Assembly (NCBI GenBank): GCA_937952395.1
Contig: CALFYV010000090.1
Location: 97,408-161,407 of the forward strand
Direction: 5' to 3'
Length of the DNA: 64,000 bases
Origin: an uncultured Bacteriovoracaceae bacterium
GTDB lineage: Bacteria; Bdellovibrionota; Bacteriovoracia; Bacteriovoracales; Bacteriovoracaceae
Shown: in pieces, positions 1 through 64,000 of the stretch
Layout of the letters: every line of letters starts with the position of its first letter
Position numbering within the stretch: position 1 is the first letter of the stretch
Notes under the pieces: model-generated
Database searches by the model: none
Told to the model about the DNA's origin: nothing
Seen by the model: the letters and a program-made list of their open reading frames with translations, nothing else
Made by a program: the position numbers and the translations under genes

Positions 1-1239
1 TATTTCAGTCAACAATGGATGTTGTAATTCTGGGTTTGTTTTTAACAATCTATTATGTTCTTTATGAATTGCTTCTTTAAAAACTGTATCAAAAGATGTA
101 TTTACTTCTTTTTCTTCGTATTTAACTTTCATTGTCCTTAATTTCTTTTTAAAAGATTTCATCCATTTTCTTCTTTTTAACTCGCTTATGTTGATATATT
201 GAGCACCATCTTTTATTTCAATTAATGGTTTAGCTGTATTCCAAAAAGGTATTGGACAAGCTATAGGAGTTGGTGCCACACTTCCTGTTCCCCAATCGCA
301 CCAACATTGTCGTTCATACAAATAAGGAACCTTTATCATATCCGGTGCTCCATTACATGGAAATCCATAATAAGGAGGATCACCACAAACACCAGGTGAT
401 ATAGAATAATCAATGGTATAAGCAAAATACCAACTGCATCCTAGGAAGCTTACTACTGTCCACCAAGTGGTAGTACATGGTTCAGCAAACATAACTTCTG
501 ATGCTGGACAAAACTCTGTCCAATCACAAAAATAAGATGTAACTAATAATTGTGATGGAGTCATGCATAGACACGGACTTCTAGGTGAATCTGGACTGGC
601 GCAAAAATCATCAAGACAATCATCAACATCTGCATATGTCCCACATGAAGATGATTCAAAAACAGGGCATGGAGCACCAGCACTGCACCCAGGAGCAGCA
701 CAACAACAACCACCAGGATCATTTAAACATTCACAAATGTCTCTTTTATCCTCTCGACAACAATTTGTGTTAAATGTTTGTGCTGTTTCTATTTCTCCTT
801 GATCTTGCCAAAAACAACTTCCAAATCCTGAATATTCTAAAATATAAGCGCCATTAGCAAAATCACAAGACTCATTGTCTGCACATTGTCCAGAACAGTG
901 AACTCCTCCTGGGAGCAGCACGGGTTCGCAGGGATCGGGAGTTGGTTTTAATGGGCCACAAACTCCATCACTCCAAGGAATGCACCCATATTCCGCAATT
1001 GGACAAGGATCATCAGGGTCTCCTCCTGTTGCTTTCCAACAATCATCACAATGACGATTGTCATTATAAGTCATTCCACCCACAGCCAAAAAAAGACATT
1101 GAGGAGCACACCCACAGCATTCTTCAAACACTTCATTACACTCACATCCAGTGGATGAATCTTCATAACACCATATGCAATCATCACATGTGTAACATTT
1201 GCAATCACAACATTCTCCGAAACAAGAGGTGTCTACCAT
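1..1239 (-). CDS. Cysteine-rich protein, N-terminal 413 codons (C-terminus lies beyond the window start)
   Basis: Hand translation: ATG at 1239, and the frame stays open to base 1 (no tta/cta/tca triplet at positions 1 mod 3). It is absent from the ORF track because no stop lies in the window. It begins MVDTSCFGECCDCKCYTCDDCIWCYEDSSTGCEC. By my count there are about 47 Cys in the first ~335 aa, followed by a Lys-rich tail. Confidence 0.6.
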   Translation of the reverse strand, partial: MVDTSCFGECCDCKCYTCDDCIWCYEDSSTGCECNEVFEECCGCAPQCLFLAVGGMTYNDNRHCDDCWKATGGDPDDPCPIAEYGCIPWSDGVCGPLKPTPDPCEPVLLPGGVHCSGQCADNESCDFANGAYILEYSGFGSCFWQDQGEIETAQTFNTNCCREDKRDICECLNDPGGCCCAAPGCSAGAPCPVFESSSCGTYADVDDCLDDFCASPDSPRSPCLCMTPSQLLVTSYFCDWTEFCPASEVMFAEPCTTTWWTVVSFLGCSWYFAYTIDYSISPGVCGDPPYYGFPCNGAPDMIKVPYLYERQCWCDWGTGSVAPTPIACPIPFWNTAKPLIEIKDGAQYINISELKRRKWMKSFKKKLRTMKVKYEEKEVNTSFDTVFKEAIHKEHNRLLKTNPELQHPLLTEI

Positions 1240-1302
1240 GAAATTCCTATGGACAAAAAAAGAAAAATAACCTATATTTAGATAGTAAAATATGGGTTAA
1301 AT

Positions 1303-2739
1303 ATGTACTGTAAAATAAAAACACAAAACTGTTATTCTTGGCTTTACACTGATAACGACAAGCTTAAAACCGACTTGTGGAAAGCTCTAAGAGTCCCAGA
1401 GCTTAATTATCAACATAGCCGCCTTTACAAACAAAGGCTGTGGGATGGCTACACAGATTACTTTAAAAAAGGCACCGGAAGATTTCTTACTGGTCTTTTG
1501 CCGGAAGTATTCTCTGCCCTTAAATATTGGAATATTGATTATGAAATTATTGACGAAAGAAATAAAGTAGATTTTCTTTACAAAGAAATAAAACCAGATT
1601 TTCTAAAACAATGGGCAAATAAAGACAATAATTTTGACCTATATGATTATCAAGTAGATATTGTGAATCAAGTTATAAAACACCATAGAGGCATTGTGTC
1701 TGCTGCCACCGGGGCCGGAAAAACTGAAATAATGATTTCTATTCTTAAAGCCTTACCTCCAAATACTCCAACATTAATTTTAGCCAACAAAAAAAGTCTT
1801 GTAAATGAAAACTATTTAAGGCTTCAAGAATGGGGATTTGAGAAATTTGGCAGATTATATGACAAATATGTTGAACCCAATGTATTTACTTGTGCAACCG
1901 TCCAATCATTACATAAAATTGAAAAACTTTTACCTCATGTGCGATGTCTAATTGTCGATGAAATTCATGATATGATGAGTAAAGTTCCAAAGAAGTATTA
2001 TAATAAACTCAAAAATGCTTCAGTAAGAGTTGCTGTGTCTGCTACATGGGAAAAGTTTGGCGGAAGGGATAAAAGTCAAAGATATGCAGTCAAAGGTTAT
2101 TTCGGCCCTGTATTTAAAACTAATTGTGACGTAGCTGAAAAAGGTGTAGTTAAAACTAAAAAACTACAAGAAAGAGGAACTTTATCTAAAAGTAAATGTA
2201 CTTTTTATCCAATTAATGAACCAGAACTTCCTTACGACATTTATCTGGACGCTGTAACTAACGGCATCGCCAATAATTGGCATTTTCATGAAATTGTACA
2301 AAAAATAACCAAAAAATGCACAGGAAGAACATTGATTTTAGTAGAGAGAATTGCTCATGGTGATGCACTGCAAAGTCTCATGCCAGATGTTTTCTGGATT
2401 GCTGGAAAAGATGACATCGAGACTCGTAGAGAAATTATTGAAAAATTACAAAAATCATCTAAAAAAGATGTAGTTGCCATGGCTTCTCAGGGAATTTTTA
2501 ACGCTGGGATTAATGTTCATCTTCATAATCTCATTAATGCTGCTGGCGGGCAGGCTGAACATATTATTATTCAAAGAATGGGACGAGGATTAAGAACAGC
2601 CAAAGATAAAGATGTTCTCAATTACTACGATTTTATCTTTAATATTAACGACTATTTATTGAAACATTCTAAAAAGAGAATTCGTATTCTCAAAAAAGAA
2701 GGACATGAAGTCATCATTAAAGATAAATTGGATTTATGA
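1303..2739 (+). CDS. SF2 DEAD/DEAH-family helicase
   Basis: Walker A AATGAGKTE, DEAH-type box VDEIHD, SAT motif, motif VI QRMGRGLR. Confidence 0.8.
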   Translation: MYCKIKTQNCYSWLYTDNDKLKTDLWKALRVPELNYQHSRLYKQRLWDGYTDYFKKGTGRFLTGLLPEVFSALKYWNIDYEIIDERNKVDFLYKEIKPDFLKQWANKDNNFDLYDYQVDIVNQVIKHHRGIVSAATGAGKTEIMISILKALPPNTPTLILANKKSLVNENYLRLQEWGFEKFGRLYDKYVEPNVFTCATVQSLHKIEKLLPHVRCLIVDEIHDMMSKVPKKYYNKLKNASVRVAVSATWEKFGGRDKSQRYAVKGYFGPVFKTNCDVAEKGVVKTKKLQERGTLSKSKCTFYPINEPELPYDIYLDAVTNGIANNWHFHEIVQKITKKCTGRTLILVERIAHGDALQSLMPDVFWIAGKDDIETRREIIEKLQKSSKKDVVAMASQGIFNAGINVHLHNLINAAGGQAEHIIIQRMGRGLRTAKDKDVLNYYDFIFNINDYLLKHSKKRIRILKKEGHEVIIKDKLDL

Positions 2740-3629
2740 AAGATAAAATTAAAATAATTAAAGAGGATTTTGTTGAATGGAATATCAACCCCTCAATGAA
2801 ATGTTTAAAAATAAATGATAGAATTTATGATAAAAATATCATAGTCTCTCCCTGTGCTGCTGAACATTGGATTAGCACTGATTTATTTAAATTTAGATTA
2901 TATTGCCAAAAAAAACAAATACACGTTACTGGTGTTTGTCCTATTAATCAAATACCACTATTCAGTCTTTTCTCAGATGATATAGCCATCGTCGAAGACA
3001 ATCCCTCTTGGTATGAATACAAACACGCTACCACCAATGGTAGTTCTGTAAAAAAGATATCTGACGATCATGTCGATATAGAAAACGGTAACTTTAGAAC
3101 TGTCTTCTCTTCGGAAATATCAGACGATGAGGTAATAGAAAACTATAAACAAAAAACAGTTTGTATTTTAAAATCTGCTTATGATCTTTTTAGAAAAATC
3201 AAACACGAACTTTCTTCTGGAATAATTGTTATAGAATGTAAACAAGAATTCAAATATGCATTAAAGAGATGTTTGTCCAATGAAGATTTGCCGATTTCTG
3301 GGTTTGATTATTCTTTCCAAAAAGACTTGCTCGATAAAGTAGGCAAAGAAAACTACATGTCAACTCAAATATTGGCATCTAATTTTCTTAATTGGCAATA
3401 TATTTGTTATGGTGGGGCATCTAATCTTATGTGTGTGCTACCTGTCAAATATCTCGTCTTAAGAGACCCAACTCTTAACAACAGTGTAATTAAGATCGTT
3501 CAAGGATTTATGAAAGCCAAAGGATATGAAAAAATTCCATTTTTTAACGGTATCACCAATCCAGGAAAGTTGATTGGTGATTTCAAAATCCTAAAAAATT
3601 GGGATAGGCCAGAAATTATAGAATGTTAA
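2736..3629 (+). CDS. Hypothetical protein
   Basis: Long ORF, ATGA-coupled to the upstream helicase. No motif recognised. Confidence 0.6.
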   Translation: MKDKIKIIKEDFVEWNINPSMKCLKINDRIYDKNIIVSPCAAEHWISTDLFKFRLYCQKKQIHVTGVCPINQIPLFSLFSDDIAIVEDNPSWYEYKHATTNGSSVKKISDDHVDIENGNFRTVFSSEISDDEVIENYKQKTVCILKSAYDLFRKIKHELSSGIIVIECKQEFKYALKRCLSNEDLPISGFDYSFQKDLLDKVGKENYMSTQILASNFLNWQYICYGGASNLMCVLPVKYLVLRDPTLNNSVIKIVQGFMKAKGYEKIPFFNGITNPGKLIGDFKILKNWDRPEIIEC

Positions 3630-4279
3630 TCGCCTTCCCATTGATCTTTAGGTTTGGGCGACCAAGTTTTATCCACAAGTCGTTTCCAATATTCTTCTGA
3701 ACTTTCTCCCGGCTTGGGCACATTTTTTCGTTTAGGTTGATTTAACTTAGGAAGATCATCATGATATTGTTTTGCTGCTAATTTCTTCCAATAGTCTGGT
3801 GCTTGTTTTGCATCAAAATTATGACTATGTGTAAATTGATACGGACCAGTTAGATCAAAATAATTGATAGCATATCTTAACAAATCATCAATATTTTTAA
3901 ATACAGATGTTCCAACCAAATCCTTCTTTCTTCTTCTTCTTTCGGGAGAGGCATCTTTATTGAAAAAATTAAGACTAGGGGCATCCCAACTTTCAATTAC
4001 TTCGTCTGGTATTTGGACATATGCGTAACCATTCCACCATCGTTCATGGTAAGAACCGCCTTCCCCTTCGTCTATAAAATAAACTTTAAGTCCTTCTAAA
4101 TACGGCTCGTGTTGATGTGTAATATTAATTTCAATTAAAGGAGATATTCTTGGATCACGAGCAGGAACCTCATCGCCTCCACCCCAACCATAAGAGCCAG
4201 AAGAATCTCCACGGATTTCAAGAAGTTTAAATGCAGAAGAATATTCGTTCTCCACAAATTGACGAAAACTCAAATTCAT
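3626..4279 (-). CDS. Hypothetical protein with N-terminal FRQFVE leader
   Basis: 217-aa ORF coupled to its upstream gene. N-terminus is MNLSFRQFVENE (leader family, see findings). Confidence 0.6.
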   Translation of the reverse strand: MNLSFRQFVENEYSSAFKLLEIRGDSSGSYGWGGGDEVPARDPRISPLIEINITHQHEPYLEGLKVYFIDEGEGGSYHERWWNGYAYVQIPDEVIESWDAPSLNFFNKDASPERRRRKKDLVGTSVFKNIDDLLRYAINYFDLTGPYQFTHSHNFDAKQAPDYWKKLAAKQYHDDLPKLNQPKRKNVPKPGESSEEYWKRLVDKTWSPKPKDQWEGD

Positions 4280-5055
4280 CGTCCTCCAGCATCTAAAATA
4301 TCTTTAGTTTTTAAATTATGTTGCCACCTTGCCATCATTTTCTTAATGGAATCTAATGGAACACCATGAGTATTTTTGTCGGTCAAATATTGTGCAAAAT
4401 CATCTAATTTTTGACGATTTACATATTTATCTCCAAAAAGTTCTCTGTGTGCTTTCCAATGTGGTGAAGTCGGTTCTTGAACACGAATTTCATATCCTGC
4501 CTCTTTAGCATAACGAGCATAAGCGGCAGGCTCGCCAGCGGTGGTATTGGTATTATCTACAATTAAAGGGGTGACTCCTTGATCGACCGCCAATTTGAAC
4601 CGAGTTAAATTATCACCATGTGCTTTTCTTAATTTAGAACCATGCCAATTTGTTCTATATTCAACTGATTCTAATACATCCACCATTTGCTGTGCAATGT
4701 GTAAGGCTTCGTGATACTTGTTTTTATCGGACAATTCTTTGAATTGTAAAAAGATATCTTGATTATCAGCTTTAGGACGACTCCATTTAGCACCATACCA
4801 CATCTCTTTAATTTCTTCACATAATTGCCAAGCGTCATCTAAAGACAAAGAATCTATATTTTTTGATTTCAATTTATTGGCAATTGGATGGAATAGAGAA
4901 TCTGTAGAGAAAACGTGACCTTCAGCATTGCCACCATATTGTTGTAAAAGCTCACGAGTTGTGTAACTTTTACCTGTTCCTGGCAGTCCTCTCATGATAA
5001 ACACAATTTTTTTGTTCATTTCTTGTGTTTCCATATATGTACTAAATTTTTTCAT
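4276..5055 (-). CDS. P-loop kinase (AAA_33 / polynucleotide-kinase-like) with N-terminal leader
   Basis: Walker A GLPGTGKS and an IVDNTNT motif typical of PNK-like kinases. A 12-aa extension (MKKFSTYMETQE) precedes a second Met. Confidence 0.65.
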   Translation of the reverse strand: MKKFSTYMETQEMNKKIVFIMRGLPGTGKSYTTRELLQQYGGNAEGHVFSTDSLFHPIANKLKSKNIDSLSLDDAWQLCEEIKEMWYGAKWSRPKADNQDIFLQFKELSDKNKYHEALHIAQQMVDVLESVEYRTNWHGSKLRKAHGDNLTRFKLAVDQGVTPLIVDNTNTTAGEPAAYARYAKEAGYEIRVQEPTSPHWKAHRELFGDKYVNRQKLDDFAQYLTDKNTHGVPLDSIKKMMARWQHNLKTKDILDAGGR

Positions 5056-5363
5056 GTTTCATTACTAATCGAAGCTAAAGGTGGTTCTTGAAGTTGTGAA
5101 TCACTATCTGCTAGTAAATCAATTAGATCATGCACGGTGCCAGTTCGGTTTTTAATGGTTTGAATAGTCATGTCATCTGATGTTGATATCAAACCACGAT
5201 GAATCAAATCTGTCAATACGTCGTGTCCAATTGAGCTTAAAGATAGCGATAAAACAGCTTGATCATCATCGAGATTAAGCTTGTCTTTCAAGAAATTGAG
5301 AATGGTCCCTTTAATACCTTCTCGTTTGGCTTCTATGTTTTCTAACCATAATTTGAAATTCAT
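5052..5363 (-). CDS. Hypothetical protein with N-terminal FKLWLE leader
   Basis: 103-aa ORF. N-terminus is MNFKLWLENIEAK. Confidence 0.55.
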   Translation of the reverse strand: MNFKLWLENIEAKREGIKGTILNFLKDKLNLDDDQAVLSLSLSSIGHDVLTDLIHRGLISTSDDMTIQTIKNRTGTVHDLIDLLADSDSQLQEPPLASISNET

Positions 5364-5392
5364 AATAAATTATTTATGATTAGACACCAAAA

Positions 5393-6250
5393 TTACGCTA
5401 CGCCAAAAGAGTGTAAAAACAAAGATTGTCTTACTGGGACGCTATTTTTTACCTGTTTCCAATAACATGCTCGGGGATCAGAGTCTACTGTCGCTGGTAA
5501 TTCTGGGCCTCTGGGGAGGGGATGTAATATAATGGCGTCTTCTTTTAAAAGATTTGGGTTTAAAGGCTCAACAGAAGTGTTACAAACTGTTTCTGTTCTG
5601 CGTTCTAATTGAACTCTAGTCATATAGACAACATCAGCCTGACTTAAATCCGGGTTCTCACTTAAATCATACTCTGAAACTGGAATGTTGTAAATTTGTG
5701 CCATTTTTTTCAAAGAATTGATCGTTCGGGCATACTTTAAATCACCTACAATTGCTAAATTCAAACCATCCAAAGTCTTTTTTTCTTTCCAAATGGTATA
5801 AAAGTCAATAACAGCCTGACTTGGGTGTTCTCCGCTGCCATCGCCGGCATTTATAATTGGACAAGATGCTACCTCAGCAGCTTTTAAAGCCGAATCATTC
5901 TCTGGATGACGGAAGACTATCACATCTACTATTTCAGATACTGCTCTAACTGTATCAAGGTAGTTTTCTCCTTTTTTACAAGAAGAATTATCAAAAGCAT
6001 TTTCTACACTAACGACATGACCGCCAAGTTTAGAAAAGGCTGTTTCAAAAGAAAGTCTGGTCCTTGTGGACGGCTCATAAAAAAGACTAGCCATTGTATG
6101 GCCATACATTATGTCATTTTGTTCAACAAAAAATTGATCTTTGCCCGGAGGAAATAACTTCCAGTCATTTTTTTGTAAATTCCAAGCAGAAATAAAGATA
6201 TTATCTAATTGAATTTTAGAGAACTGATCGATAGAAATTATATTTTTCAT
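5393..6250 (-). CDS. pyrB: Aspartate carbamoyltransferase catalytic chain
   Basis: STRTR carbamoyl-phosphate motif, HPSQ and HPLPR motifs. Start moved to the internal ATG at 6250 (MKNIISIDQF), because the track's longer start runs into the divergent gene. Confidence 0.85.
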   Translation of the reverse strand: MKNIISIDQFSKIQLDNIFISAWNLQKNDWKLFPPGKDQFFVEQNDIMYGHTMASLFYEPSTRTRLSFETAFSKLGGHVVSVENAFDNSSCKKGENYLDTVRAVSEIVDVIVFRHPENDSALKAAEVASCPIINAGDGSGEHPSQAVIDFYTIWKEKKTLDGLNLAIVGDLKYARTINSLKKMAQIYNIPVSEYDLSENPDLSQADVVYMTRVQLERRTETVCNTSVEPLNPNLLKEDAIILHPLPRGPELPATVDSDPRACYWKQVKNSVPVRQSLFLHSFGVA

Positions 6251-6297
6251 AGTGATAAATAATAATACAACTTGATTCGAAAAGCAATACATAAAAT

Positions 6298-7095
6298 ATG
6301 AGTTACAAAACATTCAAAGAATGGTTGATTTCTGAGGGTAAGGATATCTTTGGTTTTGAACGACATCGCCAAGAAGAGGAAATTGATCGTCAAAAAAGAT
6401 TAAGCTCCCTTAAACAGCTTAACAGTGAACTTTTAATAAAAGAACTATGGCGGCCAGTTGGCTTAAAAAGACCTTCTTCTAATTTCAGTGATGAAATTAC
6501 TTGGGGACAAGTCAATTTAGGAGAAGCTATTCGTCTAGATATCAGCCCTTTTGGTTCACTTAAAATTATAACCAGAAGGATTGTAAATGATTTAGAAGGA
6601 AATAAAACTTGGATTTGTAAAGACGCAATACCATTGCCAGATGGACATTATGATGGAGAAGAAACTGTTTTAGCAATGGAGGTTTTTGATAAAGTAAATG
6701 AAATTAATAAAAGCCCCATCGATTCTCCAAAAAAAGACTATAATCTAGAACATTTAGCTTTAAAATTAGCAGGTAAAATAAAATTAGAGCGACCCGTAAA
6801 GATCATGATTTTTGATAGAATAAAAAAATTAAATGAAAATCATTATATCGTGGCTATGAACTTCAGCGGGCATGGATTAGAAGCACCAACACAAAGACGA
6901 ATGGAACAATTCCATATACATCTATTTTTCGACCCAAGTCGAGGATTGGTAAGAAGTTACGGCACAGGAATTGAATCGCCAACAAAGGTTCATAAATGGG
7001 AAGCACAAGTATCTGAATTTGACGAACACTTTGCTCCAACTCAATCAACAGAAGAAATCATTACCAATTTACTGAACATTCTTCGAACTTATTGA
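6298..7095 (+). CDS. Hypothetical protein with N-terminal FKEWL leader
   Basis: 265-aa ORF. N-terminus is MSYKTFKEWLISE. Confidence 0.6.
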   Translation: MSYKTFKEWLISEGKDIFGFERHRQEEEIDRQKRLSSLKQLNSELLIKELWRPVGLKRPSSNFSDEITWGQVNLGEAIRLDISPFGSLKIITRRIVNDLEGNKTWICKDAIPLPDGHYDGEETVLAMEVFDKVNEINKSPIDSPKKDYNLEHLALKLAGKIKLERPVKIMIFDRIKKLNENHYIVAMNFSGHGLEAPTQRRMEQFHIHLFFDPSRGLVRSYGTGIESPTKVHKWEAQVSEFDEHFAPTQSTEEIITNLLNILRTY

Positions 7096-7772
7096 TCCCA
7101 AGGGAACATTTCAACAAAAATATCTTGAATTTCGGATGTGATTTGTTTTTGATAGAATTCAATGTCTACCGAAAATGAATTTTCAATATCATTGAAATGA
7201 TTTTTAATTAATGGAGATAAAGCTAGGTAGAATGGGCTTACCTTGCTAAATGCAACCCATTTTATAATATCCTTATTTCTAATTATTTTTTCTACTTCTT
7301 TTTTGCCATAATCCTCACTGAAATTAGCAATATAAAAATTTCTAGTTCTTTTTAATTCATTTATTGCAGATTCTTGTGTGGTCTGAATGTCTACAGAGGG
7401 ATTTAGAACTTCGTATTTTCTGTCAAACTTCCTTTTCCAGATTTTCCATCTTCTCCAAGCTTTATCACCAACTAAGCATCCTGGTTCTATTAGAGCGTGG
7501 ACGGTTCCATCTGATATTAACCTCAAGCTTTGAATTTGAGCTAAAATATAAAGTCGATATTGACTATCGGGAATTAGACCTTGGGTTTCTCGGGCGAGTT
7601 TATAACAATATTTGAAGATTAACGATTTACGTGGATCGCCTTTTGGAAGTCTATTTTTATGGTAGTCAGGGAGTTCCTGATCCATTATTTCTTGCCAAAG
7701 AAGACAAAGTTTATATGCTTTGGCTTCTATTTCAGTCATTTCGTATTTTAAAATGGCTTCTAAATCTATCAT
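7089..7772 (-). CDS. Hypothetical protein
   Basis: 227-aa ORF. No motif recognised. Confidence 0.6.
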   Translation of the reverse strand: MIDLEAILKYEMTEIEAKAYKLCLLWQEIMDQELPDYHKNRLPKGDPRKSLIFKYCYKLARETQGLIPDSQYRLYILAQIQSLRLISDGTVHALIEPGCLVGDKAWRRWKIWKRKFDRKYEVLNPSVDIQTTQESAINELKRTRNFYIANFSEDYGKKEVEKIIRNKDIIKWVAFSKVSPFYLALSPLIKNHFNDIENSFSVDIEFYQKQITSEIQDIFVEMFPWDQ

Positions 7773-7894
7773 TTTTTGAAAAGTTCTTTCGCCATTTTAA
7801 AAACAAGAAAAACCAAAAACAAGAAATTAACCACATTTAAACCTAAAAGACTTAGCAAAACAATTTGATCAAGTATTTCTTTTGACAAAGGCAT
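7769..7894 (-). CDS. 41-aa single-pass membrane peptide (below the ORF-track cutoff)
   Basis: Hand translation gives MPLSKEILDQIVLLSLLGLNVVNFLFLVFLVFKMAKELFKK. AGGAG lies 5 nt upstream, and the stop overlaps the next gene's ATG (ATGA). Confidence 0.45.
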   Translation of the reverse strand: MPLSKEILDQIVLLSLLGLNVVNFLFLVFLVFKMAKELFKK

Positions 7895-7902
7895 AAAAAC
7901 TC

Positions 7903-8211
7903 CTATCTTAGTTTAAGCATGTTTATAGCATCATTTAATGTTTTTGCCAAGCTAGTTGTTCCTTCTTTGACAAACAAATCGAAATCATCTTTTGTATTAA
8001 GTTTAAAATCATTTTCATTACAAAATTTTTCAACTTTTTCATATAAACCTGGGGATTGTAAACAACAAGCCCAATGAGTGATTTCACCATTTTTTCTAAT
8101 TGGAAATGGACATATATTATAATGAAATCCTCCTGGTCCTTTATCATTCCAGAGTTTTCTTACGTCTTCCAGAACTTTATCTGCACAAATTACAGCATAG
8201 TAATTATTCAT
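7903..8211 (-). CDS. Hypothetical protein
   Basis: 102-aa ORF coupled to 8204-8539. Confidence 0.5.
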   Translation of the reverse strand: MNNYYAVICADKVLEDVRKLWNDKGPGGFHYNICPFPIRKNGEITHWACCLQSPGLYEKVEKFCNENDFKLNTKDDFDLFVKEGTTSLAKTLNDAINMLKLR

Positions 8212-8539
8212 TGGTCAAACCTTTAACCTCTAAAACAAATTTAGAGGTTTCATAATAATTTAAATTGAAATGTTTCGATAATTTTAAAAAATCTCCCTTC
8301 GGGCCGACCGTTAACGAGTTTTTCAACATGAAAATTTCAATTTTCTTAAAAAAAAGAGTGTCGGAATAGAATTCTCCGTAGCAGTATCGATTTTGATCTA
8401 CCTCTAATCTTAATGGTGACAGAGTTCGCCATCCAACTAACTTATCTTTAGTCCAAAGTTCTTTAATCCTATCATAATTTTCTTCTTTACAAGCAAGAAA
8501 AATATAACATGGTTTATTTTCAAATCGTTTAACTGTCAT
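8204..8539 (-). CDS. Hypothetical protein
   Basis: 111-aa ORF. Loosely resembles the downstream neighbour (the ELW..K segment). Confidence 0.5.
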   Translation of the reverse strand: MTVKRFENKPCYIFLACKEENYDRIKELWTKDKLVGWRTLSPLRLEVDQNRYCYGEFYSDTLFFKKIEIFMLKNSLTVGPKGDFLKLSKHFNLNYYETSKFVLEVKGLTNE

Positions 8540-9052
8540 TTTTATATTTATTGGTCTTGTTTTTCATTTTTAAATCACTATACTATTCTCAACTTTCGAT
8601 AACAGCGCTTACTTGACTAACGTAGAGAACGTATTTAACCGTCGTCTTTTGAACTTGATCGAAGACGAAGGGAAAAGACAGCGAATTGATTGTTTCTCGA
8701 AAGAGTTTTGTTCCCAGGCTCCGGGCTAGATAGTTGATTCTAGCATTGACTAGCGTTAAATATGCGTCGGTAGTCAATTTACGCCCCGAGGGATTTACGT
8801 CCTGGTTTGACGCCACTGGAATACGAATACACAAAAAATCAATCATGTACGAGGCCGTCACGCTGCCCTGAACCTCTAGGGGGTGAAAACTCTTTTTTTC
8901 CGCTTATCTATAATCTTATTGTACCATATTAAAAGTATTCCAGGTACAAGAGGAAAGGGGCGAAGTATATATTAATATAAGTACAATAGGACTTAATAGT
9001 ACTTATTGGCAAATTTTGTGCCAAACTTCTAAATATCAAGGAGGATAATTCT

Positions 9053-9262
9053 ATGTTTTGGTTTTGGGTAGTTTCAATTTTAATTGGCTTGGGTTGTTTA
9101 GGACGTTGGGGATATCTTCAATACAAGCAAAAACAAGAACAAGAAAAAGGTTTTGTCGTTATTGCTGCTTCTTTATTTTTGCTTTGGTTGTGTCCTGGTA
9201 TTGGATTTGTAGTTTTGGGAATAGTGATAGGTTTATTTTTGCTCTTTTCGCTATTGTTTTAA
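9053..9262 (+). CDS. Small two-TM membrane protein
   Basis: AAGGAGG lies upstream. Two hydrophobic helices flank a KQKQEQEK loop. Confidence 0.55.
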   Translation: MFWFWVVSILIGLGCLGRWGYLQYKQKQEQEKGFVVIAASLFLLWLCPGIGFVVLGIVIGLFLLFSLLF

Positions 9263-9288
9263 GTTTTACTTTCTGATATTATTCCTGC

Positions 9289-10575
9289 ATGAATGATGCT
9301 TTTTACGAAGCGCTTCATGAAATCAAAGGCCAGGATTTATTTCTATGTTGTGATCCTGGTATTGTTGACTTTCGTGGCAAGCAGGCTCTAAATCTATTTA
9401 TTTATTCAAAAGACACACGCCTGAAAATCCCTTTAGGCAGTGATTTGAAATCTATTAAAGAGCTTTTGGGTTCTTTGAAGTTTTTAGATGATGATAATCT
9501 TATTTTAATTGCTTGGGACTTAAAGTCTTTGCTCACGTTTGTACGAGGTAAAGTTGGAAATGATTTTCTAATTGGCAAAAAAATATTTGATTTAAACATG
9601 TTGGAATCTTATTGTGGTGAGAAGAATCCTTGTCCAACAAATTTTCTTGAAGCTAAAAAGCGATTAGTTTCATTAACTAAGCATATTAATTGGGAAAAAG
9701 CTTATCAGGCATATCAAAGTGTTTATCTTCCTTTGATTTTAAATATTCCTAAAATTGAAACATATGGTTTAGCACACAAACAGAAAAAAATAAAAGTTTA
9801 TCCACATTATGAAATAGATGGCCAAATTAATGGCCGTATGAAATGCTCCAATATATCTAGCAATTCTTATAATCCTCACACAATGGCTGAGATTGAAAGA
9901 AACAATCTAAGATGTCCAGGGTTTGATTATAATTTCTTATATTTTGATTTTAAACACATGGAAGTCAATATGCTTCAATGGTTATCAAAAGATGAAGAAA
10001 TGAAGAAAATATTGCTTTCTGGAAAAGATTTTTATGAAAGTGTGTGGGAACTTCTAACGGCAGCACCATGCAACAAAGAGAGACGAGGGCTTTGTAAGTT
10101 ATTTTTCCTACCTGTTTTTTATGGGTTGGGTGCTGAGTCTTTATCGAAAAAGTTAAATTGGCCTGTTGAATCTTGTCGGGGACTAATTAAGAAAATACAA
10201 ATATATTTTCATACTGCTTGGAGTTGGATAAAATCTTATCAACTAGGCAAAGATGGCTCAGTATATGATCATTTTGGTCGTCGTCGAATATTTGACAATG
10301 TTTACAAGGTTAGAAATTTTGTAGTGCAATCGCCTGCCTCATTAGTTTGTTTACACAAATTAGTATTATTGATTTCAAAATTGGATATTGCCGACGTTTG
10401 CATGCATATTCATGACGGTTATGTAATTTCATGTAAAAATGAATTTATACCCAAGGCTTATAAAACTGCTAAGGAAATATTGGAGTCTGAAAATGAGTTG
10501 TATTCAGGCTTGAAATTAAATGTAGATTGTAGAAGAGGAATAAGTTTAAACGAATTGGTTAGTTACAACCTTTAG
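9289..10575 (+). CDS. Minimal family-A (Pol I-like) DNA polymerase, polymerase domain only
   Basis: Motif A DFKHMEVNML, motif B RRGLCKLFFLPVFYGLG, motif C MHIHDGYV. Only 428 aa, and no 5'-3' exonuclease domain is evident. Confidence 0.75.
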   Translation: MNDAFYEALHEIKGQDLFLCCDPGIVDFRGKQALNLFIYSKDTRLKIPLGSDLKSIKELLGSLKFLDDDNLILIAWDLKSLLTFVRGKVGNDFLIGKKIFDLNMLESYCGEKNPCPTNFLEAKKRLVSLTKHINWEKAYQAYQSVYLPLILNIPKIETYGLAHKQKKIKVYPHYEIDGQINGRMKCSNISSNSYNPHTMAEIERNNLRCPGFDYNFLYFDFKHMEVNMLQWLSKDEEMKKILLSGKDFYESVWELLTAAPCNKERRGLCKLFFLPVFYGLGAESLSKKLNWPVESCRGLIKKIQIYFHTAWSWIKSYQLGKDGSVYDHFGRRRIFDNVYKVRNFVVQSPASLVCLHKLVLLISKLDIADVCMHIHDGYVISCKNEFIPKAYKTAKEILESENELYSGLKLNVDCRRGISLNELVSYNL

Positions 10576-10588
10576 AAAGAGAGGTAAT

Positions 10589-11146
10589 TTGGAAAATAAT
10601 TATATTTGTAAGACATGGAAAATTACGGATGAAGAATATCAAAAGATGGATAAAAAATGGGGTTTGCTTTGTGAATACCAAAGTTGGCAGCTTTATAACA
10701 AAAACTCCAGAGGCAATCATACGGAGGATCAAACAGACATATCACAAGATATACGTATTGCCTTAATGAAAGCTGGCTCTTATTATAAACGTCAGGTTTA
10801 TATTGAAAAATGTTTAGAGTTATGTGAAGAATATATTGAAGATGAATTCTTATATGAATTATTTGATAGTTTAAGAACATTATGGGAAAATAAAACAAGA
10901 CATGGTGCCAATAAGCAAAAGTTTGGACCATATCAAGAGAAGCTTTTAGATCGTTTGGTTAGAAAAACAGTTCCCAAAGAATTGCGACCAAAGAAAAAAG
11001 CTGAATTAAAAATGGATTCAAAGTTTACAACTTATTGTAAAAGCATTACTTGGAATCAGGTTAAAGCAATGGGTAAGAAAATTACTCGTGAAAAGGCAAT
11101 ACGAGTAGGACAATGCTCTTTATCTGAATGTGATTATTTAATATGA
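10589..11146 (+). CDS. Possible sigma-factor-like protein (region-2-like segment)
   Basis: DISQDIRIALMKAG resembles sigma70 region 2.1/2.2 (DLxQEGxIGLMKA). TTG start in the track. Weak call. Confidence 0.4.
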   Translation: MENNYICKTWKITDEEYQKMDKKWGLLCEYQSWQLYNKNSRGNHTEDQTDISQDIRIALMKAGSYYKRQVYIEKCLELCEEYIEDEFLYELFDSLRTLWENKTRHGANKQKFGPYQEKLLDRLVRKTVPKELRPKKKAELKMDSKFTTYCKSITWNQVKAMGKKITREKAIRVGQCSLSECDYLI

Positions 11147-11153
11147 GATTATT

Positions 11154-11657
11154 ATGCAAGAATATGTTATAGTATATGCAGATGCCGTTGAACGGGTTAA
11201 TTTTGATATTCTAATTATAGAGAAGCAAAAACCAGATTGGCAAAAAAATCGTTGGAATCTTCCAGGCGGAAAAATAGAATTGGGTGAAAGTCCTATAGAA
11301 GCAGCCGAACGTGAATTGAAAGAAGAAGCTGGTGATATTAAAGCTTTTTTTTCTTCCGAGGTTATAGGAACGATTAATGGTTCTTGGGGTAAGGTTTATT
11401 GTGTTAAAGTAGGAGTTTATCAAAAAAAGCCTTTATCTCCTGGAGAAAATGAAATTGAAAATATCTTTTGGAAAGATTGGCACGACATAAAAGATGATCC
11501 TAGACTTCTTCCTAATTTAAAAGTTATCATTCCTTTGGCTCGAATGGGAGTAAAAGGTTGGAATTTTTATGATGAAGGGCCTTCTTGGGGAAAAGAATGG
11601 CATTCTTTTGATGTTGAAGTAAAAAATGGTTGGCCAATTGAAAATAATAATGAATAG
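11154..11657 (+). CDS. NUDIX hydrolase
   Basis: Nudix box GGKIELGESPIEAAERELKEEAG. Confidence 0.85.
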   Translation: MQEYVIVYADAVERVNFDILIIEKQKPDWQKNRWNLPGGKIELGESPIEAAERELKEEAGDIKAFFSSEVIGTINGSWGKVYCVKVGVYQKKPLSPGENEIENIFWKDWHDIKDDPRLLPNLKVIIPLARMGVKGWNFYDEGPSWGKEWHSFDVEVKNGWPIENNNE

Positions 11658-11681
11658 TTATTGATTAGAAATTGAGAAGAT

Positions 11682-13250
11682 ATGACATTGGATGAACTAA
11701 CTTTAGAAGAACAAAAGTTGCTAGAAAAGCTCCCAGACCCAGATGCCGAGACACAAGGGCAATATAGTTGGGATGAAGAACTACAAAGAGAAGTAATGGG
11801 GCTTTTGTTGAATGACAAATATTTTGTCACTCAAAGTCAAGGCTTGGTCAAACCTTCTTATTTCACTAATGAATGTCATAAAATAACTTCTGGAATTATC
11901 TTTAATTATTTCGAGAAATATAAAAACCTTCCTAATAAAACACAGTTAGTCTATGAATTAAAAGAAAAGCTTAAAAATAGAGAACCCAAACATACTGTTT
12001 ACTATTTATCTGAATTAAATACTGTTTGTGATTACTATGTTCCTGGAATTGAACATAGGGATTATTATTTAGATAAAATTACAAATTTTGCCAAGGGAAT
12101 GGCAATGAAATCAGCTTTCAATGAATCTTTGAAAGAGTTTCAAAAAGCCCCAGAAGCAGAAGAGACCTGGGTAAAGATAGAAGGTTTATTACGAGACGCA
12201 ATGAATGTGGATCGTAATTTTGATATGGGATTGGATTATTTTAGGGAATTTGAGGATCGGTATCAAAGACAGGCTGAAAAGAAACAGGCTGATGAAGTAT
12301 TTGTTACTGGATTTCCTGCTATAGATGAATCTCTTTCTAATGGTGGATTAGCTCGTGGGGAAATAGGTTCGGTTGTTGGTATAAGTGGTTCTGGTAAAAG
12401 TATCATGTTGGTGAACATTGCTGTCGCCAATATTCATCGAGATAAAAAAGTTTTATATATTTCTCTAGAAATTGATGCTGATAAATGTGCCGAAAGATTT
12501 GATGCACAATTTGCCAATCCTAATCCTTTCGGAGAAGAATCTAATCAAGTTACCATTAAAAACCTGAGCGATAATAAAGAAACTCTTTTTAATGCGTTGA
12601 GAGAATATGTTTCTGATAAAGACGATGAAAGATTGTTGGTTATCAGACAATTTCCTGCTGGTCAATTAGACTTATCTACTTTGAGAGCTTATTTTTCCCA
12701 ACTAAAATTACTTGGTTTTCTACCAGATGTGGTTATTATAGATTATGTGGGAGAAATGAAAGATTATCCTGGTATGCCTACCTGGGAAAGCCGTCAGAAA
12801 ATAGTTAGAGATTTAAGAGGATTCGCTGTAGAAGAACAGGTTGTCGTTTTTACCGCTATGCAACCTGATTCTAGAAGTCGAGAAGCAATTAATTCTGGCG
12901 GTATTATTGATGATGAAAATTTGGCGGAATCTAAAGGGCAAGTCAGGCCGTTGGATGCTTTGTGGTCTATCAATCAATTAAAAACAGAACGAGAATGTAA
13001 TCTTGCTAGATTATTTGTAATTAAACATCGTGATGGTAAAAGTAGATTTGATGTTCATGTTGAATTTGATTATAATACATTAAAAATGCGACAAATATCT
13101 GAAAATAAATATGTTAAAATACACAAAGAATATCAAAACAAAAAAGAAGAAACAGTAACAGCAGCCCTCAAAGAAACAGAAGAACAAAAAGTTAACAGAA
13201 TAGTCGGCGGCAATAAATTTCAAGATGATGTTGGCTATTTAAATGATTAA
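11682..13250 (+). CDS. DnaB-family replicative helicase
   Basis: DnaB-like N-terminal domain plus a RecA-like core with Walker A GISGSGKS and Walker B VVIIDY. Confidence 0.85.
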   Translation: MTLDELTLEEQKLLEKLPDPDAETQGQYSWDEELQREVMGLLLNDKYFVTQSQGLVKPSYFTNECHKITSGIIFNYFEKYKNLPNKTQLVYELKEKLKNREPKHTVYYLSELNTVCDYYVPGIEHRDYYLDKITNFAKGMAMKSAFNESLKEFQKAPEAEETWVKIEGLLRDAMNVDRNFDMGLDYFREFEDRYQRQAEKKQADEVFVTGFPAIDESLSNGGLARGEIGSVVGISGSGKSIMLVNIAVANIHRDKKVLYISLEIDADKCAERFDAQFANPNPFGEESNQVTIKNLSDNKETLFNALREYVSDKDDERLLVIRQFPAGQLDLSTLRAYFSQLKLLGFLPDVVIIDYVGEMKDYPGMPTWESRQKIVRDLRGFAVEEQVVVFTAMQPDSRSREAINSGGIIDDENLAESKGQVRPLDALWSINQLKTERECNLARLFVIKHRDGKSRFDVHVEFDYNTLKMRQISENKYVKIHKEYQNKKEETVTAALKETEEQKVNRIVGGNKFQDDVGYLND

Positions 13251-13258
13251 GGAAAAAT

Positions 13259-13744
13259 ATGAATCCAACTGATAATATTAGAACTATTGATTTAGGTGAT
13301 GAAGAAGTTATTCTTGATCCTAAGAAATTTCAATTCAACGATAGTACATTGAATAAATTTATGGAAGGACTTAGTTTGTGGTATGATTACTATTCTTCCA
13401 AAACAGCCAAGGCTGAAGAATTGATGTTGACTGCCGAGGAGAAGCATCAAGAGCTATATCTAGAAAAGTTTTTAGAAGGCAAGCAAGAGGGTTTGTCGGA
13501 CAAAGGAGCAGATGCTTTTGCTCGCACTGATGCTGCAATAAAAGCAAAACAATCAGAAGTGACAAAATACAAATCAGCAGTAAAACATCTTAAAGAATAT
13601 TTGAAGTCTTTTGACAAAGCTCATTCAATGGCACAAAATCGTGGTTATATGATTCGTAAAGAGATGGAAAAATTGAATTCAGACATTTATCATTCTCGTG
13701 GCGATTTCAACATTGATGATATCATAGGCAAAGGCAATGACTGA
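13259..13744 (+). CDS. Hypothetical protein
   Basis: 161-aa ORF directly after the helicase. No motif recognised. Confidence 0.55.
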   Translation: MNPTDNIRTIDLGDEEVILDPKKFQFNDSTLNKFMEGLSLWYDYYSSKTAKAEELMLTAEEKHQELYLEKFLEGKQEGLSDKGADAFARTDAAIKAKQSEVTKYKSAVKHLKEYLKSFDKAHSMAQNRGYMIRKEMEKLNSDIYHSRGDFNIDDIIGKGND

Positions 13745-14303
13745 TGTATCTGGTTTAAATTATGTTTCTAATTTTTTAACGAATCAAGAATGTGAATCTT
13801 TGCTTCATTACATTGATTCAATGCCATGGATGACAGATTTAAAACGACGGGTTCAGCATTATGGATATCGTTATGACTATAAATTAAGAGCAGTAGATTA
13901 TTCGATGTATTTGGGAGAATTGCCCTTTTTCATCTCAGATATTGCTGATAAACTAATTAGTCGGAACTTAGTTTCTGAAAGACCGGATCAAGCAATTGTT
14001 AATGAATATCTGCCGGGTCAAGGAATTTCGGCCCATATAGATTGTGAACCTTGTTTTAAAGATACAATTGTCACGATTAGTTTAGGCTGGCCTTATGAAA
14101 TGGAGTTCTTTACATTTAAAAATGATGAGAAAAACATAAAATATATTCAATTAGAAGTTGGAAGTGCTTTAGTTATAAGTGGCGAAGCAAGATATGAACG
14201 GTTTCATCAAATACGGGGTCGCAAAAAAGATCATAGCATCCCTCGTCAAAGGCGAGTATCTTTGACATTTAGAAATGTGATATTGGAGAATACCAATGAT
14301 TAA
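13737..14303 (+). CDS. 2OG-Fe(II) oxygenase, AlkB-like
   Basis: HYGYRYDY, NEYLPGQGISAHID (HxD iron ligands), RVSLTFR. Confidence 0.75.
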   Translation: MTDVSGLNYVSNFLTNQECESLLHYIDSMPWMTDLKRRVQHYGYRYDYKLRAVDYSMYLGELPFFISDIADKLISRNLVSERPDQAIVNEYLPGQGISAHIDCEPCFKDTIVTISLGWPYEMEFFTFKNDEKNIKYIQLEVGSALVISGEARYERFHQIRGRKKDHSIPRQRRVSLTFRNVILENTND

Positions 14304-14673
14304 GGCTGAAGAACTTCGCAAGAAAACTAAAGAATGTCAATTGAAAAGAGTTCAAAATGAATATGAATTTCCAACTATTCGATCTCATAATGAACAAAAA
14401 CAAGTTAGAGATCATTTAAATAGAAGAAGAAATTTAATTCCTGAAGAGATTAAAAGATTTGAGCGTGTTTTATTAGAACACGTAGAAAAAGGAAATAGTT
14501 GTCGTTTTTCTTTAGGATCAGATATCCATAGTAATTGGGAAAACGATCCTGTTCATTTAGCTCTTGTAAAATATTGTGAAGATGCTGGATTAAAATATAA
14601 AGTCTATAATTATAAAGAGCCTGTTGGATTTCATCAGGAAATGTATCGTCATTGTTTGGTAGTAACATGGTAA
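14296..14673 (+). CDS. Hypothetical protein
   Basis: 125-aa ORF coupled on both sides. Confidence 0.55.
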   Translation: MIKAEELRKKTKECQLKRVQNEYEFPTIRSHNEQKQVRDHLNRRRNLIPEEIKRFERVLLEHVEKGNSCRFSLGSDIHSNWENDPVHLALVKYCEDAGLKYKVYNYKEPVGFHQEMYRHCLVVTW

Positions 14674-15227
14674 ATCCTTCTAAAATAACAAATTTTAAAC
14701 TTAGTAAACCTCGCTTAGAAGAACGAATTCTTTTTTGGATATGTGCAGCCGGGAAAAACGCAATATCCTCAGCAAAAGGTTTAGATCGTTTTTTAACGAT
14801 AATCAATGGACATGACAATCCTTTTCAAGCAATTCGTGTTGTTGGTTTAAAAAAGCTTCCTAAATTATTGAAAAGCTGTGGAATTGGATGTTATAACAAC
14901 AAGGCTGCTGCTTTTTGGTCGTTGGCTAATTCCGATATAAATTTGAGGACTTGTTCTGCACAAGATTTAGAAACGATAAAAGGGATTGGCAGGAAGACTT
15001 CACGTTGTTTTATAATGCATAGTCGCAAAAATGCACGCCATGCTGGGCTTGATGTACATATTTTAAGTTTTTTACGAGACAGTGGCTATGATGCACCTAA
15101 AATAACGCCTTCTAGCGAAAAAGAATATTTAAGATTAGAAAATATATTTTTAAAATTAGCAGATAAATCAAACTTGCCAGTAGCAGAATTTGATTTGTTA
15201 ATTTGGCGTGAATACTCAGGTAGATAA
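14667..15227 (+). CDS. HhH-GPD superfamily DNA glycosylase-like protein
   Basis: Helix-hairpin-helix motif LETIKGIGRKTSRCF followed by GLDVHI (Asp). ATG at 14667 overlaps the upstream stop (ATGGTAA). Confidence 0.7.
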   Translation: MVNPSKITNFKLSKPRLEERILFWICAAGKNAISSAKGLDRFLTIINGHDNPFQAIRVVGLKKLPKLLKSCGIGCYNNKAAAFWSLANSDINLRTCSAQDLETIKGIGRKTSRCFIMHSRKNARHAGLDVHILSFLRDSGYDAPKITPSSEKEYLRLENIFLKLADKSNLPVAEFDLLIWREYSGR

Positions 15228-15239
15228 GAAAGGTTGATT

Positions 15240-15521
15240 ATGAGCAATTATAAAAATGAATATTTAGATAATTTTTTTGAACTTATGAGAAAAGAAAGAG
15301 AATATGCTGCCCAATGGGGAGATGATTTTGATGCAAAAAATACTCCTAATGATTGGGTAGCTTATGTGACTAGATATTTAGGACAAACGGTCACGATGCC
15401 TTGGGATGCCAAAAAATTCAAAGAACAAATGGTAAAAACCGCTACGCTTTGTGCATCAGCAGTTGAGTGGTGCGACAGAACTAATGGTGATATGGCAAAG
15501 AGACATTATGATAAGGATTAA
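15240..15521 (+). CDS. Hypothetical protein
   Basis: ORF beginning MSNYKNEYL, with ATG at 15240 after GAAAGG. Confidence 0.55.
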   Translation: MSNYKNEYLDNFFELMRKEREYAAQWGDDFDAKNTPNDWVAYVTRYLGQTVTMPWDAKKFKEQMVKTATLCASAVEWCDRTNGDMAKRHYDKD

Positions 15522-15522
15522 T

Positions 15523-15696
15523 ATGTTTAGTCTAGATGTTAAATTTGAGAACAATAATATTACATTAATTTAAAAAAACAATGAAGGCAATAAAACAGAA
15601 ATATCTTTTGAAAGAGAATATTCGCATTATTTAAGAGACTCATTGATAGAAATTGTTAAGAAAATTGATTTCTATAATGACTCTCGGTTTCACTAA
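15523..15696 (+). pseudogene. Small ORF interrupted by an in-frame TAA
   Basis: ATG at 15523 gives MFSLDVKFENNNITLI, then TAA (15571-15573). The same frame continues protein-like for 40 codons (KNNEGNKTEISFEREYSHYLRDSLIEIVKKIDFYNDSRFH) with no internal start. Confidence 0.3.
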
Positions 15697-15724
15697 CTAT
15701 TATATACATTTTATAGGAGGAAAT

Positions 15725-16045
15725 ATGGCTAATTATTGGTTAAGTAAAAACAAAATTGTCAACACCCCAGAGGCAACAGAGAATTTGTATGAAATTTTTT
15801 GGGCTGCTGCTAGTGGCAACAACGGAGCAATTGAAATTGGATGGCCTGTAGAAGAGTCCGCAGACCCAGTTTATATGAGTGTTTCATATGATGTGTGGTA
15901 TGAAGAACTTTGTAAGTATGCTGGAACTTATGGATGGGAAGAGTATGTTAGAAGTGATAAGGAAGCTTGGAGATTGTCTTATGAAGACAACATGACTCCA
16001 GAAGAAGCTTTTCTTGAAGATGCTTCTTATTGGGAAGAAGGTTAA
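15725..16045 (+). CDS. Hypothetical protein, MxNYWL family
   Basis: AGGAGG upstream. N-terminus is MANYWLSKNK. Confidence 0.6.
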   Translation: MANYWLSKNKIVNTPEATENLYEIFWAAASGNNGAIEIGWPVEESADPVYMSVSYDVWYEELCKYAGTYGWEEYVRSDKEAWRLSYEDNMTPEEAFLEDASYWEEG

Positions 16046-16046
16046 A

Positions 16047-16250
16047 ATGAGTAATTATTGGCTTGACAAAATTAATAAAGATTTCTGGATTCCGGTTAAA
16101 CCAAGCTCGCCTGCATCGGTTCGAGTTTATGCCCAAAATCTAGGAGAGATCGATGATTTAGTTGACTTTAAAAACAAACTATATACACCATTCAAATTCC
16201 CAGATAAATTATATACGCCGAATCCAACAAGTAAAAATAATTATAAATAA
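16047..16250 (+). CDS. Hypothetical protein, MSNYWL family
   Basis: N-terminus is MSNYWLDKINK. ATG lies 1 nt after the upstream stop. Confidence 0.55.
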   Translation: MSNYWLDKINKDFWIPVKPSSPASVRVYAQNLGEIDDLVDFKNKLYTPFKFPDKLYTPNPTSKNNYK

Positions 16251-16456
16251 ATTGTTGCATATAACAATTTGTGTTATAAAAAATATATATACTTTGTCCA
16301 TGAATGTGGTCTCATTTAGATGAAAATAGCTTTAACGATATGTGTGCTAGCTCGTTATCGCTACATCTGAAAAGAATGGATTTGCACTCAAATCTGATGA
16401 TGCTTTGCGTCAAGGTTTAAATGAAATTCACAGGCAAAAACACGCCGACATGGATA

Positions 16457-16497
16457 AAAGGGATTTTAAAGGTTGTTCTTTTAAAATCCCTTTTTTT
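16457..16497 (+). terminator. Rho-independent terminator
   Basis: 14-bp perfect stem (AAAGGGATTTTAAA / TTTAAAATCCCTTT), 9-nt loop, then a T-run. Confidence 0.7.
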
Positions 16498-16518
16498 ATG
16501 CGCAAACTATTATAATAT

Positions 16519-17136
16519 ATGGAGCTAAAAGAACTAAAAGAAAGATTAGATTTGGACTTAGAAAGAAGTCTAGTTAGTCCTTCTGTGCTTTTAGATGATT
16601 TGAGTGTAATTGATGAGCGTGATCGGAAATTAAGTCAATATGTCGATCCACTATATGTTCCTGTATATTATCATCTAGGCAAGTATTTAAAACCAAATAA
16701 TTTACTAGAGTTTGGCCTTGGTCTAGGTCTTTTCAGCACTTGTTTTATGAAAAGTTGCAAAACAGTTGAAAACTTCCTTGGATTTCAGGAAAAAACTGAT
16801 AAGTATTATTCTGATAAATTTGCTTTGCGAAACATTAAAAAAGTTCTAAATGGCAATATAAGTTTATATTATGGACAACCAGCAGATAAGAAGTTTTTTG
16901 AGGCTGTTTCAAAACGTAAATGGAATGTTGCTATTTTGCACGAAGAAAAAGATTATGATGAACATATGTTCGAATTAGATATTTCTTGGCAACATTTAGA
17001 CGAAGATGGATATTTAATTATAGATCATATTAGTTCGAAAAACACATCAACAGCATTTGAAAATTTTTGTAAAATAGAAAATAGAAAACCAATATTTATT
17101 GAAACAAGATACAAATTAGGCATTGCAAAGAAATAA
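16519..17136 (+). CDS. Possible class I SAM-dependent methyltransferase
   Basis: LLEFGLGLGLFS resembles SAM-binding motif I. Otherwise unassigned. Confidence 0.45.
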   Translation: MELKELKERLDLDLERSLVSPSVLLDDLSVIDERDRKLSQYVDPLYVPVYYHLGKYLKPNNLLEFGLGLGLFSTCFMKSCKTVENFLGFQEKTDKYYSDKFALRNIKKVLNGNISLYYGQPADKKFFEAVSKRKWNVAILHEEKDYDEHMFELDISWQHLDEDGYLIIDHISSKNTSTAFENFCKIENRKPIFIETRYKLGIAKK

Positions 17137-17145
17137 GGAGTTATC

Positions 17146-17892
17146 ATGGGTTTTGAAGTAGTGTTTCACTACCACGAAGAAGTAGAAAAGGGAGAATATA
17201 ACTACGAGGAAACTAAAACCAAGACTAGTAAAGTAGGGTCTCCTTATGAAGAAGTTTCATTAGAGGTTTTGGCTGGTCGCATTATGGCACAATTGGCCCG
17301 TCGCAATATTTTGGTTGTAGATGTTGAGATATACGAATTTACTAAAAAGAAATTGAATTATCGTGAAGCCGATGATGGTGTTGTAATTAAAAACAAGAAA
17401 TTTAAGTTTGATGATGGGCCGGTAGTAGTAGAAGCAGCCGAAGATGCTGAGGAAAATGCCGAAACTCAGCTTCAGAAACTACTGGCAAATCCAGCAATCC
17501 AGGCAGCCTTAAATTCTTCTGGTGTTAAACCTCACAATACACCCGCCGCCGTGTCGCCGTCGCCGCCTCCTCCTCCTTCAACAGGTGTTAAAAAGGCTTT
17601 GCGGCAAGAGATATTCGATCCAGACCCAGTTCTTTTGAAAGATGCTAAGAAAAGAGGATTGGCTTTTACTGTAGGTAAGAAATATCCAATCTATTCAGAA
17701 AAAATTGGTCCTGTTGGCATGGTATATGAAGTTAAAGACGATAATGGGCATAATTGTCGATTAGCCGATAAGTTTTTTCTACCCCCTACAGCAGGGCTGA
17801 CGGGCTTTGAAGAACCTGTGCAAGAAAGTCAGGCCGAAGGCCAATTGAATTGGAATGGAGTTGTTGAAGACAATATCCCAAATTTAAGATAA
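17146..17892 (+). CDS. Hypothetical protein with Pro-rich linker
   Basis: 248-aa ORF with AAGGAG upstream. Contains SPSPPPPPS. Confidence 0.6.
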   Translation: MGFEVVFHYHEEVEKGEYNYEETKTKTSKVGSPYEEVSLEVLAGRIMAQLARRNILVVDVEIYEFTKKKLNYREADDGVVIKNKKFKFDDGPVVVEAAEDAEENAETQLQKLLANPAIQAALNSSGVKPHNTPAAVSPSPPPPPSTGVKKALRQEIFDPDPVLLKDAKKRGLAFTVGKKYPIYSEKIGPVGMVYEVKDDNGHNCRLADKFFLPPTAGLTGFEEPVQESQAEGQLNWNGVVEDNIPNLR

Positions 17893-17901
17893 GGAAATAT
17901 T

Positions 17902-18345
17902 ATGGCAAAAAAGAAACTAAAAGAGAAAAAGGCAAAAGCCAAAGAAAGAGCAACAGCAAAGCAAAAACATAAGAAAAAACTGTTTGCTATGAGAAAAAAG
18001 AGATCGGAAAGGGCTCAGGCGAAATTGGAACACAAGCATCGGAACAAACTATCGCCTATTTGTAAAAAAACCGATTTAGAAAAAACTGAAGAAAATATAA
18101 ACCATAATTTGGAAATTCTTCAAGCATTAGAACAAGAATATTTAGACTCGATGAAAAAGCGAGAAAATTTACAAGAAGAATTAGAAGCAGAAGGATATTC
18201 TAGCATTGAAGAAAAAATGGAGGCTATCAAGCAAAAATCTGCTGAGATGGTTGCCAAGCTTCAAGAAGATGTAGAAAATGAGAAAGTTTCTAAAGAAATT
18301 GCCGATGAAATAATGCCGCTTGAAGAAAAATCTTCAAAAAAATGA
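17902..18345 (+). CDS. Highly charged coiled-coil-like protein
   Basis: 147 aa, rich in K/E heptad-like sequence. Confidence 0.55.
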   Translation: MAKKKLKEKKAKAKERATAKQKHKKKLFAMRKKRSERAQAKLEHKHRNKLSPICKKTDLEKTEENINHNLEILQALEQEYLDSMKKRENLQEELEAEGYSSIEEKMEAIKQKSAEMVAKLQEDVENEKVSKEIADEIMPLEEKSSKK

Positions 18346-18362
18346 AAATCCATTAAAGTCTA

Positions 18363-18391
18363 TTGACCTTTGATACGATATACATTATAGA
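18363..18391 (+). promoter_or_regulatory. Sigma70-like promoter candidate
   Basis: TTGACC, 17-nt spacer, TATAGA. Preceded by AGTCTAT, which is shared with the promoter at 51420. Confidence 0.45.
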
Positions 18392-18425
18392 ACGTAGATA
18401 ACTTTTTTAACTGGAGTAACGTATT

Positions 18426-19379
18426 ATGAGTTTGGATATTCAAGGATTAATGGAAGACGCTGAGCGTCTGAGTAAGGAAAATAATTCAAGTGACTTTCTA
18501 GAGAACTTTGTTAAATTTCCTTCTGATGGCGGTGTTGTGGTTGTGAGATTGCTCGGGCCTGCTAGCCCTGGAATGTTTGACAACAAAACAAACCCCTTCT
18601 ATCAAAGCACTCGTATTCACCGAGTCAATGGAAAAAGCCTTCATTGTTTGAAGACTTTAAATAACAACAAATGGGAAGGAGATTGTCCTATTTGTCTTTA
18701 TTACAATTGGCTTTGGAAAGAAAGCGAGACAAAAGACCCTGCCGAGGCCGAAAAGCTGCAAAATCAGGCGAGAGCAATTAAGCCTATTGAGCGTTATTAC
18801 TTTAATTGTATTGTCCGCAAAGAAGTCGATGAAAAGACAAATGAAGTCCGTGAAAATGTGGGGCCAAAGATTTTAAGTATCGGCAAGACACTTCTAAAGA
18901 AAATTATCACCGGAATTGTTGGTGATAAAGAAATGGAAGAGCCTGCTTTGGGCGATGTCACCGATTTTAAAACTGGACGGGACTTCAAGATTATCAAGAC
19001 TATCCGTCAATCTCATGGAAGATCATTCCCAAATTATGATCAATCGAAGTTCTTAGAGCCAAGCCCGGTTGATCCTGATTTAGCCAAGAAGTGTATGGAG
19101 AATCTTCATAATCTAGTTACGCTTCGTCATCCACCTGAGACTGAAGAAGCTAAATTAGAATTGAAGAAGCATTTGGGTTTGATCCCCGATACAGAGGGAA
19201 CATCGTTTGATCCTACTGAGTTTCAAACAGATACCAGCACAAGTGTGAGTGTTGAAAAAGATGTTCCATCTGAAAAAACCGAAGCTCCTGTTTCGGAGTC
19301 TAAGGTTGAATCTTCAACTGCTGTTGAGGAGCTTGAAGATGATGATGATTTCATCAACAAGTTGCGTGAGATAGGTTAA
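18426..19379 (+). CDS. gp32-like single-stranded DNA-binding protein
   Basis: Cys/His cluster (HCLKT...CPICLYYNW) and an acidic C-terminal tail (EELEDDDDF), the same layout as T4 gp32. Confidence 0.65.
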   Translation: MSLDIQGLMEDAERLSKENNSSDFLENFVKFPSDGGVVVVRLLGPASPGMFDNKTNPFYQSTRIHRVNGKSLHCLKTLNNNKWEGDCPICLYYNWLWKESETKDPAEAEKLQNQARAIKPIERYYFNCIVRKEVDEKTNEVRENVGPKILSIGKTLLKKIITGIVGDKEMEEPALGDVTDFKTGRDFKIIKTIRQSHGRSFPNYDQSKFLEPSPVDPDLAKKCMENLHNLVTLRHPPETEEAKLELKKHLGLIPDTEGTSFDPTEFQTDTSTSVSVEKDVPSEKTEAPVSESKVESSTAVEELEDDDDFINKLREIG

Positions 19380-19397
19380 TCTTGATTTCAATAAAAG

Positions 19398-19434
19398 AAT
19401 CTCATATGGCCTTGTGCTATATGAGATTTTTTTA
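19398..19434 (+). terminator. Rho-independent terminator
   Basis: 10-bp stem (AATCTCATAT / ATATGAGATT) followed by a T-run. Confidence 0.65.
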
Positions 19435-19466
19435 TATACTTTTGACATAACAAAAAGGAAAATATA

Positions 19467-20654
19467 ATGGCAAAGAGCAAACAAAAGAGTTTATTGGATG
19501 ATATTCAAAAAGAAACAGGTGGTCAGAGTTTAAAATTGGCAGGAGAGGTTCCTTATTACATTAATACAGGAAACCTAAGTTTAAATTATATTTGTTCGGG
19601 CAAATTTATCACAGGAGGCATCCCAGGGGGAAGAATTACTGAGTGTTATGGCCCACCAGCCTCAGCTAAATCTTTATGGGGTTATTCTTGTTTAGGTAGT
19701 GTTCAAAGAATTGGCGGTATTGGTGTTTTACTAGATTGCGAACGTGCATCGGGTGCTGAATTCGCAAGCACTGCTGGTCACGTTAATTGTGATGAATTAA
19801 TTGTTTATGAACCTAATTGTTATGAGCATTTAGAAGCCAAAGTGAAAGTTGCTACTAAAGCTATTCGTAAACATTATGGGCTTGATAAGCCAATTCTTTT
19901 TGTTTTGGATTCAATTGGCGTGGTGTCATGTGAAAGAGAATGGAAGGAACTTGATCTTCCTGAAAATCCCACAGCTACAGACATTAAAAATGCTGGTGGA
20001 AACCAAAGGCCGGGCGAGCGAGCCAAAGCAGCGGGTGATTTTTTGCGAAAGATAAATCCGTTTTTGAATGAGCAAAATGCTACGATGTTTGTTATAAATC
20101 AGACTCGAAATGCCATTGGCGTAATGTTCGGCAGCCCAGAAATTCCTGCTGGCGGCGGCGAGGCTTTGAAGTTTTATGCGTCTTGTCGTTTGAGAACTTC
20201 TGTTGGAAAATACATTGAGACAAAAGGTGGCTTACCACTGGGCATCAATTTAAATTTTGCAAACAAGAAAAGCAGAAGCTTCATTCCAGGGTTGAAAACT
20301 ACTGGAGTACAGTTGTTTTTCCAAGAAGGTGTAAATCCTTTGGGAGGACTTTTATCCATTTTATTACAATCAGGACGTATTGAATTGTCTGGTCGTGGCC
20401 GTTATAAAGTCCTTGAGCCTTGGGCTGATGGTAAAGAATATGTGTTCACTTCTAGCCAAGCCAGAAATGATGTTCCTTTGGACCTGTTGTTGGAAACGCC
20501 AAAAGTTGTTGATGCGAAAAACCAAGAAGAGGTTTTAGAATGGCTAAAACCCTACGAGGGGGCCATTAAATTGGCAACTGGTGATGATTTGGTTGAAAAA
20601 CAAGCAGACGAAGACCCCGAGTTCATCAGCGAATTAAAATCTGAAGAAGAATAG
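19467..20654 (+). CDS. RecA-family recombinase
   Basis: Variant Walker A (GPPASAKS), and VINQTRNAIGVMFGSPEIPAGGGEALKFYASCRL, which matches the RecA L2 region. Confidence 0.85.
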   Translation: MAKSKQKSLLDDIQKETGGQSLKLAGEVPYYINTGNLSLNYICSGKFITGGIPGGRITECYGPPASAKSLWGYSCLGSVQRIGGIGVLLDCERASGAEFASTAGHVNCDELIVYEPNCYEHLEAKVKVATKAIRKHYGLDKPILFVLDSIGVVSCEREWKELDLPENPTATDIKNAGGNQRPGERAKAAGDFLRKINPFLNEQNATMFVINQTRNAIGVMFGSPEIPAGGGEALKFYASCRLRTSVGKYIETKGGLPLGINLNFANKKSRSFIPGLKTTGVQLFFQEGVNPLGGLLSILLQSGRIELSGRGRYKVLEPWADGKEYVFTSSQARNDVPLDLLLETPKVVDAKNQEEVLEWLKPYEGAIKLATGDDLVEKQADEDPEFISELKSEEE

Positions 20655-20678
20655 TCGTTTTTCAAAGTTGAAAAATGG

Positions 20679-20927
20679 TTAATTGCGGTTGCGTTTTCTG
20701 GGCTTTTTTCGTTCAATGAGTTCAAACTTTGCCCGCTTGCATGATTGTTCTGTTGTTACAGCCTCGGCCAGCGAGGTTAGATCAAGAATTTCTCCGTCCT
20801 GGAGTTTTACTGTAGAGATTTCACAATTAAAGCTATTTGCGAATTCTAGCAATTTGCTATAATTCCTTTTGGGAGTGAAGAACTTTTTCTTATCAGGTGT
20901 TTCTAGCATTAGGCATTCTTTTTTCAT
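20679..20927 (-). CDS. Hypothetical protein
   Basis: 82-aa ORF, convergent with the recombinase. Confidence 0.5.
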   Translation of the reverse strand: MKKECLMLETPDKKKFFTPKRNYSKLLEFANSFNCEISTVKLQDGEILDLTSLAEAVTTEQSCKRAKFELIERKKPRKRNRN

Positions 20928-20980
20928 AATTGCTCCTTTTTAGTTCAACATTTATTATACACAATTTGAGGCAAAAAAAC

Positions 20981-22048
20981 ATGGATTCTGCTAAAATTTT
21001 ATCATTTAGTTATGATCGACGGTTTGGGGTTGAAATGGAGATGAATGCCTTTGATCTCCGGGATTTTAAAACCCATCCGTTGAACAATAAAAACCATGAA
21101 ATGCCTGAAGGTATTTTAGAAGTAGCCAATCATATTCATACAATGACTGGTAATAATGTCGAGGTTAAAGGGTGGCATTCTACCCACAACAATAAAAATT
21201 GGGTTATAAAACCAGATAGTAGTTGTGGTATGGAATTGTGTTCTCCTGTTTCTAAAGGTTGGCCCGGTCTTAAAAATATTTGTCAAGTAGCCGAATCTTT
21301 ACGTTCATTAAGATGCTTGTCTATCGACGACAGATGCAGCTTGCATTTACATGTAGATGTTGCTGATTGCGACCGTAAACAAATTGCTAACATTTTAACC
21401 TATTGGGTTAAATGTGAGAGTGTGTTTTTGGACTCCGTGCCAAACTATCGTAAAAGAAATCAGTTTTGTCAATGTATTGGCATGACTGATTTATTCGATG
21501 TGAACACTCCTTGGAATTCTGATCAAATTATTAGAGCCCTTGGTAATAATAAGTATTATACAGCCAATTGTTATCATTATTTTAAGAAAAGTGACTCAGG
21601 TAGAGCATCAATAGAATTTAGAATTATTGAAAACTATGGTTGTGTTGATCCTTATTTAATCAAAAACTGGATTCGTTTAATTGTTCACTTTGTGGAGTGT
21701 GCAAGAAAAGCTAGCATTCCTTCAGAATATATGCCACATGATCCTTGGTCTGGTTTCTGTTGGCTAGACCCAGAAGATGTAATGAGGTTTCTTGGATTTT
21801 TAGACAACAATCCTTTGTCTAAAGGTATGGAACAAACCAGAAATTGGTTTCTTGCTAGATTGTATAATAACATTTCCAGTAAAGAACGAGTAGAATTGCC
21901 AGGTTTGTGGTCAGAAACAGCCAGAAAAATTGCTAGAGAGCAGTTGTTTGGCATGATGAATGTATTGGGATTAGATAAAAATAATATTCAGGGTTTCTTA
22001 AAACCTGCAAATCGTGAATTGCTTTATTCTAATGAATATAAAAATTGA
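20981..22048 (+). CDS. Amidoligase-family (COOH-NH2 ligase) enzyme
   Basis: FGVEMEM, GMELCSPV, SLHLHVD and SIEFR segments match my recollection of the Amidoligase_2 pattern. Start set to the ATG at 20981. Confidence 0.65.
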   Translation: MDSAKILSFSYDRRFGVEMEMNAFDLRDFKTHPLNNKNHEMPEGILEVANHIHTMTGNNVEVKGWHSTHNNKNWVIKPDSSCGMELCSPVSKGWPGLKNICQVAESLRSLRCLSIDDRCSLHLHVDVADCDRKQIANILTYWVKCESVFLDSVPNYRKRNQFCQCIGMTDLFDVNTPWNSDQIIRALGNNKYYTANCYHYFKKSDSGRASIEFRIIENYGCVDPYLIKNWIRLIVHFVECARKASIPSEYMPHDPWSGFCWLDPEDVMRFLGFLDNNPLSKGMEQTRNWFLARLYNNISSKERVELPGLWSETARKIAREQLFGMMNVLGLDKNNIQGFLKPANRELLYSNEYKN

Positions 22049-22071
22049 TATATCGCTAGAATATATAATAT

Positions 22072-22530
22072 ATGAACAAGAAAATACCCTTAGAGCAACT
22101 AGTCGATGAAATGAAGATGATAGGAGATATGTTGACGCCATATAATTGGCCTCAAAATGATCCTATATTGGAAAATGATATTTCAGTTTTAAAAACTAGA
22201 AGTATAGACATCGATGGGTACTCTGTTCTTATTCACTTCAGCAGATCAGACTATGGAAGTCATTTCGTAGAAACCTTACAAGTTTTTGGCGATAAAGCTT
22301 CTTTTCTTCCATTTTGTTTAGTAGCAAAACTAGGCCAGAAATTTCTTGGTGGCCACAATCTTTATTTGGTTGAAATTATTCGAGACAATCGTAAAATTTA
22401 TTGTTGGACTGTTACTTTGGATAAAACGGGCAAGCCCATTAAACCACCTATTCCATTACAAACAACTGATTGTGAATATGATGGTTTAAGATACAATTAC
22501 ATGTATCCTTCGCAAGTAAATTTTCACTAA
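22072..22530 (+). CDS. Hypothetical protein
   Basis: 152-aa ORF. Confidence 0.55.
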   Translation: MNKKIPLEQLVDEMKMIGDMLTPYNWPQNDPILENDISVLKTRSIDIDGYSVLIHFSRSDYGSHFVETLQVFGDKASFLPFCLVAKLGQKFLGGHNLYLVEIIRDNRKIYCWTVTLDKTGKPIKPPIPLQTTDCEYDGLRYNYMYPSQVNFH

Positions 22531-22622
22531 TTTATTATACTGCTTTAATAGCATTTATCTTCAATTTTGTGTGTTATTTAAAAATATATAACATAACACA
22601 TCACCCTAATATTGGAGGGTCT

Positions 22623-22919
22623 ATGTCCCGCAAAGATAAGATACAACATTTGTTAATCTCGCACCTTTTGGAAGAGGGTTCAATTCAATTAAATCTCCCA
22701 GATGGAATGGAAATTGAATTGGGAATTTTAAAGGAAGATAAGTATGGCGATCTCGTAAAAACTAATGATTATGCCTGGATTATTGCCACACAAAGGGACA
22801 GAGAAGTTTCCATGGATTCTTATAATTTAGGCTTGAAATTCAATGATGAAAATGGTAAGATTATCGTCGAAGATGAAATTGAAATCAATGAAGGTATAAG
22901 ATCATTTAGTGTTATTTAA
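22623..22919 (+). CDS. Hypothetical protein
   Basis: GGAGGG lies upstream of the ATG at 22623 (MSRKDKIQHL). Confidence 0.5.
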   Translation: MSRKDKIQHLLISHLLEEGSIQLNLPDGMEIELGILKEDKYGDLVKTNDYAWIIATQRDREVSMDSYNLGLKFNDENGKIIVEDEIEINEGIRSFSVI

Positions 22920-23168
22920 TTCTGATGATTTTATAAATTGAAGCTGTCCGGATAAATCAAGGTATGCTTCAATTGTTATAAAGGTTTTCTTTGAATTTTG
23001 GAATTCAAACCATATTAAGAACTTGTCTTTTAAAGGTTCAAATCTAGAAACTGTAAGGTTGTTAGCTGTTTCGCTATAAAGTTTAACGAAGCGGAGTAGT
23101 TGTTTTATATCTAATATCTCAGCCCAATGGGCTACGAGAAGTTTCTCTAATTTTTCTTTATGTATCAT
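22902..23168 (-). CDS. Hypothetical protein
   Basis: Internal-start version (MIHKEKLEKLL) of the track ORF. The longer version would overlap the + strand gene. Confidence 0.4.
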   Translation of the reverse strand: MIHKEKLEKLLVAHWAEILDIKQLLRFVKLYSETANNLTVSRFEPLKDKFLIWFEFQNSKKTFITIEAYLDLSGQLQFIKSSELNNTK

Positions 23169-23178
23169 GAGGTGTATT

Positions 23179-23439
23179 ATGAAAAATGCCGATACTATGT
23201 TACAAGAGTATGTTAATCGTTTAAACGATGATGAATTAAAATTTCTTTTTGATAGATACTCGCAGCTTTTATGCGGAGACAGAGCAGAAATTTCAAACTT
23301 TTTATCTAAAAATAAAGAGATTGATCGCTGGTTGGGAACTGCCTCTGGTTCATTTGAATTTTTCAATATGGTTGATGAAATCGGTGAAATTGTAAAAGAA
23401 GTTCATGGTGTTCGTTTCAAAACTTTGGAGACTAAGTAA
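23179..23439 (+). CDS. Hypothetical protein
   Basis: ORF beginning MKNADTMLQEYV. Alternative ATG at 23167. Followed directly by the helicase. Confidence 0.5.
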   Translation: MKNADTMLQEYVNRLNDDELKFLFDRYSQLLCGDRAEISNFLSKNKEIDRWLGTASGSFEFFNMVDEIGEIVKEVHGVRFKTLETK

Positions 23440-23442
23440 AAT

Positions 23443-25473
23443 ATGTCATCGGTTATAAGATTGTCAGACCAACATGAGGTGGTCAAAACATCTAAATATC
23501 CTAAGTATGCTAAATTTCCTTTCGAATATTTCAATCCGGTTCAAAGCCGTATATTTGAAATATACGATCAGGAATGTAATATAATCATTTCAGCAGCGAC
23601 TTCGGCTGGTAAGACGGTAATGTCTGAAATGGTTGCTGCCCATCAATTGAGGAAGAATGGGGGTAAGATGATTTACCTTGCCCCCATGCGAGCTTTGGCT
23701 AAAGAAAAATATGATGATTGGACCGATCCATCTCATCATTTTTCTGATCTGAACATCGCCATCTGCACAGGCGATTATCGTTTAACCCCTCAAAGAAAGA
23801 AAGAACTAGAAGCTGCAAACATTATCATCTTAACTACAGAAATGGTAAATAGCCGGTGTAGAAATTATAAATCTGAACAAAATGATTGGCTCATCAAAGA
23901 TACTAAACTATGTATTTGTGACGAGGGTCATCTCCTCACTGTCCCAGGCCGAGGTGATCATGCTGAAGTGGGCATGATGAATCTCGCTACTCAAAACAAA
24001 AATATCAGATTTGTTGTTCTTTCTGCTACGATGCCTAATGTAGAAGAAATAGCAGAATGGGTTGGCGATGTTTTAACTAAAAAGAAAACATATTTAGTTG
24101 AATCTTCTTATCGTCCTTGTCCTTTGGGTGTGCATTATGAAATGTATGAAGATGTGGGTTTATATGAGCAACAGGAGCGTGAAAAAGTCAATGCTGCTGT
24201 CGATATTATCCACGACTATCCAGAGGATAAATTTTTACTTTTTGTTCACACAAAAAGAACGGGCGATCTTTTGAAAAAAGAGTTGAAAAATCTGGGTTTT
24301 ATAGCTGAGTTTCATAATGCTGACTTAGACAAATCTAAAAGAACTTCTTTAGAAAATAGGTTTAAAAAAGGTGATTTGAAATATTTAATTGCTACTAGTA
24401 CGGTGGCCTGGGGTTGCAACACTCCGGCCCGCCGAGTGGTAATTTTAGGCGTGCATAGAGGATTATCTGAAGTAGCGAATTATGATATTTTTCAGGAAGT
24501 AGGTCGATCAGGCCGTCCAGGCTATGATCCTCGTGGTGACGCTTACATTTTACTGCCCAAAAGTCAATTTGATAAGTATTATAATCAACTTAAAAAATCT
24601 GAATCTATTGAATCAAGATTGCTAGATAATGTAGGTGAACATTATAAAACCCTTGCTTTTCACTTGGTTAGTGAAATTCATCATGGAGGAATTAGGAATA
24701 GAAAAGATGTGTTGAGTTGGTATGAGAAAACACTCGCACACTTTCAAGCTAAAGGCTTAGATGATGATATTATTGATTCTACAATAGATTTGCTATTGCA
24801 GAGAGGTGCTATAAAAGAGGAAAATGGAACTTACAAAGCAACGACTGTTGGCGTTGTTTCGAGTATGTTTTACTATTCTCCTTTTGACGTAGCAGATTTA
24901 AGACGAAATTTCACCAATCTATTTAACAGAGGTAAAGAAGATGATGAATTACATTTGTCGATGGCTTTGGGAGATATCGATAGTCTTCGTATGGGAATTG
25001 TTAGTAAAGCCGAACGTGCAGAAATTGGGCCATTTTATTCTCGTGTACGTAGAGAGTATGGCCAAAATAATTTTTACGAAGCTGCTATCAAGGGTGGTTT
25101 TTGCTACTATTGCTCGTTAAATGGTAAAAATCCTGGGAATGTAGCCTCTACAGCCCGAACGCTTCAATGGGATTTTCCAAGGTTGGTTCAAGTATTACAT
25201 GCCTTGGATTCCATTGGATGTAAATGGGACAGAAAAGACTTTTTTGAAACTTTAGAGGCTCGTGTTTCTTATGGTGTTGAACCACATTTATTGCCATTTG
25301 TAAAATTACCAGGGATTGGAAAAGTACGAGCCGAAAGATTGTGGAGCGTTGGCATTAAAAGCTTACAAGCAATAGTAGCCGATCCAGATAGAGTGCGGAC
25401 AGTTTTGAATATGAAGTCTGAAAAAATAATGGAAATTGTCGAGGCTGCAAAGGGGCAGATATTATTGGGGTGA
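23443..25473 (+). CDS. Ski2/Hel308-like SF2 helicase
   Basis: SAATSAGKT, DEGH, SAT, VAWGCNTPA and GRSGRPG motifs. C-terminal HhH-like segment (LPGIGKVRAERL). Confidence 0.8.
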   Translation: MSSVIRLSDQHEVVKTSKYPKYAKFPFEYFNPVQSRIFEIYDQECNIIISAATSAGKTVMSEMVAAHQLRKNGGKMIYLAPMRALAKEKYDDWTDPSHHFSDLNIAICTGDYRLTPQRKKELEAANIIILTTEMVNSRCRNYKSEQNDWLIKDTKLCICDEGHLLTVPGRGDHAEVGMMNLATQNKNIRFVVLSATMPNVEEIAEWVGDVLTKKKTYLVESSYRPCPLGVHYEMYEDVGLYEQQEREKVNAAVDIIHDYPEDKFLLFVHTKRTGDLLKKELKNLGFIAEFHNADLDKSKRTSLENRFKKGDLKYLIATSTVAWGCNTPARRVVILGVHRGLSEVANYDIFQEVGRSGRPGYDPRGDAYILLPKSQFDKYYNQLKKSESIESRLLDNVGEHYKTLAFHLVSEIHHGGIRNRKDVLSWYEKTLAHFQAKGLDDDIIDSTIDLLLQRGAIKEENGTYKATTVGVVSSMFYYSPFDVADLRRNFTNLFNRGKEDDELHLSMALGDIDSLRMGIVSKAERAEIGPFYSRVRREYGQNNFYEAAIKGGFCYYCSLNGKNPGNVASTARTLQWDFPRLVQVLHALDSIGCKWDRKDFFETLEARVSYGVEPHLLPFVKLPGIGKVRAERLWSVGIKSLQAIVADPDRVRTVLNMKSEKIMEIVEAAKGQILLG

Positions 25474-25476
25474 TAT

Positions 25477-25707
25477 ATGAGTGATCGAAAACGAGTGATA
25501 TACAGAATACAATGGGTCAATAAAACCTGGAGATTGCAGGAAAACAGTCAAGACTTGCAGTTTTTTAATACAAAAGCAGGTGCTGTTTCATTCGGAAGAA
25601 CAAGAGCCAAGAGCAATAAACCTTCGCAGTTAGTTGTGCATAAAAGAGATGGTAAAATTCAAATAGAATATACTTATGGCAATGATCCTGAGAGATATAA
25701 AGGTTAA
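25477..25707 (+). CDS. Small protein, DUF2188-like
   Basis: 76 aa. FNTKAGAVSFGR...HKRDGKIQ resembles DUF2188 from memory. Weak call. Confidence 0.45.
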   Translation: MSDRKRVIYRIQWVNKTWRLQENSQDLQFFNTKAGAVSFGRTRAKSNKPSQLVVHKRDGKIQIEYTYGNDPERYKG

Positions 25708-25982
25708 TCATTAGGTTCTTTCCCAAAAAATCCAATAGGATATTCTACTTTAACTACCCCTTCTTTACATTTTTCGCCGGTTTCTGGGTCTTCTACCCAC
25801 CACTTAACTTCTTTTATTTCTTCTGCAATATCTTCTTGTTCGAAGATACAATAATCCTCTGGATCGGTCGGCGGATTAATTCTTTCTCCATTATGTAAAA
25901 CTACAACTCTACAATATTTTTCTTCCATATTGTAAAGTCGGCAGTTTTTACATTTTCTTTCAATTGGTTTCTTTTTTGCCAT
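25704..25982 (-). CDS. Hypothetical Cys-containing small protein
   Basis: 92-aa ORF with a CKNC...YC motif. Confidence 0.5.
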   Translation of the reverse strand: MAKKKPIERKCKNCRLYNMEEKYCRVVVLHNGERINPPTDPEDYCIFEQEDIAEEIKEVKWWVEDPETGEKCKEGVVKVEYPIGFFGKEPND

Positions 25983-26044
25983 AATGTCTATTTACTTATT
26001 TGTATGATTGTTTTATTATACCTAAAAGTAATTAGGAGTCCAAT

Positions 26045-26671
26045 ATGAAAGTAGTATGTTTATGCGGTCAATTACAAAATGGAAAAACAAAAGCCGCCGC
26101 ACACTTATCTGAGGTTTTTAATTGGCCAAAAGTATCTTTTGCTAAAAAAGTAAAGGAAATTTATTGTAATACTTTTGGCGTAGACTTGGATTTTGTTGAA
26201 AAGTGGAAAGTAATTAAAGAACCACCGCCGGGGTTTTTATTGCCGGTTAGGCAAAGTCTTCAATTTATTGGCGATGGTTTTCGTCAAATTGACCCTGATG
26301 TGTGGGTTCGGAATTGTTTTAAAGATAATAAGCCTCCTATGTTCATTGATGATGGTCGATATTTTAGTGAATTATTTAAGACATCTAAAGAAGGTGGTTT
26401 AAACGTCTTGGCTTGGCGTCCAGGATGGGAAAATGACGATCCCAACGGATCAGAAGCAGAAATAAGACCAGTGGTTGATTATTTTAATAGTTTAGGAGAT
26501 TTTGAAGGTGACACTAGTGAATTAAGTTTTCCTGCAACTAGTTTATCTAATTTACCCAAAGGCGTCCCTTATGTTCATTATTTCTTGAAAAATAATGGAA
26601 CCTTAGATGAGTTATATGAAAAAATTGATAGAGAATTAGTTCCTTTTATTCGGAAAAAATTTGATGAATGA
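26045..26671 (+). CDS. P-loop NTPase, possible dNMP kinase
   Basis: N-terminal CGQLQNGKT P-loop. The size and layout resemble phage deoxynucleotide monophosphate kinases. Confidence 0.45.
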   Translation: MKVVCLCGQLQNGKTKAAAHLSEVFNWPKVSFAKKVKEIYCNTFGVDLDFVEKWKVIKEPPPGFLLPVRQSLQFIGDGFRQIDPDVWVRNCFKDNKPPMFIDDGRYFSELFKTSKEGGLNVLAWRPGWENDDPNGSEAEIRPVVDYFNSLGDFEGDTSELSFPATSLSNLPKGVPYVHYFLKNNGTLDELYEKIDRELVPFIRKKFDE

Positions 26672-27095
26672 AAATCGAGTTTTTGTTCCCAAAAGTTGGG
26701 GATATGAGGATTGGATTGTCAACAGCCCATTATATTGTGGGAAACTGCTTTTTATAAAAAAAGAAAAACACACTAGTCTCCATTATCATAAATTAAAGAC
26801 TGAAACGCTTTATTTACACTCTGGCAGATTATGTGTTACTTACTATGATAACCCTCAATTTGATAGGGATTTTTTGTTTTGGGATCAATATTTGTTTCCT
26901 TGGGGCGAAAATCCTCCACGACAATATTTTGGATTAATTCAAATAATTATGGAACCTGGAGATTCTTTCCATGTGCCACAAGGTAGACGGCATACGTTGT
27001 TTGGTTTGCTAGATTGTCATTTATTTGAATTTTCCACTGAACATTTCGATGAAGACTCTTATAGAGTTTTGAAAGGGGTAACTACAAGTGTCTAA
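26661..27095 (+). CDS. Cupin-fold protein
   Basis: WGYEDWIV...HTSLHYHKLKTETLYL...GDSFHVPQGRRH matches the cupin two-motif pattern. Confidence 0.6.
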   Translation: MMNENRVFVPKSWGYEDWIVNSPLYCGKLLFIKKEKHTSLHYHKLKTETLYLHSGRLCVTYYDNPQFDRDFLFWDQYLFPWGENPPRQYFGLIQIIMEPGDSFHVPQGRRHTLFGLLDCHLFEFSTEHFDEDSYRVLKGVTTSV

Positions 27096-27264
27096 CTATT
27101 GGTTAAAAAAAGAAGAAAAATTTGAAAGAAAATTTCATTTTACATTGGATAAAATTAGAGAGCAAAGATTTGACTTGACAGCCCGATGTATGGCCTCAAT
27201 TGAAACACATCATTATCAGATGACATCTGCAAAGATGTTGCGTGAAATATTAAAAAGTATATAG
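27088..27264 (+). CDS. 58-aa protein, SNYWL family (below the ORF-track cutoff, GTG start)
   Basis: Hand translation gives VSNYWLKKEEKFERKFHF...LREILKSI. Overlaps the upstream stop. Confidence 0.45.
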   Translation: MSNYWLKKEEKFERKFHFTLDKIREQRFDLTARCMASIETHHYQMTSAKMLREILKSI

Positions 27265-27276
27265 GGAACCTGAAAT

Positions 27277-27807
27277 ATGCTTGAAAACGATCAAGAATAC
27301 TTAAAACATGCTTATATTGTAGCTGCTGTTGCGTCTACCGATCCTTCGACACAAAATGGAGCTATTTTAGTTAACCCCAATACAGGTCAAATAGTTGCTG
27401 ATGGTGCCAACCATTTCCCAGAAGGTGTTGAAGAAAAATCAGAAAGATGGGAAAGACCAATAAAATACAGTTACGTAGAACATGCAGAACGAAATTGTAT
27501 TTTCACGGCAGCTAGAAACGGTGTGGCTACTGAGGGATTAGTAATGTATTGTTGCTGGGCCGCTTGTGCGGATTGCTCTAGAGCAATAATTCAAGCAAGG
27601 ATATCAGAAGTTGTAACTCATTATAATCCAAACCCTCCTAGTGGAGAAAGGTTTGGTATGCCAGTCCATCCTCAATGGAAAGAATCTATTGAAGTTGCTC
27701 TAGGGATGATGAAAGAGGCTGGTGTAAAAATCCGTTGGATTGAGGATAAATTGTATCTTGATGAAGAACTGCAAATTCGGTTTAATGGAACTTTGGTAAC
27801 GCCATAA
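27277..27807 (+). CDS. dCMP deaminase
   Basis: Zinc motifs HAERN and the CWAACADC pattern. Confidence 0.85.
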   Translation: MLENDQEYLKHAYIVAAVASTDPSTQNGAILVNPNTGQIVADGANHFPEGVEEKSERWERPIKYSYVEHAERNCIFTAARNGVATEGLVMYCCWAACADCSRAIIQARISEVVTHYNPNPPSGERFGMPVHPQWKESIEVALGMMKEAGVKIRWIEDKLYLDEELQIRFNGTLVTP

Positions 27808-27816
27808 GGAATGCTA

Positions 27817-28092
27817 ATGTCTAATTATTGGTTGAGAGACCCTGAGCATAATTTATTGTTAAAAAAAGATTGGGAAATGGAGTTTTCTAAACTTCATAAT
27901 GATTTTTATGCATTTGTGATAGATTCTTTGTTTGAACATGAGAAGGATTTTGTAGAGAAAGCAATTACTTTCTTAGAGGAAAAAACAGGAAATTCTGCTT
28001 GGTACACTTATAGTTGGCGGCGTGAGAAAAACTCCCCAAGAACTCAGCAATTTAAGTTTGGGGCTAATTTATTAGATAAAGAATGGGGCTAA
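27817..28092 (+). CDS. Hypothetical protein, MSNYWL family, C-terminus truncated by a 25-nt duplication
   Basis: AAGGA lies 6 nt upstream of the ATG at 27817. N-terminus is MSNYWLRDPE. The stop lies inside the second repeat copy. Confidence 0.55.
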   Translation: MSNYWLRDPEHNLLLKKDWEMEFSKLHNDFYAFVIDSLFEHEKDFVEKAITFLEEKTGNSAWYTYSWRREKNSPRTQQFKFGANLLDKEWG

Positions 28093-28158
28093 TTTATTAG
28101 ATAAAGAAATAGTGTTTACGATTCAAAACAAAGATAGTGTTTATTATTTAAAACAAAG
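28060..28158. repeat. Two adjacent pairs of 25-nt tandem direct repeats
   Basis: 28060-28084 and 28085-28109 (GGGGCTAATTTATTAGATAAAGAA) share 24 identical nt, and only the 25th base differs (T/A). 28109-28133 and 28134-28158 (ATAGTGTTTA..ATT.AAAACAAAG) match at 22 of 25 nt. Confidence 0.85.
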
Positions 28159-28170
28159 AGAGATATAAAG

Positions 28171-28467
28171 ATGTCTAATCATTGGTTGAAGCAAAAAGAA
28201 GTTTCTCTTAGTCAAATTGCTAATGTTTTTAGTGATTATAAAAACAAAACCACAGCAGGTTCTGTAGAACAGTATCGTGCTATTCTTGAAACGAAATTAC
28301 AATTGTATCTCCAATCTTTGGTGGCTTCTAATCAAATTAAACGTTTTCATTTCTGCACTACTGCCTGCAAAGGAGGCATAATTTTTGATATAGTAATAAA
28401 CAATAATTATAAAGATATTTTATCATCATATGTTTGGGATCATGATTTTGATAAAGAGGAGTATTAA
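28171..28467 (+). CDS. Hypothetical protein, MSNHWL variant of the family
   Basis: N-terminus is MSNHWLKQKE. Confidence 0.55.
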   Translation: MSNHWLKQKEVSLSQIANVFSDYKNKTTAGSVEQYRAILETKLQLYLQSLVASNQIKRFHFCTTACKGGIIFDIVINNNYKDILSSYVWDHDFDKEEY

Positions 28468-29069
28468 TGCCATACATTGCTAAAGAAGATCGTAAGAAAT
28501 ATATTTTTGTCATTGAAAACACAGTGGATTTAATTTGTAGCGAAAAAGACAAACACGCCCAGTTGGAGACATTGGCGTTTTTTGTCGATCATTTGCGTCA
28601 AAAGCTTGATCATGGTTATCCTTCTTTTAAAATTGATTTTTTAGACCCAAATCAAAAAGAACAGCTTTTGGAAAATATCAATCATTTTATTTCGTTGTTT
28701 CCTGAAAACGATCTTTTTAAATTGGCCGGGGAACTTAATTACATATTATCCAGTGTAATTTGGGGTGTTTTAGGTGATTCTTTAAGTGCCGAACCGGCAC
28801 GGTATGGTTATCGAACTTTTATAAAAGGTATTTTGTGGACTATTTACCACGGCATTAATGGTGCCGCCTCTGATAGATTGGTGATAGTTTTAAGAGGTGT
28901 ATTTACAGATGTAATTGATGAAATGTACCGTAGGAAGACTTCTGTTTACGAGAATGAGAAAATCGCTCAGAATGGGGATATTTGGCCATTAAAAGAGATT
29001 GCTTGGAAAGAGGAAGTTCCAATTGATGTAATTAGAGGCGAGGAATTTAAAGAGGAACAGGAATCATAA
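28467..29069 (+). CDS. Hypothetical protein
   Basis: 200-aa ORF coupled upstream (TAATG). Confidence 0.6.
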   Translation: MPYIAKEDRKKYIFVIENTVDLICSEKDKHAQLETLAFFVDHLRQKLDHGYPSFKIDFLDPNQKEQLLENINHFISLFPENDLFKLAGELNYILSSVIWGVLGDSLSAEPARYGYRTFIKGILWTIYHGINGAASDRLVIVLRGVFTDVIDEMYRRKTSVYENEKIAQNGDIWPLKEIAWKEEVPIDVIRGEEFKEEQES

Positions 29070-29261
29070 GTGAAAGAAGTTTATATTGTTTTAGATAACA
29101 GTAAAATTAAAGCTGTGTTTTCTACACAAAATAAAGCTGAAGTTTATGTGTCTAATTTAAGTCTTTTAGAAGATTTAGATTCTTTGGTTGTTGAAAAGTG
29201 GGAAGTAGATTCGGCTAACAAACAGTTGACTAGTTGGATTATGTCGGCTTCAAAAAAATGA
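29070..29261 (+). CDS. Small protein, paralogous to the N-terminus of 30052-30591
   Basis: GTG start. EVYIVLDNSKIKAVFSTQNKAEVYV...EKWEVD aligns with KIYIVTNG..IKAVFTDKEKAYKYL...EEWEAD. Confidence 0.5.
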   Translation: MKEVYIVLDNSKIKAVFSTQNKAEVYVSNLSLLEDLDSLVVEKWEVDSANKQLTSWIMSASKK

Positions 29262-29506
29262 CTTATCATATTAATGAAATACCTCGTGGTGAATTTGGAG
29301 AGCTTTCTAAAATTCAGGAAGAAGTTTTAGAGGCTATTGATAGTGAAAAACAAAATAATCGCATTATGCTGTTGGTGGAATTATCAGACATAATTGGTGC
29401 CGTTAGTGGATATTTAGAAAAACATTATCCTAATTTTAAAATTGATGATTTAATTACAATGGCCGAAGCTACGCATAGAGCTTTTGCCTCTGGAACCAGG
29501 AAATGA
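29258..29506 (+). CDS. MazG-like nucleotide pyrophosphohydrolase (small all-alpha type)
   Basis: EFGELSKIQEEVLEA...LVELSDIIGA resembles the MazG EExxE/ExxD helices. ATGA-coupled at 29258. Confidence 0.5.
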   Translation: MTYHINEIPRGEFGELSKIQEEVLEAIDSEKQNNRIMLLVELSDIIGAVSGYLEKHYPNFKIDDLITMAEATHRAFASGTRK

Positions 29507-30048
29507 ATATTAATTATAGCTTTATTTCAAAGGCTATTTTGTGTTATGAATCTTTAGGCTTTAAATATGTTGAAGTTCCTTGGCTTGTTTCTAATGATGC
29601 CTTAGATGTTACTCGTCCTCCCGAAGCTCGTTCTTTTGAAACTTTTGCTGGAAATTTAGTTGCCTCTGGCGAGCAGTCTTTCATAGAAATTCGTGATCGA
29701 TTAAAAGTTGGAGGTAAGTATCAATGTGTTACGCCTTGTTTTCGAGATGAGAAATATGATAAATACCACAAGCAGCGGTTTCTCAAAAACGAATTAATTT
29801 GGGTAATATCGCCTGACGATTGTGTAGAAACAAAAACAAAGCAATGTTTAGATTGTGCTAGTTTTGTGTTTTTACAATGTATGGATTATAAATTCAAAAT
29901 CGAAGTAGTGGACACGGATATAGGAAAAGATTTATATATCAATGGTATTGAAGTAGGATCATATGGATATCGATGTTATGATGGATTTCACTGGATATAC
30001 GGGACAGGACTTGCAGAACCAAGATTTAGCCAAGCATTAGAAGGATAG
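29503..30048 (+). CDS. Mini class II aminoacyl-tRNA-synthetase-like catalytic core
   Basis: Motif-2-like TPCFRDE and motif-3-like YGTGLAEPRF in only 181 aa. No anticodon-binding domain. Confidence 0.55.
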   Translation: MNINYSFISKAILCYESLGFKYVEVPWLVSNDALDVTRPPEARSFETFAGNLVASGEQSFIEIRDRLKVGGKYQCVTPCFRDEKYDKYHKQRFLKNELIWVISPDDCVETKTKQCLDCASFVFLQCMDYKFKIEVVDTDIGKDLYINGIEVGSYGYRCYDGFHWIYGTGLAEPRFSQALEG

Positions 30049-30051
30049 AAA

Positions 30052-30591
30052 ATGAAAATTTATATTGTTACCAATGGCACATACTCGGATTATAGTATTA
30101 AAGCTGTTTTTACTGATAAAGAAAAAGCATATAAGTACTTAGAAGATGTTAAATTAGTGCATGGAGACGACAATGCTCAGGTCGAGGAATGGGAAGCAGA
30201 TCAAGAGACAGAAAAAATTCCGAGACAATATTGGATTTCCATTATTTACCTACCCACAGGAGAAATTACAGAACAAGATACTAGTGGTCGTTATTGTTTT
30301 GCTAAACCCAATGATAGAGTGGTAGAATCAACGTGGAAAGCTACCTTTAATGGTAATGGAGATTTTAATGATATTAAAGAATGGATGGGCACTATTCGTT
30401 CTGAAGACTACTGGCCCAATACTGTTAAAGTTCAATCATTGGTTTCACAAGAACATGCGAATAAACTAGCGGCAGAAGCACGACAAAATTGGCTTCGTTA
30501 TTTAGATTCTATAGGAATGACAATGAAGCCTACTGGAAAAAGTTGGCCAGAGTACCATTATGTTTCTTCAGAGGGTGAATCTAAAAATTGA
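30052..30591 (+). CDS. Hypothetical protein (N-terminal domain paralogous to 29070-29261)
   Basis: 179-aa ORF with its own ATG 3 nt after the upstream TAG. Confidence 0.6.
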   Translation: MKIYIVTNGTYSDYSIKAVFTDKEKAYKYLEDVKLVHGDDNAQVEEWEADQETEKIPRQYWISIIYLPTGEITEQDTSGRYCFAKPNDRVVESTWKATFNGNGDFNDIKEWMGTIRSEDYWPNTVKVQSLVSQEHANKLAAEARQNWLRYLDSIGMTMKPTGKSWPEYHYVSSEGESKN

Positions 30592-31232
30592 TTTTTGACT
30601 TTTTTCTTTAGTTTTTGAATCACTTGTTCAGTAGCCACAACAAATTCCCATCCCCTAGCTTCGCAAGCCTGTTTCGCTGAAAACCATTTGTTTTGATTTT
30701 TTTCTAACAGAGTTTGATTAGCAGGCTTGACTTCCCAAACTTCTTTGTGGCCGTCGATAAAAGCTATAAATACATCGGGAGTGTATTGATGACATTGGCC
30801 TTCGTGGATATAGGGGATTTGAAACGGCTCAGCCTCATAAGCCAAGACTTCATGCCATGAGTCAAAGCATTCATAGACAGTCTTCTCGTATCCAGAGCGA
30901 TAGTAGAAATTCTTTTCCATTTTTGTGGAATGATGCCAGCCCTCACGAAATTTAGGTTTTCTTTTCTTTATTTTTCCTTTAGGTGTTACATCTCTCCATA
31001 CGGTAGCTTTTAACATACCTTTTTGTGGAAGTTTTTCTGTTGGGTGCTTCACCTTGAAATGTGATCTAACGTCCCTTACAGGGGCTTTACATCGTTCTAG
31101 TGGACACAAAACATAATCTGTGCCTTCTTCGTGAGTTTCAACAATATGAGAGACAAATTCTTCAAATGATTCAAATTGTCTTGCACATACGAAACATTGG
31201 AATTTTCTTATATTCTTAGGTGTGTTAAACAT
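30558..31232 (-). CDS. C2H2 zinc finger fused to a TnsA-like / restriction-fold endonuclease domain
   Basis: FQCFVCARQFESFEEFVSHIVETH is a C2H2 finger. The C-terminal YRSGYE..LAYEAEPFQIPY..YTPDVFIAF..EVWEVKP matches the TnsA_N-type E..D..EVK pattern. Confidence 0.6.
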   Translation of the reverse strand: MFNTPKNIRKFQCFVCARQFESFEEFVSHIVETHEEGTDYVLCPLERCKAPVRDVRSHFKVKHPTEKLPQKGMLKATVWRDVTPKGKIKKRKPKFREGWHHSTKMEKNFYYRSGYEKTVYECFDSWHEVLAYEAEPFQIPYIHEGQCHQYTPDVFIAFIDGHKEVWEVKPANQTLLEKNQNKWFSAKQACEARGWEFVVATEQVIQKLKKKVKNQFLDSPSEET

Positions 31233-31587
31233 TTTTAAATAGAATTTTATCTACTTCCTCTTTATCAACCATTTTTAGATCATCTAAGTCTTTTTTATAA
31301 AATAATTTTTTGGGTGGTTCTTCGTAATCATCAGACAAGGCTCTACTTAAATTTAGTGCTAAAAAAGCGGCTTCGTCAGCCCAGCCTTCATCTGCATCTT
31401 CATCTGGGTTTTTTAATTTTGCAAAAACCAGTCTGCTTTCCTCTGGACAACCAAAATAATCGTCATCTTTTTTGAAAAACAAAACTAGATTTCCGTCTGC
31501 TAAAGCTTTGATTTTTTCCAATTTCAAATGTTCATCCCAGACATCCATTAGATGTCGAAAAGACGAAAATGCTGGTGATTTAGTCAT
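31225..31587 (-). CDS. Acidic hypothetical protein
   Basis: 120-aa ORF coupled to the downstream gene. Confidence 0.5.
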   Translation of the reverse strand: MTKSPAFSSFRHLMDVWDEHLKLEKIKALADGNLVLFFKKDDDYFGCPEESRLVFAKLKNPDEDADEGWADEAAFLALNLSRALSDDYEEPPKKLFYKKDLDDLKMVDKEEVDKILFKNV

Positions 31588-31621
31588 AATTAAATCCTCT
31601 TGCTAATAGTATATACTGTGT

Positions 31622-32056
31622 ATGGAACCATTATATTTTAAGCTTTTTTTAGAACTTGAAGAACGTCAGCCTAATTACCTAGATGCTCTCAAAGATGAAT
31701 TGGGCATAAATCCTGAGGCTTTAGAAAAAAGTCCGGGCTGGGTTGCCAATTTGAGTCTTGGCAAGTTTTCTTATAATGGAATGCTTTACAAAATTGAGAA
31801 TTTGGTTTATAAAAATGGCAACATTAGTGGAGCGATGGTTAAACCGATGAATGTAGGAGGCATCAATACTTTGAAGTCTTATATAAGCAAAGGTGATCAA
31901 CAAATAAAACTGCCGAACAACAAACTGCCTAATAGGCCGTTTTTTGTTCGTTTGGAAGATTTAAATAAAATCTTGACACAAGGTATGTCGCCCGGCATGG
32001 GAGGTGTTGGAGGCGGTGAAATGAATACAATGTTGCCAGGATCGGTGCCACTATGA
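31622..32056 (+). CDS. Hypothetical protein with N-terminal YFKLFLE leader
   Basis: N-terminus is MEPLYFKLFLELEE. Gly/Met-rich C-terminus. Confidence 0.55.
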   Translation: MEPLYFKLFLELEERQPNYLDALKDELGINPEALEKSPGWVANLSLGKFSYNGMLYKIENLVYKNGNISGAMVKPMNVGGINTLKSYISKGDQQIKLPNNKLPNRPFFVRLEDLNKILTQGMSPGMGGVGGGEMNTMLPGSVPL

Positions 32057-32217
32057 TATTAGATTTTAAAAATTGGTTAATGCAAGAAACTGGAACATCT
32101 ACAGCATGTGTGGCTCATTTTGCTCGTCCTGTTATGGGCATTGTCAGAAGAAATGCAGCACAATTAGAACCAATTGGATTTGAAAAGAAGCGAAAAAAGA
32201 AAAAGAAGAAAAAATAG
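32054..32217 (+). CDS. 54-aa basic protein with FKNWL leader (below the ORF-track cutoff)
   Basis: Hand translation gives MILDFKNWLMQETGTSTACVAHFARPVMGIVRRNAAQLEPIGFEKKRKKKKKKK. ATGA-coupled. Confidence 0.45.
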
Positions 32218-32219
32218 TA

Positions 32220-32247
32220 TTGATCTTTTTGGTTTGAATACTATAAT
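32220..32247 (+). promoter_or_regulatory. Sigma70-like promoter candidate
   Basis: TTGATC, 16-nt spacer, TATAAT. Confidence 0.5.
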
Positions 32248-32390
32248 GACTTCAGTATTGAATGTTATATATTATTTTAAATTTTTAAAAACTTGACGCC
32301 TTCGTGTCAGCGGCTGGGGACGCCGAAGTTTGAGTAATTTCAAGATGAGTTCCTCATTAATTAAATAGGATAAATTATATTTTAAGGAAA

Positions 32391-32429
32391 AAATTAGCCC
32401 ATCTCACTTTGAATGAGATGGGCTAATTT
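32391..32429. terminator. Strong hairpin (terminator-like, A/T-flanked, possibly bidirectional)
   Basis: 16-bp perfect stem (AAATTAGCCCATCTCA / TGAGATGGGCTAATTT) with a 7-nt loop. Confidence 0.55.
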
Positions 32430-32436
32430 ATGTACT

Positions 32437-33207
32437 ATGCAAAAAATTGTTTGTAATGATTGTATTAAAGAGATGTCCACTATGTCTGAAAAGTCAGTGG
32501 ATGTAGTAATCACTTCACCACCATACAATTTGTCTATATCCTATAATGAATATAAAGATAATCTTCCACTCGAAGAGTATTTAAATTGGACGAAAGAAGT
32601 TTTTATCAATATAAAAAGAGTTTTAAAAGATGATGGTTCCTTTTTTCTAAATGTTGGTGGAACTTGCAAAGAACCTTGGCGAGCCTATCAAGTAGGCCAT
32701 GTAGCCGCTCAGGAGTTTGTTTTACAAAACGATATTGCTTGGATTAAATCCATTTCTATTGGAAATGATTTAAGTTATGGTCATTTCAAGCCAATAAATA
32801 GCGAACGATTCATTAATCAACAATATGAACATATATTTCATTTTACTAAAACAGGAAATGTAAAAGTGGATAAATTAGCTGTCGGCGTCGCCTATACAGA
32901 CAAAAGTAATATAAACAGATGGAAGGGTAAAAAAATAGATCGAAGATGTAGAGGTAACACTTGGTTTATCCCTTATGAAACCACACAGAAGAAGAAAAAA
33001 CATCCTGCTGGATTTCCTGCCAAGCTCCCAGAGCAGTGCATTCGCCTACACGGCTTGCGATCTGATTTAGTTGTTCTTGATCCATTTTTAGGTGCAGGTA
33101 GCACTTTGGTTGCTTGTCAAAAATTGAATGTTCAAGGAATTGGAATTGAGTTAGATAAAGATTATTGTCAAATGTCTCAAGAAATGCTGGAAAATGATAT
33201 TGTTTAG
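32437..33207 (+). CDS. Beta-class N6-adenine / N4-cytosine DNA methyltransferase
   Basis: Motif IV DVVITSPPY precedes motif I VLDPFLGAGST. Start set to the ATG at 32437, after the hairpin. Confidence 0.85.
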   Translation: MQKIVCNDCIKEMSTMSEKSVDVVITSPPYNLSISYNEYKDNLPLEEYLNWTKEVFINIKRVLKDDGSFFLNVGGTCKEPWRAYQVGHVAAQEFVLQNDIAWIKSISIGNDLSYGHFKPINSERFINQQYEHIFHFTKTGNVKVDKLAVGVAYTDKSNINRWKGKKIDRRCRGNTWFIPYETTQKKKKHPAGFPAKLPEQCIRLHGLRSDLVVLDPFLGAGSTLVACQKLNVQGIGIELDKDYCQMSQEMLENDIV

Positions 33208-33249
33208 TTAAGAGGTGATGCATATACTATCAAACATAAGGAGCTTCTT

Positions 33250-33798
33250 ATGTTAAATGAAAGTGAGCGCAAGCCGTATTTTTATAAACCATATTATAAA
33301 AATGTTACTTTTCAAGTTTGCAGATTGGATGAGGAGTTATTAAAAGAACAATTGCTTGATTGGGCACAAGATGGCCGTGCTCAATCAAAAATGACCGAAA
33401 TATATGCTCAAGATATTTTGTTTAAAATTGGTGGGAATCCTGCTTATTTTATCAAAAATAAAAAAGAAACCAAATATATTGATGGATTTTTGAAAATCTG
33501 TGATAAAAAATATCCAACATCTTTAAGATGTCTGACTAGTAAAATTCTTTATCATAAATCTGCCTTGCAAGGTGCTAAACGAAAATGTACCGCTGACGGT
33601 CTCATGCATTCGTTGAAGAAAGCTGATTTTACCATTGTGTGTGATATTCGCCCATACGGACAGTGGACTTATTGGGTAGTTGAAAATGAAATGTTGATAA
33701 CTCAGGTTAACCGTGGACTTTTAAATCGTAATGGACACACAAGGAAGGCGTTTAAAACATTTTTACAAAATAATGGTTATATTACGGAGGCAGCTTAA
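33250..33798 (+). CDS. Hypothetical protein
   Basis: AAGGAG lies 6 nt upstream. 182 aa. Confidence 0.6.
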   Translation: MLNESERKPYFYKPYYKNVTFQVCRLDEELLKEQLLDWAQDGRAQSKMTEIYAQDILFKIGGNPAYFIKNKKETKYIDGFLKICDKKYPTSLRCLTSKILYHKSALQGAKRKCTADGLMHSLKKADFTIVCDIRPYGQWTYWVVENEMLITQVNRGLLNRNGHTRKAFKTFLQNNGYITEAA

Positions 33799-34724
33799 TG
33801 TATGTTTTAGAAGCTTATGACAATTGCCTAAAACAAATTCTTAAGCATGGTGTTTTAAAGAAAAATAGAACAGGTGTTGATACTATTGCCATATTTGGCA
33901 TGCAATCAAGATATCGAATAGATACACATTTTCCAGTGCTTACAGGTCGTAAAGTTTGGCCAAAAGCAATTTTTGCTGAACTTCTTTGGTTCCTTTCTGG
34001 ATCGACGTGTAACAAAGACTTACAAGAATTAGGCTCTAATATTTGGACTCCATGGGTCGATGCTGAGTTTGAAAAAAAGCATGGATATGCCGAGGGGTGC
34101 TTTGGCCCAGTATATGGGTTTCAATTAAGACACTTTGGTGGATTTTATGGAAACGGCTTAGGTGGTCAACCTAACACTCAAGATAAATTAACTACTATTT
34201 CTAAGTGGCCACACTTTGGCAGAATTGTTCGTGAAAACAGGTATGGCAAAGATGGCTTTGATCAATTGGCATATATGGTTGAGCGACTTAAGAATAAGCC
34301 GAATTGTCGTCGCAATTTATTTTCTTTGTGGAATCCCAAAGAATTAAGTGCAATGCGGTTGCCACCTTGTCACTATACATTTCAAGTTTTTACACATGAA
34401 AATAAATTGAGTGGCATGTTAACGCAAAGATCGTGCGATTTCCCCGTAGGCATTCCTGCAAATATTCAGTTTTATTCCGCTTTAATTTATATGTTAGCTC
34501 AACAGTGTGGATATGAACCATATGAATTTGTTCACACAACAGCAGATTCTCATATTTATGTGGATCAAACAGAAGCGGTTGAAGAATATTTGTCTCGTGA
34601 AAAACCAGCGTCGCCCAAATTAGAATTAAATAAAGCAAAAGATATTTATTCTTATCAGCTTAGTGATTTTAAATTAGTTAATTATAATCCTCTTTCCAAA
34701 ATAGAAATTCCGGTGGCTGTATGA
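33798..34724 (+). CDS. thyA: Thymidylate synthase (ThyA type) with an internal insertion
   Basis: NRTGVDT, ELLWFLSG, LPPCH (catalytic Cys), QRSCDFPVGIPANI (Asn, so dUMP-specific), DSHIY. Carries roughly 40 extra residues (GGFYGNGLGGQPN...RENRYGKDG) relative to E. coli ThyA. Confidence 0.9.
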   Translation: MYVLEAYDNCLKQILKHGVLKKNRTGVDTIAIFGMQSRYRIDTHFPVLTGRKVWPKAIFAELLWFLSGSTCNKDLQELGSNIWTPWVDAEFEKKHGYAEGCFGPVYGFQLRHFGGFYGNGLGGQPNTQDKLTTISKWPHFGRIVRENRYGKDGFDQLAYMVERLKNKPNCRRNLFSLWNPKELSAMRLPPCHYTFQVFTHENKLSGMLTQRSCDFPVGIPANIQFYSALIYMLAQQCGYEPYEFVHTTADSHIYVDQTEAVEEYLSREKPASPKLELNKAKDIYSYQLSDFKLVNYNPLSKIEIPVAV

Positions 34725-35065
34725 TTTCTTTACTTTTATGTTTGATGTTAATGGCTCCTGATGCACCTGCTAAGCCAAAATATAAGGCTGGCGACATTCT
34801 TGTTTTAGTTAAAGATGGGGATGTAGAGAATTATTTTGCCATGGTGATAGGAGAACCAAATGGTGAGTATAAAAAAGATTTGGGTTTTCAGTATGAATAT
34901 TTGAGAGCAGGTAGATTGGACGTTGGTTTAATATGGGAGACAACGATAGAACAGTTTATGAAAGATAATGATTCTATTTATTTCCCTTATAGGGGGAATA
35001 AATCTTGGAAAGTTCTTAAGAAAGAACAATTAGACCATACGAGAAAGTTAATGGGTATCAAATGA
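34721..35065 (+). CDS. Hypothetical protein
   Basis: 114-aa ORF coupled between thyA and the DHFR gene. Confidence 0.55.
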   Translation: MISLLLCLMLMAPDAPAKPKYKAGDILVLVKDGDVENYFAMVIGEPNGEYKKDLGFQYEYLRAGRLDVGLIWETTIEQFMKDNDSIYFPYRGNKSWKVLKKEQLDHTRKLMGIK

Positions 35066-35553
35066 ACACGCTGATTGTTGCATGGGACGATAACCGTCTT
35101 ATTGGAAGCGAAAACAAAATTCCTTGGAAAGTTAAGGAGGATTTGAAACAATTTAGGATTAGAACTGCCGATCACGCAATGGTTATGGGCAGAAAGACCT
35201 GGGAATCCCTTGGCAGTAAACCTTTAATTAGAAGAGAGCATGTTGTAGTTTCTAAAACACTTGATTGGCGAGCCATGCCAGATCATTCGGTTGCCCATGC
35301 GAATCTTGTAGAGGCAATAGAAATTGCTCGACTAGCCGTAGAAGACCAGAAGGAAGTGTTTATTATAGGTGGTGCTCAAATTTACAAGGAAGCCATGGAA
35401 AAAGATTTAGTAGACAAAATGATTGTCTCACATATACATGGCAGCCATGAAGGTGATGTTTATTTTCCTGAATTTGATGAGAGTAGGTGGGAAGTTAGTT
35501 TGTTGTCCAAACATGAGGAATTTGATTTATACGAATATAAGAGGAAATTATGA
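35062..35553 (+). CDS. folA: Dihydrofolate reductase
   Basis: IGSENKIPWKVKEDLKQFR, VMGRKTWESLG, IIGGAQIY. Confidence 0.85.
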   Translation: MNTLIVAWDDNRLIGSENKIPWKVKEDLKQFRIRTADHAMVMGRKTWESLGSKPLIRREHVVVSKTLDWRAMPDHSVAHANLVEAIEIARLAVEDQKEVFIIGGAQIYKEAMEKDLVDKMIVSHIHGSHEGDVYFPEFDESRWEVSLLSKHEEFDLYEYKRKL

Positions 35554-35849
35554 ACAAATGGTTGAAAACAGAGTTGTTGCCAACGGTTCAATTTGCTGAC
35601 GACGGCGAGTTGCTTAACAATTTAGATGAGTTGTTCAAGGACATCCCATATAGTTCGAATAACACTAGGTATAAATTAGTGTTTCTGCCTAAAGAGCATG
35701 CCTTTTTTGATATAGAAGATATTTCACATGAAGCTCGTGTTTATTGGGGATTAGTTAAGTTAGTTCAGCTTGGTTGCGAAACGTATTTATGCAATACTCG
35801 CCAATCTAATTTTGAAAAATTAAAAGGCCGTGCGATGTTAGTTAAGTAA
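35550..35849 (+). CDS. Hypothetical protein
   Basis: 99-aa coupled ORF. Confidence 0.5.
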   Translation: MNKWLKTELLPTVQFADDGELLNNLDELFKDIPYSSNNTRYKLVFLPKEHAFFDIEDISHEARVYWGLVKLVQLGCETYLCNTRQSNFEKLKGRAMLVK

Positions 35850-35884
35850 GGGAAAGAACGATATATTTTTTATTGAGGTAATAT

Positions 35885-36406
35885 ATGAAATATTTAGCAT
35901 ACTTAGCAGGGCCAATCACAGGATGTTCTTTTGATGAGTGTGTTGATTGGCGAGAGTATATGATTAAAAAACTTCCGTCCGAAATTGTAGGTTTAAGCCC
36001 TATGCGAGGAAAAACCTATCTGGAAGATGTAGAAAAAATAGCTGATTCTTACGACCACAGTGCAGGTCAAGGATTTGGTGTTATAAAACAAACTAGTGTA
36101 TCTCATCTCAGTCATGTAATGTCTTGTATGAGAGGTATTACTACAAGAGATTTTAACGATTGCCGTCGTTCTGATGTTATTGTTGTTAATCTTTTGGGAG
36201 CAGAAAAAGTTTCCATAGGCACAGTCATGGAAATTGCTTGGGCAAAAGCTTTCAATATTCCTTTGGTTTTGATTATGGAAGAAAAGGGCAACGTCCATGA
36301 GCATGCTATGGTCAATGAATGCACTGGGTTCAGAGTAAAAACTTGTGATGAGGCAATTGACGTTGCAACAATGTTGTTGTTGCCTTATCCTCATAAAGAA
36401 ATATAA
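35885..36406 (+). CDS. Nucleoside 2-deoxyribosyltransferase family protein
   Basis: N-terminal YLAGPI, and GTVMEIAWAK (catalytic Glu context). Confidence 0.7.
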   Translation: MKYLAYLAGPITGCSFDECVDWREYMIKKLPSEIVGLSPMRGKTYLEDVEKIADSYDHSAGQGFGVIKQTSVSHLSHVMSCMRGITTRDFNDCRRSDVIVVNLLGAEKVSIGTVMEIAWAKAFNIPLVLIMEEKGNVHEHAMVNECTGFRVKTCDEAIDVATMLLLPYPHKEI

Positions 36407-36415
36407 AGGTATAAT

Positions 36416-37024
36416 ATGAAGTATTTATCGATAGATTTAGAGACAGCAGGTCTCGACCCAAAAAGTTGCCAAATATTAGAATTTGGTGCCGTGTTAGATG
36501 ATACAAATTGGTGGACTGGGGAAAAGAGAGTGGCGGTTGATTCTTTGCCTTATTTCCATGCTTATATTGTTTCTGAAGATGGCATGTATCATGGTCAACC
36601 ATATGCATTATGGTTAAATGCAGAGATTTTTAAAAAAATATCAAATGCTTCAAAAGAAGCAGTAAAAGGTAATTTATTTTTATATCCCAAAAGACTAGGA
36701 TTAGCTTTTAAAAATTGGTTGCGTGATGATCACGGTATAACTGGCAAAATAAATGTAGCTGGAAAGAATTTTGCAAGTTTTGATCAAAAATTCTTGGAAG
36801 AGCTTCCTGATTGGAGTGTAGAGTTTGCTAGCAGAGTCCTAGACCCAGCGGCATACTATTTTGATCCATCTAAAGATGAACGGCTTCCAGATACTAAAAC
36901 ATGTTTAGAACGTGCTGGGATAAATCATCCTGTAGCCCACACAGCAATAGAAGACGCAAAAGATGTAATTCGCTTAATTAGAGTAGCATTGAAATATGGC
37001 AAGCGTGAAAGATTTGAAGTTTAA
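36416..37024 (+). CDS. DEDDh 3'-5' exonuclease
   Basis: Exo I LSIDLETAGLD, Exo II NFASFDQKFL, Exo III HTAIEDAKD. Confidence 0.75.
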   Translation: MKYLSIDLETAGLDPKSCQILEFGAVLDDTNWWTGEKRVAVDSLPYFHAYIVSEDGMYHGQPYALWLNAEIFKKISNASKEAVKGNLFLYPKRLGLAFKNWLRDDHGITGKINVAGKNFASFDQKFLEELPDWSVEFASRVLDPAAYYFDPSKDERLPDTKTCLERAGINHPVAHTAIEDAKDVIRLIRVALKYGKRERFEV

Positions 37025-37355
37025 AATAGATGAATTGAATAAACAACGAACAACTTTGGATGAAGAGTTAAGAACTCTTTATCAAGAATTAGATAAGCAT
37101 TTATTATCTGAAGTAGAGTCTCTAGGTATTTTTAATGCTCCGTGGGAGGCTTTTGAAGATCATATAAGTTATTCCGAAAAAGGTCAGAGATTTTATCTTC
37201 GAGATAGAAGTTTGATTGATCAATGTGGGAAACTATTTAAAAAATACAATAAAATAAAAGGCAATGGATATACTCGTGGCATTTTAGATTTACCAGCGGG
37301 CGGTGGCGTGTTAACAGAAAATAAAGCCAAATTACTCAGTGGAGAAATTGTATGA
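36996..37355 (+). CDS. Hypothetical protein
   Basis: 119-aa ORF with a 29-nt overlap with the exonuclease gene. Confidence 0.5.
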   Translation: MASVKDLKFKIDELNKQRTTLDEELRTLYQELDKHLLSEVESLGIFNAPWEAFEDHISYSEKGQRFYLRDRSLIDQCGKLFKKYNKIKGNGYTRGILDLPAGGGVLTENKAKLLSGEIV

Positions 37356-38440
37356 GAATTTTAAATGAAGTTAAATTAGATTTTGACGATGTATTAATTG
37401 TCCCTAAGAGATCAGAAGCTCCCAGTCGTAAAAGCGTAGATTTAACTAGAAAATATACTTTCTTAAATTCTAAAGTTACTTGGGAAGGCTTTCCCGTCCT
37501 TGCAGCAAATATGGATACCACAGGTTCTTTTGCAATGGTTGATGCTTTGGCAAAAGAAGGTGCTATGACTTGTTTGCATAAACATTATTCTATCCCTGAA
37601 TTGGAAAGTTTTCTGTCTGTGGACAGTAATGTAAATCATACCTTTTACACACTTGGAATTAAGGAAGAAGATTTTGAGAAGTTAAAAGCGGTTGTTAAAC
37701 TAGTTCCTGGTCTTAAGTATATCACTATTGATGTCGCAAATGGTTATACAAGGTATTTTGTAGATAAAGTTAAACAAGTTAGAGATTTGCTCCCCAATGC
37801 AGTAATTCTAGCTGGAAATGTAGCTACTCCTGAAATGGTTCAAGAACTATTGTTATCCGGTGGGGCCGATATTGTAAAAGTTGGAATTGGTAGTGGTTCA
37901 GTATGTACTACTCGGGTAAAAACAGGCATTGGATATCCACAATTTTCTGCGGTTGTTGAATGTGCTGATGTTGCTCATGGGCTAAGGGGACATATTTGCT
38001 CAGATGGTGGTTGTAAACAACCGCAAGATGTGGTAAAAGCCTTTGCAGGCGGTGCTGACTTTGTAATGTTGGGCGGCATGTTAGCTGGTGCTGATGAATG
38101 TGAGGGCGAGTGGGAGATGGGAAATGATGTTAATTGGGACGGAAAACACCCAACGGTTACAGCTAATATTGTAAAAAAGAAGCTGAAGTTTTATGGAATG
38201 TCCAGTCGTGAAGCTATGAACAAGTATTCCGGTGGGCAAGCAAACTATAAAGCCTCAGAAGGCAAGTGTGTCACCATTCCGTATAAAGGCACAGCAACTG
38301 AAATTATAAGGGATATTAAAGGTGGAATTAGAAGTGCTTGCACAATGGTGGGAACAGAAAAATTCAAAGATTTAAGTAAATGTAGCACTTTTATAAGAGT
38401 AAACAGAACACACAATACCGTTTATGGGAATCAGGTATGA
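37352..38440 (+). CDS. guaC: GMP reductase
   Basis: The N-terminus aligns with E. coli GuaC from memory (DVLIVPKRS...ANMDTTGSF...LHKHYS). Catalytic loop GIGSGSVCTTR. Confidence 0.85.
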   Translation: MRILNEVKLDFDDVLIVPKRSEAPSRKSVDLTRKYTFLNSKVTWEGFPVLAANMDTTGSFAMVDALAKEGAMTCLHKHYSIPELESFLSVDSNVNHTFYTLGIKEEDFEKLKAVVKLVPGLKYITIDVANGYTRYFVDKVKQVRDLLPNAVILAGNVATPEMVQELLLSGGADIVKVGIGSGSVCTTRVKTGIGYPQFSAVVECADVAHGLRGHICSDGGCKQPQDVVKAFAGGADFVMLGGMLAGADECEGEWEMGNDVNWDGKHPTVTANIVKKKLKFYGMSSREAMNKYSGGQANYKASEGKCVTIPYKGTATEIIRDIKGGIRSACTMVGTEKFKDLSKCSTFIRVNRTHNTVYGNQV

Positions 38441-38595
38441 TTTGTTGTTTATGTGGCGAAGAAGTAGATGATCCTATAATCGAAGAGCCTTTCTTGGCAA
38501 CTTGTCTTAATGCTCACAAAGAGTGTTGGGAAAAATATAAAATATGGTATAATGAGTACACTAAAAAAATTCCTGGAGTTAAACAGGAAAAATAA
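38437..38595 (+). CDS. Possible 52-aa Cys-rich peptide (below the ORF-track cutoff)
   Basis: ATGA-coupled to guaC. Sequence is MICCLCGEEVDDPIIEEPFLATCLNAHKECWEKY... It overlaps the likely hldE start by 44 nt, so this call is uncertain. Confidence 0.3.
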   Translation: MICCLCGEEVDDPIIEEPFLATCLNAHKECWEKYKIWYNEYTKKIPGVKQEK

Positions 38596-39925
38596 AAAAA
38601 ATATAGCTGTCGTTGGTGATACGTTAATCGACGAATATTATTTTATAGATTCTAATCGTATAAGTCCGGAATTCCCAATTCCGGTGTTTCTCTCCCTTAC
38701 CAGCACTCCAGATATTGTGCGTCCAGGTGGTGCTGGAAATGTTGCCTATCAATTTAAACACTTTAATGTCAATGCTATTCTTTATGGGTTTGCCGACCGT
38801 TATTTTGAAAATCTCGCCCAAGAGCACGGATTAAATATTCAATATATGAATATCAAGGGTTTAGCCTGTCCTATTAAACGTCGTTTTTATTACCAAGACT
38901 TTCCTCTTTGTCGATGGGATGTTGAAGCAAAAAATTATAATATTGATCCGATAGAGCTAAGATGTGGAGAACAAAAATATATTTATGGTAAATGTCGTGA
39001 AGACATTAAAATTCTGTCCGATTATAATAAAGGATTTTTTGGTGAGGATGTTTCTTATTGGCTAAAAGGAACCACTATAGTTGATCCTAAAAAAGGACCA
39101 GCAAGCAAGTGGAAGGGTTGCACTATTTTTAAGCCCAATTTTAAAGAAGCTGAGGAATTAACCGGAACCACAGATGTTGATGAACAATTAAAGATTTTGC
39201 TTAGTGAAACAGATGCTAAATTTGTTGTTATTACTAATGCTGGTGATAGTGTTTTTGTTGGCACAAAGCCGGGTGGCTTTACTTATGTGGGGACACAAGA
39301 AGTAAAGGTCATAAGCAATATTGGTGCGGGAGATTGTTTTGCTGCGATGTTAGCTTTAGCTTATTCTCATGGAATGTCTATAAGCGAATGTGTTGAAGTG
39401 GCTTATGAAGCCGGCTCAGTTTATGTTCAAAAAAGATATAATGAGCCAATTACACCTTATGAGTTATTGTTACATGATGACCCCGTAGCAGCTAAACTGG
39501 TAGACCCAGAAGAATTAGTTGAGCGTGATTTTACATTATGTTTTACTAATGGATGTTTTGATATTTTACATGAAGCTCATGTGGATTTATTAAAGTATGC
39601 AAAATCCACAGCAGATAAGTTGGTTGTTGCTTTAAATACGGATGAAAGTGTGTCACGTTTAAAAGGGGCTGGACGCCCTGTAAATGCCTTAGAAAGCAGA
39701 ATGAAAATGCTTTCTATTCTCGAATTTGTAGATTTTATTGTGTCTTTTGATGAAGATACGCCCTCAAAATTAATCGAATTAATACAGCCTGATATTCTCT
39801 GTAAAGGAGGTGATTACACACCAGAAGAAATAGTAGGGCATAATTTGGTTAAAGACGTACGGATATTTCCGTACGTCGAGGGCAAATCTACATCTGAATT
39901 AATAAAGCAAATTAAAAATAGTTAA
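38552..39925 (+). CDS. hldE: Bifunctional D-beta-D-heptose 7-phosphate kinase / heptose 1-phosphate adenylyltransferase
   Basis: PfkB-type kinase half (VVGDTLIDEY...ISPEFPIPV, GAGDCF) plus a cytidylyltransferase half (TNGCFDILHEAHV). Start at 38552 aligns with the E. coli HldE N-terminus. Confidence 0.85.
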   Translation: MSTLKKFLELNRKNKKNIAVVGDTLIDEYYFIDSNRISPEFPIPVFLSLTSTPDIVRPGGAGNVAYQFKHFNVNAILYGFADRYFENLAQEHGLNIQYMNIKGLACPIKRRFYYQDFPLCRWDVEAKNYNIDPIELRCGEQKYIYGKCREDIKILSDYNKGFFGEDVSYWLKGTTIVDPKKGPASKWKGCTIFKPNFKEAEELTGTTDVDEQLKILLSETDAKFVVITNAGDSVFVGTKPGGFTYVGTQEVKVISNIGAGDCFAAMLALAYSHGMSISECVEVAYEAGSVYVQKRYNEPITPYELLLHDDPVAAKLVDPEELVERDFTLCFTNGCFDILHEAHVDLLKYAKSTADKLVVALNTDESVSRLKGAGRPVNALESRMKMLSILEFVDFIVSFDEDTPSKLIELIQPDILCKGGDYTPEEIVGHNLVKDVRIFPYVEGKSTSELIKQIKNS

Positions 39926-40105
39926 TTATTTGCACACAGGACAATCTTTACAGCCGTCACAAGTGCAGTTTCCATCTTCACAATGGCAGTCTGGGCCGCA
40001 AGTACATCTTGGGCAACAAGAATTGTCTACTGGCTGACATTTGTCACAACAACCAGCAAAAGCCAAACAACCAACGATTGCTAATAGTGATAAAATTGAT
40101 TTCAT
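39926..40105 (-). CDS. 59-aa cysteine-rich lipoprotein-like peptide (below the ORF-track cutoff)
   Basis: AGGAG lies 7 nt upstream. Sequence is MKSILSLLAIVGCLAFAGCCDKCQPVDNSCCPRCTCGPDCHCEDGNCTCDGCKDCPVCK: a signal peptide with a lipobox-like FAGC, and 15 Cys in total. Confidence 0.55.
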   Translation of the reverse strand: MKSILSLLAIVGCLAFAGCCDKCQPVDNSCCPRCTCGPDCHCEDGNCTCDGCKDCPVCK

Positions 40106-40137
40106 AATATTCTCCTAAATGACTATTTTATATAGTC

Positions 40138-40413
40138 ATGGGAAAGAGGCTTTCAAGAAAACAGTTAAAAAAAAGAACATCAAAGAAGTGTTATTTTTGT
40201 GATTGTGATGAATATGAGCTTTTAGATGTTCATCGTATTGTGCCGGGTGAAGAGGGCGGCAAATACAATGATTTCAACACTTTGGTCTGTTGTGCCTTAT
40301 GCCACCGAAAAATTCACTCTAACAAGATTCAAATCTTAGGCAAATATTATTCCACTGCTGGTCGATATATTTTATATTATATAAATGAAGAGGGCAAAGA
40401 AATGTGGGAATAG
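40138..40413 (+). CDS. HNH endonuclease
   Basis: CYFCDC...DVHRIVPGEEGG...NTLVCCALCHRKIH. Confidence 0.8.
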   Translation: MGKRLSRKQLKKRTSKKCYFCDCDEYELLDVHRIVPGEEGGKYNDFNTLVCCALCHRKIHSNKIQILGKYYSTAGRYILYYINEEGKEMWE

Positions 40414-40429
40414 CAATATATAAATTACT

Positions 40430-40696
40430 ATGGACACATTAAACTTTAAATCTTGGCTTGAAAATATTGATGCTGAAAAAGCCGTAGCTGCTGACCCCAC
40501 TTTATCTGCGGCAGCCAAAGGTGCTGAAATGGCAGCTAGAACTGCTGTTGAAAAAGGCCAAGACCCTGTGAAAGCGGCTCAAATGGCTGTATTAGACGCT
40601 GGCGTGCCTTCTAACAAGCTTGGACAAGTGTTGCCTAGGGCCACCACGTTGAATAAAATGAAAGCTAAAATGAAGTCCAAGATGAAGAAAAAATGA
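40430..40696 (+). CDS. Small protein with FKSWLE leader and basic tail
   Basis: Begins MDTLNFKSWLENID and ends KMKAKMKSKMKKK. Confidence 0.55.
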   Translation: MDTLNFKSWLENIDAEKAVAADPTLSAAAKGAEMAARTAVEKGQDPVKAAQMAVLDAGVPSNKLGQVLPRATTLNKMKAKMKSKMKKK

Positions 40697-40938
40697 TAGA
40701 GTTACACTTCAAACAGTTTTTAGAAACATTAACAGGCCGAGCCGCCCAGAAAATTTGGAAGCCAGAAACTCCAGTAATTAAAGACAATCCTAAACTTAGT
40801 AGGGCAGATCAAAAAAAGCGGCTTAAGGGTGTTCATTTGAATCAGGGATTTAGACCTCAATTTCCTGCTCCTTTTAAAGGTCTTACTGCTGATAAATTTG
40901 GGATTAAAGTCCGAAAAATTCCTAATCCTAAGAAATAA
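40693..40938 (+). CDS. Small basic protein with FKQFLE leader
   Basis: Begins MIELHFKQFLETL. Lys/Arg/Pro-rich. Confidence 0.5.
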   Translation: MIELHFKQFLETLTGRAAQKIWKPETPVIKDNPKLSRADQKKRLKGVHLNQGFRPQFPAPFKGLTADKFGIKVRKIPNPKK

Positions 40939-41138
40939 TGTTTTATACTCTTTATAACAAAAAATTAGATCAATATCTTGTACATCCTCAAATCGGACTT
41001 TGGTATACTAAAGACTATCAAGAAGCCAAATCTATGTTGCAAAGCTGCAAAGAATATGTTAATTCTTTTGATTTAGATGATTATGAAAAAGAATTTGTTA
41101 TTGTAAATGCCGAAACGGGCGAAGAAATATGTCAATAA
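40938..41138 (+). CDS. Hypothetical protein
   Basis: 66-aa coupled ORF. Confidence 0.45.
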   Translation: MFYTLYNKKLDQYLVHPQIGLWYTKDYQEAKSMLQSCKEYVNSFDLDDYEKEFVIVNAETGEEICQ

Positions 41139-41632
41139 TTTCTCCTACTGGAAAAAATTTAGATATTGTCATTTCTTGTGATTTCCTTCCACATCACAAT
41201 TGGATGTCTTTTGCTTCTTGGTATTCTATTTATAAAAACCTACCAGATGCTAAAGTTAGAATATTGTGTAAAAGAACACAATTTGTTAGTGATTTCTTTA
41301 AATGGACGTTTAAATGTAAAGTTCCTTTTATTCAATATACTGATCATTATGTATTTCGTGAAAATGAGTTAAAAATCACACCAGATGTTATGGCCATTGA
41401 TATTTATGATAAAGATGCACTTGGGCCTATTGATGTGCGTTTGGAAGAAAAAAGTACTTTTATCACTTATTTACATGGATGTGGTAATTTTGTGTTAACG
41501 GAATGGATAGATACTTTTAGAAATCCGTTTGGCATGACGGGGAGATTTTTCTCCAACAATTTAACTGTCAACGAATATAGAGTGTTAAAATTATGGGAGA
41601 AATGTCATAAGATTTATAATGCCACCATTTAG
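41129..41632 (+). CDS. Hypothetical protein
   Basis: 167-aa ORF. Confidence 0.55.
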   Translation: MSIISPTGKNLDIVISCDFLPHHNWMSFASWYSIYKNLPDAKVRILCKRTQFVSDFFKWTFKCKVPFIQYTDHYVFRENELKITPDVMAIDIYDKDALGPIDVRLEEKSTFITYLHGCGNFVLTEWIDTFRNPFGMTGRFFSNNLTVNEYRVLKLWEKCHKIYNATI

Positions 41633-41640
41633 GAGATATT

Positions 41641-41946
41641 ATGAGATACAGAGAATTTGAGGATGATGAAAATTATGATGGCTACGAAGGATTTCTTCCA
41701 AATGATTTTGAAGGAGAAGAAGTAGAATTCGGCAGTATTGAAGAATTAAGCCATGAATTGAGACAAGCAGATTTGTATTTTTCACAAGTCAATTTGAATC
41801 GCAAAATTCTCCTAGATAGCATTAAAATGTTGAAATCTTCATGGTTTTGGAAATTTACCAAACATCAAACTAAGTTAAAGAGAATAGCTGAAACCTATAA
41901 GGCATTTTCTAGCTTGGTCTCTGAGCCAGAAGATGAAGAGGAGTAA
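41641..41946 (+). CDS. Acidic hypothetical protein
   Basis: 101-aa ORF with AGGAG upstream. Confidence 0.55.
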   Translation: MRYREFEDDENYDGYEGFLPNDFEGEEVEFGSIEELSHELRQADLYFSQVNLNRKILLDSIKMLKSSWFWKFTKHQTKLKRIAETYKAFSSLVSEPEDEEE

Positions 41947-41948
41947 AA

Positions 41949-42287
41949 TTGCCAATTTATGAATTCCAATGCAAAGATTGTGATTTGATCTATGAAGAAC
42001 TAGTTTCCTTTGATAAAACCGGGAAATACAAGGGCGTTGTTTGTCCGAAGTGTGAATCGAAGAAAAAGTTCAAGCTAGTGAGTAATTCAAATTTCGCTTT
42101 TTCAAATCCTGAAGGCACAGACCGTTGGAATTCCGATAGCCAAGGACATGATTATCGGTTCAAATACAATCTGCCCAATGCTAAAGAAGAACGAAAAATG
42201 GCTGAAAAAACTTCGAAGGTTGGGAAAAAGCCATATAGAGATATTGACGACATTTCGCACGGTCGATATTTTGGTGAAGTTAAATGA
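41949..42287 (+). CDS. FmdB-family zinc-ribbon protein
   Basis: MPIYEFQCKDC...CPKC signature. TTG start. Confidence 0.6.
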   Translation: MPIYEFQCKDCDLIYEELVSFDKTGKYKGVVCPKCESKKKFKLVSNSNFAFSNPEGTDRWNSDSQGHDYRFKYNLPNAKEERKMAEKTSKVGKKPYRDIDDISHGRYFGEVK

Positions 42288-42359
42288 TTTTTCGTTCTTG
42301 AATTCCAAATTTCTGTTTTTTGACATTGCTTTAAATTTGTCCTTCCGATAAGCTCACGA

Positions 42360-44486
42360 ATGCTGAGCAAACCTCCCAGGCAAAGGAATAAAATAATGCA
42401 AGAAGTGACCAAAGAGCTTAATTGGCTATCCGAACAGTTTGATGCTTCTGAGTTTAAGACTCTTCATGAAGAGATGTCTTTCTCTGACTATGTAGATTCT
42501 GTTATCAGAAACCCCAAGCTGGCTCGTTCTGCCTATCAGCGTATCTATGATATGATCATGGATGAGGGGACCACTACCTTTAAGCGTTATCGTAAGACTT
42601 ATACAAATTATAAATTCTTCGATGACGTTGATGTGCCAATTTTCGGATTAGAAGATACGTTGAATGAGTTGGTTCGTTTTATTCGTGGTGCCGCTGGCGG
42701 GTATGGCACTGAGAAGAGAATTCTTTTACTTCACGGTCCTGTTGGTTCTGCTAAATCAACAATCTGTCGCCTGTTGAAGAGAAAGATGGAAAATTATAGT
42801 CGCACGGATGCTGGGGCTTGGTATACCTACAAATGGGTTAATCTTCCCATTGGGCAAGAAGATGGAATTTATACTCATACTTATGATGAGTGCCCAATGC
42901 ACGACGATCCTTTGAAGTTAATTCCTATGAATATTCGTAGGAAACTCTTCACTCGCCTTAACGAAATTCATATGGAGCAAACTCCGGAGAAAGATCGTCA
43001 GGCTCAATATACTCTCAAGTCTGAAGGTGAACTAAATCCTCGCTGCAAGAAATTCATGCAGGAATTGCTGTTGAAGTATGACGGCGATTGGAAGAAGGTT
43101 GTAGAAAACCACATCACTGTGGTTCGTAAAGTTTATTCCGAAGCGGATCGCATTGGAATTGCAACTTTTCAGCCCAAGGATGAGAAAAACCAGGATGCCA
43201 CTGAGCTTACTGGCGATATTGATTACAGCAAGCTTCCTCACTTCGGGGCCGACTCTGATCCCCGTGCTTTCAACTTTGATGGTGAATTCTGTGTGGGCAA
43301 TCGTGGCCTAACCGAATTCATCGAAATGTTGAAGCTCAGCAAAGAATTTCTTTATGATTTGCTGGGTGCCTCTCAAGAACGTTCGATCAAGCCGAAAAAG
43401 TTTGCTCAAATTTCGGTAGACGAAGTTCTCATTGGTCACACCAACGGCCCAGAGTATGAGAAACTTAAGAATGACCAGACGATGGAAGCATTGAGGGACC
43501 GCACGGTGAAAATCGATGTTCCTTATTTGCTACGCTGGTCAGACGAAATTCGTGTCCTATCTCAGGATTATGGACAAGATAAGGTGCGTCAACATATTGC
43601 CCCACACACAATTGAAATCGCTGCCCTGTGGGCAGTGTTGACCCGTCTTAAAAATGATAAAGACAATAAATTGTCTTTGGTCGAGAAGGCCAAGCTTTAT
43701 GATGGCAAATATCTCCCAGGATATACTGAAGATACCGTAAAAGAATTACGGGACAAATATCCTGGAGAGGGCATGGACGCTGGTGTCTCGGCTCGTTATG
43801 TGCAAGATAAAATTTCAAATTGCCTTTCTTCGCACTATGATTACATTAACCCCTTTATGGTCTTGAACGAGATTCGTGACGGACTGAAACATTCTTCGTT
43901 GATTACCAACGAAGAAGATAAGGGCAAGTATGTTGAGTGTGTGGATGCGGTAATGAAGGAATTAGATCAAATTCTGAAGACCGAAGTGCAAAAGGCTTTA
44001 GTAGGTGACGAAGATGCCATCAACCGTCTTTGCACTAATTATATTGATAATGTTATCGCATTCATCAATGATTCTAAGGTCATCAATCCTTACACTCAGA
44101 AAGAGCAAGAGCCGGATGAACGCCTAATGCGTTCCATTGAAGAAAAGATTGATATTCCTGAGGTGGGCGTCGATGACTTCCGCCGCAGCATCGCAGCCTT
44201 CATTGGAACCTTGGCCCAAAAAGGTGAGAAGTTCAAGTGGGACAGTAATGTCGAACTAAAAGACGCCTTACAGGCTAAATTGTTCGAGGATACCAAGGAC
44301 CACATTAAACTTTCGGCCCTAAGCACCTCCGGTGCCAGTGTAGTTGAGCCAGACTTGCAAGAAAAAATCGATGCAATTAAGCAGCGTTTGATCAAGCAAT
44401 ATGGCTATAATTCGAAGTCTGCTGAAGATGTTCTAAACTACGTGGGCTCGATTTTCGCCCGAGGTGATGTGGCTGATGATGATTAA
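42360..44486 (+). CDS. prkA: PrkA/YeaG-family AAA+ serine protein kinase
   Basis: LLLHGPVGSAKST P-loop. The length and the conserved blocks (GLTEFIEMLK, HTNGPEYE) fit PrkA. Alternative start at 42396 (MQEV), preceded by AAGGAA. Confidence 0.88.
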   Translation: MLSKPPRQRNKIMQEVTKELNWLSEQFDASEFKTLHEEMSFSDYVDSVIRNPKLARSAYQRIYDMIMDEGTTTFKRYRKTYTNYKFFDDVDVPIFGLEDTLNELVRFIRGAAGGYGTEKRILLLHGPVGSAKSTICRLLKRKMENYSRTDAGAWYTYKWVNLPIGQEDGIYTHTYDECPMHDDPLKLIPMNIRRKLFTRLNEIHMEQTPEKDRQAQYTLKSEGELNPRCKKFMQELLLKYDGDWKKVVENHITVVRKVYSEADRIGIATFQPKDEKNQDATELTGDIDYSKLPHFGADSDPRAFNFDGEFCVGNRGLTEFIEMLKLSKEFLYDLLGASQERSIKPKKFAQISVDEVLIGHTNGPEYEKLKNDQTMEALRDRTVKIDVPYLLRWSDEIRVLSQDYGQDKVRQHIAPHTIEIAALWAVLTRLKNDKDNKLSLVEKAKLYDGKYLPGYTEDTVKELRDKYPGEGMDAGVSARYVQDKISNCLSSHYDYINPFMVLNEIRDGLKHSSLITNEEDKGKYVECVDAVMKELDQILKTEVQKALVGDEDAINRLCTNYIDNVIAFINDSKVINPYTQKEQEPDERLMRSIEEKIDIPEVGVDDFRRSIAAFIGTLAQKGEKFKWDSNVELKDALQAKLFEDTKDHIKLSALSTSGASVVEPDLQEKIDAIKQRLIKQYGYNSKSAEDVLNYVGSIFARGDVADDD

Positions 44487-44518
44487 TTAAATATCTAAAT
44501 TTGCCTGAAAAATAGAGC

Positions 44519-44578
44519 AAACCGCCATATATAACATTGTCGAGAAACACTTTCGGCAGTGGAAATATATGGCGGTTT
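44519..44578 (+). terminator. Long inverted repeat / terminator-like hairpin after prkA
   Basis: 14-bp perfect arms (AAACCGCCATATAT / ATATATGGCGGTTT), 32-nt loop, followed by GTTTTTGG. Confidence 0.55.
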
Positions 44579-44596
44579 GTTTTTGGTAGTGGTAAA

Positions 44597-46195
44597 ATGA
44601 AAATATGCAGCAAGTGTAAATTAGAACTTCCTTTTGATTCATTTTCAAAGCACAGTCGATCTAAAGATGGTCTTTACTATTGTTGTAAGATTTGTAAGGC
44701 AAAGGAAGATCGAGAATATCGAGCAAGGCATCGAGACAAAATTAAAAAGAAGAAACATTTGTATTATGAGCAAAATAAAGATCATATAAAGTGTAAAACA
44801 GTAAGATATCAGAAACACAATCCTGATAAGGTTAAAGCTTATTCTAAAACAGCAAGAGAAAATCTAAAAATAGAAATATTTAATCATTATTGCAATTGCA
44901 ATATTGAATGTAAAAATTGTGGGCAAAATCAATTGCATTTATTGACAGTTGATCATGTTAACGGTGGTGGTTCCCAACATAAGAGAAGGATCAAAAATCT
45001 TTATTCTTGGATTAAACGAAATAATTTTCCAGAAGGCTTTCAGGTTCTTTGTTGGAATTGTCAATTTAGAAAAAAGAATGAAGAGGCCAAGCCTGAAAAC
45101 CCACAGCCCAATCAAATAAAACAAGCAGAGTATGTTAAAAACATTAAAAAAGAAGTTTTATCACACTATGGAACAACATGCTCCTGCGGAGAATCAGATG
45201 ATGTAGTTTTAACCTTAGATCATATAAATGACAACGGAGCAGAGCATAGAAAAAAATTAGGTCGCAGAGGTTTTAATTTTTATCTTTGGTTGAGAAAAAA
45301 CAACTTTCCAAATGATCCGCCATTGCAAGTATTATGTGCTAATTGCCAATATGATAAGCACAATTTAAAACCTCGTTTATTTAACAGCGAAACACACCTC
45401 CCAGAACACAAAGTACATTTAGAAATTGCTTCTTGGTTAGATTCATTTGGTTTAAAGCTTGAAGATAAAACAATTGAGTATTGTGACTTTTTTTGGCACA
45501 CACAAGTTCCTGAAAGGTATCATTATAATAAATACAAAGAATATTTAGAAAACAATGTTCAATTGATCACTATTTTTGAAGATGAATGGAATGATAGACG
45601 TTCGCAATGTGAGTCTCATATTCTTTCTTTGTTTGGGATAAAAGAAAGAACCGTCTTTGCTAGAAAGTGTTCAATAGTTGATTTAAACAAAGTTGAATTT
45701 AACAAGTTTTGCGATGCTTATCATATTCAAGGTTCTAATAGACTGGGTTTAATTTTTTATGGACTGGAATTTAAAGGCGAGTTGTTGGGGGTTATGTCGC
45801 TGGGACGGCACCACCGACAGGTTAAAACTTTAGTATTAGATCGTTTGTGTTTTAAACGAGGCGTGCAAATTCCAGGTGGCGCAAGCAAGCTTTTTAGCAG
45901 ATGTATAGAATGGGCAAAAATAAATAATTATTCTGATATAATTAGCTTTTCTGATAATAGGTGGAGTTTAGGAGGGGTTTATAAAGCTTTAAATTTTCAA
46001 TTAGACAAAGAACTCCCACCAGACTATAGCTATGTAGATTTAAAAAATGGCGGGAAAAGATTATCCAAACAATCTCAGAAAAAGAAAAACACAAATTGTC
46101 CTTCTGGAATGACCGAAAAGGAATGGGCTTTAGAGCGAGGTTTGGTCCGAATTTGGGATTGTGGTAAAAAGAGATGGGTGTATAATATTCATTGA
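44597..46195 (+). CDS. Double-HNH homing-endonuclease-like protein
   Basis: Two HNH modules (TVDHVNGGGSQH...VLCWNCQ and TLDHINDNGAEH...VLCANCQ) after Cys-rich N-terminal repeats. The C-terminal ARKC...YHIQG...GGASKLF domain resembles those fused to freestanding phage endonucleases. Confidence 0.65.
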   Translation: MKICSKCKLELPFDSFSKHSRSKDGLYYCCKICKAKEDREYRARHRDKIKKKKHLYYEQNKDHIKCKTVRYQKHNPDKVKAYSKTARENLKIEIFNHYCNCNIECKNCGQNQLHLLTVDHVNGGGSQHKRRIKNLYSWIKRNNFPEGFQVLCWNCQFRKKNEEAKPENPQPNQIKQAEYVKNIKKEVLSHYGTTCSCGESDDVVLTLDHINDNGAEHRKKLGRRGFNFYLWLRKNNFPNDPPLQVLCANCQYDKHNLKPRLFNSETHLPEHKVHLEIASWLDSFGLKLEDKTIEYCDFFWHTQVPERYHYNKYKEYLENNVQLITIFEDEWNDRRSQCESHILSLFGIKERTVFARKCSIVDLNKVEFNKFCDAYHIQGSNRLGLIFYGLEFKGELLGVMSLGRHHRQVKTLVLDRLCFKRGVQIPGGASKLFSRCIEWAKINNYSDIISFSDNRWSLGGVYKALNFQLDKELPPDYSYVDLKNGGKRLSKQSQKKKNTNCPSGMTEKEWALERGLVRIWDCGKKRWVYNIH

Positions 46196-46211
46196 ATATA
46201 AAGGAGATATT

Positions 46212-46490
46212 ATGTATCCAAAAATTGTAACAAGAGAAGAATTTAATGAGGCTGTCGAAGCACTGTGGACAGAAATTGAATATCAAAATAATTTAGCTCG
46301 TCGTACATCTGATGAAGCCAAGGACGTTCCCGGTTTTGTGGTTTTAGGAAACCGCTATATTAGAAAAATAGAAGATGACTGGGCTGATCAACCGGGTCCA
46401 GTAGTGGAAGATGCCTTGCATGGATTGCGAAAAGTGGCTACCATATTTCTTCGTGGAATGGTTTATTGCGGCGTGAGACCTAGACAGTAA
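46212..46490 (+). CDS. Hypothetical protein
   Basis: AAGGAG lies upstream of the ATG at 46212. 92 aa. Confidence 0.55.
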   Translation: MYPKIVTREEFNEAVEALWTEIEYQNNLARRTSDEAKDVPGFVVLGNRYIRKIEDDWADQPGPVVEDALHGLRKVATIFLRGMVYCGVRPRQ

Positions 46491-46514
46491 ACTCACCCTT
46501 AAAAAGAGAAAAAA

Positions 46515-47783
46515 ATGCCCCGCAGAATTGAAGAAGATCGTCGTGATTTCCGTGACAGGTATTCAGGACGAATTCGTAGTTCGCTTAAAAAATTCATCAA
46601 CAATGGGCGTATTTTTAGAACACGCCCAAATGGCGGTCATGTTCCTATTACAATTCCTAGGATGGATATTCCTCATATTGTTCATGGCAACAATAAAGAT
46701 GGAGTGGGCCGTGGTGGCGGGGAAGATGGAGATATAATCCAAAAAGGCCCTGAGAAAGGCAAAGGTAAAGGCAATAAAGGTGGCGATGGCACTCAAGAGG
46801 GAGTTGAAATCGCTTTGAATTTGGAAGATGTTTTGCAATTTCTACAACAAGAATTGCAACTTCCAAATCTAAAACCCAAACCAAATGAAGTGCTTGAAGA
46901 AGAAGAAATTAAATATACAAGCATTTCTTTGACAGGCCCTGAATCGTTACGTCATAATCGCCGCACCATGTTGCAAGCGTTAAAACGACAAGCGGCTGCC
47001 GGAAATCTTGATAAATTACATTGGATTCCCGGTTTTTCTCAGCCTGTGAAAATGATAACGCCAATCAACACAGATCGTCGTTATCGCCAATATCGTGTTA
47101 TTCAAAAACCTTCTAGTAATGCAGTAATATTCTTTGCTAGAGATGGTTCTGCTTCGATGGATGAATATAAATGCGATATTGTATCTGATATGTCGTGGTG
47201 GATTGACATTTGGATTAGACGGTTCTATGAGCGAGTTGAACGTTGTTATATTTGGCATGATACTTATGCTCAAGAATGTGATGAAAACAAATTTTATACA
47301 TACCGCTATGGTGGTGGTACTAAATGTTCATCAGCATTCAAATTAATTGCCAAACAGTTTGAAAACAGATTTCCGCCCAACAAATGGAATATTTATGTTT
47401 TCTATTTTACTGATGGTGAAAACTGGAATGAAGATAACAACCAATTAATTAAAACTTTACACGAGAAATTCCCTCCAGAGGTTGTTAATTTAGTTGGAAT
47501 TACCCAGGTAATGGCATATGGCTATGAAAACAGTCTTCGTCAACTTGTAATAAACGAGATGGCGGAAGGATCGTTAAAAGGGGCTAACAATATAAAAACT
47601 ACGGCGGTTGGCCCTGAAATGGCTGGTCCTTCTAATAATCAAAGTGTGACTAATTACAATCCTTGGGGCTGGGGACCAGGCCAATTGACCTCAGATGAGC
47701 GAGATGCTCAAATTAAAAGAGCAATTACTGATATTTTAGGAACTAATCAGTCTAAAAAAGCACGAGCACCAGAAGGTATTTAA
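46515..47783 (+). CDS. yeaH: YeaH/YhbH (DUF444) vWA-like protein
   Basis: N-terminal RRIEEDRRDFRD...KF, and a MIDAS-like ARDGSASMD. Typical partner of PrkA. Confidence 0.82.
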   Translation: MPRRIEEDRRDFRDRYSGRIRSSLKKFINNGRIFRTRPNGGHVPITIPRMDIPHIVHGNNKDGVGRGGGEDGDIIQKGPEKGKGKGNKGGDGTQEGVEIALNLEDVLQFLQQELQLPNLKPKPNEVLEEEEIKYTSISLTGPESLRHNRRTMLQALKRQAAAGNLDKLHWIPGFSQPVKMITPINTDRRYRQYRVIQKPSSNAVIFFARDGSASMDEYKCDIVSDMSWWIDIWIRRFYERVERCYIWHDTYAQECDENKFYTYRYGGGTKCSSAFKLIAKQFENRFPPNKWNIYVFYFTDGENWNEDNNQLIKTLHEKFPPEVVNLVGITQVMAYGYENSLRQLVINEMAEGSLKGANNIKTTAVGPEMAGPSNNQSVTNYNPWGWGPGQLTSDERDAQIKRAITDILGTNQSKKARAPEGI

Positions 47784-49382
47784 ATGTCAAATGATTTTCT
47801 GCATGGCAGTTCTTTGTTGCTAGGCGACAATACCGTTCCCGGCGTGCAAATTCCGGAAGAACTTAAGAAGTTAATTCCTGATATTTTCAAAGCCTGTAAG
47901 GATTTCGGTTTGGATTTTTATCCGACTGTTGTTCAAATGTTGGCTTATGATGAAATTAGTGAAATTGCTTCTTATGGTGGTTTTCCGGTTCGTTATCCCC
48001 ATTGGAAATGGGGTATGGAATATGAGGAATTGCAGAAGGGTTATATGTACGGAATGCACCGTATATATGAATTAGTTATCAATACTAATCCATGCTACAT
48101 TTATTGTTTAGATTCCAATGCTCTTGTAGATAATGTTACTGTTATTGCTCATGCTTTAGGACACAATGATTTCTTTAAGAATAATATTTTCTTCTCCCCT
48201 ACCAGTCAAAATATGATGAACCAATTGGCCAATCACGGCACAAGGGTTCGTAAATACATGGCTCGCTGGGGAAGGAGTAGAGTTACAGATTTCATTGATC
48301 ACTGTTTAAGAATTGAAACCCTTATTGATTTCAGCACAGCATGGGAAAAGAGAAAGGTAAAGCAAGTCACGATCAAAGATAGTAGAAAATATCGTCATCC
48401 AAGACGGTTGGAAACAGATCGTGATTACATGGAACCTTACATCAACACTGAAGAGTGGAAAAACAAACAAAAACAAAAAATTGAAAGAAAAGATGCTTTT
48501 GATGAATTAGAGATTTTCAATAATCCCACCAAGAATATTATGGGATTTTTGCGTGATCATGCTCCGCTCAAAGCGTGGCAGTCAGATGTTTTGTCTATGT
48601 TATATCAAGAGGCTTTGTATTTTGCACCTCAAAGATTGACAAAAATGGCCAATGAAGGCTGGGCCAGTTTTGTTGATTACAACATTATGTGCAAATATGC
48701 TCTGTGCGGATTAGGTCAAAAAACTCCTGATTCTGGAATTATTCAATATTCCAAACACAAGATGGGTGTTTTAGGCGGCAAACATTCGACTAATCCATAT
48801 AAATTAGGTTTTTGTTTATTCCAAGATATTGAAGAGCGTTGGAATAAGGGCCGTTTTGGTACAGAATATGAAGAGTGTGATGATTTAGAGAAGAAGAGAA
48901 AATGGGATACAAATGTTGGGTTGGGACAAGAAAAGGTTTTTGAAGTTCGCAAGCATTATAATGATTTAACGATGCTGGCTGAATTCTTTACTCCTGAATT
49001 TTGCAATAAATATGAGTTTTTTAACTGGAAACGCCATCCAAATGGTGATATCATGTTAGAGAATCGCAATTTCAGGGAAATTAAAACTAAATTACTCCGC
49101 AAATATGCGAATGGCGGCCTGCCAGAGATTTTCTTAGTTGATCCAAATCATCGTGGTAAAAGATATATGCTTCTCCAACATCGTTGGGAGGGTCAAACAT
49201 TACTTCCAAAATATGTAGAAGCTGTAATGCAATCATTGTATTTCTTCTGGAACAATGATGTGTATCTTGCCACTAAAGACAAGGATGGAAATGAGATTGT
49301 TTGGGCTGCCTATGGTGTCGAAGATGGGCTTGTAGAATGCATGACACGGGAAAAATACGAAGAGTCAATGAAACGAAAATGA
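47784..49382 (+). CDS. spoVR: SpoVR/YcgB-family protein
   Basis: IAHALGHNDFFKNN and the length (532 aa) fit SpoVR. The start directly abuts the yeaH stop. Confidence 0.88.
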   Translation: MSNDFLHGSSLLLGDNTVPGVQIPEELKKLIPDIFKACKDFGLDFYPTVVQMLAYDEISEIASYGGFPVRYPHWKWGMEYEELQKGYMYGMHRIYELVINTNPCYIYCLDSNALVDNVTVIAHALGHNDFFKNNIFFSPTSQNMMNQLANHGTRVRKYMARWGRSRVTDFIDHCLRIETLIDFSTAWEKRKVKQVTIKDSRKYRHPRRLETDRDYMEPYINTEEWKNKQKQKIERKDAFDELEIFNNPTKNIMGFLRDHAPLKAWQSDVLSMLYQEALYFAPQRLTKMANEGWASFVDYNIMCKYALCGLGQKTPDSGIIQYSKHKMGVLGGKHSTNPYKLGFCLFQDIEERWNKGRFGTEYEECDDLEKKRKWDTNVGLGQEKVFEVRKHYNDLTMLAEFFTPEFCNKYEFFNWKRHPNGDIMLENRNFREIKTKLLRKYANGGLPEIFLVDPNHRGKRYMLLQHRWEGQTLLPKYVEAVMQSLYFFWNNDVYLATKDKDGNEIVWAAYGVEDGLVECMTREKYEESMKRK

Positions 49383-49702
49383 GTCGCATTTCCGACCACC
49401 TTTTAAATATTACCTTAGATGGCCAATCAGTCCCAGTTTTGGAGTTTTTCAAACTGGACAATGATGGGTATGTTGAGGTTGTTGCGCCCAAGGAGGATGA
49501 AATACCAAGAATAGATATTTATTTATTGGTAAAAGAGTCCCGTATCTATGTCTGGGCTCAAAATGATGAGCAATTAGAAAAAATTAAAGATAGAATTTAT
49601 AGTAAATTTAGCCCGTACACTAATAAGGAGTTTCATTTAATAGAAACTCAAACTACAAAATATGGCAAAATAAGGGAATTTACCTGTAGAATATTAAATT
49701 AA
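49379..49702 (+). CDS. Hypothetical protein
   Basis: ATGA-coupled to spoVR (MSRISDHLL). Confidence 0.5.
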   Translation: MSRISDHLLNITLDGQSVPVLEFFKLDNDGYVEVVAPKEDEIPRIDIYLLVKESRIYVWAQNDEQLEKIKDRIYSKFSPYTNKEFHLIETQTTKYGKIREFTCRILN

Positions 49703-49812
49703 GATTAAATATTTGAAATATAAGAATTTACGTCTTTTTTTAATTGGTATTTAGATTTATAATATCTTCCTAAGTTCTACTATAGTTTGGTAGAATTTTT
49801 AGGGAGATATAA

Positions 49813-50505
49813 ATGCCCACAAAGAAAAAGACGGAGTTAGATCAATTAATAAATGATATTCATTGTCACCATATAAATTATCACACCCGAGATATTTATC
49901 TTCATAGTTCTGGCTATGAGGATGGAGATTCTGAGAGGGGTGTGGAATTTAAAATGGCGACAACTTTTGTAAAGAATTTACATATTTTATTAAACCAAAA
50001 TGCAACTCTGCCCATTCTGGTGCATATGCATAGCATTGGTGGTGTTTGGAATGATGGAATGGCGATGTTCAATGCTATTCGATATTCTACGGCACCAATA
50101 ACTATTTTAGCTTATGCACAAGCCAGTTCTATGACAGGCATTTTGCTGCAAGCCGCCGACAGGCGAATTGTTACTCCTGACTGTGAATTTATGTTACATC
50201 ACGGTTCAGTGTCATTGGAGGACAATTCAATAGCTGTTAGATCGGCAGTGGAAACTAATGAAAGATATTGCCGTCGAATGTTAGAAATATTTGCAAGACG
50301 AGCAAAAAATGCTCAATTCTTTAAGGAAAGAAAATATAGTGAAAGTAAAATTAAAAGCTATATCGACCGAAAAATTAAAGACAAAAGTGACTGGTATTTA
50401 GATGCTGAGGAGGCATTGTACTATGGTTTTGTTGATGAAATACTTGACAAACAAATAGATTTCGATCAGTTGCGAACTGTAACTAAATATAAAGGTAAAA
50501 TATGA
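49813..50505 (+). CDS. ClpP-family serine protease
   Basis: AQASSMTG (Ser) and MLHHGS (His) align with ClpP QAASMG / MIHQP. Confidence 0.72.
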   Translation: MPTKKKTELDQLINDIHCHHINYHTRDIYLHSSGYEDGDSERGVEFKMATTFVKNLHILLNQNATLPILVHMHSIGGVWNDGMAMFNAIRYSTAPITILAYAQASSMTGILLQAADRRIVTPDCEFMLHHGSVSLEDNSIAVRSAVETNERYCRRMLEIFARRAKNAQFFKERKYSESKIKSYIDRKIKDKSDWYLDAEEALYYGFVDEILDKQIDFDQLRTVTKYKGKI

Positions 50506-51197
50506 CAATTGATAATCTACACCATGAACATTTTCATAAACGACTGAATACTTCTGATAATTATACAAATGCTTTAATGCAACTTTTAAAAAAGAAAAAA
50601 CATTTTAAAAGTTTCAGAAAAGCCACTAGAGAAGAAGACTTAGCAGGGATTGATTGGTGGGTTGTTTTTCCTGATGAAGATGAGGAATCTCCTATTCAAT
50701 TTAAACTAAGAGATAAAATGAAAGATATGCCATTAGTTAGATATCAGCCGTTTAGAGGAACCGATGATGAAACTACGGTGGAAGGTCGAGATTGGCGTGG
50801 ATTACATGACAATGCTTCTAAATACTATTATGTGGCCATTAGAAATGGCACTGGATTTTGTCAAGCATATCGAATTACATCTAAGAAATTAAAAAAAATA
50901 GCTCGGAAGCTTGATAAAGAATGGAGTCAATCTGAAAAAGCTTTTGAAACCTTTCCGGTAGGATTTTTTGATTCAAAGCGAGTTCAAATGTGGTTGAAGA
51001 AAGGCATTTGGAACAAGTGTGTTTTCCGCACAGATGATGGAGAAATTTGGTGGAAGAAAAATAGAAATGAAGGGTTTCCCAAGTTTAACATGTATATTCC
51101 CTATGACTACAAAGAATGGGAATGTAATTTTGATAGTAAAGATAGTGAATTTATAAAAAACAAAGTAAGCGAGGCTGATGCCTTAAGGAGTTCGTAA
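50502..51197 (+). CDS. Hypothetical protein
   Basis: 231-aa coupled ORF. Confidence 0.55.
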   Translation: MTIDNLHHEHFHKRLNTSDNYTNALMQLLKKKKHFKSFRKATREEDLAGIDWWVVFPDEDEESPIQFKLRDKMKDMPLVRYQPFRGTDDETTVEGRDWRGLHDNASKYYYVAIRNGTGFCQAYRITSKKLKKIARKLDKEWSQSEKAFETFPVGFFDSKRVQMWLKKGIWNKCVFRTDDGEIWWKKNRNEGFPKFNMYIPYDYKEWECNFDSKDSEFIKNKVSEADALRSS

Positions 51198-51415
51198 TGT
51201 CCGATGTAGAGTTATTTTTGACAGATGAGTTTGTTTCTTTTGCAAAAAAAATTTCTGAAGTTTTAGATAAAAAGAAAGCTAAAGAAGCTGAGATGAAGCA
51301 GCTTTATAGTCAATTTAAAGATGATCTAAAAGAATTAGAAGCCGAGGCTGCCGTACTTTATCAGGAATGGGAAAATTTTAAAGCTGGCAGATCGTCTGGT
51401 GAAGTTTCAGAATAG
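51197..51415 (+). CDS. Hypothetical coiled-coil protein
   Basis: 72-aa ORF. Confidence 0.5.
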   Translation: MSDVELFLTDEFVSFAKKISEVLDKKKAKEAEMKQLYSQFKDDLKELEAEAAVLYQEWENFKAGRSSGEVSE

Positions 51416-51419
51416 TCTA

Positions 51420-51448
51420 TTGACATTTATTAGCAGTTAAGTTAAATA
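51420..51448 (+). promoter_or_regulatory. Sigma70-like promoter candidate
   Basis: TTGACA, 17-nt spacer, TAAATA. Preceded by AGTCTAT as at 18357. The ATG at 51455 sits about 7 nt after the -10, which would make the transcript leaderless. Confidence 0.45.
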
Positions 51449-51454
51449 TAATTC

Positions 51455-52885
51455 ATGGTTGACATTATTTCAAAAAATGGAGGTAAAAAGGTGGAGATTG
51501 TCGGTTTCGAACATCTCCACCTTTAGCTACACACAGATTTTAGTTTACTAGATGGCTATGCCATGGTGGAGGAACATGCTAAAAGAGCAACTGAAATTAA
51601 TCAAAGATTTCTGTGTGTAACTGATCATGGTGCTATGGGCGCCATACCTCGTCAAATTCGTGCTTGTGAAGAAAATAAAATAAGCCCTATTTTCGGCTGC
51701 GAGCTATACATAAATCCCATACAACCCGAATTCAACACTGAAACCGAGCGACTTCAATTCATTAAAAATATCGATCCTGATATTAAAGCTCAGTTTCGTA
51801 AATCATATCATCTTTTAGCTATAGCTTATAATAATACTGGCTATAGCAATCTTGTTAAGCTTTCTTCATGGGGTTGGACCAAGGGCTTTTATTATCGTCC
51901 TCGGGTTAATCATGAGCAGTTGATGAAATATAAAGAAGGAATTGTTTTTTCATCATGTTGTTATAACGGAGAAATTGGACAAGCTTTTGATAAAGGTGGC
52001 GAAGAAGCTGGCGAGGCGATGTTGGTGAAATATATGAAAATGTTTCACCCACATTTTTATCTTGAGTTTATATTGTTGGATTTTGATAAACAAAAGCCTT
52101 ATAACGCATTTATCATGAAAATGCATGATAAATATGGAATCCCTCTCATCATTAGTCAGGACTGCCATTATACTTATAAAGATGATAGTCACATGCAGAG
52201 TTTGATGTTAATGGTTCAAACTGGCAAGACCATCCAAGATATTCAAAAAGCAAAAGAAGCAGATGAAACCGCCGACTTTTTTGAATTACAGGATAAAAAT
52301 CTTTGGATGAAGTCTGAAGAAGAAATAGATGAAAAGTGGGAATCTGATTATCAACATATTGTTGATTATGAGTTGTTAAAAGAAGCTAAAAGAAATACTG
52401 TTAGAATTTGTGAGTTAGCTCAAGGTGTTGAATTAGACAGATCAATGAAATTGCCTCGTTTTGACGATGCCAACGATAAATTAAAAGAATATACTATGCA
52501 AGGCTTCGCTCAGCGTGGATTGCCAAAAAATAAAGAGTATCATAATCGGATTTTGGAAGAATTATCACTGATTATTCAAAAAGACTTCTCGTCTTATTTC
52601 CTCATACAGAAAATGATGACAGATGAGGCTAGACGAAAGTGTCCAGAATTGTTAGGATGGGGGGACGGGTCTGAAGCTTGCGGTCCAGGTCGAGGTAGTG
52701 TTGGCGGAAGTTTGGTTGCTTATTGTTTAGGCATTACTGATGTTGATCCTATAAAACACGATTTGTTGTTTTCTAGATTTTTAAGTCCAGCCCGTGGCGG
52801 TAAATCAGTTAAGTTAAAGTTTGCCTCTGACCCTATTTCTCAAATAGAACAAGTTGTAAACGCAACAGAGGAATGTCCTTTTTAA
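51455..52885 (+). CDS. dnaE: DnaE (Pol III alpha) N-terminal piece: PHP domain and pre-catalytic palm, with an in-frame TAG at 51524-51526
   Basis: The track ORF starts at 51563, but the same frame upstream reads MVDIISKNGGKKVEIVGFEHLHL-TAG-LHTDFSLLDGYA, which is the first PHP motif. Downstream come GPGRGSVGGSLVAYCLGITDVDP and LLFSRFLSPARGG. The ORF ends about 30 aa later, before the PDxDxDF catalytic motif. Confidence 0.7.
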
Positions 52886-53391
52886 TGATAAAGAAGATTA
52901 AAGTTACGTCTAAATCGCAGGCTAAGGCATTTATTTCTGATGTTCCTTGGGCTGCGATTAGTATTACCACATATAAGGATGACTGGCCGAAATTAAATGG
53001 AACCAAACGGTTAGGTTTATTACAGCTTTGGTTTGCAGATGTGGAATTGGAATACTATTCACTGGCAGATGAAATTTTGTTTAAGCCTGAGCATGCTAAA
53101 CAAATTTATGATTTTGTGAAATCTATGCATGAAAAAAATGATGTTGAATTACTTTTGGTGCATTGTGAGGCTGGTTATTCAAGATCACCTGCTATTGCCT
53201 GTGTATTAGAACAGGCTTTTCTTGGTTTGGAGTCTAAGCTATTTCCGGCAAAATATTTTAATTCTTTTGAAGGCGGTTATTTGAAATATGAACCAAATAA
53301 ACTGGTTCATAAAATAATGATCCAAGAAGGTATACGTTTGGGTCATTTGAAATATTCAGATGAGTTTCAACCATTTGTGACTCCAGAATGA
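52873..53391 (+). CDS. Cys-based (PTP/dual-specificity-type) phosphatase
   Basis: HCEAGYSRS matches the HCx5R(S/T) signature. Confidence 0.7.
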   Translation: MSFLMIKKIKVTSKSQAKAFISDVPWAAISITTYKDDWPKLNGTKRLGLLQLWFADVELEYYSLADEILFKPEHAKQIYDFVKSMHEKNDVELLLVHCEAGYSRSPAIACVLEQAFLGLESKLFPAKYFNSFEGGYLKYEPNKLVHKIMIQEGIRLGHLKYSDEFQPFVTPE

Positions 53392-53558
53392 AATGGCGAA
53401 AAAGATATGCTTGGGCTCTTAGATTGCAACTAGCATTTGTTTTGTTGCCATTAATATTTGCTTTTACTTATCCTCAACTGCTGTTTGCTTGTTGGGCAGC
53501 AGCATTAGTGTTTGTATTATGCGGTGTGTTTTTTCATTTCTTCTCAATATATGCCTAA
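53388..53558 (+). CDS. 56-aa two-TM membrane peptide (below the ORF-track cutoff)
   Basis: ATGA-coupled. Sequence is MKWRKRYAWALRLQLAFVLLPLIFAFTYPQLLFACWAAALVFVLCGVFFHFFSIYA. Confidence 0.4.
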   Translation: MKWRKRYAWALRLQLAFVLLPLIFAFTYPQLLFACWAAALVFVLCGVFFHFFSIYA

Positions 53559-54578
53559 TTAATTCAAGCCCATTTTAGACATAGAGTTCATTAAATTGCT
53601 AGGCTTTCTAGTTGGTTTGGCGAATTTAGATGGTGGACCCATTTCCATATCAGAATCTTCGTCTTCTATTTCATCACCCATCTCATCATCCATGTCGCCA
53701 CTTAGGTCGTCATCGCCTTCATCGTCGAAGTCCATGTCATCATCATCCATGTCATCGCCTTCGTCATTAAATTCTTCATCGCCCATCTCATCATCCATGT
53801 CCATTTCTTCATCTCCCATTTCGCCATCCATGTCCTCTGGAGATTCTTCGTCTTCCTCAGGTTCCATTTTTAATCCCATTGGAGGACCAACAGCTTCTTT
53901 TAGGGCACGAGCAAATCTGCGAGATCGTCTTTCACCATCTTCATTTTCTTCTTCGAATAAATTGGTGAGTTCACTATAAGCTTCTGGATATTCTAAAGCA
54001 GCTTTGAATACTTCGCCTAGAATATTTGCTCTTTTTAATTCGTGCATGAGTTGTTCAACAACTTTTGGACTTTTCTTGCTTAACGCAGCAACGTATCTAA
54101 TTGCTTCTGAAGGATGTGGATGAAACGCTCCTGGCTTAGTTGCGTTAACCATCGGCAAATCTTCTGTTAATTCGATTGTGCCACATTCTTTAACCATGAA
54201 TTCAGCGAATTCTTTGGTAGACATGTTTTTTGTTTTATTAAAGAACTGCTCAGTTTTTGGCAATCCTTTTGGCCATTCATCTTTAATTTCAGTGCCGAGC
54301 GATGTTAATTTAGAATTGCCGCCTTTTGTGTCAGGCGTATACTCTAAATTCTTATCTCCCATATCTGCAAAACCACCAGTTTCAGCTTTTTTTGCGGAAG
54401 CATTTTTATTTGCAGCTTTGTAGGGATTTAAATCGCCTTGGCCTTCGCCTTTTGTTGGTTTTTTAGGGTCTGGACCTTCATAATCGGCAACCAATTTAAC
54501 TTTTGGGTTTCCAGCAAGACCAGTGGCGTTTACGCCGTCTTTTCTTTCTTCGACGTAATTTGTGAATTTTTTAAACAT
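53559..54578 (-). CDS. Protein with FTNYVE leader and an extremely acidic C-terminal region
   Basis: N-terminus is MFKKFTNYVEER. The C-terminal ~100 aa are dominated by D/E/M/G (EEMDMDDEMGDEEFNDEGDDMDDDDMDFDDEGDDD). Confidence 0.65.
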   Translation of the reverse strand: MFKKFTNYVEERKDGVNATGLAGNPKVKLVADYEGPDPKKPTKGEGQGDLNPYKAANKNASAKKAETGGFADMGDKNLEYTPDTKGGNSKLTSLGTEIKDEWPKGLPKTEQFFNKTKNMSTKEFAEFMVKECGTIELTEDLPMVNATKPGAFHPHPSEAIRYVAALSKKSPKVVEQLMHELKRANILGEVFKAALEYPEAYSELTNLFEEENEDGERRSRRFARALKEAVGPPMGLKMEPEEDEESPEDMDGEMGDEEMDMDDEMGDEEFNDEGDDMDDDDMDFDDEGDDDLSGDMDDEMGDEIEDEDSDMEMGPPSKFAKPTRKPSNLMNSMSKMGLN

Positions 54579-54590
54579 GTTTCTCCAAAA

Positions 54591-54761
54591 TTATTTCATA
54601 AGTAGAGCTAGCACAATATAAACTACTAAGCCTGGAACAAAGCCAGTACTTAATGTGACTATGGCATATAACACTCGTATTAAAAGCGAATCAACTCCTA
54701 GTGTGTCAGCGATTCCCGAACATACACCAAGAAGCACTTTATCTTCTGTATTTTTCTTCAT
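54591..54761 (-). CDS. PspC-domain membrane protein
   Basis: Internal start MKKNTEDKVLLGVCSGIADTLGVDSLLIRVLYAIV matches the PspC domain. AAGGA upstream. Confidence 0.6.
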   Translation of the reverse strand: MKKNTEDKVLLGVCSGIADTLGVDSLLIRVLYAIVTLSTGFVPGLVVYIVLALLMK

Positions 54762-54873
54762 TGTAAATCCTTTTGTTATGGCATTTCGCCACAAATTTTG
54801 AAGGCTAGTATATTTAGGGGTAAGCCTCCAAAATTTATTGAGTAGGATTCTACATAATTTTGGCGAATGCGAC

Positions 54874-54901
54874 TTTACAAATCGCCTTTTGTGTGTATAA
54901 T
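54874..54901 (+). promoter_or_regulatory. Sigma70-like promoter upstream of the tmRNA
   Basis: TTTACA, 16-nt spacer, TATAAT. Lies about 150 nt upstream of the mature tmRNA 5' end. Confidence 0.5.
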
Positions 54902-55054
54902 GAAAGAGCACGACGGGGCTATTATCCTGCCCCAGAGCGCCCTATTCTTTTTAAGAAGGTGTCGCCTGGATTGTCGGGATTATTTGGGCTGCCATCGTGT
55001 CTCTCGGTATGGTTTAGACTGATGGACCCAGCCGAGTTGAAAAATCAGTCTCAC

Positions 55055-55403
55055 GGGGTCGTTAGGTTTCGATTCGCAATGAGGTTGAATGTGTGGCATG
55101 CAGTGGTTGATCGAACGGCCACTTTAAAAATCGATCAAGCCTTAACCGGCAATACTTACGCTCAGGCTGCTTAATCAGCCAAGGGTTTTGGGAAGCTAAG
55201 TTAGCTGCGTCCTTAAATCCTAACGAAATGCTAACTGGCTTTAACCCTTGCAGATACAGGTTGAAGTGAGATAAAATGATTCTGCTGGCTCTAAATAACT
55301 TTTGCTATTTGCAGTTTTTAGAGTAAGATTTAGCAAAAAGATAAGCATGTAGAGGCCGCTCGACTAGTTGTAGAAGATGGGGGTTCGATTCCCCCCGACT
55401 CCA
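55055..55403 (+). ncRNA. ssrA: tmRNA (one-piece), CCA not encoded
   Basis: - The 5' GGGGTCG pairs with the 3' CGACTCC, including the G3:U wobble, and is followed by discriminator A.
- T-arm is GGGGG-TTCGATT-CCCCC.
- The conserved TAAGCATGTAG block is present.
- The 5' GGTTTCGATTCGC resembles E. coli GGAUUCGACGGG.
- The tag frame ends ...GGC AAT ACT TAC GCT CAG GCT GCT TAA (GNTYAQAA) at 55174. Confidence 0.88.
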
Positions 55404-55406
55404 CTT

Positions 55407-55459
55407 AACTCATTTACTTCCGTAAATGAGTTCCGTCACCGGCCCTTCGGGGCTCGGTG
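55407..55459 (+). other. Two stable hairpins immediately 3' of the tmRNA
   Basis: AACTCATTTA / TAAATGAGTT (10 bp) and CACCGGCCC-TTCG-GGGCT(C)GGTG (UUCG tetraloop). Confidence 0.6.
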
Positions 55460-55510
55460 TCGTTGTTATAGTTTCCTATGGACCTGACCGGCAATCCGGC
55501 CACGCCCAAA

Positions 55511-55547
55511 ATACCCTGTGGCTTAAATGTCATAGGGTATTTTTTTT
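55511..55547 (+). terminator. Rho-independent terminator
   Basis: ATACCCT...AGGGTAT stem followed by T7. Confidence 0.65.
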
Positions 55548-55587
55548 GACAATTGATTTATTTCAAAAATTGGGTATAATCATTGAT

Positions 55588-56418
55588 ATGAGTAGAGATA
55601 TTTTTAGGTCATATTATCGAGATGTAATTAAACCGCTTGAATCAAGCAATCCTGAAATCATTGGCTATACAGGCAAACACCCTATACTTTATAAAAAAAT
55701 AGGGAATGGTCCTCATCATGTTTTGATTTCAGGAGGCGTACACGGCGAAGAAATTGCAGGATGTGCTGCTGCGGTTGATATAATTGAAAATTTATTCACG
55801 GTTCCAGGGGGCCATTTTACTATTCATGTATATCCATGTATGAATCCGTACGGATATGAATATAATATACGTGAGAATGCTGAAGGTATTGATTTGAATC
55901 GAGGGTTCAAGGAAACACTTAAAGGCCGTGAAGTTGAAATTTTTGCTGAACATGTTAAAAAATTAAATTACAAATATATTTTTACCATGGATTTTCATGA
56001 AGGTTCTCCCAATACTATATGGAAAGTATTAGATAACAATAAAAAAATTAAATGTTCTTATTCTTTAGAAGACAATCCTCATGGTGCGTGGCTTTATGAA
56101 TCTTGTAAGGTTTTGTCTCATCGCATGGGCGATAAAATGTTGCAAGCATTGCGAAACGAAGGTCTAGAAGTAACTTCTAAAGATATTGTTTATGATGATA
56201 TTTGTGATAATGGTTGGATCAAATATCCCGAAGCAATGAAAAGTGAAGAATATGCTGAGGGGAATTCTTTTGATGCATGGCTTTGGGCTCATTATACTTC
56301 TCAAGCGTTTACATCCGAAACGGATATGTCTTGGCCGCTCGAAGATAGAATTAAAGCACATCATTTGATGCTTATGGCTGCGCTCGAAGCCACAAGAACA
56401 AGGTTGGATAATGTCTAA
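55588..56418 (+). CDS. Zinc carboxypeptidase-like (M14 / AstE-AspA family) protein
   Basis: GGVHGEEIAG (HxxE zinc motif). Start moved to 55588 because the track's upstream 54 codons read through the hairpins. TTGATT, 16-nt spacer, TATAAT lies at 55553-55580, just upstream (possibly leaderless). Confidence 0.6.
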   Translation: MSRDIFRSYYRDVIKPLESSNPEIIGYTGKHPILYKKIGNGPHHVLISGGVHGEEIAGCAAAVDIIENLFTVPGGHFTIHVYPCMNPYGYEYNIRENAEGIDLNRGFKETLKGREVEIFAEHVKKLNYKYIFTMDFHEGSPNTIWKVLDNNKKIKCSYSLEDNPHGAWLYESCKVLSHRMGDKMLQALRNEGLEVTSKDIVYDDICDNGWIKYPEAMKSEEYAEGNSFDAWLWAHYTSQAFTSETDMSWPLEDRIKAHHLMLMAALEATRTRLDNV

Positions 56419-58330
56419 ATATAATGCTTCTCAAATTTCTGTTCTCAAGGGATTAGAGGCAGTTCGCAAAAATCCAGGTATGTATATTGGGAGCCTTTCT
56501 TCTCAAGGGCTTCACCATTTGCTATGGGAAATATTAGATAATTCCTGTGATGAGGCTATGGGAGGCTTCTGTACAGAGGTTTCAATTATAGTAGATAAAG
56601 ATGGTGAAACCATCACAGTAGAGGATAACGGGCGAGGCATCCCAGTTGATACCCACCCAATAGAAAAACGATCTGCTTTAGAAGTGGTTATGACCACACT
56701 CCATGCAGGCGGGAAATTTGAAGAAGCAGGTGGTTCTTATACATCATCGGGTGGTTTACATGGTGTTGGTGCCTCCTGTGTTAATGCTCTTTCCGATCAA
56801 ATGTATGTAGAAGTTTGTCGTGATGGCGTTGTATGGAAACAAACATACTCCGCTGGCAGAACCACAAGTAAAGTTAAAAAAGTTGGTAAATGTCGCAAAA
56901 CAAAAACAGGAACTAAAAGTTCTTGGCATCCTGATAAAAATATATTCAAAAATGTTAAAGTCGATGATAACTTGATTGTTCGTCGCATTAGAGAAATGGC
57001 ATTTTTGAATCGTGGATTAAAAATAAACTATAAAAATATTGCCACAAAATTCGAAGAGTCTTTTTGTTTTGATGGCGGAATCTCAGATTATGTTAAGTAT
57101 CTTTGTGATGGGAAAGATGAAGTTTACCCATCACAGCCTTTATTTGGTGAAGGCAAATCTTCTTTGACTTCTCGTCCTGGAGACTGTGAGGTGCAAATTG
57201 CACTTGCCTATTCGGGAGAGGACGATGAAACTATTTTATCTTTTTGTAACAACATCAACACCGGGGATGGTGGCACGCACGTTACGGGATTTAAAAATGC
57301 CTACACGAGAGTCATTAATGTATTGGCTCGTCAACATGGGTTGTTGAAAGAAAGTGCCAACAATTTAAGCGGGGATGATGTTCGTGAAGGTTTAATGGCT
57401 GTAGTATCTGTCAGGTTTGCTCGTCCTGAATTTATTTCACAAACTAAATCAAAATTAGGAACTACTGAGATAGAATCAGTGGTTAGCACAATAGCCAGTC
57501 AATTGTTGTCTGGTTATTTTGATAAAAACTCTGGTGTTTTGAAAAAGATTGTTAATCGTGCTTTGGTTGCACAACAAGCAAGGGCTGCTGCAAAGAAGCA
57601 ATCAGACTTGGTAAAAAAGAAAGGGTTCCTCGGCAAAAATAATCGAATGCCCGGAAAACTTTACGATTGCGATTCAGAGAAGCGAGATTTACGAGAGCTA
57701 TTTATTGTGGAAGGTGATTCGGCGGGTGGCTCAGGAAAGGATGGTCGTGATCCCGAAACTCAGGCAATTCTTCCAATTCGTGGTAAAATCATCAATGCTG
57801 AAAAGAATGACATATCAACCCTGTTGAAAAACAAAGAAGTTCAATCTTTAATTATTGCAATTGGCACTGGTATTAAAGATGACTTTGATTTTAAGAAATT
57901 AAGATATAACAAAGTCATAGTTATGTGTGATGCCGATGAGGATGGCAACCATATTGCCACTTTGTTGTTGACTTTCTTCTATCGCTACATGCGACCGCTC
58001 GTTGCAGATGGATATATTTATCTGGCACAGCCGCCATTGTTTTGTGTTGACAACGGAAAGAGAAAAGTATATTGTTGGTCTGAAGCTGAGATGCAATCTC
58101 AGGTCAAAAAACTTGGTAAATGTAAAGTTGTCAGGTTTAAAGGGCTAGGTGAAATGGATGCAGAACAATTGGCTGAAACTACAATGCATCCCAATGGTCG
58201 CCGTTTAATTAGATTGCAAATAGACGATCAAGGTGAAACAGAGCATATGGTGTCTGTGCTGATGGGTAGCAATGCACAGTTAAGGAAGGAACATATTGTG
58301 AACCAAGTAAACAGTGTGGTAAAAAAATGA
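56411..58330 (+). CDS. Type IIA topoisomerase ATPase/Toprim subunit (GyrB/ParE-like)
   Basis: LEAVRKNPGMYIGS, GHKL ATPase motifs, EGDSAGG, PIRGKIIN, DADEDGNHI. Confidence 0.9.
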   Translation: MSKYNASQISVLKGLEAVRKNPGMYIGSLSSQGLHHLLWEILDNSCDEAMGGFCTEVSIIVDKDGETITVEDNGRGIPVDTHPIEKRSALEVVMTTLHAGGKFEEAGGSYTSSGGLHGVGASCVNALSDQMYVEVCRDGVVWKQTYSAGRTTSKVKKVGKCRKTKTGTKSSWHPDKNIFKNVKVDDNLIVRRIREMAFLNRGLKINYKNIATKFEESFCFDGGISDYVKYLCDGKDEVYPSQPLFGEGKSSLTSRPGDCEVQIALAYSGEDDETILSFCNNINTGDGGTHVTGFKNAYTRVINVLARQHGLLKESANNLSGDDVREGLMAVVSVRFARPEFISQTKSKLGTTEIESVVSTIASQLLSGYFDKNSGVLKKIVNRALVAQQARAAAKKQSDLVKKKGFLGKNNRMPGKLYDCDSEKRDLRELFIVEGDSAGGSGKDGRDPETQAILPIRGKIINAEKNDISTLLKNKEVQSLIIAIGTGIKDDFDFKKLRYNKVIVMCDADEDGNHIATLLLTFFYRYMRPLVADGYIYLAQPPLFCVDNGKRKVYCWSEAEMQSQVKKLGKCKVVRFKGLGEMDAEQLAETTMHPNGRRLIRLQIDDQGETEHMVSVLMGSNAQLRKEHIVNQVNSVVKK

Positions 58331-58641
58331 AAATAAAAGCAGAATTAGAATCAAATGATCTAAAAGATATTAGAGAAGTGTTAACAACATGGATGGGCAT
58401 ATCCCCTTCAGATGAACAAATTCGTGACTTAATGAAATATGAAAATGATATTCTTATCGATATTGCTAATTGGGGAGCAAATGATACCCCAACTAGAGAA
58501 AAAATAATGAAAGCCGTTGGAGAACGAATCACTAAAATGCGATATCCACGCCATAAAGATTCTCAGAAATATATGGATGAATTTTGGGACATTTTTAATC
58601 AAAAAGCTGTTGCCTCTGGGATAAAGGTGGTTGTATCATGA
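58327..58641 (+). CDS. Hypothetical protein
   Basis: 104-aa coupled ORF between the topoisomerase subunits. Confidence 0.5.
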   Translation: MKIKAELESNDLKDIREVLTTWMGISPSDEQIRDLMKYENDILIDIANWGANDTPTREKIMKAVGERITKMRYPRHKDSQKYMDEFWDIFNQKAVASGIKVVVS

Positions 58642-58826
58642 TTAGGAAAAATGAAATTTATGTTGATGAGTGGGATGGAAACCTTCAAATTAGTCTAAGT
58701 GATCTTGAGAAATTAATTCCAGAGTTGAAGAACAAGTATGGAGCTAAATCATTGCTTAGCTTCGATGCGGGCTACAACAATGTATCTGTAGTAATTGTGC
58801 CATCTAAGAAAAAGATTAAAAAATGA
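58638..58826 (+). CDS. Hypothetical protein
   Basis: 62-aa coupled ORF. Confidence 0.45.
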   Translation: MIRKNEIYVDEWDGNLQISLSDLEKLIPELKNKYGAKSLLSFDAGYNNVSVVIVPSKKKIKK

Positions 58827-59047
58827 AAGATGCATTCGATAATCCATTAAGCATAAAAGATACTGTTGTTTTCATCTATAAAAATAGATTTGTTATGGGT
58901 GAGATTGTCTCGTTTATTCCGGGAGTTGTCATCAATAAAAATAAACAATCTCTAGATCAAGTTGTAGTAGAGGTTGTTCAAAAATTAAAAAATAGTTACC
59001 CACCGGATCGCATAACACTCCAAACTTCTGCTGTTATAAAAAGATGA
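58823..59047 (+). CDS. Hypothetical protein
   Basis: 74-aa coupled ORF. Confidence 0.45.
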   Translation: MKDAFDNPLSIKDTVVFIYKNRFVMGEIVSFIPGVVINKNKQSLDQVVVEVVQKLKNSYPPDRITLQTSAVIKR

Positions 59048-61410
59048 ATAAAGAAAAATTTCTTTCTGAAGAAGAATTTTCTTCTGTATTAGATTCTAGA
59101 TTTACTCGATATGCTTTTATGTCGCTGGAAGATCGTGCCCTTCCAGATGCCCGAGATGGTTTAAAACCATCACAAAGACGGGTGTTGGTGGCAATGAATG
59201 ATCTTCATTTATCCTCTACCAGTGTTACAGAGAAGTCTGCCAAGATTTGTGGCGATACATCGGGCAACTATCATCCACACGGCGAAGCCGTAGTTTATCC
59301 TACGATGTATCGACTGGCGCAGCCTTGGGTAATGAGATATCCATTACTCATAGGACAGGGTAACTTTGGAAATGTAGATGGCGATCCACCGGCTGCGATG
59401 CGATACACTGAAGCAAAGCTTTCACAAATGGGTGAAGCAATGCTTCGTGATTTGTCTGAAGATGTTGTTGCTTATGAATCAAATTATAATGAAAAAAGAA
59501 AAGAACCGACAATACTTCCGGCTTTCTTTCCAAATTTATTGGCCAATGGTTGCGAAGGCATTGCTGTTGGCTGGGCAACTAAAATGTTGCCTCACAACAT
59601 AAAAGAACTCGCAGCAATAGTAAAGAAATATATTTCCAACCCCAACACCAGAATATCAAGCTATTTGAAATTAATGCCAGGTCCGGATTTTCCTACTGGC
59701 GGGAAAATCTTAGGTCAACAAGGTGTGTTGGATTACTATACTAGTGGCCGAGGAACCATTAAGGTAGAAGGCACATATGCAATTGATAAAAAATCAATTG
59801 TAGTAACAGAACTGCCTTATCAATCTAGTCCTGATCAACTTTGCAATGAAATTAAAAATTTAGTTGAATCAGGTAAAATTGATGGTATTGTCGATTTAAA
59901 AAACCTGTCTTCCAAAAAAACAGGTATAAATGTTGTAATTCAAACTGGTAAAGGCAGTAATGTTCCTTTAATTTTGAATGGTTTGCTTAAACATACGTGT
60001 TTGAGAAAATCGATATCAGTTAATCAAACAGTTTTAATTGACGGAAAAGTTGTTCCTGAAGCTTCGCTCCCCCAGCTAATTAAAGCTTTTGTAGATCATC
60101 GTAAAGAGGTATTAGTAAACAAATATCAAGCTGAACTAAAATGTTCATTAGCTCGTGTTCACATCTTGGAAGGTTTGATTGGCATCGTTGATAAAATTGA
60201 TGCTGTAATTGAGTTGATTAGAAACAGCGATGATCCTGAGGATGCTGAGAAGAAGTTAATTTTTCGAAAGTTTGTAAAAACCTTAGAGCAAGCTAAAGCT
60301 GTGTTGTCTATTACTTTAAGACAATTAACCAAACTCGAAGGTAAAAAATTATTGGAAGAGCGTGATAAACTTAAAAAAAGAATCAAGTGGCTCAAGAAAG
60401 TAGTGGCCGACGAAAAGGAGATTCTCGCATTGATTGTACAAGAACAAAATGAAATTATCAAAGATTTTGGCGATGATCGTAAAACAGAAATGGTCGAAGA
60501 TGTAGAAGAGATTTCAGAGGAAGATTTAATCAAGGATGAAAATCTAACCATTACGCTGACTGGAAATGGTTATATTAAAGCCTTTCCTGCGGGCAAAACT
60601 CCCTCTCTAGAAGATGCATTTGTTGTTTTGAATACTAAAAGTAAAGATAGTGTTTTGTTTTTAACAAATACAGGTTTTGTATATCAAAGAATGGCTTATT
60701 TAATTCCTCAAGATTCAAGGATGAAAAAAGGCTTACATGTCAGCAGCTTGCTGGATTTGAAGGTAGATGAAAAAGTCGTTAGCATGTTCCTTTTAGAGGA
60801 AAAAAGCTTTGTATTAATTGTAACCAAAAATGGGGTTATCAAAAGAAGTGAATCACAAACATATGAAACTACTCGCACCAACGGTATAGGTGGAATTAAT
60901 TTGAATAAAGGTGATGAAGTAGTTTTTGCTGGAATAACTGATGGAAAGAAAGACATTTTCATTGTAACAAAACACGGCTATCTTGTTAGATATTCAGAAG
61001 AAATAGTTCCCGTTCAAGGCAGATTAACCAAAGGTAGTCGAGCATTAAAAATGGATTATGAAGATGATGTAGCAGCAGTTTTTACTCTTGACCCAAAAGA
61101 TATATCTGATATCCTAGTAATTACTGAGAATGGATTTGGCAAACGTAATAGTAATAAAGATTACAAATGTTCTAATAATCGCCAAATTAGAGGCTCTTCT
61201 ATAGTTAGCAAAACATCCTTGAGAAAAACTGGTGATGTTGTTGGGGCTTGTTTAATTGATAAAAATGATATTTTGATTCTTACTGATATTGGTATATTTA
61301 GGATCGGTCCAAGTAGCATTAGGCAGACAACTAGAAATGCTAACGGGCGACTTTTGGTTAAATTGGAATCTGGGCAAGTAGTCACAAAAATAGCACAAGC
61401 ATATGGTTAA
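59044..61410 (+). CDS. Type IIA topoisomerase breakage-reunion subunit (GyrA/ParC-like)
   Basis: DGLKPSQRRVL, HPHGEAVVY, AAMRYTEAKL (catalytic Tyr). C-terminal repeated beta-pinwheel-like segments. Confidence 0.9.
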   Translation: MNKEKFLSEEEFSSVLDSRFTRYAFMSLEDRALPDARDGLKPSQRRVLVAMNDLHLSSTSVTEKSAKICGDTSGNYHPHGEAVVYPTMYRLAQPWVMRYPLLIGQGNFGNVDGDPPAAMRYTEAKLSQMGEAMLRDLSEDVVAYESNYNEKRKEPTILPAFFPNLLANGCEGIAVGWATKMLPHNIKELAAIVKKYISNPNTRISSYLKLMPGPDFPTGGKILGQQGVLDYYTSGRGTIKVEGTYAIDKKSIVVTELPYQSSPDQLCNEIKNLVESGKIDGIVDLKNLSSKKTGINVVIQTGKGSNVPLILNGLLKHTCLRKSISVNQTVLIDGKVVPEASLPQLIKAFVDHRKEVLVNKYQAELKCSLARVHILEGLIGIVDKIDAVIELIRNSDDPEDAEKKLIFRKFVKTLEQAKAVLSITLRQLTKLEGKKLLEERDKLKKRIKWLKKVVADEKEILALIVQEQNEIIKDFGDDRKTEMVEDVEEISEEDLIKDENLTITLTGNGYIKAFPAGKTPSLEDAFVVLNTKSKDSVLFLTNTGFVYQRMAYLIPQDSRMKKGLHVSSLLDLKVDEKVVSMFLLEEKSFVLIVTKNGVIKRSESQTYETTRTNGIGGINLNKGDEVVFAGITDGKKDIFIVTKHGYLVRYSEEIVPVQGRLTKGSRALKMDYEDDVAAVFTLDPKDISDILVITENGFGKRNSNKDYKCSNNRQIRGSSIVSKTSLRKTGDVVGACLIDKNDILILTDIGIFRIGPSSIRQTTRNANGRLLVKLESGQVVTKIAQAYG

Positions 61411-62386
61411 TCTTGACGATTTAGAATTAAATGATATTTTGAGCCGCTCGGGTCGGCCTGCTGTTCACGTTCGCCGGCGTCGAAATGATCAAGGAGAAGT
61501 TTTGAGTAACGAGTCATCATCTCACTATCAATGGACATCTTCTGACGGGGATAAATTTTTTCCTGCTGGTCGTCCATATAACACATTGCCACCCGGTTTA
61601 TGGGAGCCTAAATATTGCCATAGTCGAGGTTATTTTTGCGAGAAACTTAAATGTAATACAAATGATCTCTTAGAGTTTCCTGAAACACATTGTGAACGTG
61701 TTGTTAAAGAAATTAGAAAATTTTGGGATCGTGAAGAACGTTTTCGTAAAAACAATCTTGTGTATAAACGTGGAATCATATTATGGGGTCCACCTGGCTC
61801 TGGTAAAAGCAGCACGATAAAACTTGTATTAAAGGATGTGTTTGAAAGAAATGGAGTTGCAATGAAGTTCGATCAACCTCCAATGTTTTTAGAGGTTGTT
61901 AGAATTTTCAGAAAAATAGAACCCAATACTCCTCTTGTTGTTTTGATGGAAGACATTGATGCAATTATTGAGGAATGGGGTGAAACAGATGTTCTTAATA
62001 TTTTAGATGGTGTCGAAGTATTAGACAAAGTTGTATATTTAGCAACAACCAATTATCCAGAAAAACTTGGCGAGAGAATCATTAATCGTCCAAGTCGATT
62101 TGATCGTAGATTCAAAATGCCACATCCTGGCAGGAAATCTCGTCGCCTTTATTTTGAACACTTGTTAAAAACAAATGAATATCAAATTGATATAGACAAG
62201 TGGGTAAAAGACACCGAGGGAATGTCAATTTCCCATCTTAAAGAGTTATTTATTGCTGTTTGTATTTTAGAAGATGATTATAAAAGCGTAATTAAAACAT
62301 TGCAAACAATGGTAGAAGAGACTGTTTCTTCTAATGAAGATGGCAATAATCTCGGTTTCGCCCAATTTAAAAACGAGGAAGATTGA
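61403..62386 (+). CDS. AAA+ ATPase
   Basis: Walker A GPPGSGKSS, Walker B VVLMEDID, TTNYPEKL, sensor/Arg-finger RPSRFDRR. Confidence 0.8.
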   Translation: MVNLDDLELNDILSRSGRPAVHVRRRRNDQGEVLSNESSSHYQWTSSDGDKFFPAGRPYNTLPPGLWEPKYCHSRGYFCEKLKCNTNDLLEFPETHCERVVKEIRKFWDREERFRKNNLVYKRGIILWGPPGSGKSSTIKLVLKDVFERNGVAMKFDQPPMFLEVVRIFRKIEPNTPLVVLMEDIDAIIEEWGETDVLNILDGVEVLDKVVYLATTNYPEKLGERIINRPSRFDRRFKMPHPGRKSRRLYFEHLLKTNEYQIDIDKWVKDTEGMSISHLKELFIAVCILEDDYKSVIKTLQTMVEETVSSNEDGNNLGFAQFKNEED

Positions 62387-62604
62387 TGAAAAGATTCTTT
62401 TATCACTACAATCGCCCGGCCTCTCAACAAAGGGGCAAACCAACTATTTCGGTGCATTATGATAATAAATGTCATTTGGTAGATGGGGTAGAGGTTAAAG
62501 TTCCAACAATTAGTCGGATCAATCCTAAGCGTTCTCCTAAATTTGTTATGATAGGAAAATGTAAAGATTTTAAAATTAAAAAAGGTGTTGCAATTATATC
62601 ATGA
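62383..62604 (+). CDS. Hypothetical protein
   Basis: 73-aa coupled ORF. Confidence 0.45.
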   Translation: MMKRFFYHYNRPASQQRGKPTISVHYDNKCHLVDGVEVKVPTISRINPKRSPKFVMIGKCKDFKIKKGVAIIS

Positions 62605-62828
62605 CTGTTGGCGAATTAATTCAAGCATTGAAACAACATGACAAAGATTTACAGGTGACTATGCCATCTGATGATGGATTTGATTTATATGAAGATATAA
62701 ATGGTGCTTATCCAATTGAATTGGATAGAAATTTCTCATATCAACTTCATAGTAAATCACAAGACAGAACGAGGAGAAGCGGTTGCACAGGACCAGGAAC
62801 TAAATGTGTGGTATTAAGAACTTGGTAA
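62601..62828 (+). CDS. Hypothetical protein
   Basis: 75-aa coupled ORF. Confidence 0.45.
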   Translation: MTVGELIQALKQHDKDLQVTMPSDDGFDLYEDINGAYPIELDRNFSYQLHSKSQDRTRRSGCTGPGTKCVVLRTW

Positions 62829-62843
62829 AATAAGAAGGATATT

Positions 62844-63326
62844 ATGCTTAAACGAATTATTTCTGGCGCTCAAAGCGGGGCAGGTTTAGCGGGATTAAAA
62901 GTTGCTAAAGATTTCGGTTTAGAGACGGGCGGTTCAATTCCTAAGGGGTGGATTACTACTGACGGACCACATCCAGAATACGCTGAATTATATAATATTG
63001 TTGAACACTATAGTCCAAAATATCCTCCACGAACGTTCAAAAATGTTCGTGATTCTGATGGCACTATTCGGCTGGCTTTTAATTTCAACTCTCCAGGTGA
63101 GATATGTACTTTGAAGGCTTTGGATCAATATTTGAAGCCTTATATGGATGTTGATTTGAATAACCCCGGTCCTGCCCAGGAAGTTGCAGATTGGATTGTT
63201 GACAACAGTATAGAAACACTCAATATTGCAGGTAATTCAGAAAAAACCTATAAAGGGACGGAAGAAGCTGTTTATAATTATTTAAAAGAGGTTTTATCTT
63301 TATTGGATTTTAAAGAAAATGATTGA
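62844..63326 (+). CDS. YpsA / SLOG-superfamily (molybdenum-carrier-like) protein
   Basis: IISGAQSGAGLAGLKVAKDFGLETGGSIPKGW matches the IxSGGQTGxD...GGWxPKG pattern, with the Asp replaced. Confidence 0.55.
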   Translation: MLKRIISGAQSGAGLAGLKVAKDFGLETGGSIPKGWITTDGPHPEYAELYNIVEHYSPKYPPRTFKNVRDSDGTIRLAFNFNSPGEICTLKALDQYLKPYMDVDLNNPGPAQEVADWIVDNSIETLNIAGNSEKTYKGTEEAVYNYLKEVLSLLDFKEND

Positions 63327-63504
63327 TTTAATTGTTGATTTTGATGAAAAATTTGGCTTTACTTTGCGGCGAAGCAATCAGGAAGATATTAGCAGTTTTA
63401 GTAAAGATGGATTTCAATTTGCTTTGAAATGTGCCAAGAAAATTGTTCGTCATTCTGGTTATGATAAAATTGTCATTACTAAAGAAGCAGCAAAAATGAT
63501 CTAG
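63319..63504 (+). CDS. Hypothetical protein
   Basis: 61-aa ORF. Confidence 0.45.
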   Translation: MIDLIVDFDEKFGFTLRRSNQEDISSFSKDGFQFALKCAKKIVRHSGYDKIVITKEAAKMI

Positions 63505-63537
63505 TTAATTTCCGATATATCAGTTAGTATATTTTTA

Positions 63538-64000
63538 ATGTTAGATGATGTAAGAAATAAAATAATCAAACTATGCCGCACAAGGCAAAAAGAGCTTGGC
63601 TTAGATGACGAAGTTCATAATAATCGTCTGCTCTTAGAAATAAAAGAAATAGACACACAAATTGCCCATGAATATTTCTACGATCTTTATGAGAAACAAG
63701 CCAAGTTTGCTTATAATGAAAATAATCTTTTAGTGGCATATCTTCTTGGTTTGACTGATGATTTTGACATCAATTCAGACCCGACATATATCCAGGGCGA
63801 CATGCCGGATATTGATTCTGACTTTAATCCCATTGTTCGTGACTATCTGAAAAATGAATGGGCTATCAAACAATTTGGCGAAGACAAAGTTTGTGCCATT
63901 GGTAATTACACAACTTTTGGCATTAAATCTTCTTTGATTGATATGGCTCGTGTCCACGGCAAAGATCGTGGAGAAATTCTTAAATTAACCACCAAATTAG
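63538..64000 (+). CDS. dnaE: DnaE (Pol III alpha) polymerase-core piece, 5' partial (continues beyond the window end)
   Basis: Hand translation from the ATG at 63538. NNLLVAYLLGLTDDFD is a degenerate copy of the SLVAYxLGITD block. Then come the catalytic-Asp motif MPDIDSDF and EDKVCAIGNYTTFGIKSSLIDMARV. Not in the ORF track because no stop lies in the window. Confidence 0.75.
   Translation, partial: MLDDVRNKIIKLCRTRQKELGLDDEVHNNRLLLEIKEIDTQIAHEYFYDLYEKQAKFAYNENNLLVAYLLGLTDDFDINSDPTYIQGDMPDIDSDFNPIVRDYLKNEWAIKQFGEDKVCAIGNYTTFGIKSSLIDMARVHGKDRGEILKLTTKL

Follow-up and report, generated by a model that had tools for sequence, protein, structure and literature searches.

A shared N-terminal leader on dissimilar proteins of an uncultured megaphage is probably a capsid-targeting signal of the T4 internal-protein type

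The 64-kb stretch of DNA analysed here (the window) comes from an uncultured megaphage of ~546 kb, in which it forms the region for replication and nucleotide metabolism. The closest complete relative is LR756511 (595 kb), which has homologues of 44 of the 100 window ORFs, mostly grouped at ~335-405 kb of that genome. Nine window ORFs (9%) begin with a leader of the pattern F-x-x-[W/F/Y]-[L/V/M]-(0-2 residues)-E, with the F at residues 3-6:

3626..4279, minus strand: ORF of 217 aa; leader MNLSFRQFVENE at 4244-4279; body without known family, pI 5.9
4276..5055, minus strand: P-loop kinase (AAA_33, polynucleotide-kinase-like) of 259 aa; leader MKKFSTYMETQE at 5020-5055
5052..5363, minus strand: small acidic ORF of 103 aa; leader MNFKLWLENIE at 5331-5363
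6298..7095, plus strand: ORF of 265 aa; leader MSYKTFKEWLISE at 6298-6336; body a folded alpha/beta domain
31622..32056, plus strand: ORF of 144 aa; leader MEPLYFKLFLELE at 31622-31660
32053..32217, plus strand: small very basic ORF of 54 aa, body pI 11.2; leader MILDFKNWLMQE at 32053-32088
40430..40696, plus strand: small basic ORF of 88 aa, body pI 10.2; leader MDTLNFKSWLENID at 40430-40471
40693..40938, plus strand: small basic ORF of 81 aa, body pI 11.2; leader MIELHFKQFLE at 40693-40725
53559..54578, minus strand: large very acidic ORF of 339 aa, body pI 4.3; weak leader MFKKFTNYVEE at 54546-54578

The carriers comprise three small very basic proteins, one P-loop kinase, two acidic proteins and three others, with bodies mostly lacking a known family. 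ORF 5052-5363, which opens a three-gene leader cluster, has the best PSSM score in the window and ORF 40430-40696 the second best. A second leader class has the sequence M-S-N-Y-W-L.

The original prediction placed F-[KR]-x-[WF]-[LV]-E on all nine ORFs. The nine leaders are real and every N-terminus translates as it was given, but the strict form is confined to five (ORFs 3626, 5052, 31622, 40430 and 40693) and the sixth ORF spans 32053-32217 rather than 32054-32217. The leader Glu of ORFs 6298 and 32053 is placed one to two residues later, and the weakest leaders, those of ORF 4276 (F-S-T-Y-M-E) and ORF 53559 (F-T-N-Y-V-E), are both backed by family context. In a rough set of 100 ORFs from the window, the strict motif F[KR].[WF][LV]E was found at five N-termini versus 0 of 18,874 internal positions (0.03 expected; Poisson p 1e-10), and the looser F[KRST].[WFY][LVMI] at nine N-termini versus five internal sites (0.29 expected at the N-terminus; Poisson p 3e-11). 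Shuffling 1000 times, either entire proteins or just their first 20 residues, yielded at most one strict hit and at most four looser ones, and so the predicted enrichment over internal and shuffled controls was borne out. A six-frame scan of the window with a leader PSSM gave no more convincing carriers beyond the nine. All nine leaders start at the earliest possible start codon downstream of the preceding stop, hence their N-terminal placement is no artefact of start choice.

The conservation lies in the peptide, as had been proposed. Synonymous codons vary among the leader copies (TTT/TTC, AAA/AAG/CGT, TTA/TTG/CTT/GTG and GAA/GAG), and comparison of the DNA upstream of the leader ORFs detected no conservation. 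The free variation of synonymous codons largely refutes the idea that what is conserved is a feature of the mRNA or DNA at the gene start (a recombination site, say, or an element that enhances translation initiation or lies close to the promoter), with the peptide a by-product. The want of a common upstream sequence also speaks against this idea, which we consider extremely improbable. Such a feature would fit the lack of an obvious Shine-Dalgarno sequence at the four cluster-heading carriers, the TATAAAT-like motif no more than 15 nt from the ATG in three of those four, and the AT-rich codons near the N-terminus; CATAAAT lies 15 nt upstream of ORF 5052-5363 and TATATAA 13 nt upstream of ORF 40430-40696. 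It does not fit the same peptide pattern in relatives of 33-54% G+C, the leaders on operon-internal genes with stop/start overlap (4276, 3626, 32053 and 40693), or the rank of Trp (TGG) as the most conserved leader position after Phe.

The bodies behind the leaders had been called unrelated, and all-against-all BLASTP with the first 14 residues cut off agreed, the best E value being 0.3. The kinase, described earlier as bearing an appended tag, has the strand and P-loop of its domain directly after the leader, and its 61 homologues include 31 with the leader, 11 with a degenerate extension and 13 with no N-terminal extension, as expected of such a tag. In 12 homologues and in the LR756511 orthologue the leader of ORF 6298-7095 is kept; an indel comes next, and DIFGF after that. 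AlphaFold2 modelled this protein as a helix (residues 3-12), a low-confidence linker (~13-40) and a confident body, for which a comparison with solved structures (PDB) gave no fold match. The distant LR756511 homologue of ORF 53559 (25% identity) has the N-terminal leader MDLKSFSEFL, and in the LR756511 orthologue of ORF 31622 an in-frame Met at MTLGFRQFVELE, where homology sets in, was taken as the true start. Carrier orthologues retain the leader although their bodies fall to 25-30% identity. A neutral remnant would not be expected to be the part conserved best, and this argues against the carriers being diverged paralogues of one ancestral gene in which the N-terminus alone remains recognizable and has no signal function. 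The frequent adjacency of carriers (3626-5363, 31622-32217 and 40430-40938), reminiscent of tandem duplicates, and the lack of a known family for most bodies speak for common descent. However, bodies of 54 to 1076 aa and pI 4.3 to 11.2 have no detectable mutual similarity, one is a bona fide P-loop kinase with homologues both with and without the leader, and different folds are already indicated for the kinase and the 6298 protein, which makes such an origin very unlikely. The leader is N-terminal, conserved as a peptide, and modular.

The relative LR756511 gave the same pattern de novo. F..W.E was its strongest N-terminal gapped trimer (16 seen versus 0.44 expected; p = 7e-20); TF..W and K.F..W came next. 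It has ~45-50 leader ORFs (4-5% of its ORFs), which include proteins of 694-1076 aa and a CCA-adding-type nucleotidyltransferase. A PSSM built from LR756511 leaders only placed window leaders at ranks 1-4 and 6 among ~19,000 positions, rank 4 being ORF 3626.

The head module is absent from the 64-kb window, and the S77 protease is known only from relatives. Like T4, the clade encodes homologues of gp17 (1e-28 in LR756511), gp20 (3e-34), gp23 (1e-35) and gp21 (4e-23), the last an S77 protease matching Pfam Peptidase_S77 at 96 bits. The terminase, portal and major capsid genes of LR756511 are of T4 type, and this genome has a second S77 paralogue. Bar LR756511, the protease homologues listed from the phage collection all belong to cultured phages, and most of them bear the annotation of a gp21-type prohead protease. 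A 262-kb IMG/VR relative has an S77 protease together with a PrkA 70% identical to that of the window. From these relatives we infer a matching set of head genes in the genome to which the window belongs. Within the head module of relatives sits the most conserved leader-bearing gene, a small ORF adjoining the genes for a 610-aa core protein, protease, scaffold and capsid. At ~39 of 41 distinct related head loci it begins MKTF.QY[LV].[LI]KE, with L/I-x-E, a T4-type cleavage site, at residues 10-12. The product of the 610-aa core gene begins MKRKLISFDAFKKIEE, the N-terminal enrichment of leaders across the related head-module loci is 27-fold, and LR756511 encodes leader proteins of 1076 aa and ~485 aa just past its capsid gene. 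The small leader gene and the 610-aa gene lie between portal and protease, a place held in T4 (genes 20 and 21) by the prohead core proteins gp67 and gp68; phmmer detected no sequence similarity to T4 gp67, gp68 or Alt.

The consensus drawn from 51 leaders reads [LKM][TND]-F-[KR]-[EQ]-[WFY]-[LVF]-E, with F most often at residue 4 and hence the second aromatic at residue 7; the clade consensus is M-K-T-F-[KR]-[EQ]-W-L-E. The T4 internal proteins IPII and IPIII begin MKTYQEFIAE and IPI begins MKTFKEFT (NC_000866). In IPIII targeting depends on residues 4 and 7 and processing on residues 8 and 10, and gp21 cleaves after L/I-x-E (PMC9026906). The clade aromatics coincide with the two targeting residues, the match also takes in the processing determinants, and thus the precedent named in the original prediction holds at the mapped positions. 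Both leaders stand at the extreme N-terminus, span ~10-14 residues with aromatics at 4 and 7, then a hydrophobic residue (8) and a Glu, and are found on unrelated, often small basic proteins; three of our carriers share small size and a very basic charge with the T4 internal proteins (PMC9026906). In contrast to T4, the megaphage clade prefers Trp at the second aromatic, and its Glu usually comes one residue earlier, leaving an aromatic at P3 instead of L/I. In about half of the leaders Glu directly follows W/F-L, so it is uncertain whether the protein is cut there, and a number of leaders may direct targeting yet stay attached. Taken together, we consider the shared peptide to be probably a capsid-targeting leader of the T4 internal-protein type.

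The megaphage PSSM run on T4 (~16,000 positions) ranked IPI only ninth, and IPII and IPIII, with Y at the first aromatic, fell outside the top 12. The best match was the start of UvsW.1 (MLLEFKQFLYEAS), and the gp61.1 N-terminus (MKTFKEFIKEDM) is also similar, yet neither protein is among the internal head proteins named in the T4 literature examined. This would favor the leader being a docking helix for a partner other than the capsid, such as a chaperone of phage or host, a protease of the Clp type (for which it would be a degron or regulatory tag at the N-terminus), a replication compartment or the membrane, with the carriers co-regulated or co-localized cytoplasmic proteins that are not packaged. 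There is a ClpP homologue in the window at 49813-50505 (79.6 bits to Pfam CLP_protease), the carriers lie in a replication and metabolism region and include a kinase (in LR756511 also the nucleotidyltransferase), and the leader is an amphipathic helix, which suits many types of docking. However, no Clp N-degron is known to have the leader pattern, and docking elsewhere leaves unexplained both the position-by-position match to the mapped T4 capsid-targeting sequence and the most conserved carrier, which sits beside the S77 protease in the head cluster and ends in L/I-x-E. We regard it as rather unlikely, although the least implausible of the alternatives.

If the leader is a capsid-targeting signal, it would fold as a short amphipathic helix, with the two aromatics three residues apart and the next hydrophobic residue forming one face. 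That face could dock the newly made protein on the scaffold or core of the assembling prohead. Once the shell had closed round the core, a gp21-type (Peptidase S77) prohead protease would act, presumably cutting after the Glu at or just beyond the leader end, and the mature protein would be kept in the capsid with the DNA and enter the host on infection.

Short modular peptides also send unrelated cargo into the HK97-fold shells of encapsulins, and the megaphage leader resembles these in being a short address on unrelated proteins. Encapsulin cargo-loading peptides are usually C-terminal, have other sequences, bind the shell protein itself and involve neither a protease step nor DNA packaging. 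Among giant phages, N-terminal regions of the ejection and inner-body proteins of phiKZ, 201phi2-1 and SPN3US direct these proteins to the prohead, and a diverged gp21-like protease removes the regions, cutting after Glu (PMC5694885). Dozens of head proteins take part in these phages, which have a second protease paralogue (PMC5694885), as LR756511 has a second S77. Their propeptides are mostly of 80-160 or more residues with S/A/G-x-E sites and no common short motif, whereas the megaphage leader is short, shared and T4-like. T4 itself has three internal proteins, with gp61.1 a possible fourth, versus nine carriers in the window and ~45-50 in the 595-kb relative. Unlike T4 internal proteins, the predicted megaphage cargo includes enzymes and proteins of >1000 aa. 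With Alt, T4 offers an earlier example of packaging and injection of a large enzyme (PMC9026906); the N-termini of Alt, gp67 and gp68 lack the F..W pattern of the megaphage leaders.

A T4-like targeting signal on putatively packaged, injected proteins, as originally proposed, is supported in that all computational tests run agree with it, and the leader is most likely a T4-type capsid-targeting signal deployed at a far larger scale. The cargo range implied is large and includes enzymes, such as the nucleotidyltransferase, that could equally work in the cytoplasm. Given its resemblance to the T4 capsid-loading tag, the leader probably marks the packaged proteins of the megaphage, and as a capsid-targeting leader it would make the nine window carriers members of the set of proteins that this phage packages and injects.

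Phages as large as 500-600 kb are known through metagenomes alone, and the majority of their genes lack a functional assignment. The window, which is about 35% G+C and densely coding, gave no match when 6 kb of it was compared with the phage collection by megablast. Its nearest record in that collection is LR756511.1, an uncultured phage genome of 595,163 bp that encodes a PrkA-like protein 67% identical to that of the window; this relative came to light only through protein search. LR756511 homologues were found for 44 of the 100 window ORFs, most of them clustered at about 335-405 kb of LR756511, and hence the window is part of a megaphage genome. A 546,038-bp metagenome contig in ENA also bears window proteins. 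NCBI has proteins 99-100% identical to those of 6298-7095 and 4276-5055 (DWQ19_11210 and DWQ19_11225); their 546,492-bp contig carries the label 'MAG: Crenarchaeota archaeon', so the megaphage seems to have ended up in an archaeal bin. Genes assigned in the window were as follows.

Replication and nucleotide metabolism: helicases, a DnaB-like helicase, a family A DNA polymerase fragment, an SSB and a UvsX-like recombinase
Thymidylate synthase, DHFR and gyrase-like genes, assigned only by reading their N-termini
A PHP/PolIII-alpha-like gene
42360-44486: PrkA-like serine kinase, the same kinase being present in Thermus phages
44597-46195: HNH or homing endonuclease gene, between the PrkA-like kinase and the next two genes
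46515-47783 and 47784-49382: both match PHROGs of unknown function, and one also matches a PHROG labelled 'sporulation protein'
49813-50505: ClpP homologue (Pfam CLP_protease, 79.6 bits)

The kinase and the two PHROG-matching genes (42360-49382) resemble the PrkA/YhbH/SpoVR trio. The ClpP homologue bears on a rival reading of the leader (below), as a degron; the 231-aa ORF directly after it (region 49813-51197) had no Pfam match.

Nine window ORFs, designated by coordinate as 3626, 4276 (the kinase), 5052, 6298, 31622, 32053, 40430, 40693 and 53559, carry an N-terminal F-x-x-[W/F/Y]-[L/V/M]-(0-2 residues)-E leader. The N-termini of all nine were as the original prediction had them, the one correction being that the sixth ORF starts at 32053. 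Each ORF starts at its first available start codon and the motif begins at residue 3-6 in all nine. The strict form F[KR].[WF][LV]E was found five times at N-termini and at none of 18,874 internal positions (expected N-terminal 0.03; Poisson p = 1e-10), and a looser form, F[KRST].[WFY][LVMI], nine times at N-termini versus five internally (expected N-terminal 0.29; Poisson p = 3e-11). The proposed enrichment also held against shuffled controls: 1000 shuffles, even of the first 20 residues only, gave maxima of 1 (strict) and 4 (looser). On the N-terminal enrichment and the shuffles, chance and composition were rejected as the cause of the motif. As predicted, conservation is at the level of the peptide, codons varying between copies and the upstream DNA being unrelated, which contradicts a nucleotide-level or mRNA-level cause. 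The carrier bodies, likewise predicted to be unrelated, showed no mutual similarity. A known family was recognised for one alone: 4276-5055 encodes a polynucleotide-kinase-like P-loop kinase (AAA_33). Pfam and PHROGs gave nothing for the other eight, and a six-frame scan of the window found no further carriers. Public annotation of this phage loses the leader in at least one case: the gene call for DWQ19_11210 starts downstream, at MISEGKD.

The leaders do not match Sec, Tat or lipoprotein signal peptides. Such a peptide should have a positive n-region and then a hydrophobic core that runs unbroken for about 10 residues or more, as well as a twin-Arg motif or lipobox Cys where relevant. When the sequences were read directly, K, R, E or D interrupted every leader, and a hydrophobic core, RR motif and lipobox were absent. 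Late promoters were also considered. At 8-15 nt before their ATG, 5052-5363, 6298-7095 and 40430-40696 have a [TC]ATA[AT]A[TA] motif that resembles the T4 late promoter TATAAATA, and they have no Shine-Dalgarno sequence; the motif could mark late or near-leaderless transcripts. A TATAAAT-like motif within 30 nt upstream was found for three of the nine carriers versus 4 of 91 other genes, a difference that is suggestive and too weak to use.

The complete LR756511 sequence was searched de novo for gapped trimers enriched at N-termini. F..W.E came first (16 seen versus 0.44 expected, p = 7e-20), with TF..W and K.F..W next. About 45-50 of the 1084 LR756511 ORFs bear the leader (MKTFNQWLE, MKTFSEWLE, MKTFAEWIVE and MMNFAQWVENE, for example), among them proteins of 694, 949, 1040 and 1076 aa. 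A position-specific scoring matrix (PSSM) built from LR756511 leaders alone, applied to the roughly 19,000 positions in the window proteome, placed window leaders first to fourth and sixth. Related phages show the pattern too: it was enriched 27-fold at N-termini across 80 IMG/VR loci, and it is kept in relatives of 33-54% G+C. The leader is a property of the whole clade. It also survives divergence of the body: 31622 and 53559 have LR756511 homologues that are only 25-26% identical and retain the leader (starting MTLGFRQFVELE, with an in-frame Met at the onset of homology taken as the true start, and MDLKSFSEFL, respectively), and the 6298 protein and its 12 homologues retain MS[YF][KR]TF.EW, followed by an indel. 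One LR756511 ORF (544812-545360, minus strand, 182 aa) has GFKEWLEENH about 45 residues in, after a basic MPFKSKKQ...GGFGG segment, so internal use of the leader is possible, or the gene may be fused or mis-started.

The leader of the kinase had been described as an appended tag, correctly so, since homologues occur both with it and without any extension. The 61 homologues of kinase 4276-5055 were sorted by N-terminal form.

Clear leader before the P-loop strand: 31 of 61 (e.g., MEKFDNWLETKM, MKSWQEFLENKM, MNFKQWLETE)
Degenerate extension: 11 of 61
No extension: 13 of 61 (e.g., MKKIVLMRGLPGTGKST)
Gene call beginning at an internal Met: 6 of 61

The modularity that marks a capsid targeting sequence (CTS) system, unrelated cargo bodies together with a family that exists with and without the leader, is therefore present, and the same two observations contradict the explanation that the leaders are remnants of paralogues. 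In an AlphaFold2 model of the 6298 protein (mean pLDDT 83, from a 12-sequence alignment), residues 3-12 form a helix, confidence is low from there to about residue 40, and a confident alpha/beta body follows; the helix is the only structured N-terminal element before the linker. A PDB fold search with this model gave no significant match (best E-value 0.065).

The closest known system is that of the phage T4 internal proteins. In T4 (NC_000866) IPII and IPIII start MKTYQEFIAEA and IPI starts MKTFKEFTSTTTPVSTITE. For encapsidation the first 10 residues of IPIII are enough. Targeting depends most on residues 4 and 7, and residues 8 and 10 matter for processing; the prohead protease gp21 cleaves after L/I-x-E. 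CTS-like leaders are known in close T-even relatives (PMC9026906). Fifty-one megaphage leaders give the consensus [LKM][TND]-F-[KR]-[EQ]-[WFY]-[LVF]-E-[EN]. Like the T4 signal, which lies within the first 10-20 residues, the motif of the nine window ORFs begins at residue 3-6, and its strict form is never internal in the window. The invariant core of the 51 leaders, F-x-x-[W/F/Y], parallels Y4/F7 of IPII and IPIII and F4/F7 of IPI. In the LR756511 leaders the first aromatic, F, is most often residue 4, which places the second at residue 7, and thus the invariant positions are exactly the T4 targeting positions. As in T4, a hydrophobic residue and then Glu follow the second aromatic. Unlike T4, the megaphage leader prefers Trp at position 7 and its Glu is usually at position 9, giving an aromatic P3 if cleavage occurs there. 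In the window, each of the nine leaders has hydrophobic-x-E at its end (W-L-E, F-V-E, Y-M-E, I-S-E or M-Q-E), with L, I or M at P3 in a minority only.

When the megaphage PSSM was run on T4, IPI ranked a modest ninth of about 16,000 positions, the top match being the start of UvsW.1, MLLEFKQFLYEAS (gene start at about 114.2 kb of NC_000866). Given this result we claim close resemblance at the functional positions rather than homology of the leaders. T4 gp61.1 (gene 61.1, 18966-19130 of NC_000866) starts MKTFKEFIKEDM, a near-perfect CTS ending in I-K-E, and from its sequence may be an unrecognised internal protein. The T4 literature surveyed names neither UvsW.1 nor gp61.1 as an internal head protein, and these lookalikes mean that a leader-like N-terminus is no proof of packaging.

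Giant-phage propeptides are long and lack a common motif (PMC5694885). Those of phiKZ and SPN3US typically exceed 80-100 residues, with S/A/G-x-E sites and no short common motif, whereas the megaphage leaders are 11-14 residues long and in kinase 4276-5055 the domain begins right after the leader. The short leader, the adjoining kinase domain and the lone N-terminal helix of the 6298 model led us to reject a propeptide of that type.

A T4-type CTS system calls for a gp21-family (Peptidase S77) prohead protease alongside a T4-type portal and major capsid protein. The head module lies outside the window, and relatives have one of this type. Phmmer searches with T4 proteins found homologues of gp17, gp20, gp21 and gp23 in a single LR756511 cluster at 523-537 kb, and no LR756511 homologue of gp22, gp67, gp68, Alt, gp18 or gp19. 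The gp21 homologue scored 96 bits, above the Pfam Peptidase_S77 threshold, and a second paralogue 34 bits. Apart from LR756511, the matches listed in the phage collection were all from cultured phages and mostly annotated as gp21-type prohead proteases. The LR756511 protease has more than 1200 homologues, on contigs of up to 669 kb; the window phage's own protease was not among the 120 listed. A 262-kb IMG/VR contig carries both an S77 protease and a PrkA 70% identical to that of the window, and a GTDB genome scan gave five other relatives but not the 546-kb contig. The window phage is linked to an S77/T4-type head by the IMG/VR contig and by the gene content shared with LR756511, in which the S77 protease, portal and capsid genes are seen, and we infer that its own genome has the head module.

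In GTDB MAGs and IMG/VR loci the order of the head module is portal, a 590-690-aa protein starting MKRKLISFDAFKKIEE, S77 protease, an approximately 300-aa helical protein (scaffold, assigned by position only) and major capsid protein. At about 39 of 41 distinct loci a divergently transcribed ORF of 90-143 aa with the start MKTF.QY[LV].[LI]KE adjoins the 590-690-aa gene (MKTFQQYLNLKELA and MKTFQDYVSLKELA, for example, and MKRFLDYYRFRED in LR756511). These leaders end in a canonical L/I-x-E (L/I-K-E) at residues 10-12, like that at residues 8-10 of T4 MKTYQEFIAE. The corresponding place in T4 holds the small prohead core genes 67 and 68. LR756511 also has two large leader proteins just beyond the capsid gene. 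A leader-bearing gene is part of the head module of the relatives.

Three further observations concern head genes. The LR756511 portal ORF (531014-533587; 31014-33587 of locus L014, minus strand) is 857 aa long and contains an insertion that resembles an intein (CVAGDT ... VMHNC). Relatives L022, L040 and L089 have portal ORFs of about 1250 aa, which suggests further insertions. A 104-aa window ORF (58327-58641, plus strand) has a weak likeness (24% identity, E = 4e-6) to the C-terminal extension of the second LR756511 S77 paralogue (242240-243133).

The explanation we favor, and hold to be moderately probable, is a T4-type targeting mechanism, from which we infer packaging and cleavage. As an amphipathic helix, the leader would dock the cargo to the core of the prohead; all or part of it would then be removed by the S77 protease, and the cargo would stay with the DNA and be injected. 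We think it unlikely that the helix docks instead to another hub, a reading that the ClpP homologue in the window would suit and that leaves the link to the head module unexplained. The window carriers fit what T4 packages: three are small and very basic (54-88 aa, pI 10-11) like the T4 IPs. In T4 the first response, anti-defence and takeover, includes IPI, which blocks the GmrSD restriction enzyme, IPIII, which is needed on some hosts, and Alt, which modifies RNA polymerase. As a packaged enzyme, Alt provides a precedent for the kinase (PMC9026906). By analogy with IPI and IPIII, which are T4 anti-defence proteins (PMC3012670, PMC9391042), several orphan carriers could be anti-defence factors.

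A second N-terminal leader, M-[SKR]-N-[YHF]-W-[LI]-[KDNE]-[KR], was found on five small window ORFs with unrelated bodies.

15677-16045: probable true start MANYWL
16020-16250, plus strand: 76 aa, MSNYWLDK
27088-27264
27811-28092
28171-28467

N-terminal versus internal occurrences were 5 versus 0 in the window, 6 versus 4 in LR756511 and 8 versus 4 in 80 related loci, the last a 51-fold enrichment. One LR756511 example, MKNYWLNRRK, lies downstream of the terminase gene with one small ORF between. The second leader may be a second address tag. Residues 562-618 of the gp20-like LR756511 portal match the 16020-16250 protein at 47% identity (E = 8e-12), and this protein looks like a stand-alone piece of a portal.

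The T4 CTS is textbook material, and a literature search found no paper linking capsid targeting with huge phages or megaphages. Given also the length of giant-phage propeptides, the leader is a signal of a familiar type, seen in a new setting and on a much larger scale, the new elements being dozens of cargo species, a shifted consensus and a second leader class. A bolder and quite tentative possibility is that the megaphage clade uses genome-wide N-terminal tags, the T4-like F-x-x-W-L-E directing a capsid arsenal and M-[SK]-N-[YHF]-W-L-[KDN]-[KR] another destination or step. If so, F-x-x-W-L-E would put dozens of proteins (4-9% of genes) into the capsid, the injected cargo would include kinases, RNA-repair-type enzymes and proteins of more than 1000 aa, the second tag's target would be, for example, the second S77 paralogue or portal and terminase, and the injected proteome of uncultured huge phages would be readable from sequence. 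The leader could also serve as a second, divergent tag for trying to load foreign proteins into capsids. If it is a capsid-targeting tag, then sequence alone would reveal the virion-preloaded, first-acting proteins, hundreds of orphan genes of the clade would become a defined set of counter-defence candidates, and the T4 cargo-loading mechanism would extend far past the T-even phages.

Follow-up and report, generated by a model that had tools for sequence, protein, structure and literature searches.

A small gene of huge phages for a predicted cysteine-rich prolipoprotein of metallothionein-like composition

Bacterial metallothioneins have been described as cytosolic proteins (PMC7558416, PMC8790569). 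Csp1 of methanotrophs is an exported copper-storage protein, a pre-folded helical bundle (PMC7558416), and OmcA of the chlamydiae is a 9-kDa Cys-rich outer-membrane lipoprotein whose chemistry is disulfide-based (PMC2811131). Among phages, T5 has Llp, a small lipoprotein by which FhuA is blocked (PMC9586334). The literature searched contained no metallothionein that is phage-encoded or lipid-anchored.

The gene described here encodes a 59-aa product that resembles each of these systems in part. With metallothioneins (the vertebrate MT beta-domain, echinoderm MT, SmtA/BmtA and MymT) it shares a Cys content of about one-third, arranged in CxC, CC and CxxC arrays, and a Lys-rich composition with no aromatics, no hydrophobic core and a variable module copy number; unlike them it is phage-encoded and carries a predicted signal peptide and lipobox, known metallothioneins being cytosolic. 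Csp1 offers a parallel in being exported, lined with Cys and able to store many Cu(I) ions extracytoplasmically (PMC7558416), but it is a four-helix bundle exported by Tat, whereas the mature part here appears to be a 40-residue unstructured peptide behind a Sec/lipoprotein leader. OmcA is likewise a small, very Cys-rich lipoprotein with a competing SPase I/II signal and an envelope location (PMC2811131); it cross-links by disulfides in a peptidoglycan-poor envelope, whereas the present family includes leaderless members. Llp and Cor are, as the product described here would be, phage-encoded small outer-membrane lipoproteins from accessory genes (PMC9586334), but Llp is folded and receptor-specific with one disulfide, has no sequence or PHROG relation to this family and is quite different in composition.

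The window, meaning the whole 64,000-nucleotide stretch of DNA that was analysed, covers positions 97408-161407 of a 546,147-bp contig within a 3.15-Mb bin of 493 contigs. The contig is that of a huge phage, encoding a DnaB-like helicase, topoisomerase II subunits, a split DnaE, the PrkA/YeaH/SpoVR trio and a tmRNA, and it makes up 17% of the nominally "bacterial" bin. The rpoB of the bin is Bacteriovoracia-like and nearest to those of Oligoflexia and Halobacteriovorax MAGs (74-76% identity); it is found on contig C261 (locus L178) as two ORFs, one of 540 aa and one of 453 aa that continues past the locus edge. Binning is weak evidence, and this rpoB only weakly suggests a diderm host of Bdellovibrionota type. 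DsbA homologues are encoded in the same bin.

The ORF lies on the minus strand at 39926-40105, where its presence and translation were confirmed in the window sequence, the product being identical to the one quoted in the initial annotation. At 59 aa it falls one residue under the 60-aa default of the ORF lister. It exactly fills the 212-bp gap between hldE (38510-39925, plus strand, stop at 39925), a bifunctional gene with PfkB and cytidylyltransferase domains, and a 91-aa HNH gene that starts at 40138 on the plus strand, so that it converges on hldE and points away from the HNH gene. GMP reductase, HldE, HNH and small capsid-targeted proteins make up its wider neighbourhood, in which no metal-resistance or metal-transport gene was found. 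The features of the locus are as follows.

39926-40105, minus strand: 59-codon gene for a small, Cys-rich predicted prolipoprotein (stop codon 39926-39928), recognized from the ORF, its syntenic homologues and BLASTP against L015
40052-40105, minus strand: predicted signal peptide, residues 1-18 (MK followed by 16 hydrophobic residues), from sequence reading and the aligned leaders of relatives
40049-40060, minus strand: candidate lipobox F16-A17-G18-C19, with C19 the predicted lipidated first mature residue, from a pattern test and relatives
39929-40048, minus strand: Cys-rich part of the mature product, residues 20-59, with 13 Cys and no aromatics among its 40 aa, from composition and spacing
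40112-40116, minus strand: Shine-Dalgarno sequence AGGAG, 6 nt before the ATG, from sequence
40127-40156, minus strand: possible sigma-70-like promoter, read by eye as TTGAAA (40151-40156), 16 nt and TATATA (40129-40134), or with 18 nt and TATAAA
39854-39877, no strand: hairpin with a perfect stem of 10 bp and a loop of 4 nt, lying 49 nt beyond the stop of the 59-aa gene and inside the 3' end of the convergent hldE

Transcription from a sigma-70-like promoter upstream of the gene is possible; the candidate is absent from the output of the consensus scan because its second hexamer lacks T at position 6, and an 8-bp palindrome at 40119-40139 overlaps it. The hairpin at 39854-39877 is unusually stable (z = -4.55, with 0 shuffles folding as well); it has no U-run and for that reason was not called by the terminator scan. 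It may serve as a terminator or stabiliser of the minus-strand transcript. It falls within the last 25 codons of hldE, where it encodes DVRIFPYV, and a 13-bp hairpin stands at the corresponding place past the small gene of L015, the closest relative. Both hairpins may act as bidirectional terminators between convergent genes.

Evidence that the ORF is a gene comes mainly from related loci, collected with the neighbouring HldE as anchor: 13 IMG/VR loci and about 26 phage-type metagenome loci, in which HldE is 40-57% identical. Cellular HldE loci (genome_contigs, at most 35% identity) were uninformative. Of about 23 related loci open to evaluation, 14-15 have a small Cys-rich ORF in this position, with its own Shine-Dalgarno sequence and convergent on hldE. 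It comes immediately after hldE and is encoded on the other strand in the window and in L002=L019, L003=L020, L004=L022, L005=L023, L008=L009=L028=L031, L010, L011, L021, L024, L030 and L035, whereas in L015 one gene lies between hldE and the Cys-rich ORF. A GGAG, AGGAG or GAGG motif precedes the ATG of every family copy by 5-9 nt, in loci that range from 32 to 53% G+C. In composition-adjusted BLASTP the product encoded in the window matches that of L015 at 45% identity (E 4e-8 pairwise, 8e-7 elsewhere) and that of L002 at 6e-8; other significant pairs are L002-L021 (3e-8), L003-L004 (1e-6), L010-L024 (6e-6), L008-L011 (3e-22) and L008-L035 (1e-9), while the window copy reaches L008 and L011 with E values of 0.003-0.007 only. 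Of the codon differences between L008 and L011 in a 42-codon block, 14 are synonymous and 5 non-synonymous, and this synonymous excess indicates purifying selection on the reading frame.

A chance ORF might be suspected from its shortness and from its absence from a representative library of 1.84 billion proteins and, for most members, from a collection of 15 billion. Such an explanation is hardly credible given the synteny, the Shine-Dalgarno sequence in all members, the synonymous excess, and a frame that stays open at 25% Cys codons in a genome of 36% G+C. Six-frame ORFs of at least 30 aa with at least 8 Cys and at least 10% Cys number only 12 in the whole 546,147-bp contig, so the ORF cannot be put down to the background of a 36-37% G+C genome. 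It is almost certainly a real gene. Eight distinct loci with enough flanking sequence (L007, L012, L013/L033, L017, L026, L027/L032, L036 and L048) are without it, and the gene is therefore accessory and dispensable, carried by roughly 60% of relatives.

Some neighbouring cases are less clear or differently arranged. A leaderless ORF in L006 could not be established as a family member, as it gave no significant match. In LR756511.1, a published and unannotated 595-kb uncultured huge phage, a 70-aa ORF convergent on hldE (L259:4390-4602, minus strand) has AAGGAG, a hydrophobic N-terminus and a 12-Cys tail (CACKCGCPTTTCTCGDTCGCKCGCGQTGACNCAK); with a best E of 0.017, which is not significant, it was retained only as a positional counterpart. 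In L008, L011 and L035 the Cys-rich gene does not face an HNH gene but follows a minus-strand gene for a small protein of the capsid-targeting-leader type, and L008 and L011 carry expanded CCKD/CCEKG repeats with 29-33 Cys.

The leader in the window copy consists of K2, an uncharged hydrophobic stretch of 16 residues and F-A-G-C19, which is the make-up of a bacterial lipoprotein signal peptide, and alignment shows the same design in 11 relatives. The sequence AFAG-C19 passes the PROSITE-type lipobox rule ([LVI..][ASTVI..][GAS]-C at residues 15-35), Phe at -3 being uncommon but allowed; IVGC13, judged by eye, stands too close to the N-terminus to be the lipobox. The signal peptide and lipobox proposed in the initial annotation thus agree with the pattern rule at C19 and recur in relatives. 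Of the 11 leader-bearing members, 9-10 close the hydrophobic stretch with a small or hydrophobic residue, then Gly or Ser at -1 and a Cys, and the leaders are otherwise divergent; the variants are FAGC, AAGC, GAGC, FVGC, ISGC, LTSC, IFGC and LIGC, with L005 (EVYC) as the exception. A competing SPase I site of AxA form is present in the window copy (A-F-A before G18) and missing from most relatives. Since only a few members have it, lipoprotein processing is the reading common to the family. The residue at +2 is never Asp among leader-bearing members, which under the sorting rules of Escherichia coli would predict delivery to the outer membrane. The 59-aa product is thus probably exported and lipidated. 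Two members, L008 and L011, have a longer TM-like N-terminus with no lipobox, and a leader is altogether missing from L035, which starts MSDCCKNC, and perhaps from L006.

The count of 13 Cys in a 40-residue mature part, also given by the initial annotation, holds for the segment after C19, which is 32% Cys and contains 0 aromatics. Pooled over the family, mature parts contain 33.7% C, 15.0% K, 7.9% D, 7.5% N, 6.7% G and 4.9% T, with aromatics at 0.4%. Both the window copy and the family pool therefore have the composition by which metallothioneins are recognized, being small, with about 30% Cys in CxC, CC and CxxC and few or no aromatics. Cys counts range from 10 to 33 and are odd in 10 of 15 members, spacing varies, and units of CCKD type are repeated. 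A conserved Cys pattern, on which the initial annotation had made its proposal depend, is nevertheless present among relatives, which keep their Cys-richness and a C-terminal CxC...CxC..C.C-K motif; the shared core in full is CxC-x4-6-C(C/x)C-x2-3-C-x2-3-CxC-x2-CxC-K. That annotation had left the choice between a Cys knot and a metal-binding peptide. The metallothionein-like composition is in line with the second, whereas the number, parity and spacing of the cysteines all vary, and a cystine-knot or other disulfide-rich mini-protein, which needs a fixed, even number of Cys with conserved spacing, is a poor fit and was set aside. The further claim of an echo between this gene and the Cys-rich ORF at 1-1239 extends to composition only (best BLASTP E 0.13); in full that ORF is 505 aa long (C90:97129-98646) with 51 Cys and no leader.

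Searches of existing resources returned little. Megablast of the 5-kb neighbourhood against phage records gave no match, and tblastn of the 59-aa peptide and of its longest relative against the same records gave nothing meaningful. Neither the peptide nor the family alignment brought up a homologue in word-indexed searches, a pattern scan of viral contigs was likewise without a match, and phmmer against the 1.84 billion representatives returned 0 matches. For all 15 members, Pfam gave no family at E values up to 10, metallothionein families (the SmtA type included) and OmcA among those covered; NCBIfam gave none even at E 10, and PHROGs none. Two of ten members are present in the 15-billion-protein collection, both as unnamed singletons. 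The family is effectively unannotated. A family HMM run against the genome of origin recovered the query gene alone and is low-powered, presumably as a result of composition correction. Against all PDB sequences the family profile gave four weak matches, three of them metallothioneins aligned Cys on Cys: MT-1A (E 0.48), sea-urchin MT (E 1.6) and the rat MT-2 beta-domain (E 4.4). None is significant, and they are to be read as a resemblance in sequence and not as proof of homology. AlphaFold2, given the 15-row family alignment, reached a pLDDT of 55 and thus no confident fold, the outcome that an apo-thionein would lead one to expect.

Two further proteins of the same phage, both encoded outside the window, touch on this chemistry. 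In a 142-aa ORF at C90:240357-240785 on the plus strand (locus L176:2001-2429) the part after the signal peptide is extremely rich in His and Cys (HRHHRHHSCCHHRHGHGCHKHHGCCHHGCHKHHGC...CHCHNCHCGDKCHDKCHNHKCHNGKCKL), and the product looks like a secreted metal-binding protein. On the minus strand at C90:255279-255863, a 194-aa protein is anchored by an N-terminal TM segment and carries, beyond a Pro-rich linker, a thioredoxin fold with WCGYC, the active site of DsbC type; it is possibly a periplasmic thiol-disulfide oxidoreductase; a separate cytoplasmic thioredoxin (CGPC) is encoded at C90:231567-231908. The CGYC protein could keep peptides reduced or shuffle disulfides, and is compatible with both a metal and a disulfide reading of the small lipoprotein.

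The reading we prefer, held tentatively and with slightly less than even confidence, is that the gene is an accessory huge-phage gene for a lipid-anchored, metallothionein-like polythiol peptide that binds soft metals in the envelope. The product would be synthesized behind a Sec-type signal peptide that closes with a lipobox, and because of that lipobox the Lgt, LspA and Lnt of a diderm host would be expected to acylate Cys19 and remove the leader, so that a peptide of 41 residues would remain, tethered to a membrane and exposed to the periplasm. Such a peptide, with no hydrophobic core, one-third Cys and Lys, Asp, Asn and Gly between the cysteines as in metallothioneins, would most likely need soft metal ions (Zn2+, Cu+, Cd2+), bound in thiolate clusters, in order to fold, and might act during infection as an envelope-tethered metal sponge or buffer.

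Metal-thiolate chemistry itself, taken as a separate claim, is plausible while falling somewhat further short of an even chance. It is favoured over fixed disulfides by the metallothionein composition, the lack of a hydrophobic core and the odd and variable Cys counts. The leaderless L035, which is syntenic and linked to L008 at 1e-9, adds to this, because its module has to function in the reducing cytoplasm as well and could be structured there by metal binding alone. The separate secreted His/Cys-rich protein of the same phage argues in the same direction. Against metal-thiolate binding stand the oxidising periplasm and the DsbA homologues of the bin, since a Sec-exported polythiol would meet DsbA, as well as the lack of a metal gene nearby. 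Against a metallothionein in particular stand the lack of significant similarity to any metallothionein family in Pfam, NCBIfam or the PDB and the cytosolic location of the bacterial metallothioneins so far described (PMC7558416, PMC8790569). The dispensability of the gene, missing as it is from eight related loci, also weighs against the preferred reading.

The most developed alternative is a disulfide-based envelope protein, oxidised by DsbA into intra- or intermolecular disulfides, which would either cross-link itself or host envelope proteins in the manner of OmcA or act as a thiol/disulfide sink that disturbs oxidative folding in the host. Predicted export into a compartment with DsbA homologues fits this explanation, as does the phage's own membrane-anchored thioredoxin-fold protein with its DsbC-type CGYC, and the odd Cys counts would favour intermolecular bonds. 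OmcA has a second Cys right after its lipobox Cys, as does the predicted lipoprotein here. The two also share the design of a small lipoprotein (PMC2811131). On the other hand, the leaderless syntenic L035 cannot use disulfides, Cys spacing is not conserved, and none of the 15 members matched the OmcA family in Pfam, so that we consider a disulfide-based protein rather unlikely. Less probable still is a small lipoprotein of the outer membrane that obstructs a receptor or an entry step and so excludes superinfecting phages in the manner of T5 Llp/Cor, with Cys and metal merely stabilising a tiny fold. The size class and lipid anchor are those of Llp (PMC9586334), and the gene has the marks of a moron, lying on the strand opposite to its neighbours with its own Shine-Dalgarno sequence, a possible promoter and a hairpin, and varying in presence among relatives; but PHROGs shows no similarity to the Llp/Cor families, and the wide variation in length and Cys number, together with TM-anchored and leaderless forms, is unlike a shape-specific binder. 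Receptor masking is possible, but the sequence variability does not suggest it.

Two other functions are far less probable. A small Cys-rich peptide with a leader might be the ribosomal precursor of a RiPP or bacteriocin-like product, secreted to act on other cells; the leader is instead a classical signal peptide with a lipobox rather than a RiPP leader, and neither a maturase, a radical-SAM enzyme nor a transporter lies nearby, which makes this explanation very unlikely. An o-spanin, the Rz1-like outer-membrane lipoprotein of the lysis machinery, would also be a lipoprotein with a mature part of about 40 aa, and Cys residues do matter in Rz1. The gene is neither embedded in nor next to an i-spanin, holin or endolysin gene, as a lysis cassette would have it, its product is Cys-rich rather than Pro-rich, and leaderless forms exist; of all the functions considered, we regard this one as the least credible.

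Whatever its function, the gene belongs to an undescribed, conserved small-gene family of huge phages with what appears from its sequences to be a new architecture, in which a lipobox or TM anchor is joined to a metallothionein-like module. This conserved family escapes both gene callers and composition-corrected homology searches, and none of its members has been named. A broader proposal, more speculative than the preferred reading for the window copy, is that the family represents a fast-evolving polythiol module, lipid-tethered, TM-tethered or cytoplasmic according to lineage, that may control the availability of envelope Cu/Zn or the thiol redox balance and thereby constitute an extracytoplasmic metallothionein. 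If this were true, it would be the first lipid-anchored and the first phage-encoded metallothionein. Binding of metals by the peptide would mean that metallothionein-type chemistry is used outside the cytoplasm in bacteria and that phages manipulate the metal and thiol chemistry of the host envelope, both of them undescribed in the literature searched. Engineered Lpp-metallothionein display constructs have been built for metal bioremediation, and a natural lipid-anchored peptide of this kind would mirror their design.

Other small Cys-rich products are encoded elsewhere on the same phage contig. At C90:280257-280430 on the plus strand (L175:2007-2180) a second peptide of 57-59 aa, with 10 Cys and the lipobox LTVGC, repeats the architecture of the 59-aa product, but at E 0.014 its homology is not significant and it was not accepted as a member. 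Directly after it, at C90:280434-280862 (plus strand; L175:2184-2612), is the gene of a 142-aa lipoprotein (LMCGC). Near the far end of the contig, at C90:539356-539697 on the minus strand, a 113-aa ORF combines a signal peptide with a CxC-rich C-terminal tail (CENCACVSCKCLDKKCSDQCRCKNE).

Follow-up and report, generated by a model that had tools for sequence, protein, structure and literature searches.

PrkA, YeaH and SpoVR form a bacterial trio that works together in starvation and sporulation, and the question raised by the locus examined here is to whom its copy of the trio belongs and what it might do for its owner. The window, by which we mean the whole 64-kb stretch of DNA that was analyzed, carries the three genes co-directionally on the + strand: a PrkA-family AAA+ ATPase (‘serine protein kinase’; 42360..44486, 708 aa), a YeaH/YhbH (DUF444) protein (46515..47783, 422 aa), and a SpoVR/YcgB family protein (47784..49382, 532 aa) whose ORF begins one base past the YeaH stop codon, so that the latter two genes abut. 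The public annotation places the PrkA start at 42396 (696 aa). An earlier note, made from the sequence alone, had described three full-length genes in the canonical order; all three ORFs are confirmed by translation, their positions bear out the order, and the motifs then quoted, GPVGSAKST in PrkA, DGSASMD in YeaH and HALGHNDFFKNN in SpoVR, are all found in the products. Pfam profile search, proposed at the time as a check, likewise assigns each protein to its family, with E-values from 1e-64 to 1e-110. The implied contiguity of PrkA and YeaH, however, does not hold, as a 2-kb homing-endonuclease insertion lying between them had been overlooked.

The first part of the question, whose DNA this is, has a seemingly simple answer in the public record (GCA_003352295.1 / QQVH01000006.1), a 546-kb contig under the MAG label ‘Crenarchaeota archaeon’. 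That label, together with the lack of structural phage genes (capsid, portal, terminase) anywhere within the 64-kb window, speaks for cellular DNA, which would be either archaeal, in line with the deposited MAG, or a piece of host DNA caught up in a chimeric assembly. Yet the gene order recurs in the curated 595-kb phage genome LR756511, where PrkA, YeaH and SpoVR are 67%, 52% and 57% identical to those of the window and syntenic with them, and in about 60 viral contigs of IMG/VR (9 PrkA-anchored and 59 DnaE-anchored loci). Homing endonucleases, inteins and T4-like replication genes (gp32-like, UvsX-like, topoisomerase II) are present, and the genes are strand-coherent in a sequence of uniformly low GC content. 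A bacterial-type tmRNA is encoded as well; archaea are not known to have one. On these sequence grounds, chiefly the synteny, the replication genes and the tmRNA, the window is best assigned to a bacteriophage genome of huge size (about 546 kb) with a bacterial host, the archaeal label being mistaken, and we regard a cellular origin as extremely improbable.

The phage carriage claimed in the earlier note thus stands, although a phage copy of the triad is not new. Earlier examples include the Thermus phages phiYS40, TMA, YS40_Isch, phiLo, MN1 and Lalka, the Ralstonia jumbo phage RsoM2USA, and the uncultured huge phages LR756511, LR745206, LR756502 and LR756504; the phiYS40 trio dates from 2006, the RsoM2USA paper merely lists its triad genes (PMC8504454), and three PHROGs families already contain triad proteins. 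The window is one further example and establishes no new principle.

Are the encoded proteins likely to be functional? PrkA comprises an AAA_PrkA domain (residues 39-434; PF08298, 5.5e-83) followed by the PF06798 C-terminal domain (residues 441-694; 1.7e-72, over the full profile 1-255). It is 100% identical to P0001, matches phrog_22605 (4.9e-109) and resembles the solved structure 9xip (E 9.9e-209), being of the long, about 690-aa, type. YeaH, which matches PF04285 (DUF444; 1e-64, 219.6 bits), consists of a disordered Gly-rich N-terminal part and a von Willebrand factor A (vWA) domain, the core of which (residues 200-370) is modeled by AF2 with a pLDDT of 80-92 and retrieves 109 PDB vWA matches at E<=0.001 in Foldseek, the MIDAS domains of Rea1/MDN1 included. 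SpoVR covers positions 5-405 of the 407 in PF04293 (5.5e-110) and carries SpoVR_C (1.2e-06). Family membership does not extend to orthology with the E. coli proteins by NCBIfam equivalogs, since PrkA scores 198.1 bits against the YeaG cut-off of 576 (NF011999) and SpoVR 188.2 bits against the YcgB cut-off of 679 (NF008737); YeaH, at 310.7 bits, also falls below the cut-off of NF003711 (388), so that all three lie well short of the equivalogs for the E. coli and Bacillus types.

Alignments that span phage and cellular homologues with identities as low as 18-25% identify the residues that do not vary. In PrkA these are the Walker A residues G126, P127, G129, K132 and S133 (9 phage and cellular sequences), and likewise N314, G316, E319, E322 and K325; in YeaH, D210-x-S212-x-S214, T269 and D300, which make up a complete DxSxS...T...D MIDAS motif; and in SpoVR, H73, E96, H123, G126, H127 and E291-G292-x-A294. 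Every invariant residue is retained in all three window proteins. No solved relative of SpoVR was found either by sequence profile or by fold comparison, and for this reason a catalytic role, suggested by its invariant His and Glu residues, can only be a guess.

This retention bears on the idea that the phage proteins are decoys or dominant-negative subunits, which would poison the host triad and block an infection-aborting dormancy. Under certain nutrient regimes bacterial mutants of the triad grow better, which implies that the host pathway restrains growth and therefore that blocking it could benefit a phage. A decoy, however, would not be expected to keep its Walker A, NRGxxEFxE, MIDAS and SpoVR His/Glu motifs all intact, nor would three subunits be expected to persist together where one might do; moreover, PADLOC models of defense and counter-defense gave no match to any of the three, or to the neighboring ClpP-like, Zn-ribbon and endonuclease products. 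We consider decoys very unlikely.

The insertion sets this copy apart. The 2028-bp gap between PrkA and YeaH holds a hairpin, a homing endonuclease ORF and a small ORF. Directly 3′ of the PrkA stop, folding of the + strand predicts a long terminator- or attenuator-like hairpin followed by a T-run (44514..44583), with perfect 15-nt arms, an MFE of -47 kcal/mol and a z of -9.65 relative to shuffles; it is unique within the window, and structures of comparable strength occur 3′ of PrkA in many, though not all, relatives. The adjoining free-standing HNH-type homing endonuclease (44537..46195, +; probable start ATG 44597, 532 aa) matches phrog_3339 ‘homing endonuclease’ (5.9e-61) and the HNH family phrog_559 (1.3e-49), and has HNH/endonuclease VII-like repeats in its N-terminal part. 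It has no paralogue within the window, and among 94 loci searched by tblastn its only homologue lies in identical DNA (L012), the PrkA-YeaH junction of relatives being free of the insertion. The inserted segment also holds a 92-aa ORF (46212..46490, +; 109 aa with GTG 46161 as start) that is called in the public record and has neither a Pfam or PHROG match nor a homologue in related loci. A selfish homing-endonuclease cassette has inserted itself between prkA and yeaH, damaging neither gene. Together, hairpin and cassette may uncouple PrkA expression from that of YeaH-SpoVR in this genome; a promoter scan (42 sites vs 40.3 expected) was uninformative.

How strongly is the triad held by the phages that carry it? 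The survey of related genomes that the earlier note had called for was anchored on DnaE, which is free of PrkA bias, and drew on 36 non-redundant loci with a full upstream flank. The triad is present in 31 of them (25 whole, 6 cut by the flank), as well as in further phage groups. Since the remaining five hold other, unrelated cargo at that position, the triad is dispensable in the clade. Where present, its genes are in most relatives packed nearly end to end, and no protein of the neighborhood is conserved as well as PrkA: median identities to the window are 66% for PrkA, 60% for SpoVR and 56% for YeaH, compared with 60.5% for the DnaE N-fragment, 54% for the ClpP-like protein, 49% for the Zn-ribbon protein and 43% for a sugar kinase. 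The block has been inherited vertically within the clade under strong constraint, and the finding that 31 of 36 relatives inherit the three genes together agrees, as far as sequences can tell, with joint action of the three products. Inteins of the LAGLIDADG type interrupt invariant motifs in relatives, between F310 and C311 of PrkA and, in SpoVR, between N100 and T101 and between A294 and S295, and the SpoVR of LR756504 carries an independent mini-intein between NEG and C.

The neighbors are held less uniformly. Upstream of PrkA, a small Zn_ribbon_8 (FmdB-like) protein (41949..42287, +; PF09723, 8.1e-10) is a conserved neighbor, found in 29 non-redundant relatives, but a functional tie to the triad is improbable because two triad-less relatives (L035 and L038) retain it. 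A 107-aa ORF overlapping the SpoVR stop codon (49379..49702, +), called in the public record, has no Pfam or PHROG family match and no homologue in relatives, and is not conserved. The ‘Cys-phosphatase’ of the earlier note (52873..53391) does contain the HCxxGxxRS motif, as HCEAGYSRS, but its Pfam scores lie under threshold (DSPc 24.2 bits vs 33.5; Y_phosphatase 18.2 vs 20.9); just 2 relatives have it adjacent to dnaE, and the gene is not conserved. The ClpP-like serine peptidase noted at the same time (49813..50505, +), 430 bp 3′ of SpoVR, is a real ORF that clears the CLP_protease domain threshold (PF00574, 3.6e-22; 79.6 bits vs 20.2) and that finds genuine ClpPs as its closest matches in the PDB (4.4e-11), the Ser-His-Asp triad being aligned; its adjacency, on the other hand, is confined to part of one clade.

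This peptidase invites a proteolytic reading, in which an ATP-dependent machine, with PrkA for its unfoldase, YeaH for its substrate adaptor and the ClpP-like protein for its protease chamber, would destroy specific host regulators or defense proteins. PrkA biochemistry is itself disputed, reports differing between a kinase, an ATP-dependent protease that in B. subtilis degrades casein (PMC9512850), and a protein that lacks detectable activity (PMC13001217). The B. subtilis report would suit such a machine, as would the proposal that jumbo-phage ClpP genes act against the host (PMC7824862) and the location of the peptidase gene, with its catalytic residues intact, 3′ of SpoVR in the window and in 15 of the 31 triad-bearing relatives and in none of the five triad-less ones, a difference that is suggestive at most (hypergeometric p about 0.05). 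Half of the triad-bearing relatives, LR756511 included, nonetheless do without it; no ClpP adjoins the triad in the Thermus phages, RsoM2USA, three other huge phages or the cellular operons examined; B. anthracis PrkA has negligible protease activity (PMC13001217); and the peptidase, at 64.6 bits against a ClpP equivalog cut-off of 249 and far below the other equivalog and subfamily cut-offs of NCBIfam, also matches head-maturation protease families (phrog_94, 3.9e-25). A dedicated proteolytic machine therefore strikes us as unlikely.

The head-maturation match points in another direction, that of virion assembly. MoxR AAA+/vWA pairs have been proposed to serve tail or head assembly in the archaeal virus ATV and in group 2.2 jumbo phages (PMC7824862), and a triad built on the same AAA+ and vWA pairing might be a chaperone system of this kind. 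Its location in Thermus phages would fit, the triad lying between portal/minor-head genes and TerL in Lalka8 and Lalka27a and beside the terminase in phiYS40. Timing, however, separates it from these surroundings: genes 12-14 of Lalka27a (vWA, SpoVR-like, PrkA-like) belong to the ‘middle’ class and have a promoter of their own, whereas the flanking portal and minor-head genes on one side and TerL on the other are late, and none of the three products is in the (short) Lalka27a virion protein list. In the window clade the triad is surrounded by genes for replication and nucleotide metabolism, the 64 kb hold no structural gene, and cellular homologues of 51-55% identity function where virions are never produced. 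An assembly chaperone is, in our view, quite unlikely.

We lean, if only slightly, towards a huge phage that carries a functional PrkA-YeaH-SpoVR module, expressed in mid-infection and controlling host physiology. The three proteins would act jointly, as in bacteria, where the triad genes show cofitness of r>0.7 in six species (10.1101/072470). PrkA would be the AAA+ motor, YeaH a vWA/MIDAS adaptor gripping a partner protein via its metal site, and SpoVR probably a metal-dependent subunit, either catalytic or an effector, centered on its H-x3-H and NEGWA motifs. By analogy with Lalka27a, a distantly related phage (about 30% identity), the triad would be made in the middle phase of infection, alongside the replication and nucleotide-metabolism genes. 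It would remodel or degrade host (or phage) proteins, perhaps with the adjoining ClpP-like peptidase participating in this clade, and keep the infected cell starvation-tolerant yet productive while the huge phage completes its long cycle in nutrient-poor water. That the stress or dormancy decision of the host is deliberately rewired, as put forward in the earlier note, is plausible and would fit both the conservation and the Lalka27a timing.

The window itself contributes one more triad and a mislabeled public record; the wider interest lies in the trio, which is among the most widespread gene trios of poorly defined biochemistry in bacteria and archaea. Several unrelated phage lineages have captured it complete, and a globally distributed huge-phage clade keeps its PrkA at a median identity above that of the DnaE N-fragment (66% vs 60.5%), from which it would follow that the module is generally useful for cell-state control and not specific to sporulation. 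A bolder and rather doubtful extension is that the module, far from being an accessory to sporulation or starvation signaling, forms with the ClpP-like protein a general ATP-driven protein-remodeling or degradation machine setting the growth state, that a world-wide phage clade depends on its own copy to keep infected cells productive, and that the intein sites mark active centers. Were this true, the sites at F310/C311 of PrkA and at N100/T101 and NEGWA/S of SpoVR would give a first handle on SpoVR catalysis. Phage copies also offer compact, self-contained versions for expression and study, and the culturable Thermus and Ralstonia carriers are potential deletion systems.

Among known systems, LR756511 is a true relative, with the same neighbors as the window except for the absent ClpP. 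Triads occur in at least three phage groups, with 25-32% identity between groups: those of Thermus phages run YeaH-SpoVR-PrkA within the head/packaging region (22-33% identity), and those of RsoM2USA and of LR745206, LR756502 and LR756504 are of the YeaG-like type (24-27%). Because gene order, identity, type and placement all differ, we infer separate acquisitions. The resemblance to Lon/ClpXP-type proteases consists in the claimed proteolysis by B. subtilis PrkA (PMC9512850) and the nearby ClpP-like gene; the window PrkA, however, has no Lon protease domain by Pfam, and the ClpP-like protein lies far under equivalog cut-offs. The cellular module (B. subtilis prkA-yhbH and spoVR; E. coli yeaGH and ycgB) shares the three Pfam families, all invariants and, in most bacteria, the gene order of the window, and its closest operons, in Bdellovibrionota and Planctomycetota, reach identities of 51-55% for PrkA, 31-37% for YeaH and 39-44% for SpoVR. 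In contrast to it, the window triad is virus-encoded and split by a homing endonuclease, and control through RpoS, NtrC or sigma-E is out of the question. MoxR-family pairs differ in that PrkA has its own AAA_PrkA and C-terminal domains and that MoxR-vWA systems have no counterpart of SpoVR. In RavA-ViaA, CbbQ-CbbO and BchI-BchD, an AAA+ gene likewise adjoins a vWA gene with a complete MIDAS, and the YeaH model matches the MIDAS domains of Rea1/MDN1, a likeness of fold and motif only that suggests, by analogy, ATP-driven remodeling of a bound partner.

The window comes from one more phage with a PrkA–YeaH–SpoVR module. The earlier note's observation of this triad is correct and well above chance: all three claimed reading frames are on the forward strand, for PrkA at 42360-44486 (708 aa), YeaH (DUF444) at 46515-47783 (422 aa) and SpoVR at 47784-49382 (532 aa), the motifs ascribed to each are found in the translations, and profile searches bear out the three families, with Pfam matches to PF08298 (E = 5.5e-83) and PF06798 (1.7e-72) for PrkA, to PF04285 (1e-64) for YeaH, and to PF04293 (5.5e-110) together with a SpoVR_C domain for SpoVR. 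Against the NCBIfam equivalog models for the E. coli and Bacillus types, the scores fall far under the cut-offs (198 vs. 576, 311 vs. 388, and 188 vs. 679 bits), and thus the proteins are family members rather than YeaG, YeaH and YcgB orthologues in the narrow sense. The window PrkA is of the long type (~690 aa) and matches the 692-aa “Serine protein kinase” of 9xip, 9xiq and 9xir (solved, apparently unpublished) at E = 9.9e-209. Of all 2-kb bins of the window, its region (42001-44000) is the richest in GC, at 0.417 compared to 0.32-0.40 in the others; strong amino-acid constraint may account for this rather than recent transfer, as inheritance of the gene extends across the clade. YeaH opens with some 100 glycine-rich, disordered residues, followed by a vWA core that is confidently predicted (pLDDT 80-92). 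A YeaH sequence profile found no match in the PDB, and the vWA domain was recovered by fold search only, Foldseek pairing the model with 109 solved vWA domains at E<=0.001, including the MIDAS domains of Rea1/MDN1. Its MIDAS residues D210, S212, S214, T269 and D300 are invariant from the window phage to the Thermus phages and the Ralstonia jumbo phage RsoM2USA. For SpoVR, the AF2 model is adequate (pLDDT 78.7, pTM 0.76); no PDB structure was a significant Foldseek match (the top one, anthrax lethal factor, had E 0.29 and TM 0.10), and with a threshold as loose as E<=10 a diverse SpoVR profile still retrieved nothing from the PDB. Assignment to a zincin or another hydrolase fold was dropped, since neither search gave a PDB relative. 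None of the PADLOC defence-system models matched the triad.

Public records file this DNA under cells. The three window proteins are 100% identical to proteins on QQVH01000006.1 (546,492 bp; assembly GCA_003352295.1), deposited as “MAG: Crenarchaeota archaeon”, and a sister protein cluster lies on a 340-kb contig labelled “Proteobacteria bacterium”. A cellular origin is contradicted by synteny with viral contigs: LR756511, a 595-kb genome deposited as that of an uncultured phage, shares the window's gene order at 52-67% protein identity, and the same order recurs on IMG/VR viral contigs of up to 572 kb, 9 of them reached via PrkA and 59 via the N-terminal fragment of DnaE, the DNA polymerase III alpha subunit encoded downstream of the triad. 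The window also encodes a replication set (gp32-like SSB, UvsX-like recombinase, DnaB-like helicase and both topoisomerase II subunits), the nucleotide-metabolism enzymes thymidylate synthase, DHFR and dCMP deaminase, and a complete tmRNA gene (55055-55406, +; Rfam RF00023 at 111.5 bits, with the gathering score at 47; tag peptide GNTYAQAA by ARAGORN). Archaea are not known to encode tmRNA, and the gene thus speaks for a host among bacteria and against the labelling of the record as archaeal. Considering the viral synteny, the phage-type replication genes and the tmRNA, the Crenarchaeota label is almost certainly a binning error, and both the 546-kb and the 340-kb contigs look like huge-phage sequences that binning placed in cellular MAGs. 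No virion genes were found within the 64-kb window, and megablast of the 8.6-kb region against 50,697 phage records returned nothing, the relatives surfacing by protein-level searches only. Elsewhere, the window encodes an aspartate/ornithine carbamoyltransferase (5393-6313, −; PF02729, 1.2e-40), a stand-alone family A DNA polymerase domain besides the split DnaE (9289-10575, +; PF00476, 4.8e-17), an amidoligase-like protein (20930-22048, +) and a TnsA-like endonuclease with a zinc finger (30558-31232, −).

Because a search based on PrkA is circular, a second survey was anchored on the DnaE fragment and yielded 36 non-redundant loci, each with its full upstream flank. The triad is complete in 25, cut by the flank in 6 and missing from 5; the earlier note had proposed surveying related phage genomes, and the triad is indeed present, whole or flank-cut, in 31 of these 36 relatives. 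Two triad-less loci, L035 (6600-10000) and L038 (2800-9900), keep the Zn-ribbon gene found upstream of PrkA in the window and carry in place of the triad FkbM-type and other methyltransferases, a glycosyltransferase, an alginate lyase and an FGE-sulfatase-like protein. With other cargo in the same slot, the triad is highly prevalent yet dispensable cargo in this clade, and the interval before dnaE shows itself to be a cargo hot spot. The Zn-ribbon gene was rejected as a fourth member, given its persistence in triad-less relatives. PrkA is the best-conserved protein of the neighbourhood (median 66% identity to the window), followed by the DnaE fragment (60.5%), SpoVR (60%), YeaH (56%), the ClpP-like protein (54%), the Zn-ribbon protein (49%) and a sugar kinase (43%). 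In a large protein database, each triad protein has >120 clusters with identities of 54-81%, and many of these come from contigs 200-670 kb long.

The ClpP-like neighbour (49813-50505) makes it attractive to regard the triad as part of a dedicated protease. The neighbour pointed out in the earlier note is a real ClpP-like protein, which aligns with true ClpPs and keeps the Ser, His and Asp residues, but the adjacency is limited to part of one clade: it occurs in only 15 of the 31 triad-bearing relatives, is missing from LR756511, and is never seen outside the window clade. ClpP adjacency as a general rule was thus discarded, as it fails in the Thermus phages, RsoM2USA, the huge phages LR745206, LR756502 and LR756504, and cellular operons. 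The second neighbour named in that note, a Cys-phosphatase at 52873-53391, is sub-threshold in Pfam and conserved in 2 relatives only; it was rejected as the partner of a “kinase”, and we draw no link between it and the triad.

Downstream, dnaE itself is divided. The N-terminal fragment (51563-52885, +; 440 aa, comprising PHP and the first part of the NTPase domain) stops short of the PDIDxDF palm motif by a small distance, and the continuation, with PDIDSDF in its translation, lies 10.8 kb further on (~63640-64000, +) and runs off the window. Between the two parts are the phosphatase-like ORF, an acidic ORF, the tmRNA, an M14-like peptidase, both topoisomerase II subunits, an AAA ATPase and a circularly permuted YpsA SLOG protein (62844-63326, +). 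LR756511, by contrast, has a single 1179-aa DnaE, whereas most relatives also have a short N fragment. The acidic protein (53559-54578, −; 339 aa) has an extremely Asp/Glu-rich C-terminal half and no family match, and many relatives keep its ORF beyond the DnaE fragment, likewise in reverse orientation to it.

Within the triad, PrkA and YeaH are 2028 bp apart, and this gap holds three features overlooked in the earlier note. Right after the PrkA stop codon, a long hairpin followed by a T-run (44514-44583, +; MFE -47 kcal/mol, z = -9.65 against shuffles) may act as an attenuator that sets the ratio of PrkA to YeaH/SpoVR expression. Comparably strong structures lie 3′ of PrkA in many relatives (e.g., L005, L007, L010, L011, L043 and L080), and relatives with very short gaps are without them. 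The promoter/terminator scan missed this hairpin owing to its loop-size limit, and its sigma-70 predictions were at chance level (42 sites vs. 40.3 expected). The other two features are an HNH-type homing endonuclease ORF (532-552 aa; phrog_3339, 5.9e-61) and an ORF of 92-109 aa without a family match. The endonuclease has neither paralogue nor homologue in the window or the related loci searched, and was therefore rejected as a repeated element. As the relatives lack it and their gaps are often just 12-150 bp, the endonuclease segment is a selfish element that recently entered an operon which is otherwise tightly packed. Different insertions occupy triad junctions in other relatives, methyltransferases and glycosyltransferase-like genes among them. 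LR756504, which is unrelated to the window clade, is a further case, with a pair of ORFs resembling DNA methyltransferases (294 and 264 aa) between YeaH and SpoVR at 13336-15020 of its locus L097.

Insertions of another kind lie inside the proteins. In the relatives, SpoVR commonly takes the form of one long ORF (867-1373 aa), and there is one PrkA of 1083 aa; Pfam places Intein_splicing, Hint and LAGLIDADG domains within these enlarged proteins (SpoVR at L053 3746-7867, L057 4687-8793, L050, L052, L071 and L077; PrkA at L068 1544-4795), while the window's own PrkA, YeaH and SpoVR are intein-free. The LAGLIDADG inteins of related huge phages number one or two per SpoVR and one in PrkA, and all of them lie at invariant motifs. 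In window numbering, the PrkA site is F310|C311, 3 residues ahead of the invariant N314-x-G316-x-x-E319-x-x-E322, and the SpoVR sites are N100|T101, just past the invariant E96/V98, and A294|S295, within the invariant NEGWA motif. SpoVR of LR756504 (L097 15288-17195) has an independent mini-intein at NEG|C, two residues from the last of these sites. Inteins typically insert where important proteins are most strongly conserved, and their placement thus supports functional importance. It also points to the SpoVR region containing H123-x3-H127 and E291 as a likely active centre. The SpoVR inteins do not form a new class, as InBase has an entry for an intein within a SpoVR-like protein of Chloroflexus aurantiacus (10.1101/2025.01.02.630785).

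The novelty attached to a phage copy of the triad was overstated. Thermus phage phiYS40, deposited in 2006, already lists in a row a “conserved bacterial protein” (DUF444), SpoVR, a hypothetical protein and a “serine kinase”; the same set occurs in TMA, YS40_Isch, phiLo, MN1 and the Lalka phages, the triad is ORF30-28 of RsoM2USA, three further huge phages (LR745206, LR756502 and LR756504) have a YeaG-like triad, and PHROGs holds one family for each protein. Full-text literature searches found no analysis of a phage-borne triad, only gene lists and a virome study in which spoVR ranked first in abundance among the “sporulation” auxiliary genes (PMC8940887); the triad goes unmentioned in a large comparison of jumbo phages (PMC7824862). 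The present analysis adds that the triad is near-universal and unusually conserved in one large huge-phage clade, that inteins flag its key motifs, that the module was captured repeatedly, and that a public record is mislabelled as archaeal. Whereas the window order is PrkA-YeaH-SpoVR, the Thermus phages have YeaH-SpoVR-PrkA, with proteins 22-33% identical to those of the window. Identity is 24-27% for the YeaG-like set, and the nearest cellular proteins, from Planctomycetota and Bdellovibrionota, reach 51-55% for PrkA. From the differences in gene order and identity between phage groups, we infer that the whole module was captured independently at least 3 times.

What the triad does in a phage is suggested by timing and by analogy, the direct observations on it being those of integrity, conservation and phage location only. 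The earlier note's suggestion that the phage rewires the host's stress, dormancy or persistence decision is a reasonable proposal. In bacteria, cofitness of the three genes exceeds 0.7 in six species, and the phenotypes differ from one species to another (10.1101/072470). PrkA has three conflicting activity assignments: it is named a kinase, and has been reported both as an ATP-dependent protease (PMC9512850) and as an AAA+ ATPase with neither kinase nor protease activity (PMC13001217). The sole experimental clue for phage triads is RNA-seq of Lalka27a, in which genes 12-16, including the vWA, SpoVR-like and PrkA-like genes, belong to the middle class and have a separate promoter; they are located between late portal/minor-head genes and late TerL; the triad proteins are absent from its short virion list (10.64898/2026.04.20.719267). 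That gene position in the Thermus phages would suit a virion-assembly chaperone, but the timing does not, and it argues against a purely structural role. Middle expression fits the place of the window triad among replication and nucleotide-metabolism genes. A decoy role is hard to square with the full retention of catalytic and metal-binding residues. We lean slightly toward an active three-protein module, expressed mid-infection, that would act on host or phage proteins and thereby keep a slow-growing host productive. In pairing an AAA+ ATPase with a vWA/MIDAS protein, PrkA and YeaH resemble the MoxR-vWA and Rea1 systems, where a partner bound through the MIDAS site is remodelled by means of ATP hydrolysis; the likeness is one of mechanism and not of family.
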